Made by a program: the position numbers and the translations under genes
From: Terriglobia bacterium
GTDB lineage: Bacteria > Acidobacteriota > UBA6911
Reading direction: 5' to 3'
Assembly (NCBI GenBank): GCA_020072565.1
Contig: JAIQGI010000014.1
Coordinates: forward strand, 16,327-80,326
DNA: 64,000 bases
Notes under the pieces: model-generated
Told to the model about the DNA's origin: nothing
Database searches by the model: none
What the model saw: the letters and a program-made list of their open reading frames with translations, nothing else
Part shown: positions 1-64,000 of the stretch, piece by piece
Numbering within the stretch: the stretch's first letter is position 1
How the letters are laid out: each line of letters begins with the position of its first letter

Positions 1-152
1 CTTGACTGCCTGGAGCACCTATACTACCATAGGTGCGCAATGCGGCAATACATTGATTTGTATGACTTTCCTCGACACAGGCATCGGAGCGCGCGTGGAA
101 TTCGTGCGCTCGCATAACAACTCACCTGCTGCCAGGAATCACTCGTGAGACT

Positions 153-1193
153 ATGAAACTATCGGAAATCGCCCGCAAGCTGGCCTGCCGGATGCACGCC
201 GAGAACGATATTGAAATACTGGGAGTCGCCGGCATCGAAGATGCGGGGCCAGGGCACCTTACCTTTGTCGCCAATCGGAAGTATGTCCGGCACATAAAAG
301 ACACCAAAGCCTCGGCGATCATTCTGGGCCTCGATCAGCCGGTGGTTCCTATCCCGAGCTTAAGGACAGCAAATCCCTACCTCGCATTTGCGCGCGCTCT
401 TGAACTGTTTCACACGCCGATCGTGCCCGGACCGGGCATCCACCCTTCCGCCATCATCGCCGGCGACGTAAAGATCGGTCCTGATGCGAGCATCGGCGCC
501 CAGGTTGTCATCGGCAGCGGCTGCAAACTCGGGGCCCGCGCCATTCTCCACCCGCATGTAGTTCTCTATCCCGAAGTGTGTATAGGCGATGATGTGATCC
601 TGCACGCCGGGGTTGTGGTGCGCGAACAGTGCCTGATCGGTCACCGAGTGATAATTCAAAACGGCAGCATACTGGGTTGCGACGGATTTGGCTTCGCCCC
701 GGTGGGCGACGGAACCTATTATAAGATTCGCCAGACGGGCCGCGTGGTCATCGAAGACGACGTGGAGATCGGAGCCAATACCACCATTGACCGTGCTGCG
801 GTTGGTGAGACCAGAATCGGCAGAGGCGCCAAATTGGACAATCTGGTGCAGATCGGTCATGGCTCGCAGGTGGGTGAGAACTCGGTGCTCGCCGCTCAAG
901 TCGGGTTGGCGGGCTCCACGAAGCTGGGACGCAACGTTCAGGCCGGAGGGCAAGCGGGCTTTGCCGGGCACCAGGAGGTCGGCGATGGTGCCGTCATCAC
1001 CGCTCAAAGCGGTGTGCACGGTGAAATCAAAGCCGGTTCGGTGCTGTCAGGGTCTCCGGGATTCGACAACAGCGTCTGGCGCCGCTGCGTTACCGCCTTT
1101 CCCAGACTGCCTGACTTGCAGCGCCGCGTTCAGTCCCTGGAGAAGGAACTCGAATTGTTGAAGGCACAGATAATCCAGAAGAACGGCAAATAA
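153..1193 (+). CDS. lpxD: UDP-3-O-(3-hydroxyacyl)glucosamine N-acyltransferase (LpxD)
   Basis: The 346-aa ORF has an LpxD-like N-terminal domain (..GVAGIEDAGPGHLTF..) followed by long hexapeptide (LbH) repeats (IGxxVxIG..). It also has a C-terminal coiled tail. Confidence 0.85.
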   Translation: MKLSEIARKLACRMHAENDIEILGVAGIEDAGPGHLTFVANRKYVRHIKDTKASAIILGLDQPVVPIPSLRTANPYLAFARALELFHTPIVPGPGIHPSAIIAGDVKIGPDASIGAQVVIGSGCKLGARAILHPHVVLYPEVCIGDDVILHAGVVVREQCLIGHRVIIQNGSILGCDGFGFAPVGDGTYYKIRQTGRVVIEDDVEIGANTTIDRAAVGETRIGRGAKLDNLVQIGHGSQVGENSVLAAQVGLAGSTKLGRNVQAGGQAGFAGHQEVGDGAVITAQSGVHGEIKAGSVLSGSPGFDNSVWRRCVTAFPRLPDLQRRVQSLEKELELLKAQIIQKNGK

Positions 1194-1581
1194 AGCGCTG
1201 GAGTAAAACGAGCTCGGGCCGATGAGAACCGTAGGCTATTCGAGAAGCTGACTCACAGCCTGGGGTCGCGCCTATGGTTCGCCATGGTTTCGCGGCCCCG
1301 GGCTGCGAGATAGGCTGCCAGCGCTCCTCCCAGGATCAACCGGACTCCCGTAAGCAAACGCATTCGTGTTCTCCGTTTCATTCGGGGCTGTTTTTTGCCC
1401 GCAGTGTCTGCGCCGCAGTGGGCCGCCATAGTTGCCTTGACTTTTGGCACTCATTTCCAGTATTCGATTAGGCTTGTTTTCGTAATATTGTCTTGTTTGT
1501 GGCGCCGTTAGATTTCACAGCCGGATTGACCGGCTTTTGCTGAGCGGCATACAGCCTCACTTCGATTCAGGAGACCCTTGG

Positions 1582-4356
1582 ATGACTCATAAATACGTAT
1601 TCATTTTTGCGGACGGAAAAGCCGACGGGCGCGGCGACATGAAGGACCTGTTGGGAGGCAAAGGCGCGGGCCTGGCCGAGATGACCAACGCAGGGCTGCC
1701 GGTGCCTCCGGGATTCACGATTACCACTGAGGCCTGCAACGCCTACCTCGCTTCAGGCGAGAAGTTTCCTGAAGAAATGTGGGCTCAGGTCCTTGCGGCC
1801 CTCGCTCAGGTCGAAGCCGCCACAGGCAAGAGATTCGGCGACCCTTCCAATCCCCTCCTGATCTCGGTGCGTTCAGGCGCAAAGTTCTCCATGCCCGGCA
1901 TGATGGATACCGTCCTGAACCTGGGCCTCAATGAGGGGACCCTTCAGGGCCTTGCCCGTTTGACCTCCAACGAGCGTTTTGCCTTCGACGCCTATCGACG
2001 CTTCATCCAGATGCTGGGCAAGATTGTCCTGGGCATCGATGCAGAGTTGTTTGAACAGGCCCTGTCAAAGGCCAAACGCAAAGCGCGAGCCAGGCTGGAC
2101 ACCGATCTCACGGCGAACGATCTCAAGGGCGTGTGTGAGGAGTTCCAAAAGATCATCCGTCAGGAAACGGGATCCGAGTTCCCTGCCGACCCGCATCTGC
2201 AGCTCGAATTGGCGATCAAAGCGGTTTTCCGCTCCTGGAACGGTGATCGCGCCAAGGCCTATCGGCACCGTGAGAGAATCCCTGACGATCTGGGCACGGC
2301 CGTGAACATTGTGACCATGGTGTTCGGCAACATGGGGAACGACTCGGGCACGGGCGTGGCATTCACGCGCAATCCCGCCACGGGAGCCAAGGAACTTTTC
2401 GGCGACTACCTCACCAACGCGCAGGGCGAGGACGTGGTGGCCGGCATCCGCACACCCAAGCACATCAGCGAGCTCAAGCACGAGATGCCCGGGATTTACG
2501 CGCAATTCGAGGCGGTGGCCGACAAGCTCGAACGGCATTACCGCGATATTCAGGACATGGAATTCACTGTCGAGCGGGGCAAACTCTGGATGCTGCAGAC
2601 CAGGAACGGCAAGCGCACCGGCCCTGCGGCCGTGAAGATCGCCGTGGATATGGCGCGGGAAGGGCTGATCGACGAACCAACCGCCGTCCTGCGTGTTCCG
2701 CCCAGCGATCTCGATCAGCTTCTGCACAAGATGATCGATCCCAAGGCGAAGCTCAACGTCCTGACGACCGGCATCAACGCCAGCCCGGGCGCCGCATTCG
2801 GCCAGGTAGTGTTCACACCGGAGGAAGCCGAAGCAATGGCGGAAAGAAAGGAAAAGGTCATTCTGGTGCGTAGTGAGACCTCCCCGGAGGACGTGCGCGG
2901 GATGGATGCGGCGCAGGGGATTCTGACCTCCACGGGCGGGCCAACGAGTCATGCGGCAGTCGTGGCGCGCGGTTGGGGCAAGCCCTGCATCGTGGGCGCC
3001 GGCGCGCTCAACATCGATTATGCCAAAAACGAGTTCACGGTAGACGGAACCCGCGTGCGCCGCGGCGACTGGATCACGGTGGACGGAACTACGGGGCGTG
3101 TGATCCTCGGCCAGGCCTCCCTGGTCGATCCGGAACTCGGAGGCGATTTCAAGCAATTAATGGAATGGGCCGACAAATATCGCCGGCTTGGCGTGCGCAC
3201 CAACGCCGATACGCCCACCGATGCCAAGGTGGCCCGCGGCTTCGGCGCCGAGGGGATCGGCCTCTGCCGCACCGAGCATATGTTCTTCGAGGGAAACCGC
3301 ATCGACTTCATGCGCCAGATGATTCTCGGCTCCCTGGATTACAAGCGGATCGAGAAGGGTCTGGATGCCATCGCAGAAGAGCTCAAGCGCGGCATTTCTG
3401 CCAAGCGGCGCAAGGATCTGCTCCAGGTCCGCAGACAGCTGCAAAAGCAGATCGCCGAGCCCAGAAAGCTCTACAAGGGCGGCCTGGATCAGCTGCTGAA
3501 GCTCCAGCGCAAAGATTTCGAGGGCATCCTCACCGCAATGGATGGCTACCCGGTCACCATTCGTACCCTAGATCCGCCCCTTCACGAGTTCCTTCCCCAC
3601 ACGGAGGAAGATACGCGCAAGCTCGCGCGCAAGCTCAAGGTGCGCCCGCAGCACCTGTGGGAACGCGTGCAATCGCTCCATGAAGCCAACCCGATGCTGG
3701 GACACCGCGGCTGCCGCCTGGGAATTGTCTTCCCCGAAATCACGGAGATGCAGGCACGCGCCATATTTGAGGCAGCGGTCAACGTCAAGAAGCGGGGCGT
3801 CAAGGTTCATCCCGAAATCATGATTCCGCTGGTCGCCGATCAGGCGGAGCTCAAGCTGCAGGCCGACGTGGTCCGCCGCGTGGCAGGCGAGATCTTCGCC
3901 AAAGCCAAAGAAAGTGTTGATTTTCTGGTCGGGACCATGATCGAGCTGCCTCGGGCGGCGCTCACCGCGGACAAGGTTGCCGAAGTAGCCGAATTCTTCT
4001 CCTTCGGCACCAACGATCTGACCCAAACCACCTTCGGTCTATCGCGCGACGATTCGGGCAAGTTTCTGCCTTACTACATCGAGCACCGGATCTTCGAGTA
4101 TGACCCGTTCCAGGTTCTCGATCGTGAGGGGGTCGGTCAATTGGTGAGGATGGGCACGGAGAGAGGACGAAGCACCCGGAGCAATCTGAAGGTGGGGATT
4201 TGCGGCGAGCACGGCGGCGAGCCTTCGTCCGTCATCTTCTGTCACGAGGTGGGGCTGAATTACGTCTCCTGCTCCCCTTATCGCGTACCGATCGCGCGGC
4301 TCGCGGCCGCGCACGCCGCGCTCGGCACGCAAGAAAGTGTCTCGCGCACTGCTTGA
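1582..4356 (+). CDS. ppdK: pyruvate, phosphate dikinase
   Basis: The ~925-aa product has an N-terminal ATP-grasp (DMKDLLGGKGAGLAEM), a central phospho-His domain (GGPTSHAAVVARGWGKPCIVG), and a C-terminal PEP-utilising domain (GLCRTEHMFF, ICGEHGG). The start is taken at the internal ATG (MTHKYVF) rather than the ORF-track start at 1537. Confidence 0.9.
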   Translation: MTHKYVFIFADGKADGRGDMKDLLGGKGAGLAEMTNAGLPVPPGFTITTEACNAYLASGEKFPEEMWAQVLAALAQVEAATGKRFGDPSNPLLISVRSGAKFSMPGMMDTVLNLGLNEGTLQGLARLTSNERFAFDAYRRFIQMLGKIVLGIDAELFEQALSKAKRKARARLDTDLTANDLKGVCEEFQKIIRQETGSEFPADPHLQLELAIKAVFRSWNGDRAKAYRHRERIPDDLGTAVNIVTMVFGNMGNDSGTGVAFTRNPATGAKELFGDYLTNAQGEDVVAGIRTPKHISELKHEMPGIYAQFEAVADKLERHYRDIQDMEFTVERGKLWMLQTRNGKRTGPAAVKIAVDMAREGLIDEPTAVLRVPPSDLDQLLHKMIDPKAKLNVLTTGINASPGAAFGQVVFTPEEAEAMAERKEKVILVRSETSPEDVRGMDAAQGILTSTGGPTSHAAVVARGWGKPCIVGAGALNIDYAKNEFTVDGTRVRRGDWITVDGTTGRVILGQASLVDPELGGDFKQLMEWADKYRRLGVRTNADTPTDAKVARGFGAEGIGLCRTEHMFFEGNRIDFMRQMILGSLDYKRIEKGLDAIAEELKRGISAKRRKDLLQVRRQLQKQIAEPRKLYKGGLDQLLKLQRKDFEGILTAMDGYPVTIRTLDPPLHEFLPHTEEDTRKLARKLKVRPQHLWERVQSLHEANPMLGHRGCRLGIVFPEITEMQARAIFEAAVNVKKRGVKVHPEIMIPLVADQAELKLQADVVRRVAGEIFAKAKESVDFLVGTMIELPRAALTADKVAEVAEFFSFGTNDLTQTTFGLSRDDSGKFLPYYIEHRIFEYDPFQVLDREGVGQLVRMGTERGRSTRSNLKVGICGEHGGEPSSVIFCHEVGLNYVSCSPYRVPIARLAAAHAALGTQESVSRTA

Positions 4357-4359
4357 AAC

Positions 4360-4412
4360 GAGTACTGAGTTCCGAGTCTCCTGCGATGCTCGTGACCCGG
4401 AACTCAGTACTC
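4360..4412. terminator. bidirectional terminator hairpin between convergent ppdK and MIPS genes
   Basis: A perfect 15-bp inverted repeat, gagtactgagttccg (4360-4374) and cggaactcagtactc (4398-4412), sits 4 nt after the ppdK stop and before the stop of the convergent minus-strand gene. Confidence 0.45.
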
Positions 4413-4429
4413 AGCACTACGTCGTTCGG

Positions 4430-5746
4430 CTAGTCGTAATACTCCAGGCCCAGATGCGTGATCATTTCCTCGCCGCGCAGGTAGCGCAGCGTGTTTTTCA
4501 GCTTCATGAGCTGGATGAAAAGGTCATGCTCAGGGTAGAGTTCCGGAGCGCACATCGGGCTCTTGAAGTAGAAGGAGAGCCATTCCTGGATCCCCTTCAT
4601 GCCGCAGCGATGGGCCAGATCAAGGAACAGGACCAGATCAAGGACCAGCGGTGCGGCCAGGATCGAATCCCGACAGAGGAAGTCCACCTTGATCTGCATC
4701 GGGTAGCCGAGCCAGCCAAAGATGTCGATGTTGTCCCAGCCCTCTTTGTTATCGCCGCGCGGCGGATAATAGTTGATGCGCACGCGGTGGGTGAAATTGG
4801 AGTAGAGGTCGGGGTAGACACTGGGTTGCAGAATCTGCGACAGGACCGAAAGCTTGCTCTCTTCTTTGGTTTTAAACGATTCGGGGTCGTCGAGCACTTC
4901 GCCGTCGCGGTTGCCCAGGATGTTGGTGGAGAACCAACCGTTCAAGCCCAGGAGGCGTGATTTCAGGCCCGGCGCCAGAATCGTCTTCATCAGGGTCTGG
5001 CCGGTCTTGAAATCCTTCCCGCAGATCGGCACGCAACGCTCATTGGCAAGTTGCAGCAGCGCGGGGATGTCGGCACTCAGATTGGGCGCCCCGTTGGCAT
5101 ACGGGATTCCGACCTTCAGAGCCGCGTAGGCATAGATCATGCTCGGTGCGATCGCGACGTCGTTCGCCGCCAGCCCTTTCTCGAAACTTGCGATCGTCTG
5201 GTGAACAGGCTTTTTCCTGAGGAAAATCTCGGTGCTGCCGCACCACACCATGACGACACGGTCGAGTTTGTTTTTCTTCTTGAAGTTGATGATGTCTTCC
5301 TGCAACTGCTCGGCCAGCTCCATCTTGTTTGCGGCCTTCTTGACGTTTGGCCCGTGCAGGCGTTTGACATAATAGTTGTCGAACGCCGCGGGCCAAGGCC
5401 GGATCTTCTTGAGCGCCGGCTTGACCGCATCCAGCAGGCTTTTTTCCAGCACTCCCGCATTGAGGCCGGCGGAATAGACGTCCTCCGTGAAGATGTCCCA
5501 CCCGCCGAACACCAGGTCCTTCAAGGAGGCGAGCGGAACGAAGTCCTTGATTGCCGGAACGCGGCGTTCGGTACGCTTGCCCAGGCGAATCGTACCCATC
5601 TGGGTGAGCGACCCGATTGGTTTGGCCAATCCTCTCCGGACGGCCTCTACGCCCGCGATAAAGGTTGAGCTGACAGCACCCATTCCGGGCAGCACAACAC
5701 CCAGCCGGCCGCGGGCGGGCTTGATCTTGATTCCCTTTGAGATCAT
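4430..5746 (-). CDS. ino1: myo-inositol-1-phosphate synthase (inositol-3-phosphate synthase, archaeal/bacterial type)
   Basis: The 438-aa ORF shows family-typical segments (VVLPGMGAVSSTF, SMIYAYAALK, NGWFSTNILGNRDG, LYSNFTHRVRINYY) and has the length of the short prokaryotic MIPS enzymes. Confidence 0.75.
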   Translation of the reverse strand: MISKGIKIKPARGRLGVVLPGMGAVSSTFIAGVEAVRRGLAKPIGSLTQMGTIRLGKRTERRVPAIKDFVPLASLKDLVFGGWDIFTEDVYSAGLNAGVLEKSLLDAVKPALKKIRPWPAAFDNYYVKRLHGPNVKKAANKMELAEQLQEDIINFKKKNKLDRVVMVWCGSTEIFLRKKPVHQTIASFEKGLAANDVAIAPSMIYAYAALKVGIPYANGAPNLSADIPALLQLANERCVPICGKDFKTGQTLMKTILAPGLKSRLLGLNGWFSTNILGNRDGEVLDDPESFKTKEESKLSVLSQILQPSVYPDLYSNFTHRVRINYYPPRGDNKEGWDNIDIFGWLGYPMQIKVDFLCRDSILAAPLVLDLVLFLDLAHRCGMKGIQEWLSFYFKSPMCAPELYPEHDLFIQLMKLKNTLRYLRGEEMITHLGLEYYD

Positions 5747-5806
5747 TTTCGTGTTCCTCTGCAGGGACCACGCTCAGGAATGCGCAATCCAGGTTTCTGA
5801 TATGAT

Positions 5807-7885
5807 TCAACCAGCTCGTTCAAATACAATCTGCGAAATGTCGGCCACTCTGAGGAATAGTTGCGCCAGCCGGCCGAGAAGGGCGAGACGATTCCTGCGG
5901 AGTCCCGGATCTTCCGCCATGACCAATACCTGCTCGAAAAATGCATCGACGACGCCGCGCAGCGAAGCCATCCGGCGCAAAGCGTCGCCGTACCGGCCGT
6001 CCCTGCCCGCCGCCTCGACTTCGGGCCGCGTCTCCAGATAGCGCTGCCACAGGGTAGTCTCTGCCGCATCGGTCATCAGAGCCGCGTCGGGCTCTTCTGC
6101 GGACGATCCGGACTGTGCGAGGATGTTCATCACCCTCTTGAAACTCGAAGCCAGCGCCAGAAAGTCCTGCTCCGTTCGCATTGCCTGCAGCGCGCGCGCT
6201 CGCTCCGCGGCGTCGGCGGGATCGTCAAATCCCACGGCCAGCGCGGCGTTGATGCAATCATAGGAGTAGCCCATCTCCTCGAATAAAAAGCGCAGCCGCC
6301 CCTCGAAAAACTTCTTGAGCTCGGCGGCGGTCTCGCTGGACGGTGCCGCCAGGGCTTCCAGGCTCCAGGTGATGAGCTGCTCGAGCGAGGTGCGGATACG
6401 ATGATCCAGCAGGATCTTCAGGATGCCGTTGCCCTGCCTGCGCACGGCGAACGGATCCTTGGAACCCGTCGGAATCAGTCCAACCGAGAAGCAGCCGCAC
6501 ACGGTGTCGAGCCGGTCGGTCAGGGCGAGCACTGCGCCGCCCAAGCTGGATGGGGACGGAGAAGTGGAGGCCTTAGGCATGTAATGTTCGTATACGGGGC
6601 GCCAGACCTTTTCAGGATAACCCTCGGCACGAGCATACAGGCCCCCGACGATCCCCTGGAGATCGGTAAACTCCTTCACCATCTCGGTCACGAGATCACA
6701 TTTGAGCAGGTGCGCGGCCGTCTCCAAGTCCGGCAACTCGCCGGCACAGGCGGCGGCCGCTGCCGTCTTCGGCAGCAGCGCCAACACGCGCTGGGTCTTG
6801 GCATAATACGAGCCGAGCTTTTGCTGAAACAGCACGCTCTTGAGCGAGGCTTCGCGGTCCGCGAGTTTGGTCTTGCGATCGCTGTTCCAGAAAAACTCAG
6901 CGTCGGCGAAGCGAGCGCGCAAAACACGTTCGTGCCCGCCGCGGATTTTCGCACCAGGATCGGCGCTGAGATTGATCACGGCGAGAAAAACAGGAAGGAG
7001 GCGGCCCTCTGAATTCACGATTGAGAAGTATTTCTGGTGCTCCTTCATGACGGTGACCAGAATCTCCTCGGGAAGGTTGAGAAATCTCCGGTCGAAGGCT
7101 CCGCAGACAACTGAGGGATTCTCATTGAGGTTGACCACCGTTTCGAGCAGGCTGTCGTCGGCGAGCAGGCGGCCGCCGGCGGCCTCAGCCGCTTGATCCA
7201 GGCCCGTCTGGATCGTGGCCCGCCGCTCCGCGGGATCGACGATCACACCGTTTTCCCGCAGAGAGTCTCTAAGGGAAGTCAGATCCCGAACGGCGATTCT
7301 GGGTTTGCCGGTGAAACGATGACCCGCGGTGTAGCGGGACGATTCGACATCGGCAAGCGCAAACCTGACCACCTTGCCTGCATAGAGCGCAACAATCCAC
7401 CGCAGGGGTCGCGCAAAGCGAAATTTGTCCGGGGTCCAATACATGGCCTTTGGGAACTCGATCTTCGCAATCGCTGCCGGGATCAGGCGTGCCAGAACCC
7501 TGGCGGCCTGCTCTCCCTTCTGCCTGCGCACCGCAGAGAGATACTCGCCTTTCGGTGTCTCCACGATCTTGATTTTGGAGAGAGGAATGGCGCTCTTCTC
7601 TGCAAAAGCCAAAGCCGCCCGGGTCGGCTTGCCTTCGGCATCGTAAGCCACTCGGCGGGGAGGCCCCAGGATCGTTTCGATAAGATCTTCCTGACGGCGG
7701 GGAATGTCACGCACACCGACAATCATGCGTCGCGGCGTATACCACACCGTGTCCAGATCAGCCCCCAGCCGCTCCGTGCGCAAGTCTTCGATGAGATGCC
7801 GGGCAAGCTGATGCGTGGCGCTTTCGAGCATGGAAGCAGGAATTTCTTCAGTACCAATCTCGACAACCAATTCCGCTTTATCCAT
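5807..7885 (-). CDS. glyS: glycyl-tRNA synthetase beta subunit
   Basis: The 692-aa product has a GlyS-like N-terminus (LVVEIGTEEIPA) and lies immediately downstream of glyQ on the same strand. Confidence 0.9.
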   Translation of the reverse strand: MDKAELVVEIGTEEIPASMLESATHQLARHLIEDLRTERLGADLDTVWYTPRRMIVGVRDIPRRQEDLIETILGPPRRVAYDAEGKPTRAALAFAEKSAIPLSKIKIVETPKGEYLSAVRRQKGEQAARVLARLIPAAIAKIEFPKAMYWTPDKFRFARPLRWIVALYAGKVVRFALADVESSRYTAGHRFTGKPRIAVRDLTSLRDSLRENGVIVDPAERRATIQTGLDQAAEAAGGRLLADDSLLETVVNLNENPSVVCGAFDRRFLNLPEEILVTVMKEHQKYFSIVNSEGRLLPVFLAVINLSADPGAKIRGGHERVLRARFADAEFFWNSDRKTKLADREASLKSVLFQQKLGSYYAKTQRVLALLPKTAAAAACAGELPDLETAAHLLKCDLVTEMVKEFTDLQGIVGGLYARAEGYPEKVWRPVYEHYMPKASTSPSPSSLGGAVLALTDRLDTVCGCFSVGLIPTGSKDPFAVRRQGNGILKILLDHRIRTSLEQLITWSLEALAAPSSETAAELKKFFEGRLRFLFEEMGYSYDCINAALAVGFDDPADAAERARALQAMRTEQDFLALASSFKRVMNILAQSGSSAEEPDAALMTDAAETTLWQRYLETRPEVEAAGRDGRYGDALRRMASLRGVVDAFFEQVLVMAEDPGLRRNRLALLGRLAQLFLRVADISQIVFERAG

Positions 7886-7903
7886 AAGTAGATCTCTGGG
7901 ACA

Positions 7904-8812
7904 CTACGCTGGCCCGGGCGCAGTATCGGCGCCGGTTGCCTGCAGCAGCGGAAACTCCTGCTGCCTGCGGCCGGCAACGTATCGGCGGGCCACTTCGCAG
8001 GCAAGTTGCCGCACGCGTGCGATCAGGCCGACGCGTTCGGTCACGCTGATGGCCCCCCGTGAATCAAGCAGGTTGAAAGTGTGGGAGCATTTCAAGCAGT
8101 AGTCGTATGCGGGTAACACCAGATCGAGCGCCAGCAGACGGTTGCACTCTTCCTCGAAGAGGTTGAACAAGCTGAAGAGCATGGGCACGTTCGCGACTTC
8201 GAAATTGTACTTGGAGAATTCGACCTCCTCCCGATGGCGGACATCGCGATAGCTCAGCCCCTTCGTCCAGACCAGATCGTAGATGCTGTCAACCTCGGCG
8301 ATGAACGTGCCGATGCGCTCGAGTCCGTAAGTGATCTCGCAGCTCACCGGATCGAGGTCGATTCCGCCCGCCTGCTGAAAGTAGGTAAACTGGGTGATTT
8401 CGAGCCCATCAAGCAGCACTTGCCAGCCGATGCCCCACGCTCCCAGCGTCGGCGACTCCCAGTTGTCCTCCTCGAACCGCAGATCGTGTTCCCGCAGGTC
8501 AATCCCGAGCGCTTGCAGACTCCTGAGGTAAAGGTCCTGCGAATCTTGCGGGGCAGGCTTGAGGATCACTTGATACTGGTAGTGTTTCTGAACGCGATTG
8601 GGATTGTCTCCATAGCGTCCATCCGCAGGCCTGCGCGACGGCATTACGTATCCCACGCGGTACGGCTCCGGCCCGAGCACTCTCAGGAATGTCTCCGGGG
8701 CCATCGTGCCTGCTCCGACTTCGAGATCGTATGGCTGCTGCAGCGCGCAGCCCTCGCGATCCCAGTACTGCTCGAGCGTCAGAATTATCTGTTGAAAGTT
8801 CTTCTGTTGCAT
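7904..8812 (-). CDS. glyQ: glycyl-tRNA synthetase alpha subunit
   Basis: The 302-aa product is highly conserved with GlyQ ([32 protein letters not shown]). Confidence 0.9.
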
Positions 8813-8817
8813 AGCCC

Positions 8818-9570
8818 CTAACTGCCGCGCAGCATTTCTTTCAAGTTATGGTATGACTTGAGCCGCTTCTCCAGATGCCATTCGATCAATGTTTGCGTCA
8901 GGCGCTCCAGACCACGCGCTGCCGAGCCGGGTTGAGCGCGGGAAGCGTACTGCTCCGGTGAAAGCTCCAGAACCTCGTGCAACGAACGGGCGGCATCCGA
9001 GCTGATCCTTACACCCCGATTCTCCGCGCAGGCACCGCAGCGCCCCTGGCCGGCTTCGGGCCATGCGTAGAACCCATCATCTTTAACACATCTGCCGCAA
9101 CCCGAGCAATAGTCATAATTGGGAAGCCAGCCGTTGAGCTTGAGGGCCCAGAGCTCGAAATAGCGCAACAGCGCTTCGTTGGCGCCCATGCGTTCTCCCG
9201 CTGCGAGCACTGCGAGGAAAAGGCGGAACAGCAGCGCATTCGGATTGTTCTCGGGCACCAGTTCCTGCGCCAGTTCGGCAAGGTAACCGAATCCGAAGAC
9301 CCGGTCCGGCGTCGGATTCTTGCCCAGGTAGGAGTGAATGATTTCGCACTGCCAGATGCGGGAGAGATCGGCGCCTTCCTTGATATAGTATTGCAGCCGC
9401 ACGTGATTCATGGGCTCCAGGCATCCGCCCAGGCGGCTGCGCATCTTCTTGGCGCCTTGAGCCACGCCTCGCAGCGTTCCATGTTCGCGTGTCAGGAGGA
9501 CGACGATCCGATCCGCTTCGGAAAGCGGGTACTGCCGCAGAACGATGGCCTCTACTTCACGGGTTGGCAT
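8818..9570 (-). CDS. recO: DNA repair protein RecO
   Basis: The 250-aa product has an N-terminal OB-fold region ([21 protein letters not shown]) and a C-terminal Cys-rich zinc motif (CSGCGRC...CGAC). Confidence 0.8.
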
Positions 9571-10171
9571 GGTTGAGTGCGACTTCGAGGTTTGTTTTCA
9601 AACGCCGGTCGAGCCGGACGTCATGCATACACAACGTGGCTTCGCGGTTCCAGTCGGCCCCCATGGCCGGATCGATGCGGAAAAAAAGGAATCCGCCACG
9701 CTTCTGAGACTGCGGAAGCGAGCCCGGCGGGAAAGTAACCCTCTCCATGTCGAGCCGGGCGGTCCCGTCGGTCCGGACGGAATACATCCGGATCCGGTTG
9801 CCTCGGTAGTATCGCTCGAAGACTTCCGAGACGCGCAGGGCGGGAAAGGTCTGGTTGCCGATCCGAAGATACCAGTTCCCCGGCCGAAGCTCGATGGCCG
9901 AAGGGCGCGTGTTGTGAATTTCTACCCAGAGGGCTGCAACGCCATCCCCGGGAAGATATTCATCAAAGAGCTGGAGATACGCGTCCTTCCCCGCAATCGG
10001 ACTCACCCCGATATCAATTCCCTGCAGGCTCGAGTGCAGCACTTCCCCGGGCGGAAACGCCGGCGGAGAGAGCGGTACCTGCAGAGTCGCGCACGAAGTC
10101 ATGCAGATCCCGAAACCGGCAACTGCCAGGTAGGTCAGAAAACGGCACCCTACGCCCGTAGCCGACATAGC
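9557..10171 (-). CDS. hypothetical lipoprotein
   Basis: An internal Met (MSATGVGCRFLTYLAVAGFGICMTSCA) gives a signal peptide with a lipobox Cys. No recognisable domain was found, and the gene overlaps the recO start by 14 nt. Confidence 0.4.
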   Translation of the reverse strand, partial: AMSATGVGCRFLTYLAVAGFGICMTSCATLQVPLSPPAFPPGEVLHSSLQGIDIGVSPIAGKDAYLQLFDEYLPGDGVAALWVEIHNTRPSAIELRPGNWYLRIGNQTFPALRVSEVFERYYRGNRIRMYSVRTDGTARLDMERVTFPPGSLPQSQKRGGFLFFRIDPAMGADWNREATLCMHDVRLDRRLKTNLEVALNHANP

Positions 10172-10317
10172 TTGCTCAGTATACGATTTCTCAGGAACAG
10201 CGACAAATCCGCGACAAAGTTCCCGGCGTGGCCGGGCACGCTTGCGGCTGGTTTTCGCCAATGGTGCGTCGCCCGTCCAGGATGGCACCGGATTGAGGCA
10301 GTTCAAAAGCGACGCGA

Positions 10318-11115
10318 TCAGTGAGGTTCACCAGTGTCCGGGAGGTGAATCTCCACGGGTGTTCTCTTCCTGTGCTGCAGGAGTGAATAAATTCGCAGCA
10401 CCGGCCCCGACAGCGAGTATCCCAGTGCAACCACCAGCAGCGTCCATTCGGAGAAGCTGTAAATCAAAGCGACCAAAAGGGCGATGATCAGAACCGCGAA
10501 GTGCGACTTCCTCCCGAGCGTGAGATTCTTCAGGCTGCTGTATTTGAACGTGCTGATCATCAGCAGCGCCAGCCCGAAGACAGCCGCTACCAGAATGCCG
10601 GCGCTGATTCTGCCGGTGACTGGTGCGCCGAAGAAATAGACGATGGCCGCTATTGTGCCCCCGCCCGCAGGAATCGGCAGACCGACAAAGTGCTTGAAAC
10701 GCCCCGCCTGAACATTAAAGCGGGCCAGTCGCATCGCTCCGCAAATGGTGAACGTGAAGGCAGCGGTCCAGCCAAGCCGGTAGTCCACGCTCTGCAGCCC
10801 CCAGAAAAACGCCAGAATGGAGGGGGCGATGCCGAAGGAAATCACATCCGCCAGCGAGTCGAGCTGGAGGCCGAAACCCGAGGTCGAGTTCGTGAGCCGA
10901 GCGATCTTGCCGTCGAGCGCATCGAGTATGATTGCTACTCCGATGGCTTCCGCGGCACGATCGTAGTTGCCGTGCATGGTCGAGATGATGGCATAGTAGC
11001 CGCAAAAGATGTTGCCGACTGTAAACAGGCTGGGAAGGATGAATACGGAGCGGCCCAGGCGATGCCTGGGCCGCTCTTCCATATCGCCTTCAGCAATCTG
11101 TGCCTGTGACCTCAT
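10318..11115 (-). CDS. pssA: CDP-diacylglycerol--serine O-phosphatidyltransferase
   Basis: The product carries a CDP-alcohol phosphatidyltransferase motif (DALDGKIARL...GLQLDSLADVISFG) in a multi-TM protein. It lies directly downstream of psd. Confidence 0.8.
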   Translation of the reverse strand: MRSQAQIAEGDMEERPRHRLGRSVFILPSLFTVGNIFCGYYAIISTMHGNYDRAAEAIGVAIILDALDGKIARLTNSTSGFGLQLDSLADVISFGIAPSILAFFWGLQSVDYRLGWTAAFTFTICGAMRLARFNVQAGRFKHFVGLPIPAGGGTIAAIVYFFGAPVTGRISAGILVAAVFGLALLMISTFKYSSLKNLTLGRKSHFAVLIIALLVALIYSFSEWTLLVVALGYSLSGPVLRIYSLLQHRKRTPVEIHLPDTGEPH

Positions 11116-11736
11116 TCAGAGGACCTCTCCGATCACCGAACTTCCGCCTTTGACGCGGTCGCCTTCCTTGACCAGAATCTTGACCTCAGCTGGAAGAAGA
11201 ACATCAACGCGCGATCCAAAGCGGATCAGCCCGAAGAGCTCCCCACGCTCCAGAGTATTCCCGGGCCGCTTCCAGCATACCACGCGGCGGGCCACCAATC
11301 CTGCAATTTGCTTGACCACGACACGAGTACGTGGCCCGCGGATGGTCAGGATGTTCTGCTCGTTAACACGCGACGCTTCCTCGTCATACGCGACCTTGAA
11401 CTTACCCCGCTTGTACTCCAGGCGCTCGAGTTCGCCGCGAATGGGGGCGCGGTTGACGTGAACATCGAAAATGTTGAGAAAGATGCTGAGGCTCCGCCCG
11501 CCGGGCAGTTCACCTTCGCCCCGCGGCATCGACACCACACGGACGACTCTTCCATCCGCGGGTGAAACGATCTTTTTGTCGTCTGCGGGGATTTCACGGG
11601 TGGGATTTCGAAAAAAGTAACCGACAAATACTGCCAGAAGGAGCAGCACCGCCACCGCCACGCCCAGCCTGAGATAGGCGCAGAGCGCCGCCAGCGCTAA
11701 CAGAGGAAGGATGAATCGATATGCGTCGTTGATCAT
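11116..11736 (-). CDS. psd: phosphatidylserine decarboxylase (short archaeal-type proenzyme)
   Basis: The 206-aa ORF has an N-terminal TM, a conserved core (IVSPADGRV...LNIFDVHVNRAPI) and a GS cleavage motif (FGSRVD). It is adjacent to and co-directional with pssA. Confidence 0.7.
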   Translation of the reverse strand: MINDAYRFILPLLALAALCAYLRLGVAVAVLLLLAVFVGYFFRNPTREIPADDKKIVSPADGRVVRVVSMPRGEGELPGGRSLSIFLNIFDVHVNRAPIRGELERLEYKRGKFKVAYDEEASRVNEQNILTIRGPRTRVVVKQIAGLVARRVVCWKRPGNTLERGELFGLIRFGSRVDVLLPAEVKILVKEGDRVKGGSSVIGEVL

Positions 11737-11838
11737 CGGGGCTTGGGGGCCGATTCTAGAGACTGGAATCCCCCTCCTGGTGTGATGCGAGAACTCCGAA
11801 TGCCCGTCAAAACTGGCCTGATTGGAAACGCAGAAGGG

Positions 11839-12084
11839 TCAGGAACCGGAATTCATTTCCCTTCGATATCGCTGAACGATGGAGTACATCTGATCCTTCA
11901 GCAGCAGTTTCTTCTTCTTGAGCCTGATTTCCTGAATTCTCTCTTCATCACTCAGGTGGTGACGGTGGCTTAACAATGCCAGTTGCTCGTCGTAGGACTG
12001 GTGCTCAGCGGCAAGCTTCTTGAATTCCTCGTCCCTCGCAAGCAACTGTTGACGGAGTTCTGCCTCACCAATCGGAACGTTCAT
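11839..12084 (-). CDS. DUF465/YdcH-family small protein
   Basis: The product is a coiled small protein (LLARDEEFKKLAAEHQSYDEQLALLSHRHHLSDEERIQEIRLKKKKLLLKDQMY). The start is taken at the internal ATG. Confidence 0.5.
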   Translation of the reverse strand: MNVPIGEAELRQQLLARDEEFKKLAAEHQSYDEQLALLSHRHHLSDEERIQEIRLKKKKLLLKDQMYSIVQRYRREMNSGS

Positions 12085-12262
12085 ATCGGTTCCCCTCCTT
12101 TCGTCTCTCTGAAAATTCGTCAGGTTCATAAGATCATAAGCTCCAAAGGTCAATCCCGAAGTGAATCAAACCGCCAGGCGCCGACACGCTCAAAATCACT
12201 CTTGCCCCGGCGTCCTGGCACCACATCCAACATTCAAAATTGCAGTCGGCCATAGGATGATG

Positions 12263-13411
12263 TCACGCCTTTTGCGGTTTTGCGACCATGCCGCCAGCAG
12301 ACGATTCATGCGATAGGTCCATGCGCTCCCGATAGCGCTCAAATCCCAGATCCACGAGACGCCGGATCAGCCGGTCAAAAGGCACACCGCAGGCGTTCCA
12401 CAACTTGGGATACATGCTGATGCTGGTAAATCCCGGCATGGTATTGATCTCGTTGAGCCAGACAGCGCCCGATTTGCGATCCAGGAAAAAATCCACGCGT
12501 GCCAATCCTGACCCGTCGATCGTCCGGAAGGCGCGCAGCGCCAGATCCCTGACGGCTTTGGCCTTGTCGTCGACGATGTCGGCGGGAATCTGAACCCGGC
12601 TGTCGGGATTGGCGTACTTGGCCTCATAATTGTAAAACTCGCAAGCCGGAACCACTTCGCCGACCACGGAGGCTTCGGGAGTGTTGTTGCCGAGCACGGC
12701 ACATTCCAGCTCTCTGGCATCAATCCCCTTCTCGATGATAATCTTGTGGTCGAACTGCGCCGAGGAAAGGATCGCATCATCAAATTCGCCTGCATGATGG
12801 ATCTTGCAGACACCGACCGAGGAGCCAAGATTGGCAGGTTTCGAAAAGACCGGGTAGCCGAATTGAACCTCGATCTCGTGCCGAAGGCTATCCAGCCTCT
12901 GTTCCAGGCCGCGCGAGGATTCCACCCGAAACGGGACGATCGGCAGCCGCGCCTGCGCAAAGAGGCGCTTCATCGCATCCTTATCCATCCCGACGGCAGA
13001 CGCAAGCACACCGCAACCCACGTAAGGCACACCGGCGATTTCCAGCAACCCTTGGATCGTTCCATCTTCGCCGTAAGGGCCGTGCAGCAGAGGAAAGATG
13101 ATCTCAGGGCGCCGATTCGTTTCTTCGCGTTGCGCATCAAATCCACCCGTCCAGGGCAGAACCTCTTCGCTGCCCCCACCCAACCTGACCCGATCCAGAA
13201 GCTCGGCCGGGAGCATGGCTCGCACCTCGGCGCTACTGGCGAGCTTGCCGCTCCTGGTAATGCCGATGGCCGTCACTTCGAATTCGCTCGGATCCAGCGC
13301 GCCGATCACCGATGCGGCCGACGACAGCGAGACCTCATGTTCGCTGGATCTGCCCCCGAACAGAATGCCGAGGCGTATCCTATGTTTCTCTTTCGCCATT
13401 CCCATCGCCAC
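12263..13411 (-). CDS. ddl: D-alanine--D-alanine ligase
   Basis: The N-terminal segment ([17 protein letters not shown]), the central segment ([38 protein letters not shown]) and the C-terminal segment ([11 protein letters not shown]) are classic Ddl. Confidence 0.85.
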
Positions 13412-14366
13412 CAGCGCTCATCCCATTCTGGGCGTGCTGCTGGTACGCCTTGATGATCAAGCGTACCAGATGGTGTCTGACCACATCGCTTTCGTTGAAA
13501 TAACAGAAAGCCAGTCCCTCTACGTCACTGAGAATATTTCTGGCCTCCACCAGCCCGGAACTGCGCCCGAACGGGAGGTCGATCTGTGTGATATCTCCGG
13601 TAATCACGGCTTTGGAGTGCAGGCCAATTCGAGTCAGGAACATCTTCATCTGCTCGGAAGTCGTATTCTGTGCTTCATCCAGTATGATGAAGGCATCGTT
13701 GAGAGTCCTGCCCCGCATAAAAGCCAGGGGGGCGATCTCGATCACTCCCGTCTCCATGTAACGCTGGATCTTCTCCGACTCCATGAGAATATAAAGCGCA
13801 TCGTAGAGCGGCCTCAGATACGGATTGATCTTGGCCTCCAGATCACCCGGAAGAAAACCGAGTTTTTCGCCGGCCTCGACTGCCGGACGGGTCAGGATAA
13901 TGCGCGACACACCCTTTTCCAAGAGATAGGTGAGTGCCATCGCCACGGCCAGGAAGGTCTTGCCTGTTCCGCCCGGGCCGATGCCGAACACGATATCGTT
14001 CTGGCGAATCGCCTCAACGTAGCGCCGTTGATTCAAGCTCTTGGGCGTCACCTGCCTCTTGCCGGCCGCCAGCAGCTGCATCTTTGGGAAGAAATCGTGC
14101 AGGGACAGCGCCGCATCTTCGGCGATCTGCTTGAACGCCGACTTGAGGTCGCCGTTGCTGATGTTGTGCCCCTTGTCCACCAGGCCGGAAAAATCGAGGA
14201 GAATGCGCTCGAGAAGGCTGACGTTGTCTTCCTCCCCATCAATAGTCAGACTGGAATCCCGGGCCTGAATCGTCACGGCAAAAAGGTTTTCCAGGAATCT
14301 GATGTTTTCGTCGAGAGGGCCAAAAAGCAGTTGCAGACTGCGATCCGAGAGAAGGACTTTTTTCAT
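13380..14366 (-). CDS. phoH: PhoH-like ATPase
   Basis: A Walker A motif ([12 protein letters not shown]) and strong PhoH-family similarity run throughout the product. The gene overlaps the ddl start by ~30 nt. Confidence 0.85.
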
Positions 14367-14520
14367 CTCAGGACTGATTTGACCTCAAACGGGATTTTGA
14401 AGGGGCGAAAAACCTCGCGTCCGCTCCACTTGATGGCAGGGCATACCTCAAAAGGCTTTCTTCGCATGTCTAAAAATATCTTAGGCTCGCGATCCCCCCA
14501 AGTCAATGTCAAAATACCAT

Positions 14521-14549
14521 TTGACTGATTTGATAAGTTATTGTAGCAT
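14521..14549 (+). promoter_or_regulatory. possible sigma70-like promoter upstream of rpsT
   Basis: A TTGACT element is followed by a 17-nt spacer and TAGCAT (4/6 match to TATAAT), ~65 nt upstream of the rpsT start. The evidence is weak. Confidence 0.2.
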
Positions 14550-14614
14550 AAGAGTTTTGGCCAGAGGCTCTCATTGATCCGAACGGACTTTGACCATAGT
14601 GAGGAGTGGCAGGA

Positions 14615-14893
14615 ATGGCAAATCACGCGTCGGCGCTTAAGGCACACCGGCAAAGCATCAGGCGAAAGAACAGAAATCGCAGCAATCGCAGCGCTTTCAG
14701 AACATCTTTGAAGACGTTTTCCGAGAAACTCACGGCAGGCAAAATCGAGGACGCCAAGGCTTCTCTGCCGCAGCTTTACTCGGATATCGATAGCGCCGTC
14801 GACGAGGGCGTTCTGAGCAGCAACGCGGCAGCCCGTCATAAATCGCGGCTTTCTAAACACTTGAATGCCGCTGCGTCGCCCGCCGCAAAGTAG
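14615..14893 (+). CDS. rpsT: 30S ribosomal protein S20
   Basis: The N-terminus (MANHASALKAHRQSIRRKNRNRSNRSAFRT) matches the typical S20 N-terminus. Confidence 0.85.
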   Translation: MANHASALKAHRQSIRRKNRNRSNRSAFRTSLKTFSEKLTAGKIEDAKASLPQLYSDIDSAVDEGVLSSNAAARHKSRLSKHLNAAASPAAK

Positions 14894-14981
14894 CGAAGAT
14901 GCAGCCCCACATAAGCACTGACGACCACGAACTACGAGTTTGTGTCTGTGGATGCGGTTCATGGCTGCTTTTCTTTTTTCG

Positions 14982-16046
14982 TCAAAGCGAGCAGACCAGT
15001 TGCTCCAGAAGCAATCTCTCGTCCGGGCGGGAGGATTTGAAGCTGCGATCAATGTGGGCAAGCCGTTGATACATGTTGCGGGCCATTTCCGGCTCCAAGG
15101 CTTTGGCCTGCCGCAGAAAATCACTCAAGATGAATTCCGGCACCTGGGCGGCGCGGCTGATCTCGCGCGGCCCGCACCCTTCCGCTAAAAGTTCTTTGGC
15201 GATAAGTATTTGCCGAAAATGCCTGGCCATCATGGAAACGATGACCAGAGGCGCTTCCCCAGCCTCCAGCAGATTCCCCAGCAGCCGGAGCGCGGCCTTG
15301 CGGTCTCGCCTCCCCAGAGCGGCAGTGAGCTCGAAAATCCCGTGCTCACGGCTCGCCGGGACCAGGGTGTCGACGGCCGATTCCTGAATCTCCTTTTCCT
15401 TGCCGGCATACAGGATGAGTTTTTCGATCTCGTTGATCAGAGTGAGCAGATCGGAACCGGCCAGATCCACCAGTCGCCTCAGCGCGGCCGGGGCGATCCG
15501 ATAGCCACGGCGTGATACGAAGTTTCCCGCCCATCTTTCCAATGCGGCTTCCTTCAGTTTCGCAAATTCGACAACGCAAGCGCAGTCGGCCATGCGCTTA
15601 TAGAACGAAGTTCGCCGATCGAAATCAGCGGCTGTGAGGACCAGTACGGTCTTCTCGTGTGGCCCTCCCGCATATGCAGCGAGTGCTTCCAGCCCGGCTG
15701 CCGGCATCTCGTCGACATCTGTGACCAGCACGAGCCGGCGAGGCGACATCATCGGGAAGGTATTCGCTTCCTCCACAATCTTCGCGCCCTCCGTGCTACG
15801 CCCGCTGCACTCTACAAAGTTGAAGGCCAGCGCTTCAGGAGCGATGGCTTTGGCCTTGAGCGTTGAGATTGCCGTGCGCAAGAGATACTCTTCTTTTCCG
15901 AGGAAGAAGTAGACGGGGCAGAACCGGCCACGGTCAAGGTCGAAATCAAGTTCGTCGGAGGTCAGTGTAGGCAACGGATTAGCGTGTGAGAATGGAACTG
16001 GCCAGACTGGCAGCAAGGTCGCGAGCCAGACGGTCCACCGCAGCAT
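14982..16046 (-). CDS. holA: DNA polymerase III delta subunit
   Basis: The product is HolA-like throughout (YFFLGKEEYLL...LTAADFDRRTSFYK...). The ORF-track start overlaps lptE by 68 nt, so the true start probably lies downstream of that first ATG. Confidence 0.65.
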   Translation of the reverse strand: MLRWTVWLATLLPVWPVPFSHANPLPTLTSDELDFDLDRGRFCPVYFFLGKEEYLLRTAISTLKAKAIAPEALAFNFVECSGRSTEGAKIVEEANTFPMMSPRRLVLVTDVDEMPAAGLEALAAYAGGPHEKTVLVLTAADFDRRTSFYKRMADCACVVEFAKLKEAALERWAGNFVSRRGYRIAPAALRRLVDLAGSDLLTLINEIEKLILYAGKEKEIQESAVDTLVPASREHGIFELTAALGRRDRKAALRLLGNLLEAGEAPLVIVSMMARHFRQILIAKELLAEGCGPREISRAAQVPEFILSDFLRQAKALEPEMARNMYQRLAHIDRSFKSSRPDERLLLEQLVCSL

Positions 16047-16524
16047 TCTCTTCCGAGAAGAATCGGGTGACTTTTGTATTTAGTACGTACGTCGCGCGGA
16101 AGCTGAATCCGGGATTCTCCCAGATAACAGCGCCATCCTTGACGCGCACGAGCCTCGCCGAGATTGCCACTGTTACCAGAAACTCAGACGCGAAGCCGTC
16201 GGCGCCGAACGTGACGGGGCTGGAATTCAGGGCGTGAATTTCGCCCTCCAGCACCGCATCCACTCCCTCGGATCGAGAGCTCACAGGGACCCGTGTCCGC
16301 AAGGTGAACTCCTTCAGCACGGCCGCGGTGATCTGCTGCTCGAGCTTGTATTCGCGCGTGTCGTTCTTAAAAGTCGGGATGCCGATGGAGTGCACTCCAC
16401 CAGGCAGATTCCTGACGGAACCAGCGATGTGGTAACCACACGCGGCAGAGAGCAACATTGCGCTCAATACGAGCCCGCGGAGAATTGGTAGCTGCTTGAT
16501 GTGGAATATGCCGGATCGTTTCAC
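15979..16524 (-). CDS. lptE: LptE-like LPS-assembly lipoprotein
   Basis: A signal peptide with a lipobox (LLSAACGY) and an LptE-like beta-rich body are present. The conserved position immediately upstream of holA supports the call. Confidence 0.5.
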   Translation of the reverse strand: MKRSGIFHIKQLPILRGLVLSAMLLSAACGYHIAGSVRNLPGGVHSIGIPTFKNDTREYKLEQQITAAVLKEFTLRTRVPVSSRSEGVDAVLEGEIHALNSSPVTFGADGFASEFLVTVAISARLVRVKDGAVIWENPGFSFRATYVLNTKVTRFFSEENAAVDRLARDLAASLASSILTR

Positions 16525-16761
16525 TTGGTAGTACCTGGGATCGACACCCGAATGATAGGGGAAGCCGAACTACCATGCAAGTTCCGAACCGACGGAACGA
16601 ATTTCACGAGCGGCGCAACTCGTGACGAGCCGCGACAACTCAACGCGGAGGCCGTGGAGAGCGACGGAGAATGCAAAGCACTCTCAGCCTCGACCGGGTG
16701 AAACTCTCCGCGCGCTCCGTCGCTCTGCACGGCCCCTGCGTTGATCTTTTGCTTTTCATTG

Positions 16762-17316
16762 CTAGAGGCGCGCAATCTGGATCTTCTTCTGTGCTTGGTA
16801 CTTGCCTTTGCGATCGGCGTAAGACGTTTCGCACTCGCTCTCGGCTTTGAGAAACACGAGCTGGGCGATTCCTTCCCCGGCAAAAACCCGGACGGGGATG
16901 GGTGCGGCATTGACAAGGGAGACGGTGACAAATCCTTCCCACTCCGGTTCGAACGGCGTAACGTTTACGATCAGACCGCAACGCGCATAAGTGGATTTCC
17001 CCTGACAGATTACAAGGATGTCCCGTGGAATTCGGAAGTACTCCAGAGATCGTCCGAGCACGTAGGAGTTCGACGCAATCCAGCAGGAGGAACTGTTGTG
17101 ATCGATCCAGGGAGCCTGACCCATCTTTTTGGGATCCCAACGCTTAGCGGTACCCAAGGCCGGTATCTTGAATTCACGCGAAAGACGGAAATCATAGCCG
17201 TAAGAGCTGACGCCGTAAGAGATCCTGCCGCTACGGGTTCGGTTTGCGGCAAAAGGACGGATCATGCCGTGCTTTCGCGCCATTTCTGCAATCCAGCGAT
17301 CGGGCATCACTCCCAT
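16762..17316 (-). CDS. dcd: dCTP deaminase
   Basis: A dCTP deaminase/dUTPase fold is supported by SSYGYDFRL..., GRSLEYFRIP and ARCGLIVNVTPFEPEWEG. The start is taken at the internal ATG (MGVMPDRWI). Confidence 0.8.
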   Translation of the reverse strand: MGVMPDRWIAEMARKHGMIRPFAANRTRSGRISYGVSSYGYDFRLSREFKIPALGTAKRWDPKKMGQAPWIDHNSSSCWIASNSYVLGRSLEYFRIPRDILVICQGKSTYARCGLIVNVTPFEPEWEGFVTVSLVNAAPIPVRVFAGEGIAQLVFLKAESECETSYADRKGKYQAQKKIQIARL

Positions 17317-17395
17317 TTGAGGTCCTCCGATTAGTGAACAAGGCGCGAGTCTAACATCGGGTCCCGGGTGTGTAAAGCGCGTAAATAGAATTGGC

Positions 17396-17424
17396 TTGAC
17401 AGCATTTACGACCACAAATAATAT
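17396..17424 (+). promoter_or_regulatory. sigma70-type promoter of the HU/IHF gene
   Basis: TTGACA (17396-17401), a 17-nt spacer and TAATAT (17419-17424) form a consensus promoter. A GGAGGA RBS lies at 17441-17446, 5 nt before the GTG start. Confidence 0.45.
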
Positions 17425-17451
17425 GTTTGCACCAATTTATGGAGGATCAGC

Positions 17452-17727
17452 GTGATAAAACAGGACATCGTGAACCGTGTCGCCGACCAGTTGAATATCA
17501 CAAAGGTTAAAGCGGAAATTGCGGTGGAATCTGTCTTCAACTCGCTCAAGAACGCGCTTAAGCGAGGAGAGAGGATCGAGCTGCGCGGTTTCGGGGTCTT
17601 CATCGTAAAGCCGCGTAAGAGCGGCGTCGGCCGAAACCCCAGGACCGGCGAGGAAGTCGCTATCCCCCCCGGAAAGACCATCCGTTTCAAGCCGGGCAAG
17701 GAAATTCGTGCCGACAAGATTTACTGA
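17452..17727 (+). CDS. HU/IHF-family DNA-binding protein
   Basis: The 91-aa product carries the conserved HU/IHF arm (RGFGVFIVKPRKSGVGRNPRTGEEVAIPPGKTIRFKPGK). Confidence 0.8.
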   Translation: MIKQDIVNRVADQLNITKVKAEIAVESVFNSLKNALKRGERIELRGFGVFIVKPRKSGVGRNPRTGEEVAIPPGKTIRFKPGKEIRADKIY

Positions 17728-17789
17728 CATCGACAGATACGCCGCCAGCGCTCTGGCCGCTCTGCGAGTTTTGAGAGAGCTCTGATTCT

Positions 17790-18779
17790 GTGAGCAGCGA
17801 CTTTACCCTGGACTCATCCGGACAAACCCCGGAACCCCGGCTTGCAGGTGCGACTGAACAAGAAGGTCCGGCCGTGAACGTGAGCCCGCCCGGTTGGCGC
17901 GAGTGGCGTTTCCCCGCTTTTCTTTTTCTGACAACGCTTTTGAGCACTATGTTCGCCGGCCTGTTCTATGTCTACGGCGATAACACAGGGATCATGCGAA
18001 TGGCGTGGGCGGTTTTTGTGCATCCCTCGCTCTTGCTGGAAGGGATACCCTTTTCCTTCACCTTGATCGCGATTCTCCTGGCCCATGAGATGGGCCATTT
18101 CCTTGCCTGTCGCCACTACGGCATTCGCTGCACGCCGCCTTTCTTCCTTCCCTTTCCCGTTTCCTATGCAGGCACGCTGGGCGCGTTCATCCGGATCCGA
18201 TCGCACTTTCAGCACAAACGCGCCCTCTTCGACGTAGGCATTGCGGGACCGCTCGCGGGCTTTGCCTTTGTGGTTCCGGCACTCATTGTCGGTATCGCCT
18301 TTTCGAAGCTGATCCCCAAGGGCAGTGTTCACGACGGCATCGGCTTCGGAGAGCCGCTTCTGTTTCGCTTGGTGGGCAAGGCCGTACTGGGTTATGCGCC
18401 CGAGACGCAGGACATGCTGGCAGATCCGATTGCCATGGCCGCCTGGTTTGGGCTGCTCGCCACCAGCCTGAACCTGTTCCCGATCTGGCAGCTCGACGGG
18501 GGACATATCACTTATGCCTTGTTCGGCAGAGAGCGCCAAAAAAAAGTGTCCATCGGTGCATCTATTGCCTTGATGCTGGTCAGCTTCGCCGGGTGGCCAA
18601 TTCCCTCCTACTTGATATTTGCCTGTCTGATTTTCTTCTTCGGCATGCGCTTCCGCTTCTATCATCCGCCTACGCTCTATGAAGAGGAGGGGATCGGCAC
18701 CGCACGCGAGATCCTGGGAATCATGGCGCTGTTCATCCTGATTTTGTCCTTCACCCCTATCCCGATCTACCTCTCTTGA
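17790..18779 (+). CDS. site-2 protease family (M50) zinc metallopeptidase
   Basis: The product is a multi-TM protein with a HEMGH zinc motif and a downstream LDGG motif (WQLDGGHI). Confidence 0.7.
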   Translation: MSSDFTLDSSGQTPEPRLAGATEQEGPAVNVSPPGWREWRFPAFLFLTTLLSTMFAGLFYVYGDNTGIMRMAWAVFVHPSLLLEGIPFSFTLIAILLAHEMGHFLACRHYGIRCTPPFFLPFPVSYAGTLGAFIRIRSHFQHKRALFDVGIAGPLAGFAFVVPALIVGIAFSKLIPKGSVHDGIGFGEPLLFRLVGKAVLGYAPETQDMLADPIAMAAWFGLLATSLNLFPIWQLDGGHITYALFGRERQKKVSIGASIALMLVSFAGWPIPSYLIFACLIFFFGMRFRFYHPPTLYEEEGIGTAREILGIMALFILILSFTPIPIYLS

Positions 18780-18948
18780 AAACGGATGACCGGATATCGA
18801 TTCCCTGATTTCATCAGTTCGAGAGTTTCAGCAAGTCATTGAAATCAGCGAATTGACGTTCTGTCATCCAATTTCAGGTTTGACAGGCTGATGGCCTTCG
18901 GTGATAATTTCCGCTCGGTTTCAAGACCGAGCCTACGATGATAGGAGT

Positions 18949-19024
<76 letters not shown>

Positions 19025-19381
19025 ACAAACATGCGGGTTCGACAAGATTCCCTCTAAAATCATATCCAGCGTAGAGGTAGTCAGAGACGGGATAAGGCAG
19101 GTACTTGCGTCGATGAAGAAGTAGGTGCCGGTTGACGCCTTCCAGCGCCCCCAGTCGCCCAGCGGCCCGCGCTGTGCTGGCTCAGAAGCCCCGATCGGCA
19201 GCAGGCCCATATCCTGGTGCTTCACCCCCGTTCTTATGCTTTTACCAAGGTTCCCGGCAGCACAAGGCACGTTTGGCGTTCTCTTCGCCGCCAATGGCAC
19301 TATCCTCGCCGATCGTCGGCATGGTTCCGTCTTCGTTTCGAGGAAATTTAGACTTTGAGGTTGACGGGCGGGAGCCGGAGA

Positions 19382-19858
19382 TTAGCCGTTGGCCGGCGCC
19401 TGCTCTATCCACACTTCCAGCGTGCCGTCGAGCAAATGGGACCATCTGATCATCCGAACGGCTGTTGCGTTGGTCGGAGCCGCGCGGGCAAATACGGTCC
19501 GTTGCGCTGGATCGGCAGAATAGAGTTCGACGAGGCCCCATCCCTGGATCGATAGCGTTTCCGATCCGTTGGCCCTCGCGGAAAAGGTCACGCTGAATAA
19601 GCCATCCGCCGGCACACGGACCTGCTGCTCATCAGGGTCCTGGTAAATAAGAATGCGCACGGCCTCCCGCCCATCCTTCCAACGCCAAGTCTGGCCGACC
19701 GCACAGCCATAAGTGTAGGCGCTGAGATTCACCATCTTGATGCGGGCATAACCGCGCAAGTACTCGGTGATTTCCGCGCCGGTGGCGGGCAGGATCTGAG
19801 AGCAGAGCGTTGGCGTCAACAGAAGAAATGCAAGAATCACTTTAACGAAAGCCTTCAT
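19382..19858 (-). CDS. hypothetical secreted protein
   Basis: A signal peptide (MKAFVKVILAFLLLTPTLCS) is present and no recognisable domain was found. Confidence 0.4.
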   Translation of the reverse strand: MKAFVKVILAFLLLTPTLCSQILPATGAEITEYLRGYARIKMVNLSAYTYGCAVGQTWRWKDGREAVRILIYQDPDEQQVRVPADGLFSVTFSARANGSETLSIQGWGLVELYSADPAQRTVFARAAPTNATAVRMIRWSHLLDGTLEVWIEQAPANG

Positions 19859-19986
19859 GATGATCTCCTCTTGACACACATTCTACACCCGATTCCTCCG
19901 TGGAGGTCGGGGCGCATCCCGGGATCGGCATCGCAATCGCCATCGGCTCTTGTCGGCTAAGAGTTCCGATTGCGATACCGATTTGT

Positions 19987-20571
19987 CTATTTTCGGAGCA
20001 GAATCGGGCGGCGCACGACACAGACTGCGTACGCTTCAGAGGCGGTGACCATCCCCTTCTGGTTTCGGGCAGGCACGAATCGCCATTGCCGTGCAGCTGC
20101 GGAGCAGGCTGCTGTCAAGCTCCCCAATCCCTGCACGACCTTCACGCTGGAGACAGAGCCGGCCTCTGTGACATCCAAGTGCAACACCACACTCCCCTCT
20201 GCCATGGAGTTAGGCGGATAGGCGGGCTCGATCACGTTCGTGGGATAGAGTGCGCCGGGCACAGGATGAGACACAGCTAATTTCTGGGCTGCCGACCCAG
20301 TGGAGTACAGGTTGGGCGAACGAAAATTCACCACGACGAGCACATTGCTATTTTCGGTAGCTTTGAAGCGCCAGCTGCCAAGGGATGCGCGCGCAGGGGC
20401 AACGAATGGCGGATCACCCTGCAGGATCTCAACCTGTTTGACAGAACCTGCCGACACGTGGAGAAGGGCGACAACGTTGCCGCCGGCAATCGCGTTCGGA
20501 GGGTAAGCTGGTCCCACGACTGTCACGGCTTCGGCGAAAGCCAACATCAGTACAGCAAAAGTGGGTAGCAT
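19987..20571 (-). CDS. secreted protein with two tandem TonB C-terminal-like domains
   Basis: An N-terminal signal sequence is followed by two repeats of the form PAYPPNAIAGGNVVALLHV..GSV..V.I.QG...F...A......WRF (TonB_C-like). There is no proline-rich linker. Confidence 0.5.
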   Translation of the reverse strand: MLPTFAVLMLAFAEAVTVVGPAYPPNAIAGGNVVALLHVSAGSVKQVEILQGDPPFVAPARASLGSWRFKATENSNVLVVVNFRSPNLYSTGSAAQKLAVSHPVPGALYPTNVIEPAYPPNSMAEGSVVLHLDVTEAGSVSSVKVVQGLGSLTAACSAAARQWRFVPARNQKGMVTASEAYAVCVVRRPILLRK

Positions 20572-20931
20572 GTCAGATGCTCCAATGCTCCTGGGGCGAA
20601 GTTTTATGATCTGCCTGTTACGGGACAGGCGTCCTTATCCATAAGTAATGGTAACCTCCGACCGCAGCAAATTCAAGAAACAGCCAAACAAGCCCACGAT
20701 TGAAATCCTGCACGCGAATACAGCAACGAACAGCACGTTGTGGCACAGTCGTATCTCAATAATCTCAATGCCATCCCTCATGCGCCGGGGGCGCGCCCGG
20801 GCGCATGAAAAACCGGGATCTGAACACGGGCTAAAGCCCGTACCCACTTAACATTAGCTGACAGTTGAGCCCGGTGGAAACGGGCTTCAGCCCGTCAAGT
20901 TGCGTCAGCTATTTTCACACCTGCTGGTTTT

Positions 20932-21468
20932 TCAGATGCCGATTTCGCTCCTGATCTTCCGAATCAGGGCGTCCAAGCCGTCGGTTTTTCCCTGATGTTG
21001 ACTCTTATAGATCGCATCTAGAAATCTCTTCGCCTTATCGGACCCCGGATTTTTCAAAATGTAACATTTCGCTAGAGCACTCATGGCATCATCGTATTTC
21101 TTCTGGCCGTTTAGCGCCTGCCCATAATAGTAATATGTCTCGCCGACTCTCGGGCGCAGCTTGATAAAACGCTCTGCCAGCGGCACCATCGTGTCCCACC
21201 TGCTTTGATTCCCGAGGTCGTTCAAGATAATCAACAGGTCGGCCTGGACATTGGGCAGCAGCTGGGATTTGGGCCGTTCCTGCAAAAACTTCAACCACTC
21301 GTCAGCCCGCTTGAGCGGCTCCTTCACCGCCTGGATTTTCTGAAATTGCTCATAGTCATCGCGATACTGCTTCTGTGCCGGAGTTTCATCTTCCTGCGCC
21401 CGGAGTTGAGCAGTCCCAAACCAAAGAACGACTCCAAGCAGAGGAAGCAACTTCTTTGCAATACGCAT
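20932..21468 (-). CDS. hypothetical secreted protein (TPR-like helical)
   Basis: A signal peptide (MRIAKKLLPLLGVVLWFGTAQLRA) precedes a helical, Tyr-rich body. Confidence 0.45.
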   Translation of the reverse strand: MRIAKKLLPLLGVVLWFGTAQLRAQEDETPAQKQYRDDYEQFQKIQAVKEPLKRADEWLKFLQERPKSQLLPNVQADLLIILNDLGNQSRWDTMVPLAERFIKLRPRVGETYYYYGQALNGQKKYDDAMSALAKCYILKNPGSDKAKRFLDAIYKSQHQGKTDGLDALIRKIRSEIGI

Positions 21469-21531
21469 GAGTCATCTCCTTGATCGCTATTTACAAATAT
21501 TCAGTAACATGTAAAATAATGCCGCACCAAA

Positions 21532-21607
21532 GGGCGCCTAGCTCAGCTGGTAGAGCACTGCGATCACACCGCAGGGGTCACAGGTTCGAGTCCTGTGGCG
21601 CCCACCA
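21532..21607 (+). tRNA. tRNA-Val (anticodon CAC)
   Basis: The sequence folds as a cloverleaf. It has a gggcgcc acceptor, a D-arm (gctcagctggtagagc), an anticodon loop atCACac, a T-arm (acagg-ttcgagt-cctgt), and a discriminator a followed by CCA. Confidence 0.85.
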
Positions 21608-21875
21608 CCCCTTCGTCCTTCAAGTACTTTGTTTCTTTTGAAGCGGGCACCAATGCGCCTACATGAATCTATTTCTGTGCCATGCGTCCATATCGGGATT
21701 CCGTCTTTCCTTTACGAAAAGCTCTTTCGCGGCGGGATCGGCAACAAGGGCCAACGCATCGAGCAAATACTCGCAATAGGTCTTGTCCACGAGCTTATCA
21801 GGTCCCCACTCCGGGTTCTGAGTGTCGAAAGCGGCGCATGCAGACATTTCGGGAATCTTCCCCGCCCGCACCGGC

Positions 21876-22166
21876 CTACCGGTTGGGTCGCCACAGCCCG
21901 CCGGCGGCTGACGCCTTGTCCATGTCGAGAAAGCTGTTGTCTTCGAAAGAATGCATTTGACTGCAGTACGGACAGCTAACCAGTCCATTCTGGAAGAGTC
22001 CGCTGCTGATCGCTTCCCTGCCCGAAGTGAGGATGCCGCTGTCGATCATCTTCCCGGTTGACGGACATCGAACCATGATCCTGTAATTGTGCGCCATCAG
22101 GTCGATCCGCATGTGTCGCGTGCGCACCGGCGGTGCACAGCGATCACAGAGCAGTGTCAGGGGCAA
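21876..22166 (-). CDS. possible small zinc-ribbon protein
   Basis: Cys pairs (RCPSTGK...CPYCSQMH) suggest a zinc ribbon. The ORF overlaps an alternative ORF at 21659..21988 in another frame, and the two cannot be discriminated by eye. Confidence 0.25.
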   Translation of the reverse strand: MPLTLLCDRCAPPVRTRHMRIDLMAHNYRIMVRCPSTGKMIDSGILTSGREAISSGLFQNGLVSCPYCSQMHSFEDNSFLDMDKASAAGGLWRPNR

Positions 22167-22252
22167 TTCAGGAAACGATGGGATTTTATCAAAATTGCTG
22201 TTGCGGCGGCATTTAAAATTGACTGTCTGCGCGCTAACTTCCTCAGGCGACC

Positions 22253-22864
22253 CTACAGCTCGATTTCGGGGCTGTTCAGATATGCGGAGCCCATAGCGCA
22301 GAGCTGATCGAGGGTAACAGCAAAAAGCTCAAAGAGCTGTTTTAGGCGGCTGATTTCATTGATTATGCCGCTGGCTTGAAATCGCAGCTCATCCGTCCCC
22401 TCGGGAAAATCAGCCCCAAACCAGCCTTCATCGTCCACCACTTCGAAACGAACGTCGCGCTGCGACTGGAGAAGCATCCTGATCTTTTCATTCGCAAAGA
22501 ACTGGCGCAGGCGGCCCTCGTCATTTCCTTTTATGATGAAGTCGCGATCGAATTCAGGAAAACCAACCTCGACATCCTGCATCCCGAGATGCTTGCCCAG
22601 TTCTGAGAAAAGACCGGCGCGATAGACCAGGAATCTGAAACCGTCGGCATTGACAAAGGGCGCCCGAATTCGTGTGTAAGGGATATGAGTATGGCCCGTC
22701 GAAACGGTGTAGATGTCGAGAGTCACAGTCCAGGGCTTTACGCGGGCCTGCACCTTGGCGCCGCGCCATAGACTGCCCTCGACATATTTTGCGCCGATCT
22801 CTGCAGACAGCTGCCGCCAGATTTCCTCCTTGTTGGGACTGAAAAACCCGCGTAACAGGCTCAT
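22253..22864 (-). CDS. hypothetical protein
   Basis: The ~204-aa product, taken from the internal Met MSLLRGF, has no recognisable motif. Coding-like composition is the only support. Confidence 0.4.
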   Translation of the reverse strand: MSLLRGFFSPNKEEIWRQLSAEIGAKYVEGSLWRGAKVQARVKPWTVTLDIYTVSTGHTHIPYTRIRAPFVNADGFRFLVYRAGLFSELGKHLGMQDVEVGFPEFDRDFIIKGNDEGRLRQFFANEKIRMLLQSQRDVRFEVVDDEGWFGADFPEGTDELRFQASGIINEISRLKQLFELFAVTLDQLCAMGSAYLNSPEIEL

Positions 22865-22922
22865 AATCCTCCATTGCGGTGACGCCGCCGTTCTCCACAC
22901 GCTTCGTGAACGCTGCCGCGCG

Positions 22923-25352
22923 TCAGCGTCCGCTCGGCCCATGGAGCTTGCCGAGCAGCGTCAAGGCTCTGCTGAGGTTAGCGCGCGCGTCGCTGAAGTC
23001 GGGCTTAATGCGGAGAGCCTCTCTGAAGTGCGTCGCAGCCTCCTCGAGCCGGCCCCGGCCTGCGAGCGCGACTCCCAGATTATTGTGGGCCTCCGCGGAT
23101 CCCGGCTCCGCTTTGAGCACCTCCCTGTACTGCAAGGCCGCTTCGTCGAGCCGTCCCAGCCCCTGCAGAACCTGTCCGAGGTTGTAGCGAGCCCCGGTGA
23201 AGTCCGGCTTGAGCCGCAAGGCCGCGTTATACTGTGTCACCGCTTCTTCATGGCGGCCCAACGCCTGCAGGGCATTGCCCAGGTTGAAGTAGACCCCGGC
23301 GATATCCGGCTTGAGCCGCAAAGCCTCGTTGTATTCCTTGATCGCATCGCTTTGACGGCCCAAAGCCAGCAGTGCGTTGCCCAGGTTGTTATGAGCCTCG
23401 GCGTAGTCCGGCTTGAGTCGCAAGGCCTCACGGTATCGCGTTACTGCCTCATTGACACGCCCCATGCGCTGCAACGCGCTGCCCAGGCAGTTGTAAGCCT
23501 CTGCAAAATCCGGCTTGAGCCGGACAGCCTCCATGTGTTGTGCCGCCGCCTCGTCGAGACGACCCATCTGCTGCAAGGCGCTGCCGAGATTGTTGTAGGC
23601 CGTGGCGTAATCGGGCTTGAGCTTCACAGCCTCCCTGAGGTGAATTACTGCCTCGTCAAGCCGGCCCAACCCCTGGAGAGCTGATCCCAGATTGCCCTGA
23701 GCCTCTGCGGAACCCGGCTCGTGTCGGAGCGCCTCCCGGTACTGCGCCGCCGCCTCTTCGAGCCTGCCCTGTCCCTGCAGGGCGTTGCCGAGGTTGTAAT
23801 AGGCCCCCCCAAAGTCCGGCTTGAGCCGCAGGGCTGCCTGGTATTGGGTTATGGCCTCGTCGAGCCTGCCGAGCCCCTGCAAGGCATCACCCAGGTTGTT
23901 ATGGGCCTCGGCGTAGTCCGGTTTCAGCCGCAAGGCCTCTTGATATTGTGCCAGCGCCTTCTCTACCTGTCCCCTTGCCTGCAGGGCGTTGCCCAGATTG
24001 TTGTAGGCCATCCAGCACGACGGATTGCGGCTGATCGTGACGCGATAGAGTGTTTCAGCGTTGGCGTACTGACGGCTCTGGCTCCAGGTGGGAAAAGCAA
24101 GCGCGCCTCCCAAAACAACTGTCATGACTGCCGCGGCCGGCTTGGGCTGGAAGCTCCATCGTCGGAGAAGGCTCGCCAGGCCGGCGGTAAACAGGGCTAT
24201 GATCCCTATGCTCGCCAGATACTGGAAGTGATCCGCTACGAACGAGTATCGGAACGGATACACGTTGAAAAAGCCCAGCGCCGGAAAAAGCGTCCCGCAG
24301 AAAAACAGCATCGCCGCCAGCGGCGCCCGGGAACGCATCCGCCACAGTGCCGCCAGCAACACGGCCACAACCAGCGGGTAGAGATATTGCCACCACACGC
24401 CCTGGCTGATCTGCCACCGCGGGTAAATGAAGGTCAGGTTCGCCGGCCAAAACAGCTTGCCGAGATAGAAACAGACCACCCGCCCGGCAATCAGGCCTCG
24501 TTCGATCAGCGTGAACTGGAATTCCGCACCCTGGGCTCCGATCAGCGTGCGCTCGACCAGGGCGGTAAGGAGGCCCCCGGCCGCGCCGATCACGAACCAC
24601 GGCATCAGCGGCGCCACGTCGCGGCGCCCGCTCAGATGCCCGCGTTGCCACCAGAAGATCACCAGCAGCGCCGCCGGTAAGGTGGCCGTGACGGTCTTGC
24701 TTAGCAAGGCCAGAACGAAGAGGGCCAGCGCCAGCGCATAAATGCGTTTTTGCCTGGTTTTGTCGAAGTGGAGATAGGCCAACACCGCAACCAGATAGAG
24801 CACGCCCGAGAGCGTGTTCTTCAGCTCGCTGATCCACGCCACGGACTCCACCTGAATGGGATGCAGGGCGAAGATCACCGCCGCCAGCCAAGCCCCCGGC
24901 ACGCCCAGGCGCCGCAGGATCACCGCCACCAGAAACGCCGCAAGCGCGTGCAGGATGATGTTGACCAGGTGGTAGCCCAGCATGGCGTCGCCCCAGAGTC
25001 TATGCAGGAGCCAGAAAGCCGAATGGGTGACCGGATAGTATTGCTGGGTCGCGCCGAGATCGAACCAGATGCGCCACAGACCTTCTGCGGGGCGCAAATC
25101 GCTGCGGGTGATATGGCGGTCGTCATCCCAGAGCATCCTGCCACGCCAGGCCGGATGATAGGCCGCCAAGGTCGCCAGCAGCAATCCCAGCAGCAATAGC
25201 CACGCTCCCCACCCGCGAGTTGCGCGACGGGCAGTAACTTGCTCCGCTGGCCGTTGCTGCTCCCTGCCCGGGCTGCCCGCCGACTGAAATGGCTTGCGTC
25301 TCTTGCCGGTCACGTTTGTCTTAATTTTCTGGAATCTCTTCGGATTGCTCAT
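22923..25352 (-). CDS. TMTC-like membrane protein: polytopic N-terminal domain plus C-terminal TPR array
   Basis: The 809-aa product has ~10 TM helices in the N-terminal half, typical of GT-C/PMT-like TMTC proteins. About 12 canonical TPRs follow (A..YNNLGNALQ..GRL.EA...Y..AL.L.PD). Confidence 0.75.
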   Translation of the reverse strand: MSNPKRFQKIKTNVTGKRRKPFQSAGSPGREQQRPAEQVTARRATRGWGAWLLLLGLLLATLAAYHPAWRGRMLWDDDRHITRSDLRPAEGLWRIWFDLGATQQYYPVTHSAFWLLHRLWGDAMLGYHLVNIILHALAAFLVAVILRRLGVPGAWLAAVIFALHPIQVESVAWISELKNTLSGVLYLVAVLAYLHFDKTRQKRIYALALALFVLALLSKTVTATLPAALLVIFWWQRGHLSGRRDVAPLMPWFVIGAAGGLLTALVERTLIGAQGAEFQFTLIERGLIAGRVVCFYLGKLFWPANLTFIYPRWQISQGVWWQYLYPLVVAVLLAALWRMRSRAPLAAMLFFCGTLFPALGFFNVYPFRYSFVADHFQYLASIGIIALFTAGLASLLRRWSFQPKPAAAVMTVVLGGALAFPTWSQSRQYANAETLYRVTISRNPSCWMAYNNLGNALQARGQVEKALAQYQEALRLKPDYAEAHNNLGDALQGLGRLDEAITQYQAALRLKPDFGGAYYNLGNALQGQGRLEEAAAQYREALRHEPGSAEAQGNLGSALQGLGRLDEAVIHLREAVKLKPDYATAYNNLGSALQQMGRLDEAAAQHMEAVRLKPDFAEAYNCLGSALQRMGRVNEAVTRYREALRLKPDYAEAHNNLGNALLALGRQSDAIKEYNEALRLKPDIAGVYFNLGNALQALGRHEEAVTQYNAALRLKPDFTGARYNLGQVLQGLGRLDEAALQYREVLKAEPGSAEAHNNLGVALAGRGRLEEAATHFREALRIKPDFSDARANLSRALTLLGKLHGPSGR

Positions 25353-25358
25353 TTCCGG

Positions 25359-25398
25359 TTGGAGCGGGAGACGGGGAACGATCCCGCGACGTCCAGCT
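25359..25398. repeat. attL-like partial copy of the tRNA-Gly 3' half (island boundary)
   Basis: ttggagcgggagacggggaAcgaTcccgcgacgtccagct matches 45942-45981 at 38 of 40 positions. That span runs from the tRNA-Gly CCA through the T-arm and variable loop to the 3' anticodon stem. Confidence 0.6.
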
Positions 25399-26459
25399 CG
25401 AGAATTCCCTTTTAACGAATGCAGCCATTGAATCTACAACACTTGTGTTTCATAAGACACAACAAGCTCGCAAAAAAGTAGCGGAAACGCAACCCCCGCG
25501 CTACCCAAACTGACAGGATTCGCATAGAACACTAATTGCGATCGCAAGAGAAACGTTAGCGGCTGTGGCCTGCTTCCAGAGGGGATACAGTCTGTCGAGG
25601 CTGCCGCGATCTTGTATGTCGCCCGTGTCACGATTCACATCGCAGGGCGCGCCAAGCGCAGAGTTGGGCGACATCTCCACGGACGGGACCTCTGACCCGC
25701 TTCGCGGAATTTATATCTACGAATGCGTTATACAGCCTGTGACCGAGCTGAACTGTTGCCCGCTTGGTTTCTGAGCGCAAAGGCGTCCAGGCTGGCGTCC
25801 ACTTTTTGGCTGATGCGGTAGATCCGCTTGCCTTCATGGCAGAGTTGCGGAGAGCTGGGGTCGAGCAGACCGAGAACTTTGAATCTTGGGATTGAATAAA
25901 ACCCCCCGGATTGCTTTTGATAACAGGCCATTTCACCACCTACCATGAGCGCCGTCGAAGCCCGGGACGCGTCCACTCGGATGGTCAGTCGGCAGGCCAG
26001 ACAAGTTGCCCGTGCGGCCCAACTTCCAGAAAGTGAGCAAAAAGACTTAGGGATTTTACGTACGGACCTGAGGACCCGGGAGGAGGGCAGACGAGCGGAG
26101 GCTTGGCGCGGGCATTGATCGAATACGCGGCTTGTCCTCCCTATTCGGAATGACGGGGTGTCGGCGCCGGCGTGCGCCAATCGGGATCTGTCCCTGTCAG
26201 TTGCCTCAGAATCACCTTGGTTTCATTAATCAGCCGATTGCTCCGACCTTTTGCGGTTACGGCAATTAACATCACAAAGCGCCCCTCCTGTTGTGATTCA
26301 CGCCAACCCCAGCCGGGGAATCCTCTCTCGAGCAGTTTCTACTCAGGCTGGTGGGTAAGGGATAGGTTTATTCCTGCTTTTGAGCCGAGAAAATCCTGAG
26401 GTGGATTGGTAAAAGCTCCGGCGTGTTTCCTACGTGGTGGTGGGTCGAAAGAGGGAGTG

Positions 26460-27824
26460 ATGGGGATAGCATCAATTGAACAAATTGAATGCGAGCCTCG
26501 TATCTATATGCATCTCTGTGCCAGCGAGGTGTCTGTGTATCCAGCTGTCGAGTCGCCCCAAATGGATGCGAGATTTGAATGTGACCTTCGAAGCTTTGTC
26601 GGCAAATATACGGCAGTGTGGCTGAGCTCAGCCGTAGGGACTCCCACCTCAGCAATGACATATACCGCTTCGGCGCAGCGCAGAAACGAGCGCAATACAG
26701 ACCTCTTGATCGACTCCATGGAAAAGGAATTGCGGAACTACCCGTCACGGCCGCGGGAGCAGTCAGGCTGGCGTGAGCGCATTTTCGTAACACTGCGCCA
26801 GTTCGGCACGAAATCCTTCCGGTTTCCCGACAGCCATTTTGACGTTATCTTCTCTCCTGACTATTTTGCGGTTACCAGGGCTTTCGCCCGCCAGGCCCGC
26901 GCATTTGACGAGAGCATCGAGACCGACGCGCTCGCTCAAGCGCTTCGCAACGTCTGGGTCATGAACTGTTTGCAGATGTTCCTGGGCCGGCGGCCTTCGC
27001 TTTCGCCATCAGTTTTCGCTTACAGCATGCTCTATCCATACACCGATAACCACCTCGACCAGCCGAAACTGCCCTACGAGACGAAACGGATGGCGTGCCG
27101 GCGCTTGGGACTTCGTCTTTCAGGCCGGAATATCGAGCCTTGCGATGCGCATGAAGCTGCCGTTTTCCGGCTCGTTGAGATGATCGAAGGCGAATACCCG
27201 CGCGCTACTTCCCCGGAGGTCTACTCGAGTCTTCTGGCGATCCATGCCGGGCAGGTGAAAAGCCTGGGCCAGCAGCACACGCCCTTCGCTCCGGATGAAA
27301 CAACCCTCCTGCGGATCAGCGTTGAGAAAGGAGGCTCCTCTGTCCTCGCCGACGGCTGGCTTGTGGGGGGCGAAATGAGGAGAGCGGAGGCCGATTTCTT
27401 CTTTGGTTTCGGCGTCATGCTTCAGCTGCTCGACGACCTGCAGGACCTACCCGATGACCGCAATGCCGGGCACTGGACTTTATTCACGCGCACGGCCTCG
27501 GCGGAATGCCTGGACCGTCACACCAGCCAGCTCTGGCATTTCGTACACAACGTGCTCGATTCAAGGGGCTGCCTCGCCGATTCCCACGGTCTCGAACTGC
27601 GAGATCTGATCCGCCGCAACAGCACGATACTGTTGCTACGGGCCATGGCAGAAAGCGCAGGCTACTATTCCGCCGATTATGTGCACCACATGGAACGGTT
27701 TTCCCCTCTGAGTTTTGCCTTCCTGCGGGACCGTCGCGTAGCCATCGAAAAGAGATTCGCCAGAATCTGGCCACCGCTGGCGCGCCGGCGAAAGCTGCGC
27801 TCGATCTTCGATCTCCTGGGCTGA
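26460..27824 (+). CDS. hypothetical protein with Asp-rich LQLLDDLQDLPDD motif (possible divergent isoprenoid-synthase-like fold)
   Basis: The ~455-aa product, taken from the internal Met MGIASIEQ, is helical. GVMLQLLDDLQD resembles the second Asp-rich motif (FQxxDDxxD) of trans-prenyl synthases, and a degenerate TDNHLD lies ~125 aa upstream. No confident family assignment was made. Confidence 0.45.
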   Translation: MGIASIEQIECEPRIYMHLCASEVSVYPAVESPQMDARFECDLRSFVGKYTAVWLSSAVGTPTSAMTYTASAQRRNERNTDLLIDSMEKELRNYPSRPREQSGWRERIFVTLRQFGTKSFRFPDSHFDVIFSPDYFAVTRAFARQARAFDESIETDALAQALRNVWVMNCLQMFLGRRPSLSPSVFAYSMLYPYTDNHLDQPKLPYETKRMACRRLGLRLSGRNIEPCDAHEAAVFRLVEMIEGEYPRATSPEVYSSLLAIHAGQVKSLGQQHTPFAPDETTLLRISVEKGGSSVLADGWLVGGEMRRAEADFFFGFGVMLQLLDDLQDLPDDRNAGHWTLFTRTASAECLDRHTSQLWHFVHNVLDSRGCLADSHGLELRDLIRRNSTILLLRAMAESAGYYSADYVHHMERFSPLSFAFLRDRRVAIEKRFARIWPPLARRRKLRSIFDLLG

Positions 27825-27941
27825 TGGCATGGGAGCATTTGACTGGAGCGTAGTGTTTTTCTGCGTTTGAGATCACCCGAGATCCAGGAATGCCGGAAAC
27901 CACTTTCGCTGTGCCAAACGGATGTCGATTTGGGCAATCCC

Positions 27942-28238
27942 TTACTTTATCGCATGCAATGCCTGACGGATTGCCTGAACATCGACCAACCGGCCTGAGC
28001 TGAACCGATAGAGGATGCTCGAAATTAATGTTTGATACGGAAGCCCCTCATCGGCGGCTCTTTTCCTCAGGTTTTCGAGCACAACCTCACTGAGCCGCAG
28101 GCTGATGGTTTTCGTCTTTCCTGCGGCCCGCAGAATTCGCTCTTTCTCGGCGGGCTCTACCGGCAAAAACTCTTCTAAAGAGTCTTCTATTTTTTGTTCA
28201 TACCTGTCAAGTTTTGGCCTACTTCGCTTTTTTGCCAT
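27942..28238 (-). CDS. brnA: BrnA-family antitoxin (RHH/CopG-like)
   Basis: A C-terminal segment (ISLRLSEVVLENLRKRAADEGLPYQTLISSILYRF) is typical of BrnA. The gene overlaps brnT by 20 nt, the classic toxin-first brnTA layout. Confidence 0.65.
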   Translation of the reverse strand: MAKKRSRPKLDRYEQKIEDSLEEFLPVEPAEKERILRAAGKTKTISLRLSEVVLENLRKRAADEGLPYQTLISSILYRFSSGRLVDVQAIRQALHAIK

Positions 28239-28485
28239 AACGCCTCTGAAGCTTGCGAGTGGGATAGATCGTTTTGAGGATCATGTTGCCGTCGGAATCC
28301 CAAAGAAACGGCACCGCATGAACCCGCTCGCCCAGGTTGACGACGAGTATTTTTTGATTCTTTCTCACGCGGTGCTCGAGAATATCAAGAACGCGCCCGG
28401 ACACAATTTCGACGATAACATCCTCAAAACGAACGTCCCTTGCGGCTGCCAGTTTTTCATTCTTGGCTTCGTCCCAGACGATCAC
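28219..28485 (-). CDS. brnT: BrnT-family toxin (DUF497)
   Basis: The 88-aa product begins MIVWDEAKNEKLAAARDVRFEDV..., a typical BrnT N-terminus. It has an apparent GTG start. Confidence 0.65.
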   Translation of the reverse strand: MIVWDEAKNEKLAAARDVRFEDVIVEIVSGRVLDILEHRVRKNQKILVVNLGERVHAVPFLWDSDGNMILKTIYPTRKLQRRYGKKAK

Positions 28486-28502
28486 ATGCTAATTGTGCCC
28501 AT

Positions 28503-28514
28503 ATGTATATACAT
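28503..28514. promoter_or_regulatory. perfect palindrome atgtatatacat upstream of brnT (candidate BrnA operator)
   Basis: The 12-bp perfect palindrome lies ~20 nt upstream of the brnT start. It sits in the divergent intergenic region shared with the giant helicase gene. Confidence 0.35.
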
Positions 28515-28737
28515 TGTCAACGATGTTCGGGACGTATCGGCCCAGGCGATCCAACCACGAGTACGTTTGTTCGGGCTCTAGATGAAACCTATGCGCTGTG
28601 CACGCATGTATCGGGTTGCTATGCTAATTGAATCGGAGCACATACAGATGCACATCCAGGCAACAAATCGCCGGTCGGCCCACGGCCGTGCGTCGGATTT
28701 GACGCTGACTGGTGCCTGACGGTACTATGGCCGCGCG

Positions 28738-31700
28738 ATGGAGATATTGAGATACAGCGACCTGGATACGCGAGGGCTGGAGCAGTACGTGGAGCACGCC
28801 ACGGCGCTTCTTCGGGAAGGCGACTTCCGCGGCGCAGACGCCCGCAAAATGGTTGGTTCGCCGTTTTATAGGGCGCGGTTGAACGACAGGGACCGCCTGT
28901 TGTTCCGCTTCGTCGCTCACGGCGGGAAATCCCATCTCGTGCTGCTCGAGGTGATCCGGAATCATGCGTACGAAAAATCCCGCTTTCTCAACGGCGCCGT
29001 GGTTGATGAAAATAAATTGGTGCCGATCCCGGACGCCGCGCAGGTTCCGGCGGGCGATCTCCTGCCGTTGAGTTTCATCAATCCGAAAATCCAGCGCGTC
29101 CATGTGCTGGACAAGATCCTATCACTCGACGACTGGCAGGAGGCTGCGTATGTGCAGCGGCTGCCATTGATACTGATCGGTTCGGCGGGGAGCGGCAAGA
29201 CGGTACTGACGCTGGAGAAGATGAAGCAGATGTCCGGCGATTTGCTGTACGTCACGCATTCCGCCTACCTGGCGGAGAATGCCCGCAGGCTGTACTACGC
29301 CTCGGGCTACGAGAACGAGGCGCAGAACCTCAGCTTCCTGTCGTTTCGCGAGTTCGTGGAAACCATCCATGTGCCGCCGGGGAGCGTGGTGGATTTCCGG
29401 ATTTTCGCACGCTGGTTTGCCCGGCATCGGCAGGCTTCGGGCCTGCGCGACGCCCATCAGCTTTTCGAGGAATTCAACGGCGTGTTGACCGGTTCGCCGG
29501 TCACGACCCCGTATCTGTCGCGCGCGGACTACCTGGCCCTGGGCGTGCGCCGTTCCATTTTCACCGGCGACGAACGGCCGCTGGTGTACGACCTGTTCCT
29601 CAAATATCTCGACTTCCTCAAACAGGAGGAACTCGCGGACCTCAACCTGCTGTGTTTCCAGTATCACGAGGCCTGCCGCCCGTCCTATGACGCGATCGTC
29701 GTGGACGAAGTGCAGGATCTGACCAATGTTCAGCTCAGCCTGATTCTCAGGACGCTCCGCCATCCGGAAAAATTCATTCTTTGCGGCGATTCCAACCAGA
29801 TTGTTCATCCGAATTTTTTCTCGTGGGCCGCGCTCAAGACCCTGTTCTACGAGAACCGCCTGAAGACCAGCGGCGAGATCATACGGCTTCTCAATACCAA
29901 CTATCGTAACACGCCGGAAGTTACGCGCCTGGCCAATCGGCTGCTGCTCCTGAAGAATGCGCGCTTCGGATCGATCGATCGGGAAAGCCACTACCTGGTC
30001 CGGCCGATCTCGGAAAACCAGGGGCGCGTGGAATTCCTCGCCGATACGGACGCGGTGAAGCGCGAGTTCGACGCACGCACATCCCGTTCCACGCGCTTCG
30101 CCGTGCTCGTGATGCGCCCGGAGGACAAGGAAGCTGCCGGCCGCTGCTTCCGGACTCCGCTGCTTTTCTCCATCCAGGAAGCCAAGGGCCTCGAATACGA
30201 GAACATCATTCTCTTCAACTTCGTCTCAGGATCAGCTGCCGTGTTCAAGGAGGTCACCGAGGGAGTAGAACCCGCGGATTTGAAAGCGGACTTCTCGTAT
30301 GCCAGGGCGAAAGACAAGACCGACAAGTCGCTGGAAGGTTTCAAGTTTTATATCAACTCGCTCTACGTGGCCATGACCCGGGCCGTGCGGAATCTATACA
30401 TCATCGAGCAGGACACCGGGCACCGCCTTTTCCGTCTGCTGGGGCTCGATCTGCCCGGCCGCGAAGTGAAGCTCAAGACCCAGGATTCCTCGGCTGAGGA
30501 ATGGCAGGCCGAAGCGCACCGCCTCGAAATGCAGGGCAAACAAGAGCAGGCGGAAGCGATTCGGCGGCGCATTCTCGAGACGCAGCCTGTGCCTTGGCCC
30601 GTAATTACGCCGGATGGACTGGCGCAACTGGAGTTTGAGGCACTCAATCCGCAAGCCTACAACCGGCAGGCAAAACTGCTGCTGTTCGAGTATGCGGTGA
30701 TGTATTCGGTGCCCCGCCTCTTCCCGAAACTGGCGGCGTTGCAGTTCAACCCGGCGTTCCGTGCTGATTCCGAGCGGGCCGCGATCGAGAACAAGTACAG
30801 CCAGGACTGCCAGGGGGCACATCCGGTTCTGAATCAGAAGATCGAACGCTATGGTGTTGATTTTCGCAACCCGCTCAACCAGACGCCGCTCATGGTGGCC
30901 GCGCGACTGGGGCGGAAAGACCTGGTGCGCGACTTGGTTGCGCAGGGAGCCAACACCCAAGCCCGGGATAACTGGGGACGGGTGCCGCTGCAGATCGCGC
31001 TACGCCAGGCGTATAGCCGGCCCGAATACGCACGGTCGGCTATCGGCGAGGTCTACCCACTGCTTGCGCCGTCCGCGCTCAAGGTGCGGACGGGTGGGCG
31101 GCTCGTGAAACTCGACAGCCATGTCATGGAGTTCTTCCTCCTGCACTCCATGTTGGCGCTGTTTGAAGACGTGGTTCGACGCAAGGTGCAGGTTGCCTTT
31201 CCCGCCTTCGAGACGGGTGATTTTGTGTCCGCCCTGGAGCCGTTCCCCGTAAACGTCATCCCGGAGCATCGCCGCCGCCGTCCTTATTTGAGCGGTGTGC
31301 TCGCGCGCAACGAACTGCACCGCGGCGATCCCGGCAACCGCCAGCTCTTCCTGCGGGTCAGCCACGGGTTCTATGTACCGAATCCGGCGATGGATATCGA
31401 GATCGAGAACGCCTGGATCAATGTGTGCGACCTGCTGCACCTGGACACCATGGACGAAGGCGCCGAAAAGCGCCTGAAAGATCTCCTGGATGTGATGCGG
31501 CACGTCCGAAAACAGGGGCGGCTCGAAGACTCAAGCCGTCTGCGATTTTCTCCGTTTCATAGCACACCCGTTGCGCGTACCCTCGATAGTATTGCCCGCA
31601 AAGTGCGTGGTGAAGACGTGGCTTGGGAAGATGAATGGGAAGCGGCGGATCCACGATCCGGTGCTACGGCTCCCGACGTTCCGTTCCGGCAGGAACCGGC

Positions 31701-32928
31701 TGTAGAGACCGTTTCCGTAGCCACCCCCGCCGAATGGCAGCCGGAGCCGGCGCCATGCGTGCCCACCCAATATGAATTGCCCTTGGAGGATGCCGTGGCG
31801 GAACCGGCGGCAGTGGCAGCATCACCCGCCGAGCCGTCAGAACCCGAACCTATCGACGCTCCCGATGTGGTTCCCGTGGCGGCGGACCCGCTGACAGTCT
31901 CACCGTCGGAACCCGCGCGCCCCCGCGTGGCGGACGCACTGCCCCAACGCGTCGCGGCGATTCCCCAATCCCGTGTGACACCGCGCGGCGCGGAAGGCGC
32001 CGACATGCCTCCACCACTGCCTCCGCTCCTTGACATTGCCATGCCGGCGTACACGCAGCGCGAACAGCAGATGCTGCGGCGATTCGAGTTCCCGTCGTAC
32101 CCATTTCCCGAGGCGGACGCACGTCAGGTGGCCGCGAATCAAGATCGTTTTCGCCCCGCGCTTCTTGGCATAGTCCGAGGGATGCTCGATCCGCAAATAA
32201 AGCAGGAGGTAATTGCCGGCCGGCACAACCACATGGGGTATGCTGCCGCGATCTATATCCTCGCGGGCGCCCGGGATCAGGCGCTTTGGCCGCTATTGCT
32301 GAGGGTGACGATCGATCCGGACCTCGCCCCTTTCCACCTGCGCTACGAAAAATGGCTGGACTTGCCTCGCATCCTGGCCACCGTGGCACCGCAAGATCTC
32401 GCACCCATCATGCGTCTCGGCGCGTGGCGGCCGCTTCCGGGCGCTTCCCGTGGCTTGATCCTCAGAACCTTGGCCTTTCTTTTCTTCTGGAAGCGCACAT
32501 CGCGTGAGAGTGTAGTCCAAACCCTCCGGCAAACCTTCGATGTCGGGATTCCAGCATCGGATCTCGATCTCTGGGACGTCGTCCTGGATGTCTGCTGTAC
32601 CGTGCATCCGCACGAGATGATGGGCTATCTCCGGCGGCAGTTGTCTCCAGCTGTTTGTCGCGGACTTGAAGTGAGTCGCGCGGACCTCGAGAATATGAAC
32701 TTGGTGCCAATGGATAGGGTGCTAGCCGACTCACGCGCCGCCGCCGCCGGACCGATCCGGGGTTGGGAGGACTTTGCCGAGATCGGGCTTGAGGGCGGGC
32801 GCTCCCGTGAAGAGGAATGCGATATCAAAGAAGCCGAGCCTATCCACGCGGCACCGAAGACAGGCCGGAATGATCCATGTCCCTGTGGGAGCGGGCGCAA
32901 GTTCAAGAAATGTTGCGGCGCAGGGTAA
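28738..32928 (+). CDS. 1396-aa multidomain protein: RelE/ParE-like N-terminal segment, SF1A (UvrD-like) helicase, ankyrin repeats, Pro/Ala/Glu-rich linker, unknown C-terminal domain, SEC-C zinc motif
   Basis: Helicase motifs are Walker A GSAGSGKT (aa 148-155), motif II VVDEVQDL, motif III LCGDSNQIV, motif IV NYRNTPEV and motif VI VAMTRAVRNLYII. Ankyrin repeats appear at NQTPLMVAARLGRKDLVRDLVAQGANTQARDNWGRVPLQIAL. The last residues are GRNDPCPCGSGRKFKKCCG, a SecA-type SEC-C metal-binding motif. The N-terminal segment FYRARLNDRDRLLFRFVAHGGKSHLVLLEVIRNHAYE is patterned like a RelE/ParE core. Confidence 0.8.
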   Translation: MEILRYSDLDTRGLEQYVEHATALLREGDFRGADARKMVGSPFYRARLNDRDRLLFRFVAHGGKSHLVLLEVIRNHAYEKSRFLNGAVVDENKLVPIPDAAQVPAGDLLPLSFINPKIQRVHVLDKILSLDDWQEAAYVQRLPLILIGSAGSGKTVLTLEKMKQMSGDLLYVTHSAYLAENARRLYYASGYENEAQNLSFLSFREFVETIHVPPGSVVDFRIFARWFARHRQASGLRDAHQLFEEFNGVLTGSPVTTPYLSRADYLALGVRRSIFTGDERPLVYDLFLKYLDFLKQEELADLNLLCFQYHEACRPSYDAIVVDEVQDLTNVQLSLILRTLRHPEKFILCGDSNQIVHPNFFSWAALKTLFYENRLKTSGEIIRLLNTNYRNTPEVTRLANRLLLLKNARFGSIDRESHYLVRPISENQGRVEFLADTDAVKREFDARTSRSTRFAVLVMRPEDKEAAGRCFRTPLLFSIQEAKGLEYENIILFNFVSGSAAVFKEVTEGVEPADLKADFSYARAKDKTDKSLEGFKFYINSLYVAMTRAVRNLYIIEQDTGHRLFRLLGLDLPGREVKLKTQDSSAEEWQAEAHRLEMQGKQEQAEAIRRRILETQPVPWPVITPDGLAQLEFEALNPQAYNRQAKLLLFEYAVMYSVPRLFPKLAALQFNPAFRADSERAAIENKYSQDCQGAHPVLNQKIERYGVDFRNPLNQTPLMVAARLGRKDLVRDLVAQGANTQARDNWGRVPLQIALRQAYSRPEYARSAIGEVYPLLAPSALKVRTGGRLVKLDSHVMEFFLLHSMLALFEDVVRRKVQVAFPAFETGDFVSALEPFPVNVIPEHRRRRPYLSGVLARNELHRGDPGNRQLFLRVSHGFYVPNPAMDIEIENAWINVCDLLHLDTMDEGAEKRLKDLLDVMRHVRKQGRLEDSSRLRFSPFHSTPVARTLDSIARKVRGEDVAWEDEWEAADPRSGATAPDVPFRQEPAVETVSVATPAEWQPEPAPCVPTQYELPLEDAVAEPAAVAASPAEPSEPEPIDAPDVVPVAADPLTVSPSEPARPRVADALPQRVAAIPQSRVTPRGAEGADMPPPLPPLLDIAMPAYTQREQQMLRRFEFPSYPFPEADARQVAANQDRFRPALLGIVRGMLDPQIKQEVIAGRHNHMGYAAAIYILAGARDQALWPLLLRVTIDPDLAPFHLRYEKWLDLPRILATVAPQDLAPIMRLGAWRPLPGASRGLILRTLAFLFFWKRTSRESVVQTLRQTFDVGIPASDLDLWDVVLDVCCTVHPHEMMGYLRRQLSPAVCRGLEVSRADLENMNLVPMDRVLADSRAAAAGPIRGWEDFAEIGLEGGRSREEECDIKEAEPIHAAPKTGRNDPCPCGSGRKFKKCCGAG

Positions 32929-33340
32929 TGTCTATGGCCACATTGGTCAGCCGAGCCGGCCCAGCAGTGACACAGCCCCCAATTGACGAAAAATATGCCC
33001 TCAGTTCTGGTCGTCCACCTCTGAAGAAATTCCCCAAAGGTCCCAACCTCGGCGAGCCGTCAAGCTGATTTGCTGGCTGCGTCAATCCGTCAATCGCCAC
33101 CTGGTTATGTACGATATCCCCACCACTCGCCCCCGACATCCACTTCTATCCGAAATGATGCTGTAAGCGCTTTTCATTCTCATAATTACCGACCATATCT
33201 TCATGACTTCCTCCAGTGCTACTGCACCATGATGGGAACATTTTGAAGCGGCGGGCGTCTAAGATTGTCAGACAATAAAGAGGGCTTTGTCGTCCTCAGT
33301 CATGAATGCAGTTCTTGATTGAAACCGAAAACGGATCAAT

Positions 33341-34288
33341 ATGCGATACCGAATCTTCGTGGTGATCGTTTTCTGCTTCTGCATTTTGGCACTGATGTTG
33401 GCGCGATACGACTCATCTCTCAGAGCTGCGTCAACAGGAGTCTCCGGTCCTGCCATCCAGCGCCGCAACTACTCACCGAACACAATCCGCTACTATTTGA
33501 GTACGGTCGAGGATTTCGCCAGACACTTTAAGAAATCTCCGGACAAACTTGGTCCGGATCACTTGCGTTCGTACCACGCCTATCTTCTCAGAGACCGCAA
33601 ATTGGCGGTCGAATCTGTTGTCGGACGTGTAGCCGCACTGCGTTTCTTTTTTATCCGCACCCTAAAGCGTCCAGAGTTCCGAGACGATTTGCCGTATCCC
33701 AAACGGCACAGGAAGCATCCGATCGTTCTCAGCCCTGAGGAAGTGGCAAAGGTGATCAATGCCGCTCGAAGTCTGATGCACCGCGCTCGGTTGATGGTGC
33801 TTTACGGTACAGGCCTGCGCCGGGAGGAAGTTTCCCTGTTAAGAGTTGACAATATCGATAGTTCCCGAATGACGATCCATGTCCAATTCGGCAAGGGAGG
33901 CAAGCAACGGTTTGTTCCGCTCAGCCCCGTGCTGCTGAACACGCTGCGCGAGTACTGGCGTTGGAAAAAGCCCAAAGAATATCTGTTTCCCGGCACACGG
34001 ATCCGGAACGGCAAGATCATGCCGATCTCGGATAAGACTGTCTATCATGCCTGTGTCACAGCTGCGCATCGCGCTGGCATCCGGAAGAAAGTCACCCCGC
34101 ATCTGCTGCGTCACACCTTTGCTACCCATATGCTCGAAAACGGAACGGATATCAGGAGAATCCAGGAGATTCTGGGCCATGGAGACCTGGCAACCACCGC
34201 CAGATATCTGCACATATCGCAAAAACATCTGCAAAGTATCGTGAATCCGCTCGACTCGCTTCCGCTTTCGCCTGTGGACAAAAGCTGA
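33341..34288 (+). CDS. tyrosine recombinase (phage integrase family) of the IS91-family element
   Basis: The catalytic C-terminus is present (HLLRHTFATHMLENGTDIRRIQEILGHGDLATTARYLHI; R..HxxR..Y). The first ~40 aa do not align to copy B, and the conserved LRQ.. segment appears in another frame, so a 5' frameshift or alternative start is possible. Confidence 0.6.
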   Translation: MRYRIFVVIVFCFCILALMLARYDSSLRAASTGVSGPAIQRRNYSPNTIRYYLSTVEDFARHFKKSPDKLGPDHLRSYHAYLLRDRKLAVESVVGRVAALRFFFIRTLKRPEFRDDLPYPKRHRKHPIVLSPEEVAKVINAARSLMHRARLMVLYGTGLRREEVSLLRVDNIDSSRMTIHVQFGKGGKQRFVPLSPVLLNTLREYWRWKKPKEYLFPGTRIRNGKIMPISDKTVYHACVTAAHRAGIRKKVTPHLLRHTFATHMLENGTDIRRIQEILGHGDLATTARYLHISQKHLQSIVNPLDSLPLSPVDKS

Positions 34289-34303
34289 ACACACTGCGAC
34301 GCC

Positions 34304-35509
34304 ATGACGAAACCCCCATTTGAGGTTGCCGACATTGTCCGGGTTCAAGGCCATCGATTCCTCGAGAAACATGGCTCCGGCATGGATTTCGAGCAGGTGA
34401 AAGCGTTCCGCGCCATCAAGGCTTGCCGCACGGCAGCGCTCGGGGGCCACATTGATTATTGTCCCGGTTGCGGTAGCTACGAGAAGAACTCCTTCAATAG
34501 CTGCCGCAATCGCAATTGCCCAAAATGCCAGGCGGGATTGCGTCAGCGCTGGATTGCAGAACGGGAACGCGAAGTCCTGGGCGTTCCCTATTTTCATGTA
34601 GTCTTTTCCGTGCCGCACGAACTCAATGTCTTGGTGCGGGATAATCATCGACTGTTTTACAGTCTTCTGTTTTCGGCAAGTTCGAAGGCCGCCGTGGAGC
34701 TTGCGGCCGACCCCAAGTGGCTCGGCGCCCAGATTGGCATTCTCAGCACCTTGCACACTTGGGGCCAGAACCTGACGACGCATCCCGACATCCACTGCGT
34801 GATTCCGCAAGGCGGACTTGCGCCGGACCACAAAAGCTGGATCCATCCGCGCTACCGATTCTTTCTTCCCGTCAAGGTCTTGTCCAAGGTGTTCCGCGGC
34901 AAATTCCTTCATGCTTTGAGGCGCCTCTACCGCAAGAAGAAATTGCGATTGGTCGGCCCCGCAGCCTGTCTGGAGGATCCGAAGTGTTTTGCGGCACTGA
35001 TCCGACGGTTATACAAAAAGTCATGGGTCGTGTACGCCAAGCCGGCATTCGGCGGCCCCGTGCAGGTGATCCGGGATCTCGGACGCTATACCCACCGCGT
35101 CGCGATTTCCAATCACCGCATTGTAAACTTTGACGGCGAAAAGGTGACGTTTCTCTGGAAAGACTATGCCCATGAAAGCAGGCAAGGGGCGATGACGTTG
35201 GAGGCGACCGAGTTTTTGCGCCGGTTCTTTTCGCATGTACTGCCGAAAGGATTCGTTCGCATTCGGCAGTTCGGGTTTCTGGCGAATCGTTTCCGTGTCA
35301 AACGCGTTACGCTTTGCCCCGAGCTGCTTGGCGATCCCGTGGAGCCCAGCCAGACCCTGGAACCGGAACCTGATCCCGAGCTTCCAGAACCAACTGCCTG
35401 GAGATGCCCGCGGTGCGGCACCAGAGTCATCAGGGTGCGGATATTCACGGCCGGAGATTGGTCTTCCCGAGGAGGCTTTACTGATGGACAAATGTGTTCA
35501 GCTTATTGA
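34304..35509 (+). CDS. IS91-family transposase (HUH Y2 rolling-circle)
   Basis: An N-terminal zinc motif (CPGCG...CRNRNCPKCQ) is followed by the HUH motif HTWGQNLTTHPDIHCVIPQGG and the Tyr motif [15 protein letters not shown]. Confidence 0.75.
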   Translation: MTKPPFEVADIVRVQGHRFLEKHGSGMDFEQVKAFRAIKACRTAALGGHIDYCPGCGSYEKNSFNSCRNRNCPKCQAGLRQRWIAEREREVLGVPYFHVVFSVPHELNVLVRDNHRLFYSLLFSASSKAAVELAADPKWLGAQIGILSTLHTWGQNLTTHPDIHCVIPQGGLAPDHKSWIHPRYRFFLPVKVLSKVFRGKFLHALRRLYRKKKLRLVGPAACLEDPKCFAALIRRLYKKSWVVYAKPAFGGPVQVIRDLGRYTHRVAISNHRIVNFDGEKVTFLWKDYAHESRQGAMTLEATEFLRRFFSHVLPKGFVRIRQFGFLANRFRVKRVTLCPELLGDPVEPSQTLEPEPDPELPEPTAWRCPRCGTRVIRVRIFTAGDWSSRGGFTDGQMCSAY

Positions 35510-36142
35510 CCGCTATTTGTGCCGAACCTTCGGCTCTGAACCGCATTTGTGCCAACATTCCGACGATTCTGGTTCAACCTCTCCTGCATCCTGGATTCAT
35601 TCAAAACCCATAAGCGTCCGCCGCAAGCAGACAGCGGCTTCCTTCAAGTGGTCGTTATCGGAAATGCCTCGGCAACTTCTCTTTGCTCGTATCCCATCGT
35701 TTTCTGCGCCGAGGCATTTCCGATGAACGCTAACAACTATACGCTCGCAATAATTACTTTGTATTGAAGCCTTTGGCTCAAGCACTTGGATAATAAGCCG
35801 TTATGAGGACGAAAAGCTGAAATCTATGAAACCATCTTTGCCGACGGATTTGTGTTTCTTTTCCTTCTAAAAACCTCTCCTCTGTTGGCCGACATGAGCG
35901 GAAATTTCTGCGCTGATGCCGGATATCTGGGGATATGAATTCAGCTTTTCAAAGGACATGCCGAATATGTTGCTCATCGTCTGTTTTGACTTCAGTCCTC
36001 CGTCAGGATAGATTATCTTCAAGTTCCTCGAATGAAGTGCGGACGCGGATGTTGATAGCGGATGTAAATGTCCATGGCGACACAGACCCGTACCATCTGT
36101 GTGCAATGTGAAGCATTACTTTGCTGACCAGACGACCGGAAT

Positions 36143-38047
36143 TCAGAGGTGCGGAAGCCGCTCCCGGGTCCAGGTCTGAATCAGTTCCGCCAGTGGCCCA
36201 AAGATGCGAACCGCCCCCATAAAGAAGAGTTGGGGGTCGCGATCCTGGTAGGCTTTCTCCAGCCAGTCGATGACCCGGTCTCGTTCTCCGAGGCCTGCGT
36301 ACATGCAGATTAGGCTTTTTGCCGGCACATATCCCCGCTCGAGTCTCGCCAGCAACCCGTGGAGCATAGAGGTCGCGGTGTCCAGGTGGCCCGCCCTGGC
36401 GTGCGCATGTCCCAGATATCCAATGGAAAGCGCATCCGGGGAAATCGCAGCGGCCTTTTCGAAAGCCTGAACCGCCGAGTCAAATCGTGAGTGCATCAGT
36501 TCCGACCACCCCAGGACGTACCAGGCCTGGAGAGCGTCCGGGAACAGATCCAGCGTGGTGCGTGCCTGTTGTCGGGCCCACTCGTACTCCTCCACAAACA
36601 GATGGATCCAAGCCGCATCCGCGTTGACGTCGAGAGATAGCGGATCCAAATCCAAGGCAAGCTTCGCCTCCGCAATAGCTTTGGCACGATCTCCCGCGAC
36701 TATCGCCAGAAACACGGCATAGTTTACGTGAGCGCCTTCATCGCTCGGATTCAAGTCAATGGCGCGGAGGGTCTCCGCCTTGCAGGTGGCCAAGTCCCAA
36801 TCGTGCAGCCAACTGACCCACCCCAGAACCCAATGAGCAACGCTCAGGGCATCATCCAGAGCGATGGCCTTCAGGGACGCCTTCTGGGCCCGGGGATAGG
36901 CCTCGGGGCCGGGCAGGTGTCCCCAGAAGCCCAGGAGAGAGTAGCATAGGGCCATGTGAGCATACGCCGGTGCGTGGGTGGGATCCTTTTCCAGCGCCAG
37001 GTGGAGACATTGCAGGCCTTTGTGAAACCCGTCCAGTGAGCGCTGGCCCAGGTAATGGCGGGCCTTGAGATAGGCTACTTGTGCTTCCGGGTTCACGGGG
37101 CGCTGGCGAGAGAGCCGCCCGACCTCGGCCGTGCTCAAGGTCACCTGCGCCGCCTCAGCAATGTCCCGCGCGACCTGCCCCTCCATAGTGAGGATGTCAC
37201 CCATCCGGCATGAGTAGGCTTTGGACCAGAGGTGCTGCTCGGGCATGGTTTGCACGAGCTGGGCAGTAATGCGGATGCTGTCCCCATCCACGAGCACGCA
37301 TCCCTCGACGACAAGGTCTGCCTTTAAATCACAGGCGATTTCCGCAAGCGTCTTGCGCGTGCCCTTGAGATGGAGCACGGATTGGCGGGAAATCACGCGC
37401 AACGTGCTCACGTTTCCCAGCTCCGTGGTCAGCGCGTCGGCCACAGCGTCGCCGAAGAAATCCTGTTCCGGATGACGGTTCAGATTCTCGAACGGCAGCA
37501 CTGCGAGCCTGGGTGGAACGATGAGCACCTGCTCGACCGGCGCGATGAAGCGATAGCCACGGTGATGCAGCGTCTCGATATACCTGGGTTTGCGGGCACC
37601 ATCCCGAAGCGCATCCCTCAACCGATTCACCGCGCTGTTCAGGCTGTTGTCGAAGTCGACGGAAACGCCGTCCGGCCAGAGCCGCTGCCTCAAATCCTGG
37701 CGCGTCACAAGTTCGTCGGGATGCTCCAGCAGTGCCACGAGCGCCTCGAAAGATTTGCCCTGGACTTGGATCCGCAGGCCGTTTTTACGCAGCTCACCCG
37801 CAGGCACATCGACCTTGTAGGGGCCGAAGGTAAACCGTTTGACACGGGTTTTTGCCTGACTCACAGTGGATTCACCATAGCGCCCACCGCAATCCGGAGT
37901 CAAGCCTCCTGAAATCATCGTCTTGCGTCGTGAGAAACATTCAAGAAGGAAACAAGAATCACAGCCAAGGATTGTGGCGCAAAATCGGTCTCGGTAAGAC
38001 GTTCCATATGAAGCGCAGAATGCCGGATACGGCCCCAAGCGGCACAT
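36143..38047 (-). CDS. winged-helix (OmpR/CadC-type trans_reg_C) DNA-binding regulator with C-terminal TPR domain
   Basis: The N-terminal segment FGPYKVDVPAGELRKNGLRIQVQGKSFEALVALLEHPDELVTRQDLRQRLWPDGVSVDFDNSLNSAVNRLRDAL...YIETLHHRGYRFIA is a canonical OmpR C-terminal wHTH. It is followed by ~400 aa of TPR-like helices. The true start is probably internal (MISGG.. or later). Confidence 0.7.
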   Translation of the reverse strand: MCRLGPYPAFCASYGTSYRDRFCATILGCDSCFLLECFSRRKTMISGGLTPDCGGRYGESTVSQAKTRVKRFTFGPYKVDVPAGELRKNGLRIQVQGKSFEALVALLEHPDELVTRQDLRQRLWPDGVSVDFDNSLNSAVNRLRDALRDGARKPRYIETLHHRGYRFIAPVEQVLIVPPRLAVLPFENLNRHPEQDFFGDAVADALTTELGNVSTLRVISRQSVLHLKGTRKTLAEIACDLKADLVVEGCVLVDGDSIRITAQLVQTMPEQHLWSKAYSCRMGDILTMEGQVARDIAEAAQVTLSTAEVGRLSRQRPVNPEAQVAYLKARHYLGQRSLDGFHKGLQCLHLALEKDPTHAPAYAHMALCYSLLGFWGHLPGPEAYPRAQKASLKAIALDDALSVAHWVLGWVSWLHDWDLATCKAETLRAIDLNPSDEGAHVNYAVFLAIVAGDRAKAIAEAKLALDLDPLSLDVNADAAWIHLFVEEYEWARQQARTTLDLFPDALQAWYVLGWSELMHSRFDSAVQAFEKAAAISPDALSIGYLGHAHARAGHLDTATSMLHGLLARLERGYVPAKSLICMYAGLGERDRVIDWLEKAYQDRDPQLFFMGAVRIFGPLAELIQTWTRERLPHL

Positions 38048-38228
38048 ACTTCAGATGCGCGTTCTTCTCCTGTGAATCCAGCTGGCAGTGCAACACGTTA
38101 AGGCGGCGGCACTGCTGGGCGCATCCTACCCAACACTTGCCGATCCCCATTCGCAAATTACTTTGTAGCCCAACGTCGGCCCTGAGGGCTTGGCCGCAAG
38201 GGCTACGCAACCAGAAAAGAGGTGTGGA

Positions 38229-38765
38229 ATGACGACCAGAAACATGCGATTCTCCGTCGCCATCCTGGCAGTGCTCATCACCGCCGGGGTTAGCGCATCC
38301 ATCGCTCAGGAGACCGGACCGGTCTACTCGATGGAAGGGTCTTGGTACGGAATAGTTTCGATCACAAGTCCGACGGCCATGTCTACGCCGTCCCTCGACA
38401 CTTTCACCTCAAACTCTCAGAGGCGCGCCGTCGAAGGCACGTTTATTTGCACCATCCCCGCAGTTGGCAAGATGCCGAACCCTATGAATGCGAATGGATG
38501 GCTGGGTACGACTGCCTCGGGACACGGCAACTGGGTGCGAATCGGCACGAACAAGTACGCATTCACAGCCGTGAGGACGGTTTTCGATGAGACCGGGAAG
38601 TTGTTCGGCTGGGCGAAATTCTGGGGGACCATCACCCCCATTTCGGATAACGAATATACGGGTACGATGAACGCACAGTACTATTTGCCCAATGGCACCC
38701 CGTTCACGCCGCTGTTCACTGGCACCCTGCATTCGACACGGATCGAGATCACCTTTGAGCAGTAG
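38229..38765 (+). CDS. hypothetical secreted protein
   Basis: A signal peptide (MRFSVAILAVLITAGVSASIAQE) precedes a beta-rich body with no known motif. The gene is divergent from the regulator at 36143..38047. Confidence 0.45.
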   Translation: MTTRNMRFSVAILAVLITAGVSASIAQETGPVYSMEGSWYGIVSITSPTAMSTPSLDTFTSNSQRRAVEGTFICTIPAVGKMPNPMNANGWLGTTASGHGNWVRIGTNKYAFTAVRTVFDETGKLFGWAKFWGTITPISDNEYTGTMNAQYYLPNGTPFTPLFTGTLHSTRIEITFEQ

Positions 38766-39700
38766 GGCAGAATCATGCAGGTAACGCCAACCCACGTATG
38801 GGCTGCCGCTGCTTGTTGCTGACACGGGGAACTCGAATTCGGCAGGGCCGGTCTTGATCCAGATCATCTCTGTCGGCTGAGTCTGTCAGACTGGCGAGGG
38901 CCGCTTTTCGGGGCGGCCTTTTCAGTTCAAACCATTGATCTGGCTCCTTTGTCGACAGACGTCCATCGGAGAACGCGTTCAAAGTTTTGCTGCGCACATA
39001 TCCGTGGAGGTGTGCCGCATGGCCCATACCCTCTCTGGGGGGTGGGCGCGTAGAACGGCGGAGGATCGAGGTCTTTGACGTATTTAAGGTGTTTCTCTAG
39101 TGAAGGCTCCAGTGTAGCTCTAACGCAATGACCCAGAGGTCGGGATTTGCTCCCCACTGGAAGGGACAATTTGCTGCAGTAGGACCACGCCCCACTGCAA
39201 CCTCATCAGAGCGGGAGGAACGCGCTGCCTTGAGGCAGCGTGGTACGAGGGGACACACCGCACCACGGAGCGAGGTGCTGATGCTTCGCTGGCCTACAAC
39301 GTGCAGAACGGCGTACGACAATACACGAGCTTCGCGGCAACTTTGGTTCCACGCGGGCGGTTAACGTTAGATCTCTATCGGAAGTGCTCCGGCGGATAAT
39401 CCACGATCGTGGCACGAGGTCGCGTCCGGAGCACTTTTGATAGAGACGTTTGAAGTGAGCCGCTGGCGCAGCGTCCGACAGGGCGCTCCCTATGGGTTTT
39501 CTATCATCGCGGGGGATGAAAGAAATCGTGGCTGAGAACTCCGATTTGGCTCTTTTCGGCGGTGCTTCATAAACAGCACGGAGAAATTGTGTTCTAAAAC
39601 GGGGTCAATTACCCAGGAAAAGGGCGATTTTTCGTGGTTTGGGCAAGCCTCCGGCAGATACGGAACATTCGGCACAGACGAGGCCGGGCCGGGTCGAACA

Positions 39701-40954
39701 TCAAGAGCTGTCAGCGGCATATTCCATCCTATTTAGCACGGACCGGATCTGTGCGGCGGTCAGACGTTCGATGATGCACATGGTCCCGTGACAGCGAGGG
39801 CACTTGGCAACCTGCGGTTCATCGGGTTCGGCCGTTGGCGCCGGGTGATGGAGTAAGGTTCGGCAAATCGGCAGCAGTTCTCCGCACCGGCGATTGGCAA
39901 GCCAGCCAAAATAGCGAATGCGTGGCAGCCCCTTCGGTAGCACATGCTGCAGGAAGCGGCGCAAAAACTTCTCGTGGGTGAGTGTCTTGGTGCGTTGCAC
40001 GCCGTTATGGGCGTAATCCTTCCATTGAAAGGTCACATGGGACTCATCAACGGAGGCGATTCGATGGTTGGATATGGCAACACGATGGGTGTAGCGAGCC
40101 AGATACTGAAGCACGTGCTCGGGGCCGCCGAAGGGCGGCTTGGAGTAGACGACCCAGTCCTGTTCCGACAGAGGTTTCAAAAACGCGGCAAACGCTTCCC
40201 CATTGGCTAACGGCTCGCACTTTCCGTAAAAGGACAGTTTGTCTGCCAGATGCGCCTGCCTCAGTCCATCCACAAACTTGTCGCGAAAGGTACGGCTGAG
40301 AACCTTGACCGGCACGAAGTAACGGGGATGCGACGAGATCCAGCGGCTGTGATCCGGGGACAGACCGCCACCGGGCACCACGCAATGAATGTGCGGATGC
40401 CTCTGTAGAGTCTGCCCCCAGGTATGCAAAATGCAGAGAAAGCCGATTTCCATACCTCGACGCTTATGATCGGAAGCCACTTCCAGGAGAGTAGCCGCGG
40501 TAGCCTGGAAGAAAAGCGAAAGCAGGAGTTTCTTGTTTTGCCAGATCAACGGGACCAGGCGGTGCGGGATGCTGAAAACGATGTCGTAGTACCCGACGGG
40601 CAGCAACTCTTGTTGCCGTTTGCGGAGCCACTTCTCGCGTGCATTGACTTGACACTTCGGGCAGTGGCGATTGCGACAGGAAAAGAACGAGATAGCCTGA
40701 TACCCGCAACTGGCACATCGATCACGATGCCCACCAAGAGCGGCGGTGCGGCAGCTCACGATGGCATGGAGCACCTTGAGCTGTCCCCACAGCTCAGCGT
40801 CTCCCCGAGGCGCTCCCACAGTTTGCTGCCCGCCATGCGAATGACATCGGCCACCTCCCAGAGGGGCCGAGCCATTAGTGATTGTCCTCCGGTGGGTAGT
40901 GCAGTTCGGAATGGCTGCGAAGCGTGATCTGCTCAAGAGGATTGATAACCGCAC
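39701..40954 (-). CDS. IS91-family transposase (copy B); N-terminus possibly frameshifted
   Basis: The HUH and Tyr motifs are conserved ([21 protein letters not shown]; [14 protein letters not shown]). Hand translation shows the expected N-terminus [25 protein letters not shown] in a different frame starting at 40875, so the gene may be a pseudogene or carry a sequencing indel. Confidence 0.5.
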
Positions 40955-41032
40955 GAAGATGACGCTGCGACAGATGCAAATAGATCGCGGTTTCTTTCAG
41001 GCAGGAATGCCCCAGGAGAAGCTGAATGGTTC

Positions 41033-41755
41033 TCAGGTCGGCTCCCGCTTCGCAAAGGTGTGTCTCAGCGTGTGCGGACCGATGGTCTTAGTCAAGCCCG
41101 CGCGTTTTGCCGCACCACGAACGGCGTGCCAGACGGTTTTGTCCGACATCGGCTTCTCAACACCGAGACGTCCTGCGGTGCTGGGGAACAGATAGATCTT
41201 CGGCCGCTTCGAACGATAGTACTCACGCAGCGCATCGAGAAGTTTGGGAGACATCGGCAGAGCGCGATCGCGTGAACCTTTGCCCTGCCGGATATGGATG
41301 ATCATGCGCTGACTGTCAATGTCAGCCAGTTTGACAAGCGGAGCCTCGGCCCGTCGTAAACCCGTCGAGTACAAAAGCATCAAAATGGTGCGGTATTTGA
41401 GATTCGGCGCAGCTTCGATCAATCGCGTCACCTCTTCATGACTCAGCACCACCGGCAGCTTTTTAGGAACCTTGGGGAAAGGCAAATCGTCCATGTCAAG
41501 ATCGCGACGCCTGAGGGTCTTCTTGTATAGGAAACGCAATGCCGAGAGTCTTATTTTAACCGTGCTCGGCTCAAGCTTCTTCTCCTTGAGCAGGTAGAGT
41601 TGAAACCGGCGCACCTCTTCGGTGCCGAGTTTATCCGGGGACTTGTCGAAATAATCGGCAAACTGCTTGACGGCCAGAATGTATCCACGAAACGTTTCAG
41701 GTGAGTAATTGCGGCGCTGGAGCTCGTCCAGCATTCTCTGACGTAATGGGGTCAT
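41033..41755 (-). pseudogene. tyrosine recombinase of IS91-family copy B, C-terminally truncated by frameshift
   Basis: The ORF stops after HTLRHTFA. The continuation [31 protein letters not shown]... (catalytic Tyr region) is readable in another frame between 40955 and 41032. Confidence 0.45.
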
Positions 41756-42309
41756 AGAGACCTCCTTTCTATGACCCCGAGGCTAGCAAAACGGCGGGAT
41801 TACCGCAGCAAACGTGGATACCTAAGTCGGTGATGCAAATCGGGGATTACCGCTGCGAACGTCGATACCGGCGCCAGCGGCTTAGTTCTAACGGCGTACT
41901 CGTACAATGACAAAGGTGAACAAAAGGTGAACCCAGCGACTTGTCCGGGTACGCTAACGACTTCTTGGGAGTAATCCGGCGGACCCCTGTGCGGCAGTGG
42001 CATTCAGCGGGATTGTTGGTCCCAGACGAAACCGATGCGGACGCCCTCTCTGGTGAAGCGCTTCGAGATCAATGAGCGGCATGGAATCTCCTTCCGCGCC
42101 GAGGCTTACAACGTGTTCATCAACGCCAACTTCGGCCCGCCGAATACCGATTTCAAATCGAGCTACCTCTGGAAAGATCTCCACTGCCGTGGGCAATGCC
42201 CCGGTTCTACAGGTGGCTCTGCGTTACGATGTTTGAGAACGGGCTGACCAGACGCCCTGGGTGCCTCCGAAGCTTCCTGTTCAAAGTGTGGCCCGCTACC
42301 CGGCTCGTG

Positions 42310-44055
42310 TTATGGAGCGAGGCCCAGGCGGCGCAGGAGTTCGTCATACCGTGGGTCCGAACGCATGGTATCGTACTCGGGATAAATCTTTAGCCAGGGC
42401 AACAGCGGACTGCGTTCCTCATAGGCACGGTTGAGGCATTCGAAGAACTTCTCGCGGTCCCCCAGCCCCCCATGGATTTCCGCCAACACTGTCGAGGGGA
42501 GACCCAGCTTCTCAAAATGCGCTTCGGCCTCCTTCAGAACTTTCTGCGCCTCGGCTTTGTCGCCCCGGAGGCTATACGCATACCCAAGCTTGGAAATCGC
42601 CAGCGGCATATATCCCGTGTGCTCCATGGATTTCTGAATGGCGGCGATAGCTTGGTCATACCGTCCCTGTTGGATTAGGACAAATGCCAGATAGACATAA
42701 GCGAGGCCGAAGTCGGGGTCCAGTTCAAGCGTTTTCTCCAGTTGCTCCACAGCCTGTTTGTATTCCCGGGCCCAGTAAAGCACCAATCCTACATTGGCAT
42801 TGATGCTGAGCGAGAGCGGATCGAGGTCCTCAGCCCGTCTTGCTTCGGCAACGGCTTCATCAAATCGGGCCATGGCACAGAGATACTGGGCATACCAAAG
42901 ATGACTTGTAGGGTAACCCGGATTTAGTTCGAGCGCCTTTTTGAATTCACACTCTGCCCCGGGCCAATCCCACGAATACAGCATTTTAGTATATGCGAGG
43001 GAAGTGTGCGCCTCGGCGATCGTATTGTCGATTTCCAGTGCCTTTTCCGCTGCGGCCTTAGCAGTGGGGAATGTCTCGTGCGAAGCACGGAATTGAAAAA
43101 TGCCTTGCAGATTGTAATAGTCGGCCAATCCCGAGTAGGCCAGCCCGTAACGCGGGTCGACCCCAATCGCTTGCTGAAAATACTCGAGCGCCTTCTCCGG
43201 TGCCCCCGGAGAAAACCGTCTGTTCCAGAAGTGGCGACCTCTCAAATACAGGTGATATGCGTCCACGCTGCCCGTATACCGTTTTACCACCGTGCTTTTC
43301 TCGCTTGGCAGCAGCTTGACCTTCAGCCTATCGATGATCGCAGCAGCAATCTCATCCTGGATCGCAAAAATATCGTCCATCTCGCGGTCGAACTGCTCCG
43401 ACCAAAGATGGTAACCGTCGGCGGCGCTGATGAGTTGAGTGAGGATGCGCACGCGGTTGCCTCTTCTTTGCACACTTCCTTCGAGGATCGTGGCCGCGTT
43501 CAACCGTCTGCCGATCTCGTGCACGTCCAATTTCTGGTTCCTGAGCGAGAATGCCGAGGTTCGCGCGACCACTCGCAGATCCCTGACCCTTGTCAATGTG
43601 TTGAGCAGTTCTTCAGCCAGTCCGTCGCAAAAATACTCGTTCTCCGGCGCGGCGCTCAGGTTGGCAAACGGCAGGACTGCAATAGAGGGCACAGAGGCAA
43701 CACTGACGGCTGCCCTGCGCTCTTCAATAATTACGTCAGCGATGAAGCGATAGCCACGCTTGCGAACAGTGCTGATATAACGGGGAGTGCCGGCCGCATC
43801 ACCGATGGCATGCCGGATATTCTTGATTTCCTGAGCCAGGGCATCGTCGGTGACAAACGATTCCTTCCAGATTTGATCAAACAGTTCCTGCTTTTCCACC
43901 ACACGGTCACGATGTTCGATCAGATAAATCAGGAGGTCAAATGCTCGCGGCTCGAGGCTCATCAGTTGAGCGCCTTTGAACACGCGAAAGAGGTCCCGTT
44001 CCACCACGACATGGTTAAAACGATAGGACAGGTGCGGTTGGTCATGACGTGGCAT
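42310..44055 (-). CDS. winged-helix (OmpR/CadC-type) regulator with C-terminal TPR domain (paralog of 36143..38047)
   Basis: The N-terminal wHTH reads FDLLIYLIEHRDRVVEKQELFDQIWKESFVTDDALAQEIKNIRHAI..YISTVRKRGYRFIA and is followed by a long TPR array. Confidence 0.7.
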   Translation of the reverse strand: MPRHDQPHLSYRFNHVVVERDLFRVFKGAQLMSLEPRAFDLLIYLIEHRDRVVEKQELFDQIWKESFVTDDALAQEIKNIRHAIGDAAGTPRYISTVRKRGYRFIADVIIEERRAAVSVASVPSIAVLPFANLSAAPENEYFCDGLAEELLNTLTRVRDLRVVARTSAFSLRNQKLDVHEIGRRLNAATILEGSVQRRGNRVRILTQLISAADGYHLWSEQFDREMDDIFAIQDEIAAAIIDRLKVKLLPSEKSTVVKRYTGSVDAYHLYLRGRHFWNRRFSPGAPEKALEYFQQAIGVDPRYGLAYSGLADYYNLQGIFQFRASHETFPTAKAAAEKALEIDNTIAEAHTSLAYTKMLYSWDWPGAECEFKKALELNPGYPTSHLWYAQYLCAMARFDEAVAEARRAEDLDPLSLSINANVGLVLYWAREYKQAVEQLEKTLELDPDFGLAYVYLAFVLIQQGRYDQAIAAIQKSMEHTGYMPLAISKLGYAYSLRGDKAEAQKVLKEAEAHFEKLGLPSTVLAEIHGGLGDREKFFECLNRAYEERSPLLPWLKIYPEYDTMRSDPRYDELLRRLGLAP

Positions 44056-44081
44056 CGCTAACTCCGCAAAGTCGCAGAAAA

Positions 44082-44214
44082 ATCAGGTCTTCTTCATTGC
44101 GAAGCGATAAATCTTATTATTTTAACGCCATCCTGGCCTAAGCTCAAAGCACAGCCAAAAAACTCAAGCAATTCGCCCACCCATAAGATCACCGAAAGAT
44201 CAGGTTTTCTTCAT
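44082..44214. promoter_or_regulatory. direct repeats atcaggtYttcttcat (x2, 117 bp apart) in divergent regulator/PD40 intergenic region
   Basis: atcaggtcttcttcat (44082-44097) and atcaggttttcttcat (44199-44214) match at 15 of 16 positions, with flanks gaaaRatcaggt... also conserved. OmpR-family wHTH proteins typically bind direct repeats. Confidence 0.3.
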
Positions 44215-44529
44215 CACAGAGGGCAGCTGATTGGACTATATGCACATCAGTAGGACAAAGGCACTAATTCACGTACCCGCGCCACATCCTCAGGATGATC
44301 AATAAGGAACAACGAAGTACTACTCGGATAGGGATGTCGCTTTTGCTTGGCAATTCCCACCTCGACATTAGTTGTGGATTGCCAGTTCTGACATGGATCG
44401 ATGGATGCCGAGTCTTAATCCCGAAAAGCGGCCGGCCGAGCAGTAAGACCGATGCTCTGGTGCACGCCGGCGTTGTTTGAGGCTATTTCCGGTTGAAGTC
44501 TGCGGATTTCATTATGAATAGGAGGTGCC

Positions 44530-45444
44530 ATGAAAAGAATCCTGGCTGTTGCTGTCATGTTGTTGTTTATGGGGATCCTGCCTGCGGAGGATACCATGCA
44601 GTTCACCGATTGGTCTGCCCCCGTAAGCCTGGGACCCACTGTCAACTCCGGTTACAACGATAGAGACCCGACCATCTCAAAAAGCGGATTGAGCCTCTAC
44701 TTTGGGTCAGATCGGCCTGATCCCAATGCCCAGGGCGGTTTTGACATCTATGTGTCCCAACGGGACAGTCTTGAGGATCCATGGGAAGCCCCGGTCAATC
44801 TCGGCACGACGATCAACGGCCCGTACCACGAAGACGACACGGCCTTCTCGCCCGACGGGCACTGGTTGGTTTTCACCAGTGATCGCCCCCATGGATGTGG
44901 CGGCATGGACCTGTGGATCTCGCACCGCCAGAACAAACGCGATGATTTCGGATGGGAGACGCCGACCAACCTCGGATGCGTGGTGAATAGCGGGAATGGG
45001 GAAAATGGCCCATTTCTCATCGAAGACCAGATGACGGGCCAATTGCTTCTTTACTTTGCCAGCGACCGTGTGCTTGGCGGAACCTGGTTTGATATCTACG
45101 TCAGTTCGCTTTCCGAAGAGACGGGCACCTTCGGGCCGCCCAAACCTGTTGTCGAGTTGAATAGCGAAAAGCGCGAGTTCCAGCCGTGCCTCCGCAAGGA
45201 CGTTCTGGAGATCTTCTTCGTGAGGGGCCAGCCGGGCTTCGGTATAGATCTGTGGGTCGCGACGCGTGAAACCACTCTGGATCCGTGGTCCACGCCGGTG
45301 AACCTGACTTTGTTAAACTCAACAGCCTATGAGTACCATCCAACACTATCCTGGGATGGCACCACACTGATCTTTGCGTCCCAGCGGCTCGGGACGTTTG
45401 ATCTGTTCATGTCCACCCGGACCAAGCTCAACCCGCAGAAATAA
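44530..45444 (+). CDS. secreted TolB-like (PD40/WD40-like beta-propeller repeat) protein
   Basis: A signal peptide precedes repeated PD40-like units (D..Y.S.R..G..D.W.S.R; F..DG..L.F.SDR). Confidence 0.6.
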   Translation: MKRILAVAVMLLFMGILPAEDTMQFTDWSAPVSLGPTVNSGYNDRDPTISKSGLSLYFGSDRPDPNAQGGFDIYVSQRDSLEDPWEAPVNLGTTINGPYHEDDTAFSPDGHWLVFTSDRPHGCGGMDLWISHRQNKRDDFGWETPTNLGCVVNSGNGENGPFLIEDQMTGQLLLYFASDRVLGGTWFDIYVSSLSEETGTFGPPKPVVELNSEKREFQPCLRKDVLEIFFVRGQPGFGIDLWVATRETTLDPWSTPVNLTLLNSTAYEYHPTLSWDGTTLIFASQRLGTFDLFMSTRTKLNPQK

Positions 45445-45586
45445 TTCATGTTCTGCGGGTACTCACGTGCCGGGAGAACAAAAAACGATATACGAATCCA
45501 TGATTGCCGTTCGTCCTTACCTCCGTCCGACCACGCCGGAAGTTCGAGGGCGTCGGGTCGGCGGAGGTGAAGGGACGTCCAGATAG

Positions 45587-45898
45587 GTGACCTTCGATGA
45601 AGTCCGTTTGATGTTATCGGTACTGGATGTTCGGGAACAGCTAATTTCGAGGCTCGCGGTACTTGCCGGGAGGAGGAGTTCCCTTCCGAGGTTGAGGGCG
45701 GTTGGACGGGCGTGGGCAAACTTCCAAGTCATGCGGAGGACCCACAGTTCTCTGTCGAAGGAGCTTGACGTCGATCCGCATATCCGGGCGGAGCAAATGG
45801 GGCATAGCGTCGATGTAAACGAGAACGTTTATACGATTACTTCGATCCACCGCCGCAAGGAAGCCGTCAATGCCCTCGATTCGGTGATTGAGGCTTAA
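45587..45898 (+). pseudogene. remnant C-terminal fragment of a tyrosine integrase
   Basis: Only ~100 aa are retained, with a catalytic-core-like segment (RAVGRAWANFQVMRRTHSSLSKELDVDPHIRAEQMGHSVDVNENVYT; HxxR...GH...Y). No N-terminal domains are present upstream. The fragment ends 44 nt from the tRNA-Gly 3' end. Confidence 0.5.
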
Positions 45899-45942
45899 TG
45901 GACTCTACGAATTCGGGGTGTCTGTAACTCGTTGAAAAGATT

Positions 45943-46017
<75 letters not shown>

Positions 46018-46205
46018 GCGATAACTATTGATATATCTATGCTTTAGCGTTTCATTAAATTTTCGTGCAACAAATGTACAACAGAATATTCCCCTCTGTC
46101 GTTTGGGCTTGTTGTACCGTGTTTGAGTCGCGCTTCAGCATGAGCGTACTTTACTTTTTGTTGCAGATTTTCGCAAGCGGTAATGCCTTCAGGTGGAGAT
46201 CGCCT

Positions 46206-46532
46206 TTATCGAACGATTTTCGAAAAATCTGCATAGTGCTGCCTGATAAACTTCACCATTGATCGCAAGGCCAGATCGGGATGAACCCTGTCAAGGGTAG
46301 GTTGTCTGACGTGATAGGACTGTAATGTACCGTTCTCTTTTATCTGCCACACGAGAACGCTTGATGATTCCTTCCCGGGACGTTTGATTGCTTCCAGCCG
46401 GAACTTCCTGGACCCACCTTTGGCCTCTAGCTGAAACCCGATTGTTCGAACCACCTCGTACGGTTCCGTGATCGCGTCTTCTGTGGACTTGAAGAGTTCT
46501 CCAAGCGTTCGCTCATGCTCTTGTTTTTTCAT
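46206..46532 (-). CDS. hypothetical protein
   Basis: The 108-aa ORF has a good SD (aaggag) 7 nt upstream of its ATG. Confidence 0.45.
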   Translation of the reverse strand: MKKQEHERTLGELFKSTEDAITEPYEVVRTIGFQLEAKGGSRKFRLEAIKRPGKESSSVLVWQIKENGTLQSYHVRQPTLDRVHPDLALRSMVKFIRQHYADFSKIVR

Positions 46533-46725
46533 GCCCTGCTCCTTTGAGGTCCGATGGGGTCTGATTCTATCACAATGCAGCCTTCGCCCTCGAAAACTCT
46601 GCTCTGTAGAGGCTCAGGTTGAACGATCGCCCTTCGAGCGGGCAGCGATGTATGACCGAAATCCGCGTCCCCAGCGCTGCTCACGTCGGGGGCCAGGTTG
46701 CCTAATGTGGCGTTTGCCGCATCCG

Positions 46726-46771
46726 TTCCAGCGGGCCCAGTCACCGAAGACTGAGCCCGCTGGAATTTTTT
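46726..46771 (+). terminator. strong plus-strand Rho-independent terminator inside the minus-strand element
   Basis: The stem ttccagcgggc and gcccgctggaa (11 bp) has an inner pair cagtc/gactg and a 6-nt loop, and is followed by TTTTTT (46766-46771). Confidence 0.55.
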
Positions 46772-47062
46772 GCCGCAGGCCCGGCCGGAGGGGGTGCCTC
46801 ATGACCCTGCGCTTATGCGCAGCCAGGCCCACGGTGCCCGGTGACTGCAGCCGGGCGGTTTGGCTTAAGCGATAGCCGCTGGCGAATCTGTTGCGCCTTC
46901 GGCAATCGCCCGGCGAAACTGAAAAACCATGAGTCCGTCCGGGCGCTTAACGCCTGCGATCAGTTCCCAGCCCAGGGCGCCCAACGGATTGAGGTCTGCC
47001 ATCTCGTCCAAAACCTCGAAACGATATTCCCACTTCATTTCGTGCCTCCTGTTGTTTGACTA

Positions 47063-47623
47063 CTACATTTGGCCAAGAGCCGCCGCAAGGACCCGATCAA
47101 AACGGTAAAACGGCATTGAGACGGATTCCGATTCCTCGAGGCGCTCGATCCACTTGGTGATTGTCAAAATGATTTCAGTTGGATCCTCGCACGCCTCGCA
47201 CTGCCGGAGCACCGCTGCCAGTTCGGTTCTCAATTCCGAGTTCTCCGGGAGTTGAGCACACACGGCGCCAACAACGTTGCCAAAGGAGCCACAAACCGCG
47301 CTCAACGCGCGATGGAGCTTGTCCTTCGTTGCCCGCAGCTGCGGCACAAGATCCGCCGTCAACGCGTCACGACGGGCAATAGCCGCCTCGAGCTCCGCCT
47401 TATGAACCGCGTCGCGTTCGGCCCAAAGTTCTTCACAAACCTGGCGGGAATAACTGCCGTCTTTGGCGAGGCGTAGCGATTCCAGCTGCTCAGCTTCGCG
47501 TTGCGCCTCGTGCCACTTGGGCCGAATCGCAGCAAATTCGCGCTGCAGGTCCGCTCGCACTTTTTGAAGTTCCCTCACCTTGGCAATCCATTTTTTCGCC
47601 TCGTCCTTTTTTGCAAATAGCAT
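47063..47623 (-). CDS. hypothetical coiled-coil protein
   Basis: The 186-aa ORF is highly charged and helical, with no known motif. Confidence 0.4.
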   Translation of the reverse strand: MLFAKKDEAKKWIAKVRELQKVRADLQREFAAIRPKWHEAQREAEQLESLRLAKDGSYSRQVCEELWAERDAVHKAELEAAIARRDALTADLVPQLRATKDKLHRALSAVCGSFGNVVGAVCAQLPENSELRTELAAVLRQCEACEDPTEIILTITKWIERLEESESVSMPFYRFDRVLAAALGQM

Positions 47624-47633
47624 TTCATCTCCT

Positions 47634-47885
47634 TTAGCGGTCTCGATACCGCCGCTGCAACCATTGTTCGTTCATCGCCCGTTGCCGTTCCGCATCTAAC
47701 GTCAGGCCCCGGTGAAATTCGACTTGCGCTTTTGCTGCACGAAAGATTTGCTTAGCCTCATGCGCCTTACGCCAGCGCGCAAACGGTGCCGCATAAAGCC
47801 GGGTGATGCGCAGCCAAAGCGCGCGGACCTGATTTCGAATTTTTCGGCGCAGCCCCCTCAGGCGCATATTCCCCTCCCATACCAC
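47634..47885 (-). CDS. hypothetical small basic protein
   Basis: The 83-aa ORF is Arg-rich. Support is weak. Confidence 0.25.
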   Translation of the reverse strand: MVWEGNMRLRGLRRKIRNQVRALWLRITRLYAAPFARWRKAHEAKQIFRAAKAQVEFHRGLTLDAERQRAMNEQWLQRRYRDR

Positions 47886-48418
47886 TCAACCCATGCTGCC
47901 TCCGGCCAAAACAACCGATCTATTGTTTGCGCCGAAATGACAACACGCCAAGTGGGGCCCGTTTGCGTGCGGCAGAGGCTTTCCAGATGTGCACCGATTC
48001 TCTGAACGCGCGGCCAATTATCACGAATCATTACTCCGGCCCGTGCGAGAATTTCGTCCAGGTCGAGATGAATTCCGACGGTTCCGCAAAGTTGTATCCG
48101 CGACCCCAGATTGACTGCGTCGGTTTGCTCGGGATCGGGATCCATAAAATCCCAGGTGGGAGACACAACCCCGCGCAGGTGGCGATCGGCACAGAGTCTC
48201 ACTTGGATCATCACCGCAGGCAGACCAACGAGTTCAGCCACGACATAGTGTCCAGCCTCGTGAAAACTCACTCCGGCGATCGAATCGGCCTCTGGAGCGG
48301 TTTCGTAAAAAATTTGTTCCGCCCAGGGCCCGCCGCAATCGATGAGCGCGCGGCCTTGCGCTTCCCTGAGAAGTTCCGCTTTTGCATTGGCGAGTTGTGC
48401 CTCTAGGGTTTCCGTCAT
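47858..48418 (-). CDS. putative zinc metallopeptidase (HEAGH motif)
   Basis: The 186-aa product contains SFHEAGHYVVAELVG, a HExxH motif in an FtsH/ImmA-like context. Confidence 0.45.
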   Translation of the reverse strand: MTETLEAQLANAKAELLREAQGRALIDCGGPWAEQIFYETAPEADSIAGVSFHEAGHYVVAELVGLPAVMIQVRLCADRHLRGVVSPTWDFMDPDPEQTDAVNLGSRIQLCGTVGIHLDLDEILARAGVMIRDNWPRVQRIGAHLESLCRTQTGPTWRVVISAQTIDRLFWPEAAWVEWYGRGICA

Positions 48419-48663
48419 GCGTTCACCTGGCTCAGGAAATAGGCGCCAAGCGCGTATACCTTGGCACTGTCTGCAAAAGTTTCGCTGTCCAGCTCTGAGT
48501 TAATCAACCCGACTTCTCTTTTCAAGCGGGTGTACTCCGCTTCGGCATCAGGAGTGAATGCACCCGCCGCGCGAGCGTCGGCCAGCAGCTCATGCGCCCG
48601 ACAAAGTTTTTTCGTTTTTTCCTGCCTCAGTTGTCTCTCTTCAAGCAATAGATTTCGCATTTC
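48415..48663 (-). CDS. hypothetical protein
   Basis: The ORF is trimmed to the internal Met MRNLLLEERQ to avoid overlap with the terminase gene. The product is coiled-coil. Confidence 0.3.
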   Translation of the reverse strand, partial: EMRNLLLEERQLRQEKTKKLCRAHELLADARAAGAFTPDAEAEYTRLKREVGLINSELDSETFADSAKVYALGAYFLSQVNA

Positions 48664-48712
48664 AGTTCCCCTTTCCGAAGTCGAAGTTAGTAAACATGAC
48701 CCCTCCTCATTG

Positions 48713-50656
48713 TCAGCGATTAAGCCAGCCGCCCCGCCCGGGATCGCCGAGCCAGCCCCGTGTTCTCTCGCCCAAAAAGGACTCATTGCGCTCGCGATTT
48801 AACGCCAGGCCGAGCCGTGCTTTTTCATCTGGATCCTGACTTGCGGCGGTCAACTCTTTGGATCTCAAGGCGTCCATCCTGTCCGCGTGCGCGTTCAGCT
48901 TTATCCCGGACATGTGGAGGCTTTGGAGCGCAGCGAAGTTGTAGCACGCAACGTCCAGGACTTCATTTCGTACTCCCGGCGCTTTGAACCACTCCCGGAC
49001 CGCAAAGCCTTTCGAGTATCGGACCCTCACCGTCTCGCTTGTGAGCTGCTCGAAAAAGCTACGATCTGCCGTCATCGGAAAGTGCATAAAGCCCGGACCC
49101 GGATCGAGAATCCTCAAATGGCTTGCGATCCAATCTTTGCAGGGGTCAACGCCCACAATGAACATGGGGCTTTTATCCTTCCCGCGGCCCGCTCTCCGCG
49201 GCCAAACGGGATGACGCCCGGCTTGGCCCTTGATGGCATAGACGCGCCGGCGAAGCCTATCCCGAGTGAACTGATAGACGGCCGCGGTTGCATATCCCGA
49301 GTCAACGCAGCACGCAGAGATCAGGAGTTTCGCGCCGAATTCGTGCGTAAATTCCGAGGTCAGAATCCGGTCAAGGTCTCGCCAAACCTCCGGCCGCATC
49401 GGATCGCCGCGGATGATGTTGTATTGGATCTGCCAGCACTCTTCATCACGCCCCCAGCCAAAAACGCCAACCTCGAGGCGATCCGTTTGGACGTCCACGC
49501 CCGCGGTCAAAAGCGCCACCCCTGCCGGCAGCGTCGCGCCAAATGGCTCCCGTCTCGACAAGAGGAGTTCGACGTCGAGCTTTTCCGAATGTGGTTCCTC
49601 CCAGGATTCCGCCAGGACTGTGTTGATAAAAACTCGGAGACGTTCCGGGCTCTTACTCGCTCTGATGAAATTGGCGGCCAACTTCGGCCAGGTCGTCCAT
49701 GGGGAAGCCAGGGCGTTAATGTGAAACCCAGCCGCCCGGCCTTCCCCCGGTGATTCCGCCCGCCATTCCCCGCGCTCCAGCATAGCCGGCTTGTGTCGGT
49801 CCTCGATTTTGCCGTTGCACAACTCACATTTGTAAAAGGCCTCTGCCGGCTTCCCTTGCGGCCATTCAACGCCGCTCCATTTCAGCGTCTGAAATCCCTG
49901 GCAATGCGGACATGGAACCCAATATTGGCGTTTGTCGCTTTCCTTGTACGCGGCCTCGATCCGGGACACGCCCTTTACCGTTGGAGTGGAGATCATGCAG
50001 ATTTTGCGATTGGCAAACGTCTCGCTGCGTGCGATTGCCAAATCACAAGGGTCGCCCTCAGCTACCGATCCGCCTTCAGCGCCGGCCGCGCCCATCGCGC
50101 TCGCGGGGTAGGCGTCCACTTCGTCAAGGATGATGTAACGCGCCGGCATGCTGCGAAGCCCTGCCGCGCTGTTTGCTCCGCAAAACGCAGCATATCCGCC
50201 AGGAAACGATTTTGTCTGAATGGTATTGTCAGCGGCGCGCGTCTCGGTCCTGCAGATGCGGTCTCGGAGCTCGGGCGTAGTTTGGATCAGTGATGTAACG
50301 CGCTGCTTTGAAAAACGTGCGGCCAATTCGACCGTGGGCTGGACCAGAAGCGCTGGGCCAGGTGCAAGGTGAATGACGAGCCCCAGCAGGTTTAGAAGCG
50401 CCTCAGATCCGCCGATCTGTGAAGGCTTAACGAACACGGTTCGCTCGCTACCACCATTCGGGCTCATGCTGTCCATTACTTCGCGCATGAACGGGACTCT
50501 GGAAGTCCGCCATTTGCCGGGCTCGCCGGCCGAAGTGTGGCTCAGGATTCGATAGCGATCCGCCCATTCAGAAACCGTCAACAGCGGTTCCGGCCGGATT
50601 GCGCGGGCCACAATTCCCCGGATTTCATTTGCCTTCGAGAGCGTCGGCGAGTCCAT
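48713..50656 (-). CDS. phage terminase large subunit, GpA family
   Basis: The 647-aa product has an N-terminal ATPase (TVFVKPSQIGGSEALLNLLG; Walker B ARYIILDEVDAYP) and a Cys cluster (CPHCQGFQ...CELCNG) typical of lambda-GpA-like terminases. A C-terminal nuclease-like region follows. Confidence 0.7.
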   Translation of the reverse strand: MDSPTLSKANEIRGIVARAIRPEPLLTVSEWADRYRILSHTSAGEPGKWRTSRVPFMREVMDSMSPNGGSERTVFVKPSQIGGSEALLNLLGLVIHLAPGPALLVQPTVELAARFSKQRVTSLIQTTPELRDRICRTETRAADNTIQTKSFPGGYAAFCGANSAAGLRSMPARYIILDEVDAYPASAMGAAGAEGGSVAEGDPCDLAIARSETFANRKICMISTPTVKGVSRIEAAYKESDKRQYWVPCPHCQGFQTLKWSGVEWPQGKPAEAFYKCELCNGKIEDRHKPAMLERGEWRAESPGEGRAAGFHINALASPWTTWPKLAANFIRASKSPERLRVFINTVLAESWEEPHSEKLDVELLLSRREPFGATLPAGVALLTAGVDVQTDRLEVGVFGWGRDEECWQIQYNIIRGDPMRPEVWRDLDRILTSEFTHEFGAKLLISACCVDSGYATAAVYQFTRDRLRRRVYAIKGQAGRHPVWPRRAGRGKDKSPMFIVGVDPCKDWIASHLRILDPGPGFMHFPMTADRSFFEQLTSETVRVRYSKGFAVREWFKAPGVRNEVLDVACYNFAALQSLHMSGIKLNAHADRMDALRSKELTAASQDPDEKARLGLALNRERNESFLGERTRGWLGDPGRGGWLNR

Positions 50657-51101
50657 TTAAGTGTCCGAGAATTTCCGTTGATAAAAGTTGACGCACCTTT
50701 GCCGGATCCGTTTCGATCGCCAGCGGAGCAGACAGCCGCTCTGGAATCGTCAAGAGTCCGTCTTTGTGCTGCGCGAAAATGTTAGTCAGGGTGTTCTTGA
50801 CCGTGGCTTGTTCGATCAGCTCGCTTGCCTTCTGGAGAAACTCCAGCCGGCGAAGTTTGGCAAGGAAGGTTTCCTTCATGAAAACGGCCTCGTTGTAATT
50901 TTTGGGGTCGCACCCTTCTTCAAATCCCTGCTCCATCCGGTCAAGAATGGCATCCGATGCAGCAACGTCGATGCGGCCATTCTTCAAAACGAGGAGTCTT
51001 TTTTGTTTCCACTTGGTGACGGCACTCGGAGTCACGCCGCGGTGCCCCGCGTATTCCTTCGCCGTCTCCATGGTTGGATTTTTAAGCCTTGTCTTTTTCA
51101 T
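50625..51101 (-). CDS. HTH DNA-binding protein, possible terminase small subunit
   Basis: An N-terminal HTH-like segment (KEYAGHRGVTPSAVTKWKQKRLL) is present. The call as a terminase small subunit is a positional inference from the ORF lying directly upstream of, and overlapping, terL. Confidence 0.35.
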   Translation of the reverse strand: MKKTRLKNPTMETAKEYAGHRGVTPSAVTKWKQKRLLVLKNGRIDVAASDAILDRMEQGFEEGCDPKNYNEAVFMKETFLAKLRRLEFLQKASELIEQATVKNTLTNIFAQHKDGLLTIPERLSAPLAIETDPAKVRQLLSTEILGHLNGLADALEGK

Positions 51102-51224
51102 CGAGCCTCACCGGATTTTCCGATTTCCTGGGTTTCGGACCCCTTCGCCTCGGGAAGTTGTGCCACACATTCCACCCGAGGGCGCTTGGCCTCCAGTAGG
51201 ACCCAAGCCTTGCCCCTGCAACAG

Positions 51225-51401
51225 TTAGCGCCTATCATCTTTTCGCCCTTCCTTGGCCACGATGCGCGAGCCAGCCCCGAAGGCCCGCAGCACAAGTTCA
51301 ACGCGATTCTGAAAGCGTTGGCCAGGAGTGCGCCGCACTCTTACTTTCAGCCGGCGGATCCGCGGCTTCTGGTCCTCAAGCAGTGTCGGTTGCGGGTTCA
51401 T
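51225..51401 (-). CDS. small basic hypothetical protein
   Basis: The 58-aa ORF has a GGAGG SD 7 nt upstream of its ATG. It is translationally coupled (ATGA) to the upstream small ORF. Confidence 0.35.
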   Translation of the reverse strand: MNPQPTLLEDQKPRIRRLKVRVRRTPGQRFQNRVELVLRAFGAGSRIVAKEGRKDDRR

Positions 51402-51598
51402 TGCTTGGCCTCCGTGACCACTACCGGCCAGGTCATGCCCCAGGAATGCACGCGGCGCCACAATCGGCCCTCGGGATCGCGGAAGACAACCATCTTCGGA
51501 GTCTCCCATAGGATCTCTGCGACCTCGTGACCATCGATGACATCGGGTCTTTGAGTACCGACTAACACCCGGTTTGCAGCGTCGACGTAGCGCCCCAT
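51398..51598 (-). CDS. small hypothetical protein
   Basis: The 66-aa ORF has a GGAGAAG SD upstream of its ATG. Confidence 0.35.
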   Translation of the reverse strand: MGRYVDAANRVLVGTQRPDVIDGHEVAEILWETPKMVVFRDPEGRLWRRVHSWGMTWPVVVTEAKQ

Positions 51599-51625
51599 GT
51601 GTCACTTCTCCGTGCTTTCTGCGTA

Positions 51626-51704
51626 TCTTTCGTTTCTTTCGTAAGTCCCTGCACTGTCCAATGCAGCTCTGACAGGGGTAGCGCAGTACGAAAGAAACGA
51701 AAGA
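51626..51704. repeat. 18-bp perfect inverted repeat with tandem gaaagaaac iterons and nested hairpin (candidate replication origin)
   Basis: tctttcgtttctttcgta (51626-51643) is the reverse-complement of tacgaaagaaacgaaaga (51687-51704). The right arm contains (gaaagaaac)x2, and the spacer holds a ctgca/tgcag hairpin. The structure lies immediately downstream of the DUF3987 replication gene. Confidence 0.4.
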
Positions 51705-51710
51705 AACGAA

Positions 51711-53102
51711 CTAATCGCGCGTAGCACTATGCCCCCTCGCCCCTACGGCCAACCAGCGGACCACGGGCCGACCGGCAGTCTGTTCCGTCCTCGACACCGC
51801 GCTGCCCGTGTCAGCCAGCATCGTAAGCGCCCGGTCGATTTCGCCGGCGGACTTGTTCCGAGCAAATAACCCGGAGATCTGCGTACGACTCATCCCCTCC
51901 GCGACAGAGCGCAGGGCGCGGAGAATCTCATCCGCCACAGGATCGCCCAACTCTGCGCCGAAGACATATCGCGCGGAGGCCTCGGCATATTCCCACAGGG
52001 CCGCCGCGGCTCGGACGTGCTCACCACGGATAGCCTGCGAGAGATCCAACAAGGCATACAACATCGACAGCCTGAGCACCTGTGCCTCGGCCCGCGATGT
52101 CGCGGCACCCAAGAGCCCAGGGTGCCCTTCGGAAAGATCCGCGTAGATTTCATGCCAGACGGCGCGGCCGTCGTCAGAGCGATGCATCGGGCCGACCGCG
52201 CGGGAATGTTCCACGGCCTGCATCAGCCGCAACTGCAGCGCAGCCAGGTCCCCATCGGGTGTGCCACCATCGGGTAGGATGCGCGCGCGGCGCACGCACA
52301 GCCACAAATGCCGATTTGCGAAGCCATTGCCAAGTTCCGTCCGATCGAGATAGCGGCGCACCTCGTCGCGCGTGATGTGCCCGATGATTGAAATGTGCGC
52401 ATCTGTGGCCCGGAGGGGATTGTTTTTCGTGGCGAGCCGCAGTTGTCCATCGTCCCAGGCCTCGCGGATCCGCGCGGACAGGGTGTTGCCCTCGCGGGCT
52501 ATGACTCGCAGCACGCTGGCATACTCAGGTTCAACGACGAGCAAGCGCTTGTCCGTGACCCCGGGATCCCGGGTAACGGTTTGGTAGTCCGTGACGCGGC
52601 CATGGTCGCGGATCGGCTCCTGCTCCTCGATCGCGTCTCGCACGAGCCATACGAGCCCCTCGCCAGAAGATAGCCCATGGTGGATGTGCTCTCGATCATA
52701 CGCTGCGTCGACCTGAGCGCAGAGCGAGCGCACCCGCCCCCAGGAGGTTCCCTTTCTGCCCTTCGCGGTGGCGCCCACCAGAACCACATACAAATTTGCC
52801 GCGTGACGGTCGCCCTCTACGAGGTAGCAAGGGCCGCGGCCGATCATGGATCCGGCCGCGACGAGCACTTGCGACAGCAGCGCCACAGGATCGGCCTCCG
52901 TGGCTGGCCCGAGGGCGCGAACTATCTCGCCAGCGAGGCCGTGGTATGCTTCAGGCGCCGGCGGTTCCGGCCATTGGGCTACGGATGGCGCCACAGCGTG
53001 CAGTGGTGGGGGCCCAGCGATCGCGGCAAGCTCGTCGCCTACCTCCGGCTCCAGGCTCTTGAGGGGATCACACTGAGGCATCGTCATGCCGCCGCCCTCC
53101 AC
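51711..53102 (-). CDS. DUF3987-like replication protein (phage/plasmid primase C-terminal-associated domain)
   Basis: The 463-aa product has an overall DUF3987 pattern. It lies directly downstream of, and overlaps, the CHC2 zinc-finger ORF. No canonical Walker A motif was seen. Confidence 0.45.
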   Translation of the reverse strand: MEGGGMTMPQCDPLKSLEPEVGDELAAIAGPPPLHAVAPSVAQWPEPPAPEAYHGLAGEIVRALGPATEADPVALLSQVLVAAGSMIGRGPCYLVEGDRHAANLYVVLVGATAKGRKGTSWGRVRSLCAQVDAAYDREHIHHGLSSGEGLVWLVRDAIEEQEPIRDHGRVTDYQTVTRDPGVTDKRLLVVEPEYASVLRVIAREGNTLSARIREAWDDGQLRLATKNNPLRATDAHISIIGHITRDEVRRYLDRTELGNGFANRHLWLCVRRARILPDGGTPDGDLAALQLRLMQAVEHSRAVGPMHRSDDGRAVWHEIYADLSEGHPGLLGAATSRAEAQVLRLSMLYALLDLSQAIRGEHVRAAAALWEYAEASARYVFGAELGDPVADEILRALRSVAEGMSRTQISGLFARNKSAGEIDRALTMLADTGSAVSRTEQTAGRPVVRWLAVGARGHSATRD

Positions 53103-53620
53103 TCACGGTAGGCGTTGATCTGTTGGCTCTCGGTTCCAATGTCAATCTGGTCGAGCAGGTACTCCACCTGGTCGAGACCTCGATATGCCGCAGCCAGCCA
53201 GGTCCAGGCGCGCTCATCCTGCGCATCGCGGTGCAGACGCTGCAGAGCCGCGGCCTCAAGACCGAAGCGCCCGAGATATTCGTCGCGCAGCTCGCGGCCC
53301 AGTTCACGGGCCCAGGTTTGTAGACCTTCCTTGATCGCGCGCCGGCGGAGGATTTCAGGATCCGGCGCCGGCGGCTTTCCGGGTTCAAGGCCGAAATATT
53401 TCAATGCTGATACAAAATCGCATCCGCGAAGTTTTTGAACGAAAGCGATCTTGTCCCCATGTTCGGCACAGGCAAAGCAGTTGAAGCCCTTTTCGTCGTG
53501 GCACGAGAAGCCCGTGCTGGAGTCACAGAATGGACAGGCCCCCCGGCCGCGGCGCAAGGACTTGAGGCCCTCGCCGTGGAAGATCGAATCCCAGGTTGGC
53601 AGGTCGTGTGAGTCGATCAC
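53084..53620 (-). CDS. CHC2-type primase zinc-finger protein
   Basis: CPFCDSSTGFSCHDEKGFNCFACAEHGDKIAFV matches the DnaG/P4-alpha CHC2 zinc-ribbon pattern (CPFH.EKTPSF......HCFGCG.HG..I.F). Confidence 0.55.
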   Translation of the reverse strand: MIDSHDLPTWDSIFHGEGLKSLRRGRGACPFCDSSTGFSCHDEKGFNCFACAEHGDKIAFVQKLRGCDFVSALKYFGLEPGKPPAPDPEILRRRAIKEGLQTWARELGRELRDEYLGRFGLEAAALQRLHRDAQDERAWTWLAAAYRGLDQVEYLLDQIDIGTESQQINAYREWRAAA

Positions 53621-54195
53621 GATCGCCGCTCCGCAAGCCGTTGTTTCAAAATCTCGCAGGCCTCAGTCCATGGGGTTTCATCGGGGAGATCACTGATAAG
53701 CTCTAGTTCCGCAGCCAGCCTTATGTGGCGAAGGCCGTCTTCCACGTTCTTCTGTTGCAGGTGGTCAACCATCGTCTGCCTGGCATGAGCCTGGATCCAT
53801 GAGGGCAACGGGACCGCAACGAAGCCAGGCTCGGGAACGTAGCTGCCTTCAGGCAGCGCCAGGGTTGTGACGTCCACATAATCTTTGACCCTGTTCCAAT
53901 CGGCTCGGACTTTTTCCAGAGGGATGAGCTCGGGATGCCAGGAGATCACATTGCCGATAGCCCAGCGGGTGCGATGGGCATTGCAGACAAACCAATCTTC
54001 GTAGTACCTTTCATCGCGATCAACCTGGAACACGATCCCATCAGTGCCCGCACACCACGGGCAACCGCCGAAATAATCGGCCTTTTCTGGAATTGGAGGT
54101 TTTTCTTGCGATTCAGAATCGGTTTTTGTAGAATTCATTTGTCCATCCTTTAGGTTTTGGCCCGGTTCGCGCCGGGCCGTTTTATTTTCGGACAT
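53617..54195 (-). CDS. hypothetical protein
   Basis: The 192-aa ORF has a Cys pair (GGCPWCAG) and no assignable family. Confidence 0.4.
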   Translation of the reverse strand: MSENKTARREPGQNLKDGQMNSTKTDSESQEKPPIPEKADYFGGCPWCAGTDGIVFQVDRDERYYEDWFVCNAHRTRWAIGNVISWHPELIPLEKVRADWNRVKDYVDVTTLALPEGSYVPEPGFVAVPLPSWIQAHARQTMVDHLQQKNVEDGLRHIRLAAELELISDLPDETPWTEACEILKQRLAERRS

Positions 54196-54199
54196 GCCA

Positions 54200-54532
54200 C
54201 TACGCTCGCGCCGCGGCCGATTCAGCTTCCCACTGCGGCCGGATCCGGTTTCGCCTCAGGTACTCGTCCAGGTCTGCCTTGTCGAAATAGATTTTTTTGC
54301 CAGCGGGTTTGAAGTGTGCGATGAGGTTCTTTGACGTCAGCTGGTACAGATGGCTTTTGCTGATTTCCAGGTACTTTGCCGCGGACTCCAGATCGAACGG
54401 GCCCGCGTTCTCCGCACCAGTCCGCAGTGCCAAGCTGATGATGCGATCCAGCTTTGCTTCGATCCGGGTTATTTGCTTTTCCGTCATACTCGCGCGCCTC
54501 CTGTTAGCAAGCGCAAGTATTTCAAACATCAA
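54200..54532 (-). CDS. excisionase-family HTH DNA-binding protein
   Basis: LESAAKYLEISKSHLYQLTSKNLIAHFKPAGKKIYFDKADLDEYL fits the excisionase/AlpA-type HTH signature. Confidence 0.5.
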   Translation of the reverse strand: MMFEILALANRRRASMTEKQITRIEAKLDRIISLALRTGAENAGPFDLESAAKYLEISKSHLYQLTSKNLIAHFKPAGKKIYFDKADLDEYLRRNRIRPQWEAESAAARA

Positions 54533-54563
54533 AAAGGATAGGTATCTGAAATATAGGGCAGGC

Positions 54564-55262
54564 TTATTTCGTAGGTCGGATCAGTCTCTCCTGCAGTTTT
54601 GTTGCCGCTCTCATCCAGTCATTGGCGGGCGTACCCGAATTGTAGGCCATCTTTTTAGGTTCGAGTACGAGCAGAATTTCATCATTTTTTGCGCCAACCG
54701 CTTTTGCGTCCAGCGTGCGGAGATACTTGGCCCAATCCGGAACATGGGGTTTATCCTTGTTTTGGCCGACTTGTTTTAATCCAATCTTGAGAATTTCGAT
54801 ATGCGCCTCAAGGCTTGCGTTTGGGTCCAGCGCAAGTGCCATGGGAGCGAACACGTAATCCCCAGCCTCAATTAGATGGACCGACCAGAATCCCAGATTG
54901 CGCGGCCGCGCCACGGCCGGATTGATGAGCACTGGCATGCGATATTTTTTGACCGAGTGTTTCATGTAAACAACGAATTCCTCGCTCCCGGGATCACAAT
55001 CAAAATTTCCTGGCTCTATTGGTCCTGGTGATTCCAGGTCGGAATTTGGATTGGGTGACATCCATTCTTGGTACGTGTGTTTGCTGTACCATTCAACCGT
55101 CCTTTTGTGTTCTCGCTCCCAGTCCTGGCGGTAATCGTCACACCGGCGAAGAAATTCCCAACGCCAGAGTTCGTCCGGCAGGCTTGCCGGGTATGCCTTG
55201 CTGTTGCGCCAGTCCGGGATTCCCCAGCGACGCCGATATTGCAGATCAGTCTTTTTTGACAT
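54564..55262 (-). CDS. hypothetical protein (integrase-adjacent accessory gene)
   Basis: The 232-aa ORF is Trp-rich at its N-terminus (WRWEFLRRCDDYRQDW). Its 3' end overlaps the integrase 5' end. Confidence 0.4.
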   Translation of the reverse strand: MSKKTDLQYRRRWGIPDWRNSKAYPASLPDELWRWEFLRRCDDYRQDWEREHKRTVEWYSKHTYQEWMSPNPNSDLESPGPIEPGNFDCDPGSEEFVVYMKHSVKKYRMPVLINPAVARPRNLGFWSVHLIEAGDYVFAPMALALDPNASLEAHIEILKIGLKQVGQNKDKPHVPDWAKYLRTLDAKAVGAKNDEILLVLEPKKMAYNSGTPANDWMRAATKLQERLIRPTK

Positions 55263-56355
55263 TGGATTTTCGCTTTCCGTCGCTCAAGTTCGGTATAAGG
55301 TCAACTGCCTGTCTCTTTTTCGCGTCAACGATCTTCGCGTAAATCTCGGTTGTGCTTAGGTCCCGATGGCCCAGCAGCTTCGACATGGTGTAAATGTCCA
55401 TGCCATAGGTGAGCCCCATGGTTGCGAACGAGTGCCGCGCGGTGTGGAATGAAACGCGTTTTGCGATCCCCGCGCGCTTTACCCAGCGCTTGATTGCCTT
55501 GTCGATGCTTTGCTGCGCCGGCAGTTTGAATACCGCGTCCGGGTTTGCTTCGCCGGTGATGTTGGGCGAGTACTCCTGGCCTTTCTGCGCTCCGAGGATC
55601 TTCCCTGCCTGCCTGGATAGTGGCAACTGTTCCGGTGAGCCAGTCTTGACCATGATGAAGTCAATCGAGTAGTGCGGCCCGGCCTTGTGCACCTTGTCCC
55701 ATGTCAGGGCTCGCACATCGGAATAGCGCAGTCCGCAGAAACCGGAAAACAGGAAGGCGTCCTTGACGGCCTGGTTGCCACACTCGGTCCGCTCCAACAG
55801 TTGCAATTCCTTCAGTGTGAGAAACTCGCGCCGGTTTTCCTGCTTTTTGATCCCGATACCATCGCCGGGGTTGCGGGTCAGGATCTTGTCGTGGACGGCC
55901 TGATGCAGCGCCGTCTGGATCCGGGCCAGGTACACCCCCGCGGAGTTCTGTTTCAGTCGTGAAAGAAGGTAGTCGCGGAATGAGCGGACGTATTCCTCGG
56001 TGAGCCGGTCAAAAGAAAGAGACCCGTCCGCGAAGGCCTCCAGGTGCTGGATAGCGTTTTGCCATACCAGCTGGGTATTAGGGGCCCGCTTCGTTTCTGC
56101 GATCGTCCTGCAGTAGGCCAGGAAATCATCCTGTTGCCGCGTTGGCGAGGGGAATCCGTGCTCCCCTTGCACATGCTCGAGCCGGCGCTTTGCGAGGATG
56201 TCCCCGGCCAGCTCGCGGGTCCGCTTGTCCTGCTTTGGGTTTCCGGTGAGGTAAAGATTGAGATACTCCAGTTGCCGGCGGCCGCGGTCGTAAAAGTCCA
56301 GGTATAAGGTCCGGGTGCCGGCCGCCGTCTTGCGTTCTCGAAGGCTGATCTTCAC
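55246..56355 (-). CDS. tyrosine site-specific integrase
   Basis: The 369-aa product has N-terminal arm-binding, SAM-like and catalytic domains, with motifs LRYSDVRALTW and HTARHSFATMGLTYGMDIYTMSKLLGHRDLSTTEIYAKI. Confidence 0.8.
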   Translation of the reverse strand: MKISLRERKTAAGTRTLYLDFYDRGRRQLEYLNLYLTGNPKQDKRTRELAGDILAKRRLEHVQGEHGFPSPTRQQDDFLAYCRTIAETKRAPNTQLVWQNAIQHLEAFADGSLSFDRLTEEYVRSFRDYLLSRLKQNSAGVYLARIQTALHQAVHDKILTRNPGDGIGIKKQENRREFLTLKELQLLERTECGNQAVKDAFLFSGFCGLRYSDVRALTWDKVHKAGPHYSIDFIMVKTGSPEQLPLSRQAGKILGAQKGQEYSPNITGEANPDAVFKLPAQQSIDKAIKRWVKRAGIAKRVSFHTARHSFATMGLTYGMDIYTMSKLLGHRDLSTTEIYAKIVDAKKRQAVDLIPNLSDGKRKSNVKKD

Positions 56356-56553
56356 GATTCACCTCGATGGCGAATAACAACCGCCTTTGTATGTAATTCA
56401 CCTTAGAGAATATCACGCGTACAACAACTGTACAACAAAAATAAACAAGAACCGGCAAAAATCAGGTAAACATCCAAAAACAGGAAGGCCGTAAACACTG
56501 GCGGTTGTTACTGTTAATTGTTTATGGTTTTTCTTACTTGGGGCTGGAAAATA

Positions 56554-56574
56554 CTACCGCTGAATTACTCCCGC
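56554..56574. repeat. direct repeat of tRNA-Gly 5' end (att site of the satellite-like element)
   Basis: ctaccgctgaattactcccgc is identical to 45997-46017, the first 21 nt of tRNA-Gly (acceptor plus D-arm). An imperfect extension, gctgg...ctaccgc, also matches the 5' anticodon stem. Confidence 0.55.
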
Positions 56575-56721
56575 TCACTTCAAAGGTCTGCGTCATACTA
56601 GCGAATCGGACTTCACCAAGTCAATGGGCTCCAGAGCGCGTGCTGCCGATATCTCGTCGCGCTTCCGGTGCGTTGAACCATCCAAGACGCCCGCGCCTGC
56701 AAGGTCCGGTACGGGATTCTG

Positions 56722-57696
56722 TCAAAACATCTGGGTGCGCCAGAGGTCGTGAATGTGGATCACGCCCAAAATGTACTGCCCGGCATCGACCACGACCAGA
56801 CTGGTGATTTTCAGCTCCTCCATTTTTGCCAGCGCTGCGGTGGCTGCCTGTTCGGCGGAGATCGTCTTCGGACTTCGTGTCATGCACTCGCCCGCTTTGA
56901 GCCGAAGCGGATCGGGAGCTCGCTGCAGCAACCGCCGCAGGTCGCCGTCCGAAATCACACCCGCCAGCTTGCCGTCGGCATCCGCCACGGCGGTCATGCC
57001 GAGCTTTTTGCACGACATCTCGTAAATGACCTCACTCATCGGCGTCGCTTCGCCGACGATCGGAATCGCCTCTCCGCGGTGCATCAGTTCGCCAACCCGG
57101 AGCAGCTTCTTCCCGATGCTGCCCGCTGGATGAAAGTGAGCAAAATCTTCCAGCCGGAATCCCTTGCTCTCCATCAGCGCCATGGCCAGTGCATCTCCCA
57201 TCGCCAGAGCTGCGGCGGTACTGGTCGTAGGCGCGAGGCCGAAAGGACAGGCCTCTTCGGCAACACTCACATCCAGGTTCACTTCCGCCAAGCGCGCCAA
57301 GGTGGACCCGGGATCGCCGGATATGGCGATCAGAGGCAGCCCGAGGCGCTTCACGACATTGAGAATCTGGAGGATTTCTCCTGTTTCACCGCTCTTGGAT
57401 ACCGCCAGCACAACGTCGTTCAGGCCAAGCAGGCCCAGATCACCGTGCATGGCCTCGGCCGCATGCAGAAAGATCGCAGGCGAGCCCGTGCTGCTCAAGG
57501 TGGCTGCGATCTTCTTGCAGATGAGGCCGGACTTGCCCATGCCGGTTACGGCAATTTTCCCGGTGCAGGCAGCGGCGATCTCGACAGCGCGCACAAACGA
57601 GCTGTTCAGACGAGGCACCAGAGTGCGCACGGCTTCCGCTTCGAGTTCGAGTACGCGGATGGCGGTCGCCAGCGCAGCATCAGACATGACCTTCAT
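56722..57696 (-). CDS. kdsD: arabinose-5-phosphate isomerase (KdsD/GutQ/KpsF family)
   Basis: A SIS domain (KIAVTGMGKSG...AISKSGET) is followed by two CBS domains. Confidence 0.8.
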   Translation of the reverse strand: MKVMSDAALATAIRVLELEAEAVRTLVPRLNSSFVRAVEIAAACTGKIAVTGMGKSGLICKKIAATLSSTGSPAIFLHAAEAMHGDLGLLGLNDVVLAVSKSGETGEILQILNVVKRLGLPLIAISGDPGSTLARLAEVNLDVSVAEEACPFGLAPTTSTAAALAMGDALAMALMESKGFRLEDFAHFHPAGSIGKKLLRVGELMHRGEAIPIVGEATPMSEVIYEMSCKKLGMTAVADADGKLAGVISDGDLRRLLQRAPDPLRLKAGECMTRSPKTISAEQAATAALAKMEELKITSLVVVDAGQYILGVIHIHDLWRTQMF

Positions 57697-58517
57697 GATT
57701 TCCTCCGAACCGCAGCGCGGATCTCGAGCAATTCCTGGACGAGCCGCGGAAACGCACGAAGAGTCAGCGCGTTCGGCCCATCCGACAAGGCCTCCTCGGG
57801 ATGATCATGCACCTCGGTAAAGAAGCCATCCACCCCGACTGCGGCTCCGGCGCGCGCGAGGTAGGCGATGAACTCGGCCTGCCCGCCCGAACTGTCCCCT
57901 CTCCCTCCCGGTATCTGCACGCTGTGCGTCACGTCGAAAACCACCGGTTGCCCGAAGGAGCGCATGATTACGAGGGAACGGAAATCGACCACCAGATTAT
58001 TGTAGCCGAAAAATGTGCCCCGTTCGGTCAGCATAATGTTGCGGTTGCCTGTTCCCCGCGCCTTTTCGAGGGCCTTGCGCATCTCCTGGGGCGAGAGGAA
58101 CTGTCCTTTTTTGAGGTTGACCGCCCGGCCACTCTTTGCCGCAGCTAGAATCAGATCGGTCTGCCGGCAGAGGAAGGCGGGAATTTGCAGGATGTCCAGG
58201 ACATCGGCAGCGGCGCTGACCTGGTTCGATTCGTGCACATCGCTGAGAACCGGAAGGCCGCTGACGGCGCGCGCCTTTTCCAGAATGCGCAGACCTTCGA
58301 CCAGCCCCGGCCCCCGGAACGAGTCCGCCGAGGTGCGGTTGGCTTTATCGAAGGATGCCTTGAAGATCAGGTCGATACCTAACCGGGAGGCGATTGCAGC
58401 CAGGCGTTCCGCCATTTTGAGGCAGTGTTTTTCGCTTTCAATCACGCACGGCCCGGCGATAAAAAACGGCTGCGAGCCGCGACCGAGCTTCAGGCTGCCG
58501 ACCTTGACGGAATTCAT
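57693..58517 (-). CDS. kdsA: 2-dehydro-3-deoxyphosphooctonate aldolase (KDO-8-P synthase)
   Basis: FKASFDKANRTS, LPAFLCRQTDL and VVFDVTHSVQ are conserved KdsA segments. The start is set at the internal Met MNSVKVG, and the stop overlaps kdsD by 4 nt. Confidence 0.8.
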   Translation of the reverse strand: MNSVKVGSLKLGRGSQPFFIAGPCVIESEKHCLKMAERLAAIASRLGIDLIFKASFDKANRTSADSFRGPGLVEGLRILEKARAVSGLPVLSDVHESNQVSAAADVLDILQIPAFLCRQTDLILAAAKSGRAVNLKKGQFLSPQEMRKALEKARGTGNRNIMLTERGTFFGYNNLVVDFRSLVIMRSFGQPVVFDVTHSVQIPGGRGDSSGGQAEFIAYLARAGAAVGVDGFFTEVHDHPEEALSDGPNALTLRAFPRLVQELLEIRAAVRRKS

Positions 58518-58603
58518 GTTTCCCGACGTTTGAGATCGAAACTGGGTGCAGATCAGCACCAGCACGCAGCTGTTTCTATCCGCGGTCCCGATTTGGGGAG
58601 CGC

Positions 58604-60250
58604 CTAGATCCGGGTCTCTCTGACTTCGATGTCGCGCTCCAGCGGCCGGGCTGCTTCGCGCTCCTGTTTGAATCGCAGTGCGGCAGCGATGAAGCTGGCA
58701 AACAACGGGTGAGGCTGCAAGGGCTTGGACTTGAACTCTGGATGGAACTGACAGCCGAGGAACCACGGATGTCCAGGCAGTTCCATGATCTCGACGAAAT
58801 TGCGGTCGGGTGAGTTGCCCGAAAACTTCATGCCGTAACTCGACAGAATCTCCTCATACTCGCGGTTGAATTCATAACGATGGCGGTGCCGTTCGGAGAT
58901 CTCCTTCTTTCCATAGATGCCGTACGCAAGTGAGTCGTCGTCCAGGATGCATGGGAAGGCACCCAGCCGCATGTTTCCGCCCATGATGTCCGATCCCAGC
59001 AGCTCACGCAGCATGTAAAAGACGCGATGCGGTGCGGCGGGATCGAACTCCGAGCTGTCCGCCTGAAGACTGCAGACATTGCGCGCGAACTCGATCACGC
59101 CACACTCCATACCGAGGCAAATGCCGAAGAAGGGCATCTCGTGGGTGCGGGCGTACCGGATCGCGCGCAGCATGCCGTCGATGCCGCGCTTGCCGAAGCC
59201 GCCCGGAACCAGAATCGCGTCGTAGCCCGCCAGCTGCGCATCCAGGGTTTCGTCCAGAAGCCCTTCGGACTCGATCCATTTGAGGCGCACCTGCACCCGG
59301 TTTGCGAGCCCGCCGTGATAGAGCGCCTCGTTCAGACTCTTGTAGGAGTCCTCATACTCCACGTACTTGCCGACGATTCCGATCCGAACGGTGTCCTCGG
59401 GGTGATGATCGCGGTGCAACAGTTCCTTCCAGGGACTGAGATCCGGCTCATGCACCGGCAAGCTCAGATAGCGTACGATCGCGCCATCGAGCCCTTCACT
59501 GTGCAGCACGAGCGGAACTTCGTAGATATTCTTGACATCGAGCGCGGTGATGACATCCTTCTCGGAAACGTTGCAGAACAGAGCGATCTTTGCCTTGATT
59601 TCACGCGGCAGCAGGCGATCCGTGCGGCAGAGGAGGATGTCGGGCTGGATACCGATTTCTCTCAGCTCCTTGACGCTGTGCTGGGTGGGCTTGGTTTTGA
59701 GCTCGCCCGAGGTCGCGATAAAAGGCACGAGCGTCAGGTGAATGAAGATCGAATTCTCGCGCCCGACCTCGTTTCTCAGCTGACGGATCGATTCGAGGAA
59801 CGGGAGGCTCTCGATGTCGCCCACGGTACCGCCGATCTCAACGATCGCCACATCCACATCCTGCCCCACACGCCGGATGGTATTTTTGATCTCGTTGGTG
59901 ATGTGAGGAATCACCTGGACGGTTTTGCCGAGAAATTCCCCCTTGCGTTCCTTCTCGATGACGTTGAGGTAGATCTTGCCGGTAGTCGAGTTGTTATCCC
60001 GCGTCAGGCGCACATTGGTGAAGCGCTCATAATGTCCCAGGTCGAGATCGGTCTCGGCCCCGTCGTCGGTGACATAGACCTCGCCGTGCTGGAACGGACT
60101 CATCGTGCCCGGATCGACATTGATGTAAGGATCGAGCTTGAGGAAGTTGATCCTGTATCCGCGAGCCTCGAGCAAGGCGCCGATGGAAGCACTCGCCAAT
60201 CCTTTGCCCAGCGAAGAAAGCACCCCTCCGGTCACGAAAATGAATTTCAT
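58604..60250 (-). CDS. pyrG: CTP synthase
   Basis: The N-terminal synthetase domain ([17 protein letters not shown]) and the C-terminal glutamine amidotransferase (GICLGMECG..) are both present. Confidence 0.9.
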
Positions 60251-60440
60251 ACACCCCTCTCCAGCCACGATCGAGTCTTCGATTTTCCGTGGGCAAGCTT
60301 ACCAGCCTGTTGCGGCAGAGGCAAGCGATATGGCGCAGCCGGCACTATCAGGCACCACCAAACACACGCGCCACACAAGAAATCTCTGTGGGTTTCGTGG
60401 TTGTTGATTTGGCTGCAGCGCGATCTCTTCGTCGAGATCC

Positions 60441-61526
60441 TTAGAAGTTGATCACCTCGATCTCGCGCACATCCCGCACATACTCTTCCGCGGGCTGCGG
60501 GTACCGGTACAGCCTGCCTTCGAAATTTCTCAGCACAATTTCGCGCTCGCCGAAATCGACGACATATTCCGGCATCAGCGGGATTTTGCCGCCGCCGCCC
60601 GGAGCATCGATCACGAATTGAGGCACGGCAAAGCCGGTGGTGTAACCCCGCAACGCCTGCATGATCTGAAGGCCCATTTCCACGCGCGTGCGAAAATGGT
60701 TGGTGCCGCGCGTGAGATCGGATTGGTAGAGGTAGTAAGGGCGCACGCGCATCATCAGAAGCTTGTGCATGAGCTCCTTGATGGTTTCAGGATCGTCGTT
60801 GACTCCCCGCAACAGCACCGTCTGGCAGCCGACCGGAATTCCGGCATTCGCGAGGCGCTCGCAGGCTGCCTTGGCCTGGGGCGTCACCTCGCGCGGGTGG
60901 TTAAAATGGGTGTTGAGGTATATGGGATGATACTTCTTCAGCATGTTGCAGAGGTCGTCGGTGATCCGGCTGGGGAGAACACACGGGAACCGGGTTCCGA
61001 TGCGGATGATCTCCACGTGCGGGATGGCGCGCAGCCTGGAAATGATGCTCTCCAGCTTTTCGTCGTTGACCATCAACGGGTCGCCGCCCGAAAGCAGAAC
61101 GTCGCGGATCTCCGGGTGCGCCCGGATATATTCGATGCCGATGGCAATGGTCCGCTCCGTAATGTCGCTGGTGCGGCCCACCATTCTCTTGCGCGTGCAG
61201 AACCGACAGTACATCGGGCATCGGTCGGTGATCAGAAGCAGCACGCGATCGGGGTAGCGATGGGTGAGACGGGTAACCGGGCTGTCATCGTCCTCATGCA
61301 GCGGATCTTCCGGGGCGTCGACGTCCTGCAGCTCCTGAATGGATGCGATCGACTGCATCCAGATGGGATCACCCTTCTCCCGAATCAGATTGTAGTAATA
61401 GCGCGGAATCCTCATGGGATAGACGGCGCGGGCCTCGTTGATGCCATCAACATCGGCGTCGAAATCTTCGCTGATGGTTTCTCCTTTGGTGACGCTGTTG
61501 CGCAGATCAAGCATCCACTGTTCCAT
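60441..61526 (-). CDS. lysine 2,3-aminomutase family radical-SAM enzyme (KamA/AblA/EpmB-like)
   Basis: A CxxxCxxC cluster (CPMYCRFCTRKRM) sits in a KamA-like context (LLLITDRCPMYCRFCTRK...LSGGDPL). The 361-aa length is within the KamA/EpmB range. Confidence 0.75.
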   Translation of the reverse strand: MEQWMLDLRNSVTKGETISEDFDADVDGINEARAVYPMRIPRYYYNLIREKGDPIWMQSIASIQELQDVDAPEDPLHEDDDSPVTRLTHRYPDRVLLLITDRCPMYCRFCTRKRMVGRTSDITERTIAIGIEYIRAHPEIRDVLLSGGDPLMVNDEKLESIISRLRAIPHVEIIRIGTRFPCVLPSRITDDLCNMLKKYHPIYLNTHFNHPREVTPQAKAACERLANAGIPVGCQTVLLRGVNDDPETIKELMHKLLMMRVRPYYLYQSDLTRGTNHFRTRVEMGLQIMQALRGYTTGFAVPQFVIDAPGGGGKIPLMPEYVVDFGEREIVLRNFEGRLYRYPQPAEEYVRDVREIEVINF

Positions 61527-61541
61527 GGACCAAACCTCTCC

Positions 61542-62045
61542 TTACCGGGAAAATCTCTTGACAAAAATCAGCTTGTCGTCACCGACGTCGTAGAAATCCG
61601 GTATCCGCGACGCCTCTTGGTAACCCAGGCGGCGATAGAATCCGACGGTCTTGCCGTAGGATTCCTTGGAAGAAGTCTCAAGCACGAGAAGCCTTCCACG
61701 TTCCTCGCCTACTCTGTTTTCGACGTAATGCATTAGCGCTCGCCCGACACCCCGCCCCTGAGTTCCGGGATGGGTAGCAATCCAGTAGAGATCAAAGGTT
61801 CCCTTGGTGAGCGGGGTCGGTCCCCAGCAGGCATAACCGCACGTGTCCCCGCCCTCGCATTCGGCGACGACAATTCGATAGTCCTTCTGATCGGGGTCGC
61901 TGAGGTAGGTATCCACAAGCTCCAGCGCACAGTCGATCTCGGCCGGGCTGAAGTTGCCGACGTCTCTTATGATCCGGGCGACAGCTGGGCGGTCGCCCGC
62001 GATCAGGTTGCGAATCGAATGTATATGAGAGTCAGGAGCAGGCAT
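61542..62045 (-). CDS. GNAT-family N-acetyltransferase
   Basis: An acetyl-CoA-binding motif (QGRGVGRALMHYVENRV) is present. The ~168-aa product is taken from the internal Met MPAPDS. Confidence 0.6.
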   Translation of the reverse strand: MPAPDSHIHSIRNLIAGDRPAVARIIRDVGNFSPAEIDCALELVDTYLSDPDQKDYRIVVAECEGGDTCGYACWGPTPLTKGTFDLYWIATHPGTQGRGVGRALMHYVENRVGEERGRLLVLETSSKESYGKTVGFYRRLGYQEASRIPDFYDVGDDKLIFVKRFSR

Positions 62046-63077
62046 AGGCAGTGGTGGGAACCTTTGTGCCTCGTTCCAAGGCCGATTGAGTGATCCGAGC
62101 AACCAGGTCAGTGTAAGTCATTCCCGCAGCCCGCGCCGCACGCACAAATCCTGCCTGCGGAGAGAGATCGGGATTCGGATTGACTTCGAGCACATAGATG
62201 TTCCCGTCGGCGTCCGTCCTCATGTCGATACGGGCATAATCCCGGCACCCGATGCACTTGCTGCTTCTCAGGGCGATGAGCTTGATCCGGTTTTCCAGGC
62301 GCGCCGGTATCTCCGCAGGACATACCGGCACCGTGCATTGACAGACAATGCTCTCCTCATCCCACTTCGCACGGTAGCTCACGATCCGCGGCTCATCCGC
62401 CGGCATCCGGCTGAAATCGATCTCCGAGATCGGCAGCGCCTGCGGCTCCCGGTCGCCCAGAACAGCGACGTTGAATTCCCTCCCCTCCAGATACTCATCG
62501 ACCAGAGCATCCTGCTGATAAACATCATGGATGTAAGCGACCTGCTTCTGCAACTGGGCGAGATCGTGGCATACCGACTTGGAGTTGATGCCCAGGCTGG
62601 CGTCCTCATGCACCGGCTTGACGATGACCGGGAATCGGCGCTTCGCCCGCGGCCTGAGCCGCTGGCCCAGGGCACACAGATATCCGCGCGGCACCGGGAT
62701 TCCGGTCGACTGCAGAACCTGCTTGACCCGGAACTTGTTCAATGCCAGACCCAGAGCCAGCGGTCCCGATCCGGTATACGGAATGTTCATGAGCTCGAGC
62801 ATCCCGGCGATGCACATTTCGAGGTTGCAGTCCCCCTGAATCTCCTCGCAGAGGTTCCAGACAAACCTCGGCGCCATGCGGTAGAAGGTCAAAACCAGGT
62901 CCTTCGAAAACTGATCGACCGCGAGCACATATGGGCTGTATCCCAACTCGCGCAGACTTTCCTCGATCGCACCCACCTCCTCGCGAATGAGATTGGCCGG
63001 ATAGACCTTCTCCTCCGACCACGGCAATTCCCTTAGGGTGGCTGCGTTGTACAGGATGATGCAGTCGGATCTCACCA
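62032..63077 (-). CDS. ATP-grasp ligase, D-Ala-D-Ala ligase-like (copy 1)
   Basis: A central Ddl-like segment (GMLELMNIPYTGSGPLALGLALNKFRVKQVL) and a C-terminal motif (LEVNPNPDLS) are present. The start is set at the internal Met MVRSDC, overlapping the stop of the upstream ATP-grasp gene as TGATG. Confidence 0.6.
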
Positions 63078-63992
63078 TCAGTTTAGCCCGCAGCGCCGGC
63101 ACGCGATGTCCAGAACCGCATTGATCAGCTGGTTGTAATTCATTCCCGCAGCCCGCGCCGCTTTGGGGAAGCACGAGTTGTCCTCCGGCCGAGGCAGAAT
63201 CCCGGGCAATGGGTTGAGTTCCAGGATGTGCGGGCAGTTCGATGCATCGAGACGAATGTCGATGCGGCACCAGTCACGGCACCTCATGGTTCGGTAGGCA
63301 CCCAGGCAAATGCGTTCGATCTCCGCCCTGGCTTCCGCGCTGATGCGTGCGGGGCATTCGAAAATCTGCAGCGGATTTGAACTCTGATCCCAGATCCATT
63401 TGGCCTCATATGAGTAGATCGGATTCATCCCCTTCGGAAGTGACTCGAACCGGATCTCGACAATCGGAAGCACACGAGCATCCTCACCGTTTCCCAGGAT
63501 GGCCACCGTGAACTCGCGCCCCGCCAGGAACTCCTCCACCAAGGCCGGCTGCCGGAAGCGCTCAAGCACCCAGGCGATTCTGGCCCGCAGGTCCTCTACG
63601 GTTGCCACCAGCGAGTCATTACGGATCCCGATGCTGGAGCCTTCGAATAGGGGCTTGACCAGAAGCGGGAAATGGAGGCTGTTGAAGGGCTGGTTCCGGT
63701 CCGCAACAACCCGGAAACGCGCGGTGGGCAGACCGTAATAGGCCAGTATCTCCTTGGCGCGCGACTTGTCCAGACAGAGATTCAACGTCAGCGGATCACT
63801 CGCCGTGTACGGAATGTTGAGGTATTCGAGAATTGAGGGGATGTGCCCTTCGCGGCAGGGGCCGAAACTCCCTTCGGCCATGTTGAAAACTATGTCCGGG
63901 CGGCTCTCGCGAAGCGCGTTGTAGGGGTCCTCGGCCGCATCGATCGGGATCACCTCGTGACGCTCCCTAAGGGCTCCCAGAACCGCATCCAC
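63078..63992 (-). CDS. ATP-grasp ligase, D-Ala-D-Ala ligase-like (copy 2)
   Basis: A central Ddl-like segment (GHIPSILEYLNIPYTASDPLTLNLCLDKSRAKEIL) and a C-terminal motif (LELNPLPGI) are present. This is the first gene of a four-gene minus-strand operon. Confidence 0.6.
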   Translation of the reverse strand: MDAVLGALRERHEVIPIDAAEDPYNALRESRPDIVFNMAEGSFGPCREGHIPSILEYLNIPYTASDPLTLNLCLDKSRAKEILAYYGLPTARFRVVADRNQPFNSLHFPLLVKPLFEGSSIGIRNDSLVATVEDLRARIAWVLERFRQPALVEEFLAGREFTVAILGNGEDARVLPIVEIRFESLPKGMNPIYSYEAKWIWDQSSNPLQIFECPARISAEARAEIERICLGAYRTMRCRDWCRIDIRLDASNCPHILELNPLPGILPRPEDNSCFPKAARAAGMNYNQLINAVLDIACRRCGLN

Positions 63993-64000
63993 GGTGTCCT

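Follow-up and report, generated by a model that had tools for sequence, protein, structure and literature searches.

[quoted passage not shown] The cases of this transition known to date are from insects and fungi. Non-canonical class I enzymes are recognizable by fold only (PMC5939612, PMC11234867). The non-canonical terpene synthases (classes IB, IC and ID-IF) are invisible to ordinary genome mining, and each of them has opened new terpenoid chemistry. Class IB, comprising BalTS (5yo8) and YtpB of B. subtilis, is marked by DYLDNLxD and DY(F,L,W)IDxxED, and six Asp residues of these motifs are essential (PMC5939612). In class ID (PeuTPS) the motifs are D(N/D), ND and RXXKD, at approximately residues 95, 289 and 338; several homologues in classes ID, IE and IF adjoin genes for tailoring enzymes, e.g. 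P450s, and PeuTPS, the member of class ID that has been studied in detail, is situated outside a terpene gene cluster (PMC11234867).

The gene described here lies in a 64,000-nucleotide stretch of Terriglobia bacterium DNA (contig JAIQGI010000014.1; the whole stretch is referred to as the window). Its product is probably a soluble enzyme that stands alone, depends on Mg2+ and has the class I isoprenoid-synthase fold; it would be a distant offshoot of the trans-prenyl synthases and belongs to a large, uncharacterized bacterial family. The first-pass annotation had described an all-helical protein with two Asp-rich motifs, located at the edge of an island and possibly a partner of a neighbouring helicase fusion. 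The features of the gene are listed below; residue numbers (e.g. D162, D291) count from the ATG at 26562.

26460..27824, + strand: gene for the predicted isoprenoid-synthase-fold protein (preferred start ATG 26460, 454 aa)
26937..26951, + strand: QALRN segment, with Q126, R129 and N130 invariant in 131 divergent members
27021..27059, + strand: first Asp-rich motif, YSMLYPYTDNHLD, a putative D-N-x-x-D variant of DDxxD (invariance, hhalign)
27252..27263, + strand: Q231-x-x-S234 (GQVKS), with Q231 invariant and S234 at least 90% conserved
27327..27353, + strand: KGGSSVLAD block, with K256, G257 and S260 invariant and G258, V261, L262 and D264 at least 90% conserved
27411..27458, + strand: second Asp-rich motif, GVMLQLLDDLQDLPDD, of the form (L)QxxDDxxDxxxD (invariance, alignment)
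27822-27824, + strand: stop codon (open reading frame analysis)

The open reading frame at 26406-27824 (+) is real, with a TTG start and 472 codons followed by a stop. The length of 472 aa given at first pass is that of the maximal frame; the protein is called as 420 aa by NCBI (start 26562) and as 454 aa by ENA/Logan (start 26460). Alternatives to the start at 26460, which is favoured, are TTG 26406 (472 aa), ATG 26508 (438 aa) and ATG 26562 (420 aa). The sequence AGAGGGAG is found 4 nt upstream of ATG 26460. An N-terminal CxxEVxVYPA segment, encoded upstream of 26562, is conserved among close relatives, and the true start is therefore at or before 26508. The 420-aa NCBI protein (P0001) is 100% identical to the window protein; an exact-sequence look-up with it returned no record. 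The identical 454-aa protein is present on at least 24 contigs, all from one population and with the same gene context, and these contigs therefore cannot define the borders of an island.

The predicted structure (pLDDT 94.6, pTM 0.92) is all-helical, as had been proposed, and forms an all-alpha helical bundle of the class I 'terpenoid synthase' type. No membrane-like segment was found in the window protein, for which the maximum KD19 hydropathy was 0.98. In the model, the two invariant Asp motifs end helices 149-165 and 274-302, the first at the C-terminal end of helix 149-165 and the second at the corresponding end of helix 274-294 and within helix 296-302, and both align with the motif regions of prenyl synthases (model, hhalign). 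Some RefSeq records call members of the family 'class 1 isoprenoid biosynthesis enzyme'.

Conservation was assessed in 131 representatives clustered at 50% identity, which are 29-44% identical to the window protein. Twenty residues are invariant in this set, mostly in the two Asp motifs together with K256, R129, Q231 and Q288. They comprise Q126, R129 and N130; Y154, S155, Y158, P159, D162, N163 and D166 of the first motif; Q231; K256, G257 and S260; and G284, Q288, D291, D292, D295 and D299 of the second motif, in which L287 is also at least 90% conserved. The family signature is QxxRN...YSxxYPxxDNxxD...KGxxS...QxxDDxxDxxxD. Both Asp motifs noticed at first pass are present, 129 residues apart from first Asp to first Asp (the earlier estimate was approximately 125), and judged from this degree of conservation they are far beyond chance. 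The upstream YPYTDNxLD, previously regarded as a degenerate first motif, is indeed non-canonical and is invariant in the family. The segment GVMLQLLDDLQDL, which had been likened to the second motif of isoprenoid synthases, corresponds to (F/L)QxxDDxxD and aligns residue for residue with farnesyl- and polyprenyl-diphosphate synthases.

Counterparts of further trans-prenyltransferase regions were also evident. On alignment, Q231-x-x-S234 is the predicted counterpart of GQxxD (region III), since the Q231 region aligns with the GQ of both the FPP synthase 4f62 and IspA. KGGSSVLAD, which aligns with HKTGALIKA of 4f62 and HKTGALIRA of E. coli IspA, is likewise predicted to correspond to region IV (K-T-G), whose lysine binds diphosphate. 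The second motif aligns with GLAFQVQDDIIDLTSD of 4f62 and GLAFQVQDDILDVVGD of IspA, and the (F/L)QxxDDxxD form is shared with five other synthases. QALRN is located about 33 residues before the first motif, inside helix 121-140 of the model. R129, on the helix preceding the first Asp motif, is a candidate for the diphosphate-binding Arg and might substitute for the region I arginine. This role is suggested by where it lies with respect to region I of trans-prenyltransferases, in a segment outside the hhalign alignment.

Sequence searches gave only distant relationships. No match to the window protein was obtained with Pfam, NCBIfam or PADLOC, nor with polyprenyl_synt (PF00348) even at E values up to 10; the only PDB sequences recovered by phmmer were spurious GPCR matches, and NCBIfam gave nothing useful for seven divergent members. 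There is no Pfam or NCBIfam model specific to the family. The sole recurrent, weak sequence-level link of the family is to polyprenyl_synt, with sub-threshold matches in 7 of 30 members (best 1.4e-4) and 7 of 111 members (best 4.5e-7). No other Pfam family among those listed in either scan (all 11 families for the 30 members, the top 25 of 70 for the 111 members) had matches in more than three members. The top match of the family profile among PDB sequences was an FPP synthase (E 0.11), with GQ, K(T/G)G and QxxDDxxD aligned. In the hhalign comparison with six polyprenyl synthases, 176 columns were aligned from the first motif to T306 (P 0.0054, probability 6.8%), and AYSML..P..D was paired with their IHAYSLIHDDLPAMDD region. 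The synthase profile was built from plasmid-borne synthases; the search of the family loci gave only E. coli IspA as a genuine synthase.

The likeness to trans-prenyl synthases (IspA, 4f62 and the octaprenyl-PP synthase 3tc1) extends to AYSxL...P...D, GQ, K-(T/G)-G and (F/L)QxxDDxxDxxxD, in the same order and with similar spacing, and to a conserved Thr after the second motif. Unlike those enzymes, the family has D-N-x-x-D preceded by Y-P-Y in place of DDxx(xx)D as its first motif, and its proteins exceed them in length by 120-150 residues, carrying additional helices at both termini. On the best reading of these comparisons, the family would be very distantly derived from the trans-prenyl diphosphate synthases.

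The same data bear on whether the protein might be a trans-prenyl diphosphate synthase that is unusual in sequence but still elongates chains, joining IPP to an allylic diphosphate to give a prenyl diphosphate of particular length. In its favour are the polyprenyl_synt signals, which are the nearest in sequence; the second motif, which, having the Q of (F/L)QxxDDxxD and an Asp at +8, belongs to the prenyl-synthase type and not to NSE/DTE (definitions in PMC7484799); and the retained counterparts of GQ and the KT lysine. However, the invariant Y-P-x-x-D-N-x-x-D (YPYTDNxLD in the window protein) stands where DDxx(xx)D would be expected, with a gap opposite the first DD in hhalign, and no family member reached the Pfam gathering score for polyprenyl_synt, NCBIfam being empty as well. 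Of the basic residues for IPP and diphosphate, only the KT-type lysine (K256) is kept. Variable residues lie opposite the RRG that follows the first motif in those synthases, hhalign leaves a gap of 11 residues at the GK...D loop behind the second motif, and the region I element GKxxR is unaligned, all of these absences being read from alignments at very low identity. Ordinary IPP-condensing activity is therefore improbable for the family, although the family-specific Q126, R129, N130, K175 and R214 might form an alternative IPP site. Genomes with the family should, moreover, already carry ordinary IspA/UppS-type enzymes, which also counts against chain elongation. On balance, this explanation is unlikely.

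The best reading is instead that the enzyme ionizes a prenyl diphosphate and descends from a trans-prenyltransferase-like ancestor, and that it probably no longer elongates chains with IPP. An all-trans prenyl diphosphate from primary metabolism would bind in the helical bundle, where a Mg2+ cluster would hold the diphosphate. D162 and D166 (D-N-x-x-D) would chelate from one side of the cleft and D291, D295 and D299 (DDxxDxxxD) from the opposite side, and K256, R129 and Q288 may help to hold the diphosphate. Loss of the diphosphate would yield an allylic carbocation, which could be quenched by deprotonation, cyclization or water, as in terpene synthases, or by an acceptor other than IPP.

It was also of interest to consider the genes surrounding members of the family. 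Clustering of neighbours across 80 loci revealed no conserved neighbour gene, which fits an enzyme using a universal precursor, and no genes for terpenoid tailoring or precursor supply were found nearby. Apparently operonic but unrelated neighbours included an M29 peptidase, PspC, ketopantoate reductase, a DEAD helicase, an HD protein, RimK, GNATs, DJ-1, LigD, SRAP, lipoate ligase and an ABC exporter. Adjacency to an ABC exporter or PspC was seen in some Bacillota and is too sparse to build on.

These loci are relevant to the last step above, in that the enzyme might be a prenyltransferase acting on an acceptor other than IPP (a lipid, an aromatic compound or a peptide), for which MoeN5, the carbazole prenyltransferase CqsB4 and Ord1 are precedents with the prenyl-synthase fold. 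Retention of the allylic-diphosphate machinery, with seeming loss of the IPP-site elements, is consistent with such a role. The position of the gene after an ABC exporter pair or a PspC/LiaF-like gene in some Bacillota gives a weak hint of a membrane or envelope substrate. Against it, there is no conserved neighbour to supply or define an acceptor, and the known examples are found in biosynthetic clusters, whereas the family gene stands alone in at least eight phyla. This assignment is improbable.

In the window itself, two genes are situated between the target and the gene for the 1396-aa helicase fusion:

27942-28238, - strand: BrnA/CopG-type antitoxin (Pfam CopG_antitoxin 5.9e-9, BrnA_antitoxin 1.3e-5)
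28219-28485, - strand: BrnT-like toxin (Pfam BrnT_toxin 2.7e-3)

Both are also called in other assemblies. The target and the helicase gene do share a strand, as the first-pass annotation stated, but this minus-strand pair (27942..28485) intervenes and is convergent with the target, and the target and helicase are therefore not co-transcribed. When 1.05 Mb of sequence around 81 homologues from at least eight phyla was searched by blastp and tblastn, nothing related to the 1396-aa protein was recovered, and the suggested co-occurrence thus failed to appear. There is no break in G+C content at 26.4 kb. That the protein is a partner or accessory of the helicase, or is carried as cargo by a mobile or defence island, as might be supposed from their common strand and separation of 914 bp, from the tyrosine recombinase, IS91 transposase and toxin-antitoxin pair nearby and from the weak GajB/Nhi-type matches of the helicase, is very improbable and largely refuted by the convergent BrnA/BrnT pair, the absence of helicase relatives at all 81 loci, the lack of a PADLOC match for the target, the absence of the family from 72,556 plasmids and 50,697 phage records and the occurrence of the nearest relatives (70-73% identity) in unrelated gene contexts. 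The enzyme probably works alone, with no link to the neighbouring giant helicase. Thus, of the terpene- or prenyl-synthase-like reading offered at first pass, the fold and the metal-binding-type Asp motifs stand, and the helicase partnership is unsupported; for the window, the practical outcome is a negative one, with the target gene placed outside any helicase or defence module.

The family comprises approximately 1,100 clusters at 50% identity and is present in at least 499 species genomes from at least eight phyla. It is larger than most classes of non-canonical terpene synthases, and no characterization of it was found in the literature searched, the coverage of which was incomplete. Hosts include Clostridia, Acetobacterium, Prolixibacteraceae, Anaerolineae and Thermoanaerobaculia, bacteria in which terpenoid metabolism has been little explored. 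Many of the named hosts are members of anaerobic genera, and few terpenoids are known from these. With a 20-residue signature and cultured hosts (Clostridium, Acetobacterium, Sunxiuqinia and Tissierella), the family is directly testable. It is tentatively proposed to be a new and widespread class I subclass, a prenyl-synthase-derived bacterial terpene synthase or prenyltransferase making a novel, possibly envelope-related isoprenoid. Since traces of prenyl diphosphate synthase ancestry are retained, it could be a bacterial example of the transition from synthase to terpene synthase.

Comparison with the described terpene synthases places the family apart from each. The canonical class I motifs, DDxxD on helix D with NSE/DTE ((N/D)Dxx(S/T)xxxE) on helix H, were not found; the second motif, DDxxDxxxD, is acidic at triad positions 1, 5 and 9 and has neither the Ser/Thr nor the Glu. 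Terpene_syn_C_2 gave a weak match in 1 of 111 members (E 0.022). The features of squalene/phytoene synthases (head-to-head, two DxxxD-type motifs, SQS_PSY) were likewise lacking. The atypical class I diterpene synthases Stt4548 and Sat1646 (7e4m, 7e4o) differ in being approximately 270-290 residues long and in acting on copalyl diphosphate in diterpenoid pathways (PMC9814573); no sequence-level similarity to them was detected with the family profile against PDB sequences, and the second motif of the family, unlike theirs, is of the prenyl-synthase type.

The members resemble the enzymes of classes ID, IE and IF, which came to light through structure-model mining, in being hypothetical proteins whose fold is class I-like and whose motifs are new (PMC11234867). 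Class ID is similar in size (~50 kDa), and its first motif also begins D-N. In the family, however, DNxxD and DDxxDxxxD are 129 residues apart rather than ~194, and RXXKD is not conserved; classes IE and IF are larger, at 68 and 75 kDa. These three classes were rejected on motifs, spacing and size, as taken from their published descriptions (PMC11234867).

With class IB (BalTS/YtpB), the family shares a class I fold invisible to sequence alone and a stand-alone gene. DYLDNLxD and the family's PYTDNxLD have the Y, the D-N and the final D in common, and D[YFLW]IDxxED and DLQDxxxD have three Asp positions in common. The first Asp of DYLDNLxD is, however, an invariant proline (P159) in the family, the Glu of the second class IB motif is not conserved and the family protein is 70-80 residues longer. 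DUF2600 was not among the Pfam families listed (all for the 30-member scan, the top 25 of 70 for the 111-member scan), and BalTS was absent from the PDB sequences matched by the family profile at E values up to 10, whereas prenyl synthases were present. Assignment to class IB was thus rejected because of motifs that agree only in part and the missing sequence signal, the prenyl synthases being the relatives that the profile did recover.

An ORF with a TTG start, 472 codons and a stop is situated at 26406–27824 on the plus strand. Both Asp-rich segments quoted for it in the first-pass annotation are present in the window:

27021–27059, plus strand: YSMLYPYTDNHLD, first Asp-rich motif
27411–27458, plus strand: GVMLQLLDDLQDLPDD, second Asp-rich motif

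The first Asp of YSMLYPYTDNHLD and the first Asp of GVMLQLLDDLQDLPDD are separated by 129 residues. The start codon differs between annotation pipelines: the identical protein in NCBI (MBZ5496810, Acidobacteriia/Terriglobia MAG) has 420 aa and begins at ATG 26562, the version called by ENA and Logan begins at ATG 26460 (454 aa), and the maximal ORF encodes 472 aa. The element CxxEVxVYPA, upstream of 26562, is kept in close relatives, which suggests that translation begins further upstream than NCBI annotates. Since the Shine–Dalgarno-like AGAGGGAG is also found 4 nt 5′ of ATG 26460, that start is preferred; residue numbers nevertheless count from 26562.

The predicted isoprenoid-synthase fold was borne out by Foldseek, in that all 50 of the matches listed share it, though weakly (best E value 1.4e-3). 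In those matches, about 240–265 of 420 residues are superposable, so the family of bacterial homologues has additional N- and C-terminal helices. A hydropathy scan revealed no membrane-like segment in the window protein.

The family is large, with at least 1,504 matches in a 90 %-clustered collection; clustering at 50 % identity leaves 1,105 representatives (E values up to 0.001). Of the 150 representatives listed, nearly all have a single domain and a length of 400–470 aa. Most members are named 'hypothetical protein' in RefSeq, and some 'class 1 isoprenoid biosynthesis enzyme' or 'isoprenoid biosynthesis enzyme family protein'. Across 131 representatives, 29–44 % identical to the window protein, 20 residues are invariant: Q126, R129 and N130; Y154, S155, Y158, P159, D162, N163 and D166; Q231; K256, G257 and S260; and G284, Q288, D291, D292, D295 and D299. 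Every acidic residue of both motifs falls within this set. Judged by that conservation, the 20 residues constitute an active-site-like signature, and the motifs, correctly recognized in the first-pass annotation, are not due to chance.

No Pfam, NCBIfam or PADLOC model matched the window protein. In Pfam scans of 30 members and of 111 divergent members, the family matched most often was polyprenyl_synt (PF00348), with 7 members matching in each set (best 1.4e-4 and 4.5e-7, respectively). Terpene_syn_C_2 was matched once, and neither DUF2600/YtpB nor SQS_PSY was among the families listed. The best PDB sequence match of the family profile was the FPP synthase 4f62 (E value 0.11), with gQ aligned to GQ, KGGsSVLA to HKTGALIKA and GfGvlLQllDDLQDleeD to GLAFQVQDDIIDLTSD (family and 4f62, respectively); an octaprenyl diphosphate synthase was also among the matches listed. 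The family was further compared, using hhalign, with a profile of Escherichia coli IspA and five plasmid-encoded polyprenyl synthases (P value 0.0054 over 176 columns, with a low probability of 6.8 %). That alignment starts with IFAYSML..YPYTDN paired with IHAYSLIHDDLPAMDD, continues through GQ and QxxDDxxD, and ends at an invariant Thr, T306, opposite IspA T249. It also reveals marked differences: the first two Asp of the prenyl synthases' canonical first motif face a gap in the family, variable residues stand opposite the RRG next to that motif, the GK...D loop downstream of motif 2 falls within an 11-residue deletion, and the N-terminal GKxxR region lies outside the alignment. Singly, these sequence signals would be insufficient, but several independent weak ones agree. 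Combined with the fold, they indicate that the family descended from a trans-prenyl diphosphate synthase-like ancestor and then lost IPP-binding elements.

Prenyl diphosphate synthases and class I terpene synthases hold two Mg2+ ions with their first Asp-rich motif and a third with the second motif or an NSE/DTE triad, and their catalysis begins with ionization of the allylic diphosphate (PMC7484799, PMC5939612). D162 and D166 would take the role of the first motif and D291, D295 and D299 (spacing i, i+4, i+8) that of the second, and K256 (corresponding to the KT lysine), R129 and Q288 would contact the diphosphate. The IPP-site elements have apparently been lost, and there are many aromatic positions with complete or near-complete conservation (W20, F108, F115, Y154, Y158, F281 and F308). 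A reaction of the terpene-synthase type, or transfer to an acceptor other than IPP, is therefore favoured over chain elongation.

The gene forms its own transcription unit; the genes 5′ of it are on the minus strand. Its surroundings include:

18949–19024: tRNA-Ala(CGC)
21532–21607: tRNA-Val(CAC), ~5 kb upstream
27942–28238, minus strand: BrnA/CopG-type antitoxin, 98 aa, convergent with the target gene
28219–28485, minus strand: BrnT-like toxin, 88 aa, overlapping the antitoxin gene
28738–32928, plus strand: helicase fusion, 1396 aa
45942–46016: tRNA-Gly(CCC)

A 158-aa ORF (28105–28581, plus strand) overlapping the BrnA/BrnT genes is probably spurious. In the 1396-aa protein, a superfamily 1 helicase core (UvrD/AAA_19) is combined with ankyrin repeats, DUF1186 and, at the C terminus, a SEC-C metal-binding motif; PADLOC matches it weakly to helicases of the GajB, Nhi and AbiO types. 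The clearest mobile-element signature of the region is at 33341–35509 (plus strand), where a 315-aa tyrosine recombinase of XerC/integron-like type comes directly before a 401-aa transposase of the IS91 family (NCBIfam transpos_IS91, 6e-120). On either side of the region a large TPR protein is encoded (22923–25352 and 36143–38047, both minus strand), one of 809 aa with ~10 TPR units, the other of 634 aa with a Trans_reg_C (OmpR-type DNA-binding) domain and TPR repeats. The tRNA-Val(CAC) gene could be an integration site. As regards the putative mobile island in which the first-pass annotation places the gene, no break at the target's position was seen in the window GC profile, and contigs with the identical protein all derive from one population, with the same context. 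Searches of plasmid and phage collections yielded no family member.

A partnership with the helicase had been suggested as possible, with co-occurrence of homologues in other genomes as a check. The family matched at least 499 species genomes, from which 80 homologue loci were taken; by record title, these represent Bacillota (29), Acidobacteriota (20), Bacteroidota (13), Chloroflexota (8), Actinomycetota (5), Verrucomicrobiota (2), and Thermotogae, KSB1 and Melioribacter (1 each). Clustering of all neighbouring ORFs at these loci yielded no conserved partner gene, the operon-like neighbours being a miscellany. Neither blastp nor tblastn detected a helicase relative in 1.05 Mb around 81 homologues, and the two nearest relatives (70–73 % identity) have unrelated neighbourhoods. 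Together with the type II toxin–antitoxin pair intervening on the minus strand, these results leave the partnership unsupported. A heterodimeric pair of ABC exporter genes precedes the family gene by 14–129 bp in several Bacillota (ABC_membrane and ABC_tran; homologue loci L059, 4729–6618; L070, 6119–7960; L067, 5971–7845). An envelope-stress gene of PspC/LiaI-LiaF-like type precedes it in one MAG lineage (loci L021, 7479–7997; L039, 7067–7603). These adjacencies, sparse as they are, hint at a connection with export or the cell envelope.

The target belongs to an uncharacterized class I isoprenoid-synthase-fold family, large and of broad phylogenetic range, with a distinctive invariant signature. 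That family is a good candidate for a new non-canonical class of terpene synthase or prenyltransferase; it is clearly testable, and new chemistry could follow from it. It is best described as lying within a known enzyme superfamily, with an inferred function, and not as a new kind of system. Class IB enzymes carry DYLDNLxD and D[YFLW]IDxxED (PMC5939612), with which the family's PYTDNxLD and DLQDxxxD have the Tyr, the Asp-Asn and most Asp positions in common. However, an invariant Pro occupies the position of the first class IB Asp, the Glu of the second class IB motif is not conserved, and similarity to BalTS (class IB) was undetectable when the family profile was compared with PDB sequences. 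The class ID motifs, D(N/D), ND and RXXKD, the first two ~194 residues apart (PMC11234867), are unlike those of the family in kind and spacing, and the enzymes of classes IE and IF are of far greater size. Judged by the published motifs, spacing and sizes for classes ID to IF, and by motifs and sequence for class IB, the family fits none of the non-canonical classes described.

Follow-up and report, generated by a model that had tools for sequence, protein, structure and literature searches.

A mobile, accessory family of bacterial proteins combining a RelE/YoeB-like fold with an SF1A helicase and ankyrin-type repeats

The mRNA interferases of type II toxin-antitoxin systems include RelE, YoeB, YafQ and HigB, and the ribosomal A site is where enzymes of the RelE fold act. 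Regulation of a RelE domain in cis by a fused sensor has a precedent in Cami1, a CARF-RelE protein that is a ribosome-dependent RNase associated with type III CRISPR. Superfamily-1/2 helicases occur together with nuclease-type effectors in Gabija (GajB), Nhi, Hachiman (HamB) and Mokosh. Here we analyze a gene for a 1396-aa protein in a 64,000-nucleotide stretch of DNA from a Terriglobia bacterium (the window). Unlike the type II interferases, its N-terminal domain has no detectable profile similarity to these toxins, no antitoxin gene and, among the best 150 matches of an exhaustive profile search, no free-standing form. It differs from Cami1 in that the sensor would be an SF1A helicase with ankyrin and C-terminal modules instead of a CARF domain that binds cyclic oligoadenylate, and in having no CRISPR association: neither Pfam nor NCBIfam found a CARF domain in the 1396-aa protein, and cas genes are absent among the immediate neighbors of family genes. 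With Gabija, Nhi, Hachiman and Mokosh it shares a helicase joined to a nuclease-type effector (here predicted) and an accessory, mobile distribution, but no GajA- or HamA-type partner lies near the family genes, and those systems lack the RelE-like effector fold, the ankyrin repeats and the C-terminal modules found here. The reading we favor, to which we give slightly less than an even chance, is a conflict protein made of a single chain, with a putative RelE-like RNase under the control of its helicase motor.

The open reading frame and all of the motifs quoted in the original prediction are present in the translation. The protein consists, in order, of a RelE-like domain, an SF1A helicase, a helical hairpin, ankyrin-type repeats, a C-terminal domain, a Pro/Ala-rich linker, DUF1186 and SEC-C:

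28738-32928, + strand: whole gene for the 1396-aa fusion protein, ATG start (ORF list and translation)
28738-29067, + strand: N-terminal RelE/YoeB-like domain, aa 1-110 (folded core ~aa 1-80)
29110-30417, + strand: compact SF1A (UvrD/Rep-like) helicase core, aa ~125-560
29179-29202, + strand: Walker A, GSAGSGKT, aa 148-155
29704-29718, + strand: helicase motif II, DEVQD, aa 323-327
30490-30582, + strand: helical hairpin joining the helicase to the repeat domain, aa 585-615 (conservation; core model)
30595-31065, + strand: all-helical, ankyrin-type repeat domain, aa ~620-776 (Pfam, PDB sequence search, model)
30826-31008, + strand: canonical Ank repeats, aa 697-757 (Pfam Ank/Ank_2)
31066-31512, + strand: C-terminal domain of the family core, aa 777-925 (confidently modelled)
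31513-32037, + strand: Pro/Ala/Val/Glu-rich linker, aa 926-1100 (composition; alignment occupancy falls after aa ~925)
32038-32727, + strand: DUF1186 domain (PF06685), Pfam match aa 1111-1320
32866-32925, + strand: SEC-C metal-binding motif CPCGSGRKFKKCCG at the extreme C-terminus (Pfam; NCBIfam)

In the translation, FYRARLNDRDRLLFRFVAHGGKSHLVLLEVIRNHAYE of the N-terminal domain is aa 43-79, the SEC-C motif is aa 1381-1394, and the remaining helicase motifs are GDSNQ (aa 350-354), NYRNTP (aa 388-393) and VAMTRA (aa 544-549). No segment of the protein reaches the hydrophobicity of a membrane helix. Because there are 4434 clusters of homologous proteins and the exact 1396-aa sequence is already deposited in public collections, the gene is not a chance open reading frame.

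The core of the N-terminal domain is a strand and a helix followed by a three-stranded antiparallel sheet, and an independent model of the 930-aa core (pTM 0.85) repeats this secondary structure. It has the alpha/beta fold of the RelE/ParE superfamily, in which one or more N-terminal helices lie on a three- to four-stranded antiparallel sheet. The best 12 Foldseek matches were all YoeB, ParE or YafQ (prob 0.90-1.0), and the Cami1 structures PDB 8phb and 8phj were among the matches. Sequence profiles gave a different answer: Pfam returned no family at E<=1 for the N-terminal 140 aa, a family profile searched against PDB sequences matched no toxin, and hhalign of the domain to YoeB and RelE was not significant. 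The RelE/ParE assignment made originally therefore holds at the level of the fold and not at that of sequence. In the best 150 matches of an exhaustive profile search, the RelE-like domain was always the N-terminus of a helicase protein of ~900-1400 aa; the short matches in that search were fragments.

Ten residues of this domain are invariant across the family (K37, Y44, R45, R53, E71, H76, Y78, S81, R82 and F83), and R53, H76 and Y78 together with K37, R45, E71 and R82 are unchanged between Terriglobia and E. coli. By strand register, R53, H76 and Y78 match the positions of R65, H83 and Y84 of YoeB, whose catalytic residues are the general base Glu46 and Arg65, His83 and Tyr84. Since there is no profile link to RelE/ParE, this putative equivalence of catalytic residues is one of strand register, and no counterpart of YoeB Glu46 was identified; the sole sequence alignment obtained with YoeB places R53 opposite R65, but it is not significant. 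The N-terminal domain, as modelled, is of the RelE/YoeB-type fold with putative catalytic activity. Two other roles can be considered. A ParE-like domain would poison gyrase or topoisomerase with no RNase activity and, with a DNA helicase, attack the topology or the replication of DNA, whether an invader's or the host's; we regard this as very improbable. The domain might also be an adaptor, catalytically dead, with nucleic acid, RNA polymerase, the ribosome or some other protein as its ligand, in an accessory DNA or transcription motor similar to Rep or HelD (for example, in roadblock removal or polymerase recycling) whose ankyrin and C-terminal modules recruit partners. Active RelE/YoeB enzymes have basic, His and Tyr residues, and the invariant cluster of R45, R53, H76, Y78 and R82 resembles them, which argues against a dead adaptor.

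The helicase bears on the same alternative. Pfam assigned AAA_19/UvrD-helicase to aa 138-356 and UvrD_C to aa 477-556, and the core has the Walker A, DExQD, GDxxQ, NYR and TRA motifs of UvrD/Rep-like SF1A enzymes, all invariant in the family, on a RecA-like 1A/2A fold. As an SF1A enzyme, the motor belongs with the DNA helicases and not with the Upf1-like RNA helicases. The original call of a compact SF1A helicase was borne out, and the protein is not an ortholog of a housekeeping enzyme: identity to UvrD, Rep, PcrA and HelD is 14-19%, with NCBIfam equivalog scores of 12-23 bits against cutoffs of 419-1144 (scores/cutoffs: pcrA 23.1/911, uvrD 12.7/1144, rep 16.4/951, HelD 16.0/419; also recB 26.3/696). 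Compared with these enzymes, the window protein has a shorter core and extra N-terminal RelE-like and C-terminal ankyrin modules. All E. coli genomes retain uvrD, rep and helD, whereas the family gene is an accessory extra in 2% of them. The low scores of the HelD and HelR models (13-16 bits), the accessory status of the gene in E. coli and its presence on plasmids and islands count against such a motor; we consider the dead-adaptor alternative as a whole rather unlikely. Among defense models, PADLOC GajB, AbiO and Nhi match the helicase motifs over just 80-100 aa (26-44 bits), the top GajB model (43.8 bits) being confined to aa 477-558. Membership in Gabija was rejected, as the GajB match is partial and the OLD-family nuclease GajA does not recur among the flanking genes of related loci. 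Apart from these generic helicase segments and similar Ank and SEC-C ones, the protein had no match to any PADLOC system, and the lack of a full-length PADLOC model for it counts against the favored reading.

Between helicase and repeats, the hairpin has the strongly conserved pattern EEWQ..A..LE.QGKQEQA..IR..IL, with helices at 586-598 and 602-612 in the core model. The ankyrin repeats reported originally are real: Pfam Ank scored 23.2-25.8 bits (cutoff 21.1), Ank_2 also matched, a PDB sequence search matched DARPin and ankyrin chains with E down to 4.7e-21, and the core model has helix pairs across 625-776 in tandem helix-turn-helix repeats. The core C-terminal domain (aa 777-925) combines beta-hairpins and helices with invariant RRxRxY and NRxLFxR..G.Y..NP motifs; Pfam, PDB profile and PHROG searches found no relatives, and the domain is family-specific.

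Beyond the core, the linker is poorly conserved and, at aa 975-1080, contains 21% Pro, 20% Ala, 13% Val and 10% Glu. The following ~300 aa, first described as a domain with no recognizable motifs, contain a known Pfam family at aa 1111-1320, DUF1186 (37-41 bits, cutoff 22; model positions 5-213 of 247). The SEC-C motif was correctly recognized (Pfam aa 1377-1394, 38.9-41 bits, cutoff 20.4), with CxC(x8)CC/CH spacing; its CxCxSxxK..CC form is of the SecA/YecA(AscA) metal-binding type, and NCBIfam YecA/YchJ-type models match the final ~30 aa. Free-standing DUF1186-SEC-C proteins of ~290-310 aa share their two-domain layout with the last ~300 aa of the window protein, to which they are 25-32% identical, but the window copy is joined to the helicase core by a ~170-aa Pro/Ala-rich linker. 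The tail is a fused copy of this otherwise free-standing protein and is restricted to a single subclade. Two preprints describe the SEC-C metal-binding domain as binding SecB and ribosomes (bioRxiv 10.1101/613315; 10.1101/2020.07.21.215244). It is not a membrane anchor, and the original reading of SEC-C as an anchor is not supported.

The ~930-aa core (RelE-like domain, helicase, ankyrin repeats and C-terminal domain) is found at 43-60% identity in at least 571 species of many phyla, including E. coli and Shigella, under generic annotations only; our literature search found no paper on the family. The claim of a new architecture accordingly fails for the core, already a large family in sequence databases; only the tail is specific to one subclade. 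The identity between phyla is unusually high for a defense gene and counts against the favored reading. Hosts are mostly free-living soil, sediment and aquatic bacteria (Terriglobia, methanotrophs, Thiothrix, Bacteroidota), and the gene is nearly missing from phages. It is present in 115 of 5426 complete E. coli genomes, within CP4-like islands, and on 137 plasmids, which include 101 Shigella plasmid records (pSD1_197 among them) and Methylosinus pOB3b_02. The Shigella copies sit on pINV virulence plasmids; that of pSD1_197 adjoins shf-capU-virK-lpxM and ospG. This location, the frequency of ankyrin repeats in secreted effectors and weak NCBIfam matches to the Legionella AnkI and AnkG models could suggest a secreted virulence effector. 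The AnkI/AnkG scores reach 12-21 bits where the cutoffs are 500-550, the family belongs mainly to free-living bacteria, and the ATP-driven helicase core is intact, which speaks for a function on nucleic acid inside the cell, so that we find an effector scarcely credible. Copies with 91% and 88% DNA identity to the window have only the gene itself in common with it, and frameshifted and truncated copies exist.

Two features upstream, outside the gene, are given as context only:

27942-28238, - strand: divergent BrnA/CopG-type antitoxin gene (Pfam)
28219-28485, - strand: weak BrnT-like ORF (18.5 bits, under the Pfam cutoff)

Of the divergent BrnT/BrnA pair first described, BrnA/CopG is thus supported by Pfam and BrnT only weakly. 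We rejected it as the cognate antitoxin: it is a divergent pair of its own, and close relatives carry unrelated modules in its place. BrnT/BrnA genes also lie upstream in a relative with 87% protein identity, but their sequences have essentially no relationship to those of the pair in the window. Downstream are two pairs of an integrase and an IS91-family (Y2) transposase; no satellite feature was found in place of the predicted adjacent phage-satellite, and the 472-aa neighbor is not conserved together with the gene among homologs. Across 88 loci no neighbor family recurs beyond local synteny, and no adjacent cognate antitoxin or partner gene is conserved in these loci or among 132 immediate neighbors, which fall into 138 Pfam families of at most 4 members each. 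PADLOC models match only a minority of the immediate neighbors (raw share), a point against the favored reading. Conflict-type neighbors in the tail subclade are BrnTA (window), an unrelated BrnTA with a reverse transcriptase, AbiEi/AbiEii and a HicB-like gene. In the family, a ZorD/DpdE-like SNF2 helicase lies directly downstream at four loci in two phyla. As originally suggested, the gene behaves as an accessory, mobile one, often beside toxin-antitoxin or Abi modules, judging by its unrelated flanks, its E. coli distribution and its neighbors. These are stand-alone, horizontally mobile, accessory proteins.

Many homologs lie among housekeeping genes (e.g., AspRS-GatA-GatB, folD and lptF), surroundings that count against the favored reading. 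One lineage shows synteny with AspRS-GatA-GatB and the CCA-adding enzyme, limited to related contigs. This synteny, the high sequence conservation, the A-site action of RelE-fold enzymes and the ribosome binding of the SEC-C metal-binding domain would fit an RNA or ribosome quality-control factor outside any conflict system, in which helicase and RelE-like nuclease clear stalled ribosome-mRNA complexes and SEC-C tethers the protein to ribosomes in some lineages. Against it stand the patchy, low-frequency, mobile distribution (E. coli frequency, plasmids, unrelated flanks of near-identical copies), the confinement of the tRNA-gene synteny to related contigs and the DNA-helicase type of the motor; we judge it improbable.

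We return to the conflict protein with a helicase-controlled RNase. The family is probably a self-contained, horizontally moving toxin or defense protein, its context suggesting a defense role. The effector would be the RelE-like domain, an endoribonuclease probably cutting mRNA on the ribosome like RelE and YoeB. With no separate antitoxin, the remainder of the polypeptide would restrain it in cis. The helicase motor may respond to nucleic acid, for instance to DNA that is foreign or damaged, and the ankyrin/C-terminal module to a protein ligand; either event would free the RNase through an ATP-driven rearrangement, leading to translation arrest and then to growth arrest or abortive infection. 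In the subclade of the window, where a complete DUF1186-SEC-C protein is fused on by the flexible Pro/Ala-rich linker, ribosomes or SecB might be the docking site for the enzyme's SecA-type metal-binding motif. Two points count against this reading: SF1A helicases work on DNA and, to our knowledge, a direct link of one to a ribosome-dependent RNase is without precedent.

Possible but doubtful is the further proposal of a new class: a ribosome-dependent mRNA endonuclease of the RelE/YoeB type, its antitoxin lost and its activity gated by a fused, ATP-driven SF1A helicase and an ankyrin-based sensor, such that foreign or aberrant nucleic acid leads to A-site mRNA cleavage and the SecA-type tail of the subclade parks the enzyme on ribosomes. 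If this is true, a long-ignored pINV gene would gain a function, because family members lie in islands of E. coli and on the virulence plasmid of Shigella.

The ORF at 28738-32928 on the + strand of the window has an ATG start and encodes 1396 aa, and every sequence motif quoted for it in the original prediction was found in its translation. Downstream of the N-terminal domain, the protein contains the following features (positions in aa):

138-356, AAA_19/UvrD-helicase (Pfam)
477-556, UvrD_C (Pfam)
585-615, strongly conserved helical hairpin, C-terminal to the motor
~620-776, all-helical ankyrin-type repeat domain
697-757, Ank/Ank_2 (Pfam)
777-925, conserved C-terminal domain of mixed alpha/beta structure
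1111-1320, DUF1186 (Pfam, E 3e-9, above cutoff)
1377-1394, SEC-C (Pfam)

The SF1A motor is intact. The ankyrin repeats, also part of the original prediction, were confirmed both by Pfam and by a PDB sequence search that matched DARPins and ankyrins with E down to 5e-21. The C-terminal domain at aa 777-925 had no match in Pfam, PDB profiles or PHROG; the ankyrin-type module and this novel C-terminal module are both present in the ~930-aa core. A model of aa 1-930 built from a family alignment of 83 sequences (A2) reached a pLDDT of 86.7 and a pTM of 0.85, indicating a predicted compact multi-domain body. Pro makes up 21% and Ala 20% of the linker at aa 975-1080. Because the DUF1186 match is above cutoff, the ~300-aa region described earlier as free of motifs is in fact a known domain. 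SEC-C had been read as an anchor. It is not a membrane anchor; two preprints describe the SecA/YecA-type metal-binding motif as binding SecB and ribosomes (bioRxiv 10.1101/613315; 10.1101/2020.07.21.215244). A check of the whole protein found no segment hydrophobic enough for a membrane helix.

The proposal that the N-terminus is RelE/ParE-like held for the predicted fold and failed at the level of sequence profiles. Residues 1-140 matched no Pfam family at E<=1, a 34-sequence family profile compared with all PDB sequences gave nothing relevant for this domain, and hhalign against the sequences of E. coli YoeB and RelE was not significant. The AlphaFold2 model of aa 1-110 from family alignment A1 had a mean pLDDT of 93.1, and its strand-helix-three-strand pattern recurs in the independent 930-aa model. 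The 12 top Foldseek matches were YoeB/ParE, YafQ and YoeB structures (probability 0.90-1.0), and the structural comparison table gave these scores for the domain:

YoeB, 8.3
archaeal RelE, 7.5
YafQ, 7.1
HigB, 7.0
ParE, 6.3
Cami1 (CRISPR-associated, carries a RelE domain), 5.5

Ten residues (K37, Y44, R45, R53, E71, H76, Y78, S81, R82 and F83) are invariant in the family, from the Terriglobia protein through those of E. coli and Shigella. From the strand register of the model we infer that R53, which opens strand 3, is equivalent to YoeB R65, and that H76 and Y78, after the last strand, are equivalent to YoeB H83 and Y84. As modeled, the N-terminal domain has a RelE/YoeB fold with an invariant basic/His/Tyr cluster, a toxin-like fold that escapes standard profile annotation. 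Searched exhaustively with a profile of the domain, 1.84 billion representative proteins yielded 766 clusters, and in the best 150 of these the domain was always the N-terminus of a ~900-1400-aa protein of the helicase family. No free-standing or otherwise fused version occurred among those 150; the short matches were gene fragments or frameshifted calls.

Our working explanation, to which we would give somewhat less than an even chance, is that this is a conflict system contained in a single chain. The N-terminal domain would be an RNase effector held inactive in cis; the motor, or the ankyrin and C-terminal modules, would sense a trigger and release the RNase; translation arrest would follow, and the SEC-C tail would dock the enzyme on ribosomes. 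A ParE-like domain that poisons gyrase is a lesser rival that we regard as improbable. In terms of operon structure the protein is not a type II toxin-antitoxin toxin, and it is not an ortholog of UvrD, Rep or PcrA. A PADLOC run, suggested with the original prediction, placed it in no system; only segments of 80-100 aa from the helicase, Ank or SEC-C regions matched. Two kinds of protein come nearest to the proposed way of working: (i) the helicase-plus-nuclease defense proteins Gabija, Nhi, Hachiman and Mokosh, and (ii) Cami1, in which a RelE domain is under the control of a fused sensor.

Among 5.8 billion proteins searched, 4434 homologous clusters were recovered. Among the best 120, about 20 are full-length like the window protein, and the rest are core-only proteins of ~930-1000 aa, 53-61% identical to it, from Verrucomicrobiota, Kiritimatiellota, Lentisphaerota, Methylomirabilota, Marinimicrobia and others. 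In a neighbor-joining tree of the core from 120 proteins, those with DUF1186 and SEC-C (19 of the 120) form one contiguous clade; three variants with SEC-C only adjoin this clade, and a fourth sits in another part of the tree. When the tail was searched by itself, DUF1186 plus SEC-C proved to be common as a free-standing protein of ~290-310 aa, 25-32% identical to the tail. Judged by sequence, the window protein therefore joins the products of two genes that otherwise occur separately, with the Pro/Ala-rich linker between them. Near core-only homologs no free-standing DUF1186 gene was found, and a SEC-C-bearing ORF upstream of the homolog at locus L021 was rejected as a related gene, as it is SecA. 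The window protein thus divides into a widespread part, the core, and a lineage-specific part, the DUF1186-SEC-C tail, the latter a lineage-specific fusion to a predicted ribosome/SecB-binding-type module. That the protein serves as a ribosome quality-control factor is another of the lesser rivals, and an unlikely one.

Scanning a single genome for each species gave homologs in at least 571 species, the cultured carriers including Mucilaginibacter, Parapedobacter, Methylomonas, Methylomicrobium, Methylocucumis and Thiothrix. The closest genome among the matches listed is a Terriglobia MAG (96% identity), in which the copy (L011 4000-8284) is split into several ORFs; this could be real decay or could be due to long-read frameshift errors. 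By tblastn, the core is carried on 137 plasmids, 101 of them Shigella plasmid records and others including Methylosinus trichosporium OB3b pOB3b_02 and a Deinococcus plasmid. The copy on Shigella dysenteriae pSD1_197 (L091, NC_007607.1 82697-85609) is intact at 970 aa, adjoins the shf-capU-virK-lpxM operon in divergent orientation, and has ospG and ipaH9.8 nearby; its cluster includes hundreds of S. sonnei, S. flexneri and S. dysenteriae contigs. That the family is a secreted effector strikes us as very improbable. Of 5426 complete E. coli genomes, 115 have a homolog, most copies being chromosomal and in CP4-like integrative islands; some are truncated or frameshifted, and several genomes retain only the last ~18% of the gene. 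One E. coli copy (L094 10049-12890) carries an annotated frameshift and internal stop. A phage origin was rejected, there being no match in 50,697 phage genomes and two in 2.9 million viral contigs. The distribution is accessory and mobile, with occasional decay.

Database names for these proteins are all generic ("hypothetical," "AAA family ATPase," "UvrD-helicase domain-containing," "ankyrin repeat domain-containing," "DUF1186 domain-containing"), and the pSD1_197 homolog is annotated only as "UvrD-helicase domain-containing protein." Literature searches for the RelE-like/UvrD/ankyrin architecture, for DUF1186 and for the Shigella shf-virK region, some of them with imprecise terms, found no description of this architecture. 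A protein that joins a RelE-like domain to an SF1A helicase, ankyrin repeats and this C-terminal domain, whether or not DUF1186-SEC-C is attached, appears to be undescribed.

The gene had been placed next to a phage satellite. Downstream of it we found two diverged pairs of a tyrosine recombinase (integrase) and an IS91-family transposase (Y2_Tnp/Zn_Tnp_IS91), and no sign of a satellite. The pairs are in inverted orientation and flank a Trans_reg_C+TPR regulator gene, with a paralogous Trans_reg_C+TPR gene just beyond; a 79-nt segment of the two pairs is 71% complementary. The arrangement looks like a composite mobile structure. The elements discussed here are located in the window as follows:

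21532-21607, tRNA-Val
22923-25352 (-), 809-aa protein made up almost entirely of TPR repeats
26406-27824 (+), putative 472-aa ORF with a TTG start
27942-28485 (-), BrnA and a BrnT-like ORF
33341-35509 (+), 36143-38047 (-), 39701-41755 (-) and 42310-44055 (-), recombinase/IS91 pairs and Trans_reg_C+TPR stretch

The 809-aa protein lies between the tRNA and the gene region, and together with the two Trans_reg_C-TPR genes it makes the stretch unusually rich in TPR proteins.

Compared with relatives of 91% and 88% DNA identity, the window has only the gene in common (about 28655-33044), with unrelated flanks. The relative of 88% DNA identity (L001) also has, ~1.6 kb upstream of its intact copy, a 152-bp fragment (6274-6424) that is 87.5% identical to 30302-30453, inside the helicase gene, and that may have been left behind by an older copy or a recombination event. 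The upstream 472-aa ORF, for which a check of conserved neighborhoods had been suggested, was rejected as a partner because it matched nothing in Pfam or PHROG and had no relative at any of ~100 related loci. In the tail-bearing clade the immediate neighbors are repeatedly toxin-antitoxin or Abi modules of differing kinds, the BrnTA pair in the window being one and the others including:

L001 7181-7706 (-), BrnT/BrnA pair unrelated to the window pair, accompanied by a reverse transcriptase
L095 2922-4381, AbiEi/AbiEii
L099 6869-7123, HicB-like gene

BrnTA was rejected as a conserved partner because the pair upstream of an 87%-identical relative is unrelated in sequence (toxins 31% identical over 36 aa, antitoxins without alignment). 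Such differing modules beside near-identical gene copies suggest that the site is a hotspot or that the modules and the gene have a functional affinity.

When ORFs were clustered across 88 loci, local synteny only was seen, with no conserved partner or antitoxin. Pfam and PADLOC scans of 132 immediate neighbors gave 138 Pfam families of at most four members each and no recurrent partner or antitoxin gene. Housekeeping genes occur among these neighbors alongside a small number of Fic, PIN, PtuB and transposase genes, and at many loci the homolog sits amid ordinary metabolic genes. Such housekeeping contexts, together with a HelD-like structural score and the high conservation, fit the main rival, in which the RelE-like domain is a noncatalytic adaptor on an accessory DNA or transcription motor; we rate it as rather doubtful, at around one chance in four. 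Four loci from Gammaproteobacteria and the PVC group share an order in which the homolog is directly followed, in the same orientation, by an SNF2 helicase and then a 250-350-aa gene:

L049 3516-7270
L056 10714-14773
L057 3892-7328
L071 11017-14423

The SNF2 helicase (~890-930 aa) carries DUF3670 and matches PADLOC ZorD/DpdE through its SNF2 half (E about 1e-131); these loci may represent a three-gene variant of the system.

Two further neighborhoods were observed. AspRS-GatA-GatB directly precedes the homolog, in the same orientation, in one lineage (L002 1606-7843; L007-L010 2162-6917), and at L002 a CCA-adding enzyme also lies upstream in this orientation. The order may reflect chance synteny among related genomes, or it may hint at a connection with tRNA and translation. 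In both E. coli chromosomal islands examined, a ~177-aa hypothetical protein is encoded on the strand of the homolog and about 100 nt before it (L093 11422-11955, L094 9401-9937). It has no Pfam or PADLOC match, and since neither the Shigella plasmid nor other phyla have it, it is probably an island component rather than a partner.

If the N-terminal domain is indeed an RNase restrained and released within its own chain, the family would represent a new form of control for a RelE-type toxin, in which a helicase motor on the same polypeptide takes the place of an antitoxin, and a new type of effector among helicase-based bacterial immune and conflict systems. The hypothesis is directly testable with standard genetics and phage panels, because both E. 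coli (WP_000686652.1, 949 aa) and Shigella pINV (WP_164925050.1) provide copies, with intact ones known from each. The family to which it would apply is large, with thousands of clusters in at least 571 species, including cultured methanotrophs, Thiothrix and Bacteroidota, and is entirely uncharacterized.

Follow-up and report, generated by a model that had tools for sequence, protein, structure and literature searches.

Within the window, the whole 64-kb stretch of DNA that was analysed, two tyrosine recombinase genes, each followed by an IS91-family transposase gene, stand in inverted orientation around a regulator and a putatively secreted protein. The first-pass annotation had seen in this a resemblance to a composite transposon. 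The question is whether the two elements could have moved the intervening genes together, or whether they came to the site separately. The comparisons described here make it very probable that two non-identical, defective elements inserted into the interval independently, that the scar of a third is also present, and that the pair is not a composite transposon. The region would then be a mobile-element graveyard, at a site repeatedly struck by such elements, with no working composite transposon.

Family and anatomy of the two elements

The integrases of both elements, A and B (Table 1), were matched by Phage_integrase and SAM_4 in Pfam and both transposases by Y2_Tnp and Zn_Tnp_IS91. Against the NCBIfam profile for IS91 family transposases, NF033538 (cut-off 125 bits), the transposases scored 400 (TnpA_A) and 404 bits. 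These matches bear out the two inverted recombinase-transposase pairs first described, and their place in the integrase-carrying subgroup of the IS91 family. The further suggestion that they are two copies of one IS did not survive the comparison, as amino-acid identity between A and B is ~49% for the transposase and 53% for the integrase, DNA similarity is patchy (67-71%), and the terminal sequences and hairpin arms are unlike each other. Judged from their sequences, A and B are two distinct IS species of this subgroup.

The elements follow the layout terIS, int, tnpA, subterminal repeat, hairpin and oriIS, and stand tail to tail, each with its oriIS end towards the enclosed DNA. The hairpin expected 3' of each element was found in both, perfect over 17 bp in A and 90% complementary over 21 bp in B. 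At the right end of B similarity to three relatives (L007, L008 and L010) fades past ...TCTAACGT. The AAGCCGCTGGCGC sequence at its left end is the inverted partner of its subterminal repeat (23 nt, 87%), and a left end of the form GAAC[T/G]AAGCCGCTG is common to L002-L005, L007, L008, L010, L068 and seven metagenome loci. The elements had therefore been located correctly at first but delimited wrongly, the left end of B being at 41888 and not 41755, and the right end of A at ~35737. The hairpin over the integrase start is present in B and lost from A; such hairpins occur at the equal place in three lineages, with arms unlike in sequence.

Table 1. Positions in the window of the features of elements A and B, the enclosed genes and the neighbouring scar
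Feature	Position	Strand	Description
Element A	~33124-35737	+	int, then IS91-family HUH/Y2 tnpA, then conserved hairpin
332-nt unique segment	33124-33455		stands in place of left 131 nt of A
Integrase A (tyrosine recombinase)	33456-34288	+	codon 12 to stop; native start lost
tnpA of A	34304-35509	+	open frame, 401 aa; NF033538 400 bits
Right (oriIS-type) end of A	35632-35737	+	subterminal repeat CAGCGGCTTCCTTCAAG (35632-35648); hairpin, 17-bp perfect inverted repeat (35657-35673 / 35708-35724); terminus GAACGCTAACAAC (to ~35737)
Reg1, wHTH (Trans_reg_C) + TPR regulator	36143-38047	-	Pfam; outside either IS
Small protein	38190-38765	+	signal-peptide-like N-terminus (MTTRNMRFSVAILAVLITAGVSASIAQE...)
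Element B	~39363-41888	-	int, then IS91-family HUH/Y2 tnpA, then conserved hairpin
Right (oriIS-type) end of B	39363-39469	-	subterminal repeat GCGCCAGCGGCTCACTTCAAACG (39469-39447); hairpin, 21-bp repeat (39446-39426 / 39392-39372); terminus GATCTAACGTT (to ~39363)
tnpA of B	39701-40875	-	start ATG 40875-40873
Integrase B	40875-41755	-	13-nt deletion between 41052 and 41051
Hairpin over integrase B SD and start codon	41748-41778	-	GGGGTCATAGA-aaggaggtc-TCTATGACCCC
Left (terIS-type) end of B	41871-41893	-	GAAC 41888-41885 (other strand GTTC), then AAGCCGCTGGCGC
A-type third-element scar, 27 nt	41937-41963	+	CGACTT + GTCCGGGT + ACGCTAA + CGACTT

Defects in elements A and B

An intact relative of A, 95% identical to it (L068), matches window 33048-33123 in its left flank, which passes directly into the left end TAGAACGAAGCC, and homology to the window picks up again only at 33456. 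The left 131 nt lost from A comprised terIS, the integrase RBS hairpin, the start codon and the first 11 codons, and the segment now in their place found no match among the other sequences compared. This segment encodes a spurious N-terminus for the open reading frame at 33341-34288. What had been read as a frame switch in the N-terminus of integrase A is thus simply the point at which homology to intact relatives ends, the 332 nt upstream being unrelated. From QRRNYSP on, integrase A is ~97% identical in amino acids to the intact 288-aa integrase of L068; it matches Phage_integrase at 2.8e-38, in addition to SAM_4, and keeps the catalytic boxes RHTFATH, LGH and RYLH. Its frame is open, all catalytic boxes are present, and an in-frame ATG inside the replacement segment could allow its expression.

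The transposase of A carries two substitutions, H162D (GAC, codon 34787-34789) in the HUH motif and Y258D (GAT, codon 35075-35077) at the first catalytic tyrosine, positions that align with H159 and Y249 of canonical IS91 TnpA. HPHIH and RYLGRY occur in every relative aligned with TnpA_A. In a set of 240 homologues, counted only where the motif was found, the column of residue 162 holds histidine in 238/238 and that of residue 258 tyrosine in 231/231. Mutation of Y249 or Y253 in IS91 abolished activity (PMC5714925). The exact mutant TnpA_A is also present on contigs with other junctions, one with a canonical integrase start and a truncated right end (L210) and one with a different right flank (L209). 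If these are true copies and not assembly chimeras, mutant A was copied after gaining its substitutions, and candidate routes are copying in trans, segmental duplication, or D162/D258 not being fully lethal.

Element B still has both ends. Its lesions were called by nucleotide alignment against the same three relatives, in two of which (L007 and L008) the genes are intact (297-aa int, 390-aa tnpA). The integrase deletion, bordered in the relatives by TTTGCGA microhomology, takes out the codons THLC and 1 nt just past box II (HTLRHTFA), and so cuts HxxR off from the downstream histidine and the catalytic tyrosine; in tblastn, the match to IntA moves from frame -1 (residues 39-261) to frame -3 (residues 262-309), the two parts overlapping by 13 nt. 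In tnpA, the start ATG of which overlaps the integrase stop (TAATG), a 2-nt insertion, a TG duplication at ~40788-40791, puts the first ~28 codons in the wrong frame. The HUH motif is undamaged, as are both tyrosines, and the reconstructed TnpA_B is 85% identical to an intact 390-aa protein (P0121) across 100% of its length. Frameshifts had been suspected in both genes of B and are genuine, and the view that both elements are decaying was right, with A damaged beyond what had been estimated. Both A and B are dead or crippled. It is possible that intact helper copies lie elsewhere in the genome, of which the 64-kb window is the only part seen.

The enclosed genes and the history of the site

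The 4.2-kb segment said to carry a wHTH-TPR regulator and a secreted protein was found between the two tnpA stops (35509 to 39701), with both genes in place; a family match was sought for the small protein and none was found. In an Acidobacteriota MAG locus (L011) a Reg1 homologue, 89% identical, adjoins a 42% identical homologue of the small protein, and no IS91 element lies within 10 kb of this gene pair. Homology between the window and this IS-free locus begins at 35736, exactly the right end of A, the position of which was set by this onset and by comparison with L002-L006 and L068. The regulator and secreted protein belong to neither element and are host or island cargo. Since the whole interval is flanked by direct repeats of the tRNA-Gly 3' half, the enclosed genes may belong to an island and not to the core genome.

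Within the scar beside B, ACGCTAACGAC (41951-41961) corresponds to the last 11 nt of an A-type right end. Positions 593-1070 of another locus, L156, match window 41951-42428 with 97.7% identity, and upstream of the matched part L156 has a full A-type hairpin and terminus. That the same flank borders an A-type right end there points to independent insertions at one site.

In IS91, the accessory ORF and tnpA are preceded by terIS and followed by oriIS, and one-ended transposition follows when termination fails at terIS (PMC13181058). In intact relatives of A and B, oriIS would be nicked and one strand displaced across tnpA and int as far as terIS, then re-inserted, and a missed termination would carry DNA beyond terIS, that is, outside the bracketed segment. 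These mobilisation steps follow the IS91 model; membership, anatomy, defects and reproducibility were observed directly. Because the oriIS ends face inward and read-through would move DNA on the terIS side, the enclosed pair would not be carried and no composite transposon would form. Related elements inverted around cargo genes do suggest one, and in Weeksellaceae another IS91-family element, ISWz1, occurs in pairs on either side of resistance genes and gives rise to circles, although in direct orientation, unlike A and B (PMC11322121). It is nevertheless highly improbable that A and B jointly move the 3.6-4.2 kb regulator/secreted-protein segment, as they are different species (49% TnpA identity) with unlike termini and hairpin arms, and inward oriIS ends fit neither rolling-circle read-through nor outside-end transposition. 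Moreover A has no terIS and its TnpA is mutated at catalytic residues, B carries two frameshifts, the gene pair occurs without IS elements in L011, and the flank next to the left end of B adjoins an A-type right end instead in L156.

Independent insertion and decay also have to be set against readings in which the elements are sound. There is next to no likelihood that both elements are truly intact and owe their frameshifts and odd residues to errors of sequencing or assembly, even though related database MAGs come from long-read projects in which homopolymer indels are frequent, and repeats are easily misassembled, as the alternative junctions of L209 and L210 might indicate. Homopolymer slips, as originally feared, would neither delete 13 nt between 7-nt microhomologies nor duplicate TG. 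Six contigs, which come from six samples and two assembly pipelines, match window 36310-50055, with all of B, at 100% identity; two further assemblies do so for window 30304-39509, and 19 contigs carry the exact mutant TnpA_A protein. Defects identical across many independent metagenome assemblies are not sequencing errors. Continued function, by programmed frameshifting in B and, in TnpA_A, by aspartate as metal ligand with ISCR-like single-tyrosine chemistry, is very unlikely. The identical mutant A body with other junctions, the open TnpA_A frame, with codon differences from L068 (34 synonymous, 19 non-synonymous) that resemble past purifying selection, and the TAATG overlap, suggestive of translational coupling within the group, would favour it. 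However, the 13-nt deletion costs four conserved recombinase active-site codons and not merely the frame, intact relatives have single uninterrupted ORFs at both sites, none of 240 relatives has aspartate at either catalytic position, and A is without terIS. An invertible switch, in which the surviving IntA recombines sites in A and B and flips the segment between them, is barely conceivable. The catalytic boxes of IntA are intact, A and B are mutually inverted, and one metagenome contig (L001) joins B-like and A-like integrase pieces head to head with breaks at box II; but all independent contigs across the region show one orientation only, no common recombination site was found between A, its left end lost, and B, with a different right end, and inversion would leave promoter-gene relationships inside the segment unaltered.

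Comparison with related mobile elements

The ISfinder entries that we take to represent the integrase-carrying subgroup are ISAzo26, ISMno23, ISSde12, ISShvi3, ISWz1 and ISCARN110. RefSeq examples are found on pCB82_1 of Bradyrhizobium sp. CB82 (WP_283036857.1 and WP_283038853.1) and pCM008-C of Clostridium tagluense (WP_220323224.1 and WP_220323223.1). As in A and B, the tyrosine recombinase lies directly upstream of the transposase, with a 9-16 nt gap or an overlap, and the left end has the form GAACTAAaCCGCT; TnpA identity to the window elements is 48-50%. A and B differ from these examples as new sequence variants from soil metagenomes of Acidobacteriota type, both defective, and their closest database proteins, 85-92% identical, are without names.

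Canonical IS91 (orf121-tnpA) and IS801/IS1294 share with the window type an HUH and Y-x3-Y transposase with an N-terminal zinc-binding domain, separate terIS and oriIS ends and subterminal palindromes. IS91 further resembles B-type elements in the overlap of its upstream accessory ORF stop with the tnpA start. Its TnpA is however only 25% identical to those of the window, and the upstream gene encodes the 121-aa Orf121 in place of a ~290-aa tyrosine recombinase. ISCR elements are also rolling-circle relatives and capture DNA beyond terIS; capture of this type argues against the enclosed segment being mobilised. ISCR transposases, which work with a single tyrosine, make up a clade of their own, and ISCR elements are not known to carry an integrase. 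Tn5 and Tn10 likewise have two inverted IS elements around cargo, but these are two copies of one DDE-type IS with outside ends recognised by one transposase, whereas the present region has two species of HUH rolling-circle element, both inactivated, and their ends differ in function.

Ends and hairpins are conserved across ~100 related elements. Compensatory changes affect 6/16 pairs of the right-end hairpin, in which B-type covaries together with A-type hairpins, and the hairpins are real cis elements. The GTTC/CTTG motifs proposed for the ends were only partly recovered: GTTC is present at the terIS cleavage position, as in IS91, whereas the oriIS flank of the subgroup has a 17-nt constrained stretch instead of the plain tetranucleotide of IS91. 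Direct repeats of 5-6 nt flank half of the subgroup elements in which both ends are visible, while IS91 is reported to make none.

Gene content and family assignment

Each of the two elements, A on the forward strand and B on the reverse, carries an integrase gene (int) just upstream of a transposase gene (tnpA), on a shared strand and within the element ends; the genes are separated by a 16-nt gap in A and overlap as TAATG in B. The first-pass annotation had described two inverted integrase and transposase gene pairs, and the ORF listing and profile searches bear this out. Its placing of both in the IS91 family also holds. On the basis of NCBIfam and Pfam profiles and RefSeq annotations, the profile NF033538 (IS91 family transposase) gave 400.5 bits for A and 404.2 bits for B against a cut-off of 125 bits, PF04986 matched at 3e-58 (A) and 3e-65 (B), and PF14319 at 3e-26 (A) and 4e-27 (B). 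The two are not copies of one IS, as had been supposed: amino-acid identity is 49% between the transposases and 53% between the integrases, and DNA likeness is found only in short patches of 67-74%.

The same int-tnpA layout is present in comparison loci L002-L010, L068, L186, L188 and L189-L198. On a Bradyrhizobium plasmid RefSeq annotates an "IS91 family transposase" preceded, at a distance of 9 nt, by a "tyrosine-type recombinase/integrase", a layout like that of A and B, and on a Clostridium tagluense plasmid the integrase and IS91 transposase genes overlap. ISfinder lists integrase-carrying members of the IS91 family. The likeness to canonical IS91 lies in its transposase fold motifs, in having ends of two kinds and in an ORF upstream of tnpA with a stop/start overlap, and the difference is that in canonical IS91 this ORF is the unrelated 121-aa Orf121 rather than an integrase. 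Elements A and B are new, defective members of this known int-tnpA kind of IS91 element, a subgroup that is very abundant in soil metagenomes and poorly studied.

Features of the locus, at window positions unless a comparison locus (L) is named
Feature	Position	Strand	Description or basis
Integrase ORF, element A	33341-34288	+	ORF listing; Phage_integrase with N-terminal SAM_4
Transposase, element A	34304-35509	+	Zn_Tnp_IS91 and Y2_Tnp
Right end, element A	35632-35648 (subterminal repeat)	+	Complete; repeat, hairpin, then terminus GAACGCTAACAAC ending at 35737
Right-end hairpin, element A	35657-35673 / 35708-35724		17 bp, perfect
wHTH-TPR regulator	36143-38047	-	
Small protein	38190-38765	+	
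Integrase, element B	41755-41033	-	ORF listing; Phage_integrase with N-terminal SAM_4
Transposase ORF, element B	40954-39701	-	Zn_Tnp_IS91 and Y2_Tnp
Left end, element B	41888-41885	-	GAAC (GTTC on the other strand), then AAGCCGCTGGCGC; as in all relatives
Right end, element B	39447-39469 (subterminal inverted partner)	-	Partner, hairpin, then terminus ...GATCTAACGT (~39363)
Right-end hairpin, element B	39372-39392 / 39426-39446		21 bp, 90%
Integrase-start hairpin, element B	41778-41748	-	Arms GGGGTCATAGA / TCTATGACCCC
Integrase-start hairpin, A-type			Arms GGGTCACAAG / CTTGTGACCC
Integrase-start hairpin, third lineage			Arms GTGAGCCTC / GAGGCTCAC
Loci with integrase-start hairpin			L002, L007, L008, L010, L068, L080, L086, L096, L132, L138, L161, L168, L175, L182
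75-76-aa ORF calls	39490-39720	-	Also L002 4285-4512, L007 2207-2437, L008 2275-2505; gene callers, A-type and B-type
Junction repeat CGTTA, element B	41889-41893 and 39362-39366		
Loci with junction repeat			Window B, L005, L007, L010, L080, L138, L161, L195, L197
Scar of third element	41937-41963		27 nt; ACGCTAACGAC at 41951-41961
tRNA-Gly(CCC) gene	45942-46016	-	
Copy of tRNA 3' half	~25356-25402		Direct copy, 46 nt, 43/46 identical, 20.5 kb away
1396-aa protein	28738-32928	+	Directly upstream of A
Phage-type integrase, 369 aa	55246-56355	-	Within 53084-56355

Decay of the two elements

Both genes of B switch frame, as seen by three-frame translation and tblastn, and the lesions were placed by nucleotide alignment with close relatives found via the protein database. 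In L007 and L008 the integrase (297 aa) is intact, and its stop codon overlaps the start codon of a transposase of 390 aa; L010 is another decayed copy. The int gene of B has a 13-nt deletion between window positions 41052 and 41051, at a site bounded in relatives by the repeat TTTGCGA, with the result that the codons after HTLRHTFA are gone and the frame is shifted ahead of the conserved LGH and the catalytic Tyr. In tnpA a net gain of 2 nt at ~40788-40791 (AGCTGTGGGG versus AGCTGGGG-type relatives) puts the first ~28 codons out of frame. With both repairs made, the transposase of B aligns end to end with P0121, an intact 390-aa protein, at 85% identity, and it keeps HPHIH and YLARY though its ORF is frameshifted. 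The frameshifts suspected in both genes are real, and both ends of B are present.

The lesions of A are of another kind. A-type ends were defined from L002-L005, which have identical transposases in several contexts, and from L068, a 95% identical element. The left flank of L068 corresponds to window 33048-33123 and is followed by a canonical left end, then by the RBS hairpin of the integrase and its start codon; in the window 332 unrelated nt (33124-33455) stand there instead, and the homology of A to L068 picks up only at integrase codon 12. The left end (terIS) of A has been deleted or replaced, and BLAST found no match for the source of the 332 nt in the window or ~200 comparison loci. A frameshift at the integrase N-terminus, proposed from "LRQQ" similarity in another frame, was rejected because homology to L068 stops abruptly at 33456, and the comparison shows that what looked like a frame switch is a replaced end. 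The start of the long ORF, at 33341, is fortuitous.

The frame of the A transposase (TnpA_A) is open, with Asp162 in HPDIH and Asp258 in DLGRY. His and Tyr stand at those columns in all 15 relatives of alignment A1, as well as in L068 and the 92% identical protein P0001, and among 240 homologues examined, those with the motif found have His in 238 of 238 and Tyr in 231 of 231. Alignment with IS91 TnpA from an E. coli plasmid equates columns 162 and 258 with H159 of the HUH motif and Y249, and mutation of Y249 or Y253 is known to abolish IS91 TnpA activity in vivo (PMC5714925). Read from sequence, the motif losses argue for inactivity of TnpA_A and not against its IS91 ancestry. An open frame annotated as "IS91 family transposase" can be catalytically dead, and annotators should be warned of this. 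The exact mutant TnpA_A body was also seen with a different right flank in L209 (2564-2977), and in L210 with a canonical integrase start (1-66) and a right end truncated at the hairpin (2271-2389). Such junctions are either chimeras of short reads or further copies present in the population; in the second case the mutant A was copied after gaining its substitutions, and this is the main caveat on TnpA_A being dead.

It had been feared that homopolymer errors might account for the defects. Neither indel of B is homopolymer-type. More than 20 contigs encode the neighbouring regulator (42310-44055) with an exact protein match; the six that were compared come from six samples and two assembly pipelines, and they match window 36310-50055, or parts of it, at 100% identity, all of B included. 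On 19 contigs the mutant TnpA_A occurs unchanged, and another two assemblies show 100% identity over window 30304-39509. As far as assembled contigs can show, sequencing error is excluded. The suggestion that both elements are decaying is upheld, by the end loss and catalytic Asp substitutions of A and the two indels of B, which are the same in independent assemblies. Decay took several routes: a deletion at microhomology, the duplication of a dinucleotide, the replacement of an end and the substitution of catalytic residues.

Probable independent insertions and the composite-transposon reading

Between the right ends of A and B (35738-39362) lie a wHTH-TPR regulator and a small secreted-type protein, and the first-pass annotation had likened the whole to a composite transposon. 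In IS91 the accessory ORF and tnpA are framed by terIS on the upstream side and oriIS on the downstream side, transposition proceeds from oriIS to terIS, and failure of termination mobilises adjacent DNA (PMC13181058; PMC5714925). The oriIS ends of A and B both point at the enclosed segment; read-through would exit leftwards past 33.1 kb from A, or rightwards past 41.9 kb from B. A composite transposon would show the same IS twice, with outer ends that serve one active transposase, and the whole unit at more than one site, and this combination was not found: the A-cargo-B unit had no second occurrence, only 100% identical contigs of the same locus being recovered. A scan of a genome collection identified L011, an Acidobacteriota MAG with an 89% identical homologue of the regulator and, beside it in the same divergent arrangement, a homologue (42%) of the small protein. 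In L011 there is no integrase or IS91 transposase within 10 kb of this pair. The inward-pointing oriIS ends, the divergence of A and B (49% TnpA identity and different ends), the defects in both and the cargo pair standing alone in L011 leave a composite transposon unsupported, and an inverted IS pair, as a further caution for annotation, need not be one. The best reading is that A and B are two independent insertions, since decayed.

DNA similarity to L011 starts at window 35736, in the last bases of A, which marks the right junction of A as an insertion boundary. Outside the left end of B is ACGCTAACGAC, the 11 nt with which A-type right ends finish. In metagenome contig L156, 97.7% identical over 478 nt, the flank next to ACGCTAACGAC adjoins an A-type right end that is complete. 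ACGCTAACGAC and a CGACTT upstream of it make up the scar of a third element, and the locus has therefore been struck at least three times. An inversion between A and B was also considered, since L068 has the left flank of A but not the right; it was rejected, as neither element is hybrid. The window shows accumulation and decay of IS91-type elements at one site, which is of little import for the window itself.

Terminal structures and target flanks

The hairpins expected after each element are present at their places. More than 120 loci came up when metagenome contigs were scanned for the right terminus of the A-type, and an oriIS hairpin 20-25 nt from the right terminus is kept in A, B and ~100 relatives. 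Its arm sequences differ between the A-type and B-type, with compensatory double changes in 6 of 16 predicted pairs. A second hairpin, present in three lineages with different arms in each, covers the Shine-Dalgarno sequence and start codon of the integrase; it is retained in B and has been lost from A. Its conservation with differing arms suggests translational control of the integrase, and the hairpin may serve as such a control element or as a DNA site. A conserved 75-76-aa ORF past or overlapping the end of tnpA (...NP*) was rejected as a gene, its protein conservation being no better than that of the DNA and its frame broken in A; the ORF probably just reflects end sequences that are conserved at the DNA level.

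The flanks past the conserved right terminus are CGTTA in B and CAACTA in A, with CGACTA, CGACTT and CGGTAT in relatives. Of the GTTC/CTTG target motifs that were to be sought at the ends, GAAC (GTTC on the other strand), a candidate for the GTTC-type cleavage tetranucleotide of terIS, was found at the left end of B, and no simple GTTC/CTTG was found at the oriIS flanks. The search for such a target failed and a longer constrained flank was found in its place: across 97 distinct right junctions information content lasts 17 nt past GCTAAC, without simple GTTC/CTTG, with the consensus G-A/G-C/T-T-W-Y-N-C-G-N-C-M-A-N-T-G-R. The left-end GAAC is preceded by a similar motif, and ~10-13 nt of motif are constrained on both sides. 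An exact 5-6-nt junction repeat, defined as identity of the 5-6 nt left of GAAC with the 5-6 nt from the last C of the right terminus, was found in 9 of the 18 elements whose two ends lie on a single contig (permutation mean 1.8, p ~2e-5), a figure confounded by short-read chimeras and element relatedness. L011, the only IS-free empty site compared, has left motif, ACTT and right motif contiguous with a single core, and the third-element scar retains CGACTT twice after near-complete loss of the element.

IS91 elements reportedly insert without duplicating the target. The repeats, the two-sided motifs, the single core of L011 and the scar together form the pattern expected from a tyrosine-recombinase core crossover or a small target duplication. 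The junction repeats may represent a small target duplication, an att-like core of tyrosine-recombinase type, or mimicry between terIS and target. It is conceivable, though we think it rather unlikely, that the subgroup inserts unlike canonical IS91, with the co-encoded integrase active in integration or excision of a rolling-circle intermediate and the start hairpin possibly controlling that integrase. This junction architecture is the sole lead of wider interest. The ends of the subgroup can now be described by a GAAC left end, a subterminal inverted repeat and a covarying oriIS hairpin, along with the integrase-start hairpin, the 17-nt constrained flank and the 5-6-nt junction repeats, and these features offer testable handles on the role of the integrase.

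Related arrangements and genomic surroundings

Several comparison loci carry rearranged forms. In L001 (1777-7453) three tandem tyrosine-recombinase genes, recombinase-trio-like, are followed by an inverted integrase joint, where a B-like N-part (94.6% to window 41060-41779) is inverted relative to an A-like C-part and tnpA (91%). The breakpoints are at box II (RH|TFA), a 22-nt perfect palindrome lies at the joint, and the hairpin is precisely deleted from the A-like right end; an inversion, a terIS-like internal site and an assembly chimera were considered. The lesion in the window's own int is a simple 13-nt deletion ~10 nt from the position of this breakpoint. In L005 (1-71, 62-3048; compare L002 1659-2115) a right end and, beyond it, the left end of the same element are set 456 nt apart, a layout that looks tandem or circularly permuted and may stem from one-ended transposition or from insertion in tandem. 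The soil metagenome locus L167 and L186 (Bradyrhizobium pCB82_1) have a common left flank, GAGCATGCCCGGCACA, which in pCB82_1 adjoins a group II intron reverse-transcriptase gene; this may reflect preferential insertion beside another mobile element.

The whole interval with A and B sits between a tRNA-Gly(CCC) gene and a direct copy of the 3' half of the tRNA, and looks like a tRNA-integrated genomic island. A domain search for an island integrase near the repeat at 25.4 kb gave no domain matches, and none was recognised at either island end. The region to the right of the tRNA is probably a prophage or integrative element, where the genes beside a phage-type integrase resemble an excisionase and a zinc-finger primase; a GpA-type terminase is encoded near 48.7-50.1 kb, on the 100% identical contig L199. 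The 1396-aa protein upstream of A has an unusual architecture, in which a UvrD-like helicase core is joined to ankyrin repeats, DUF1186 and, at the C-terminus, a SEC-C motif.
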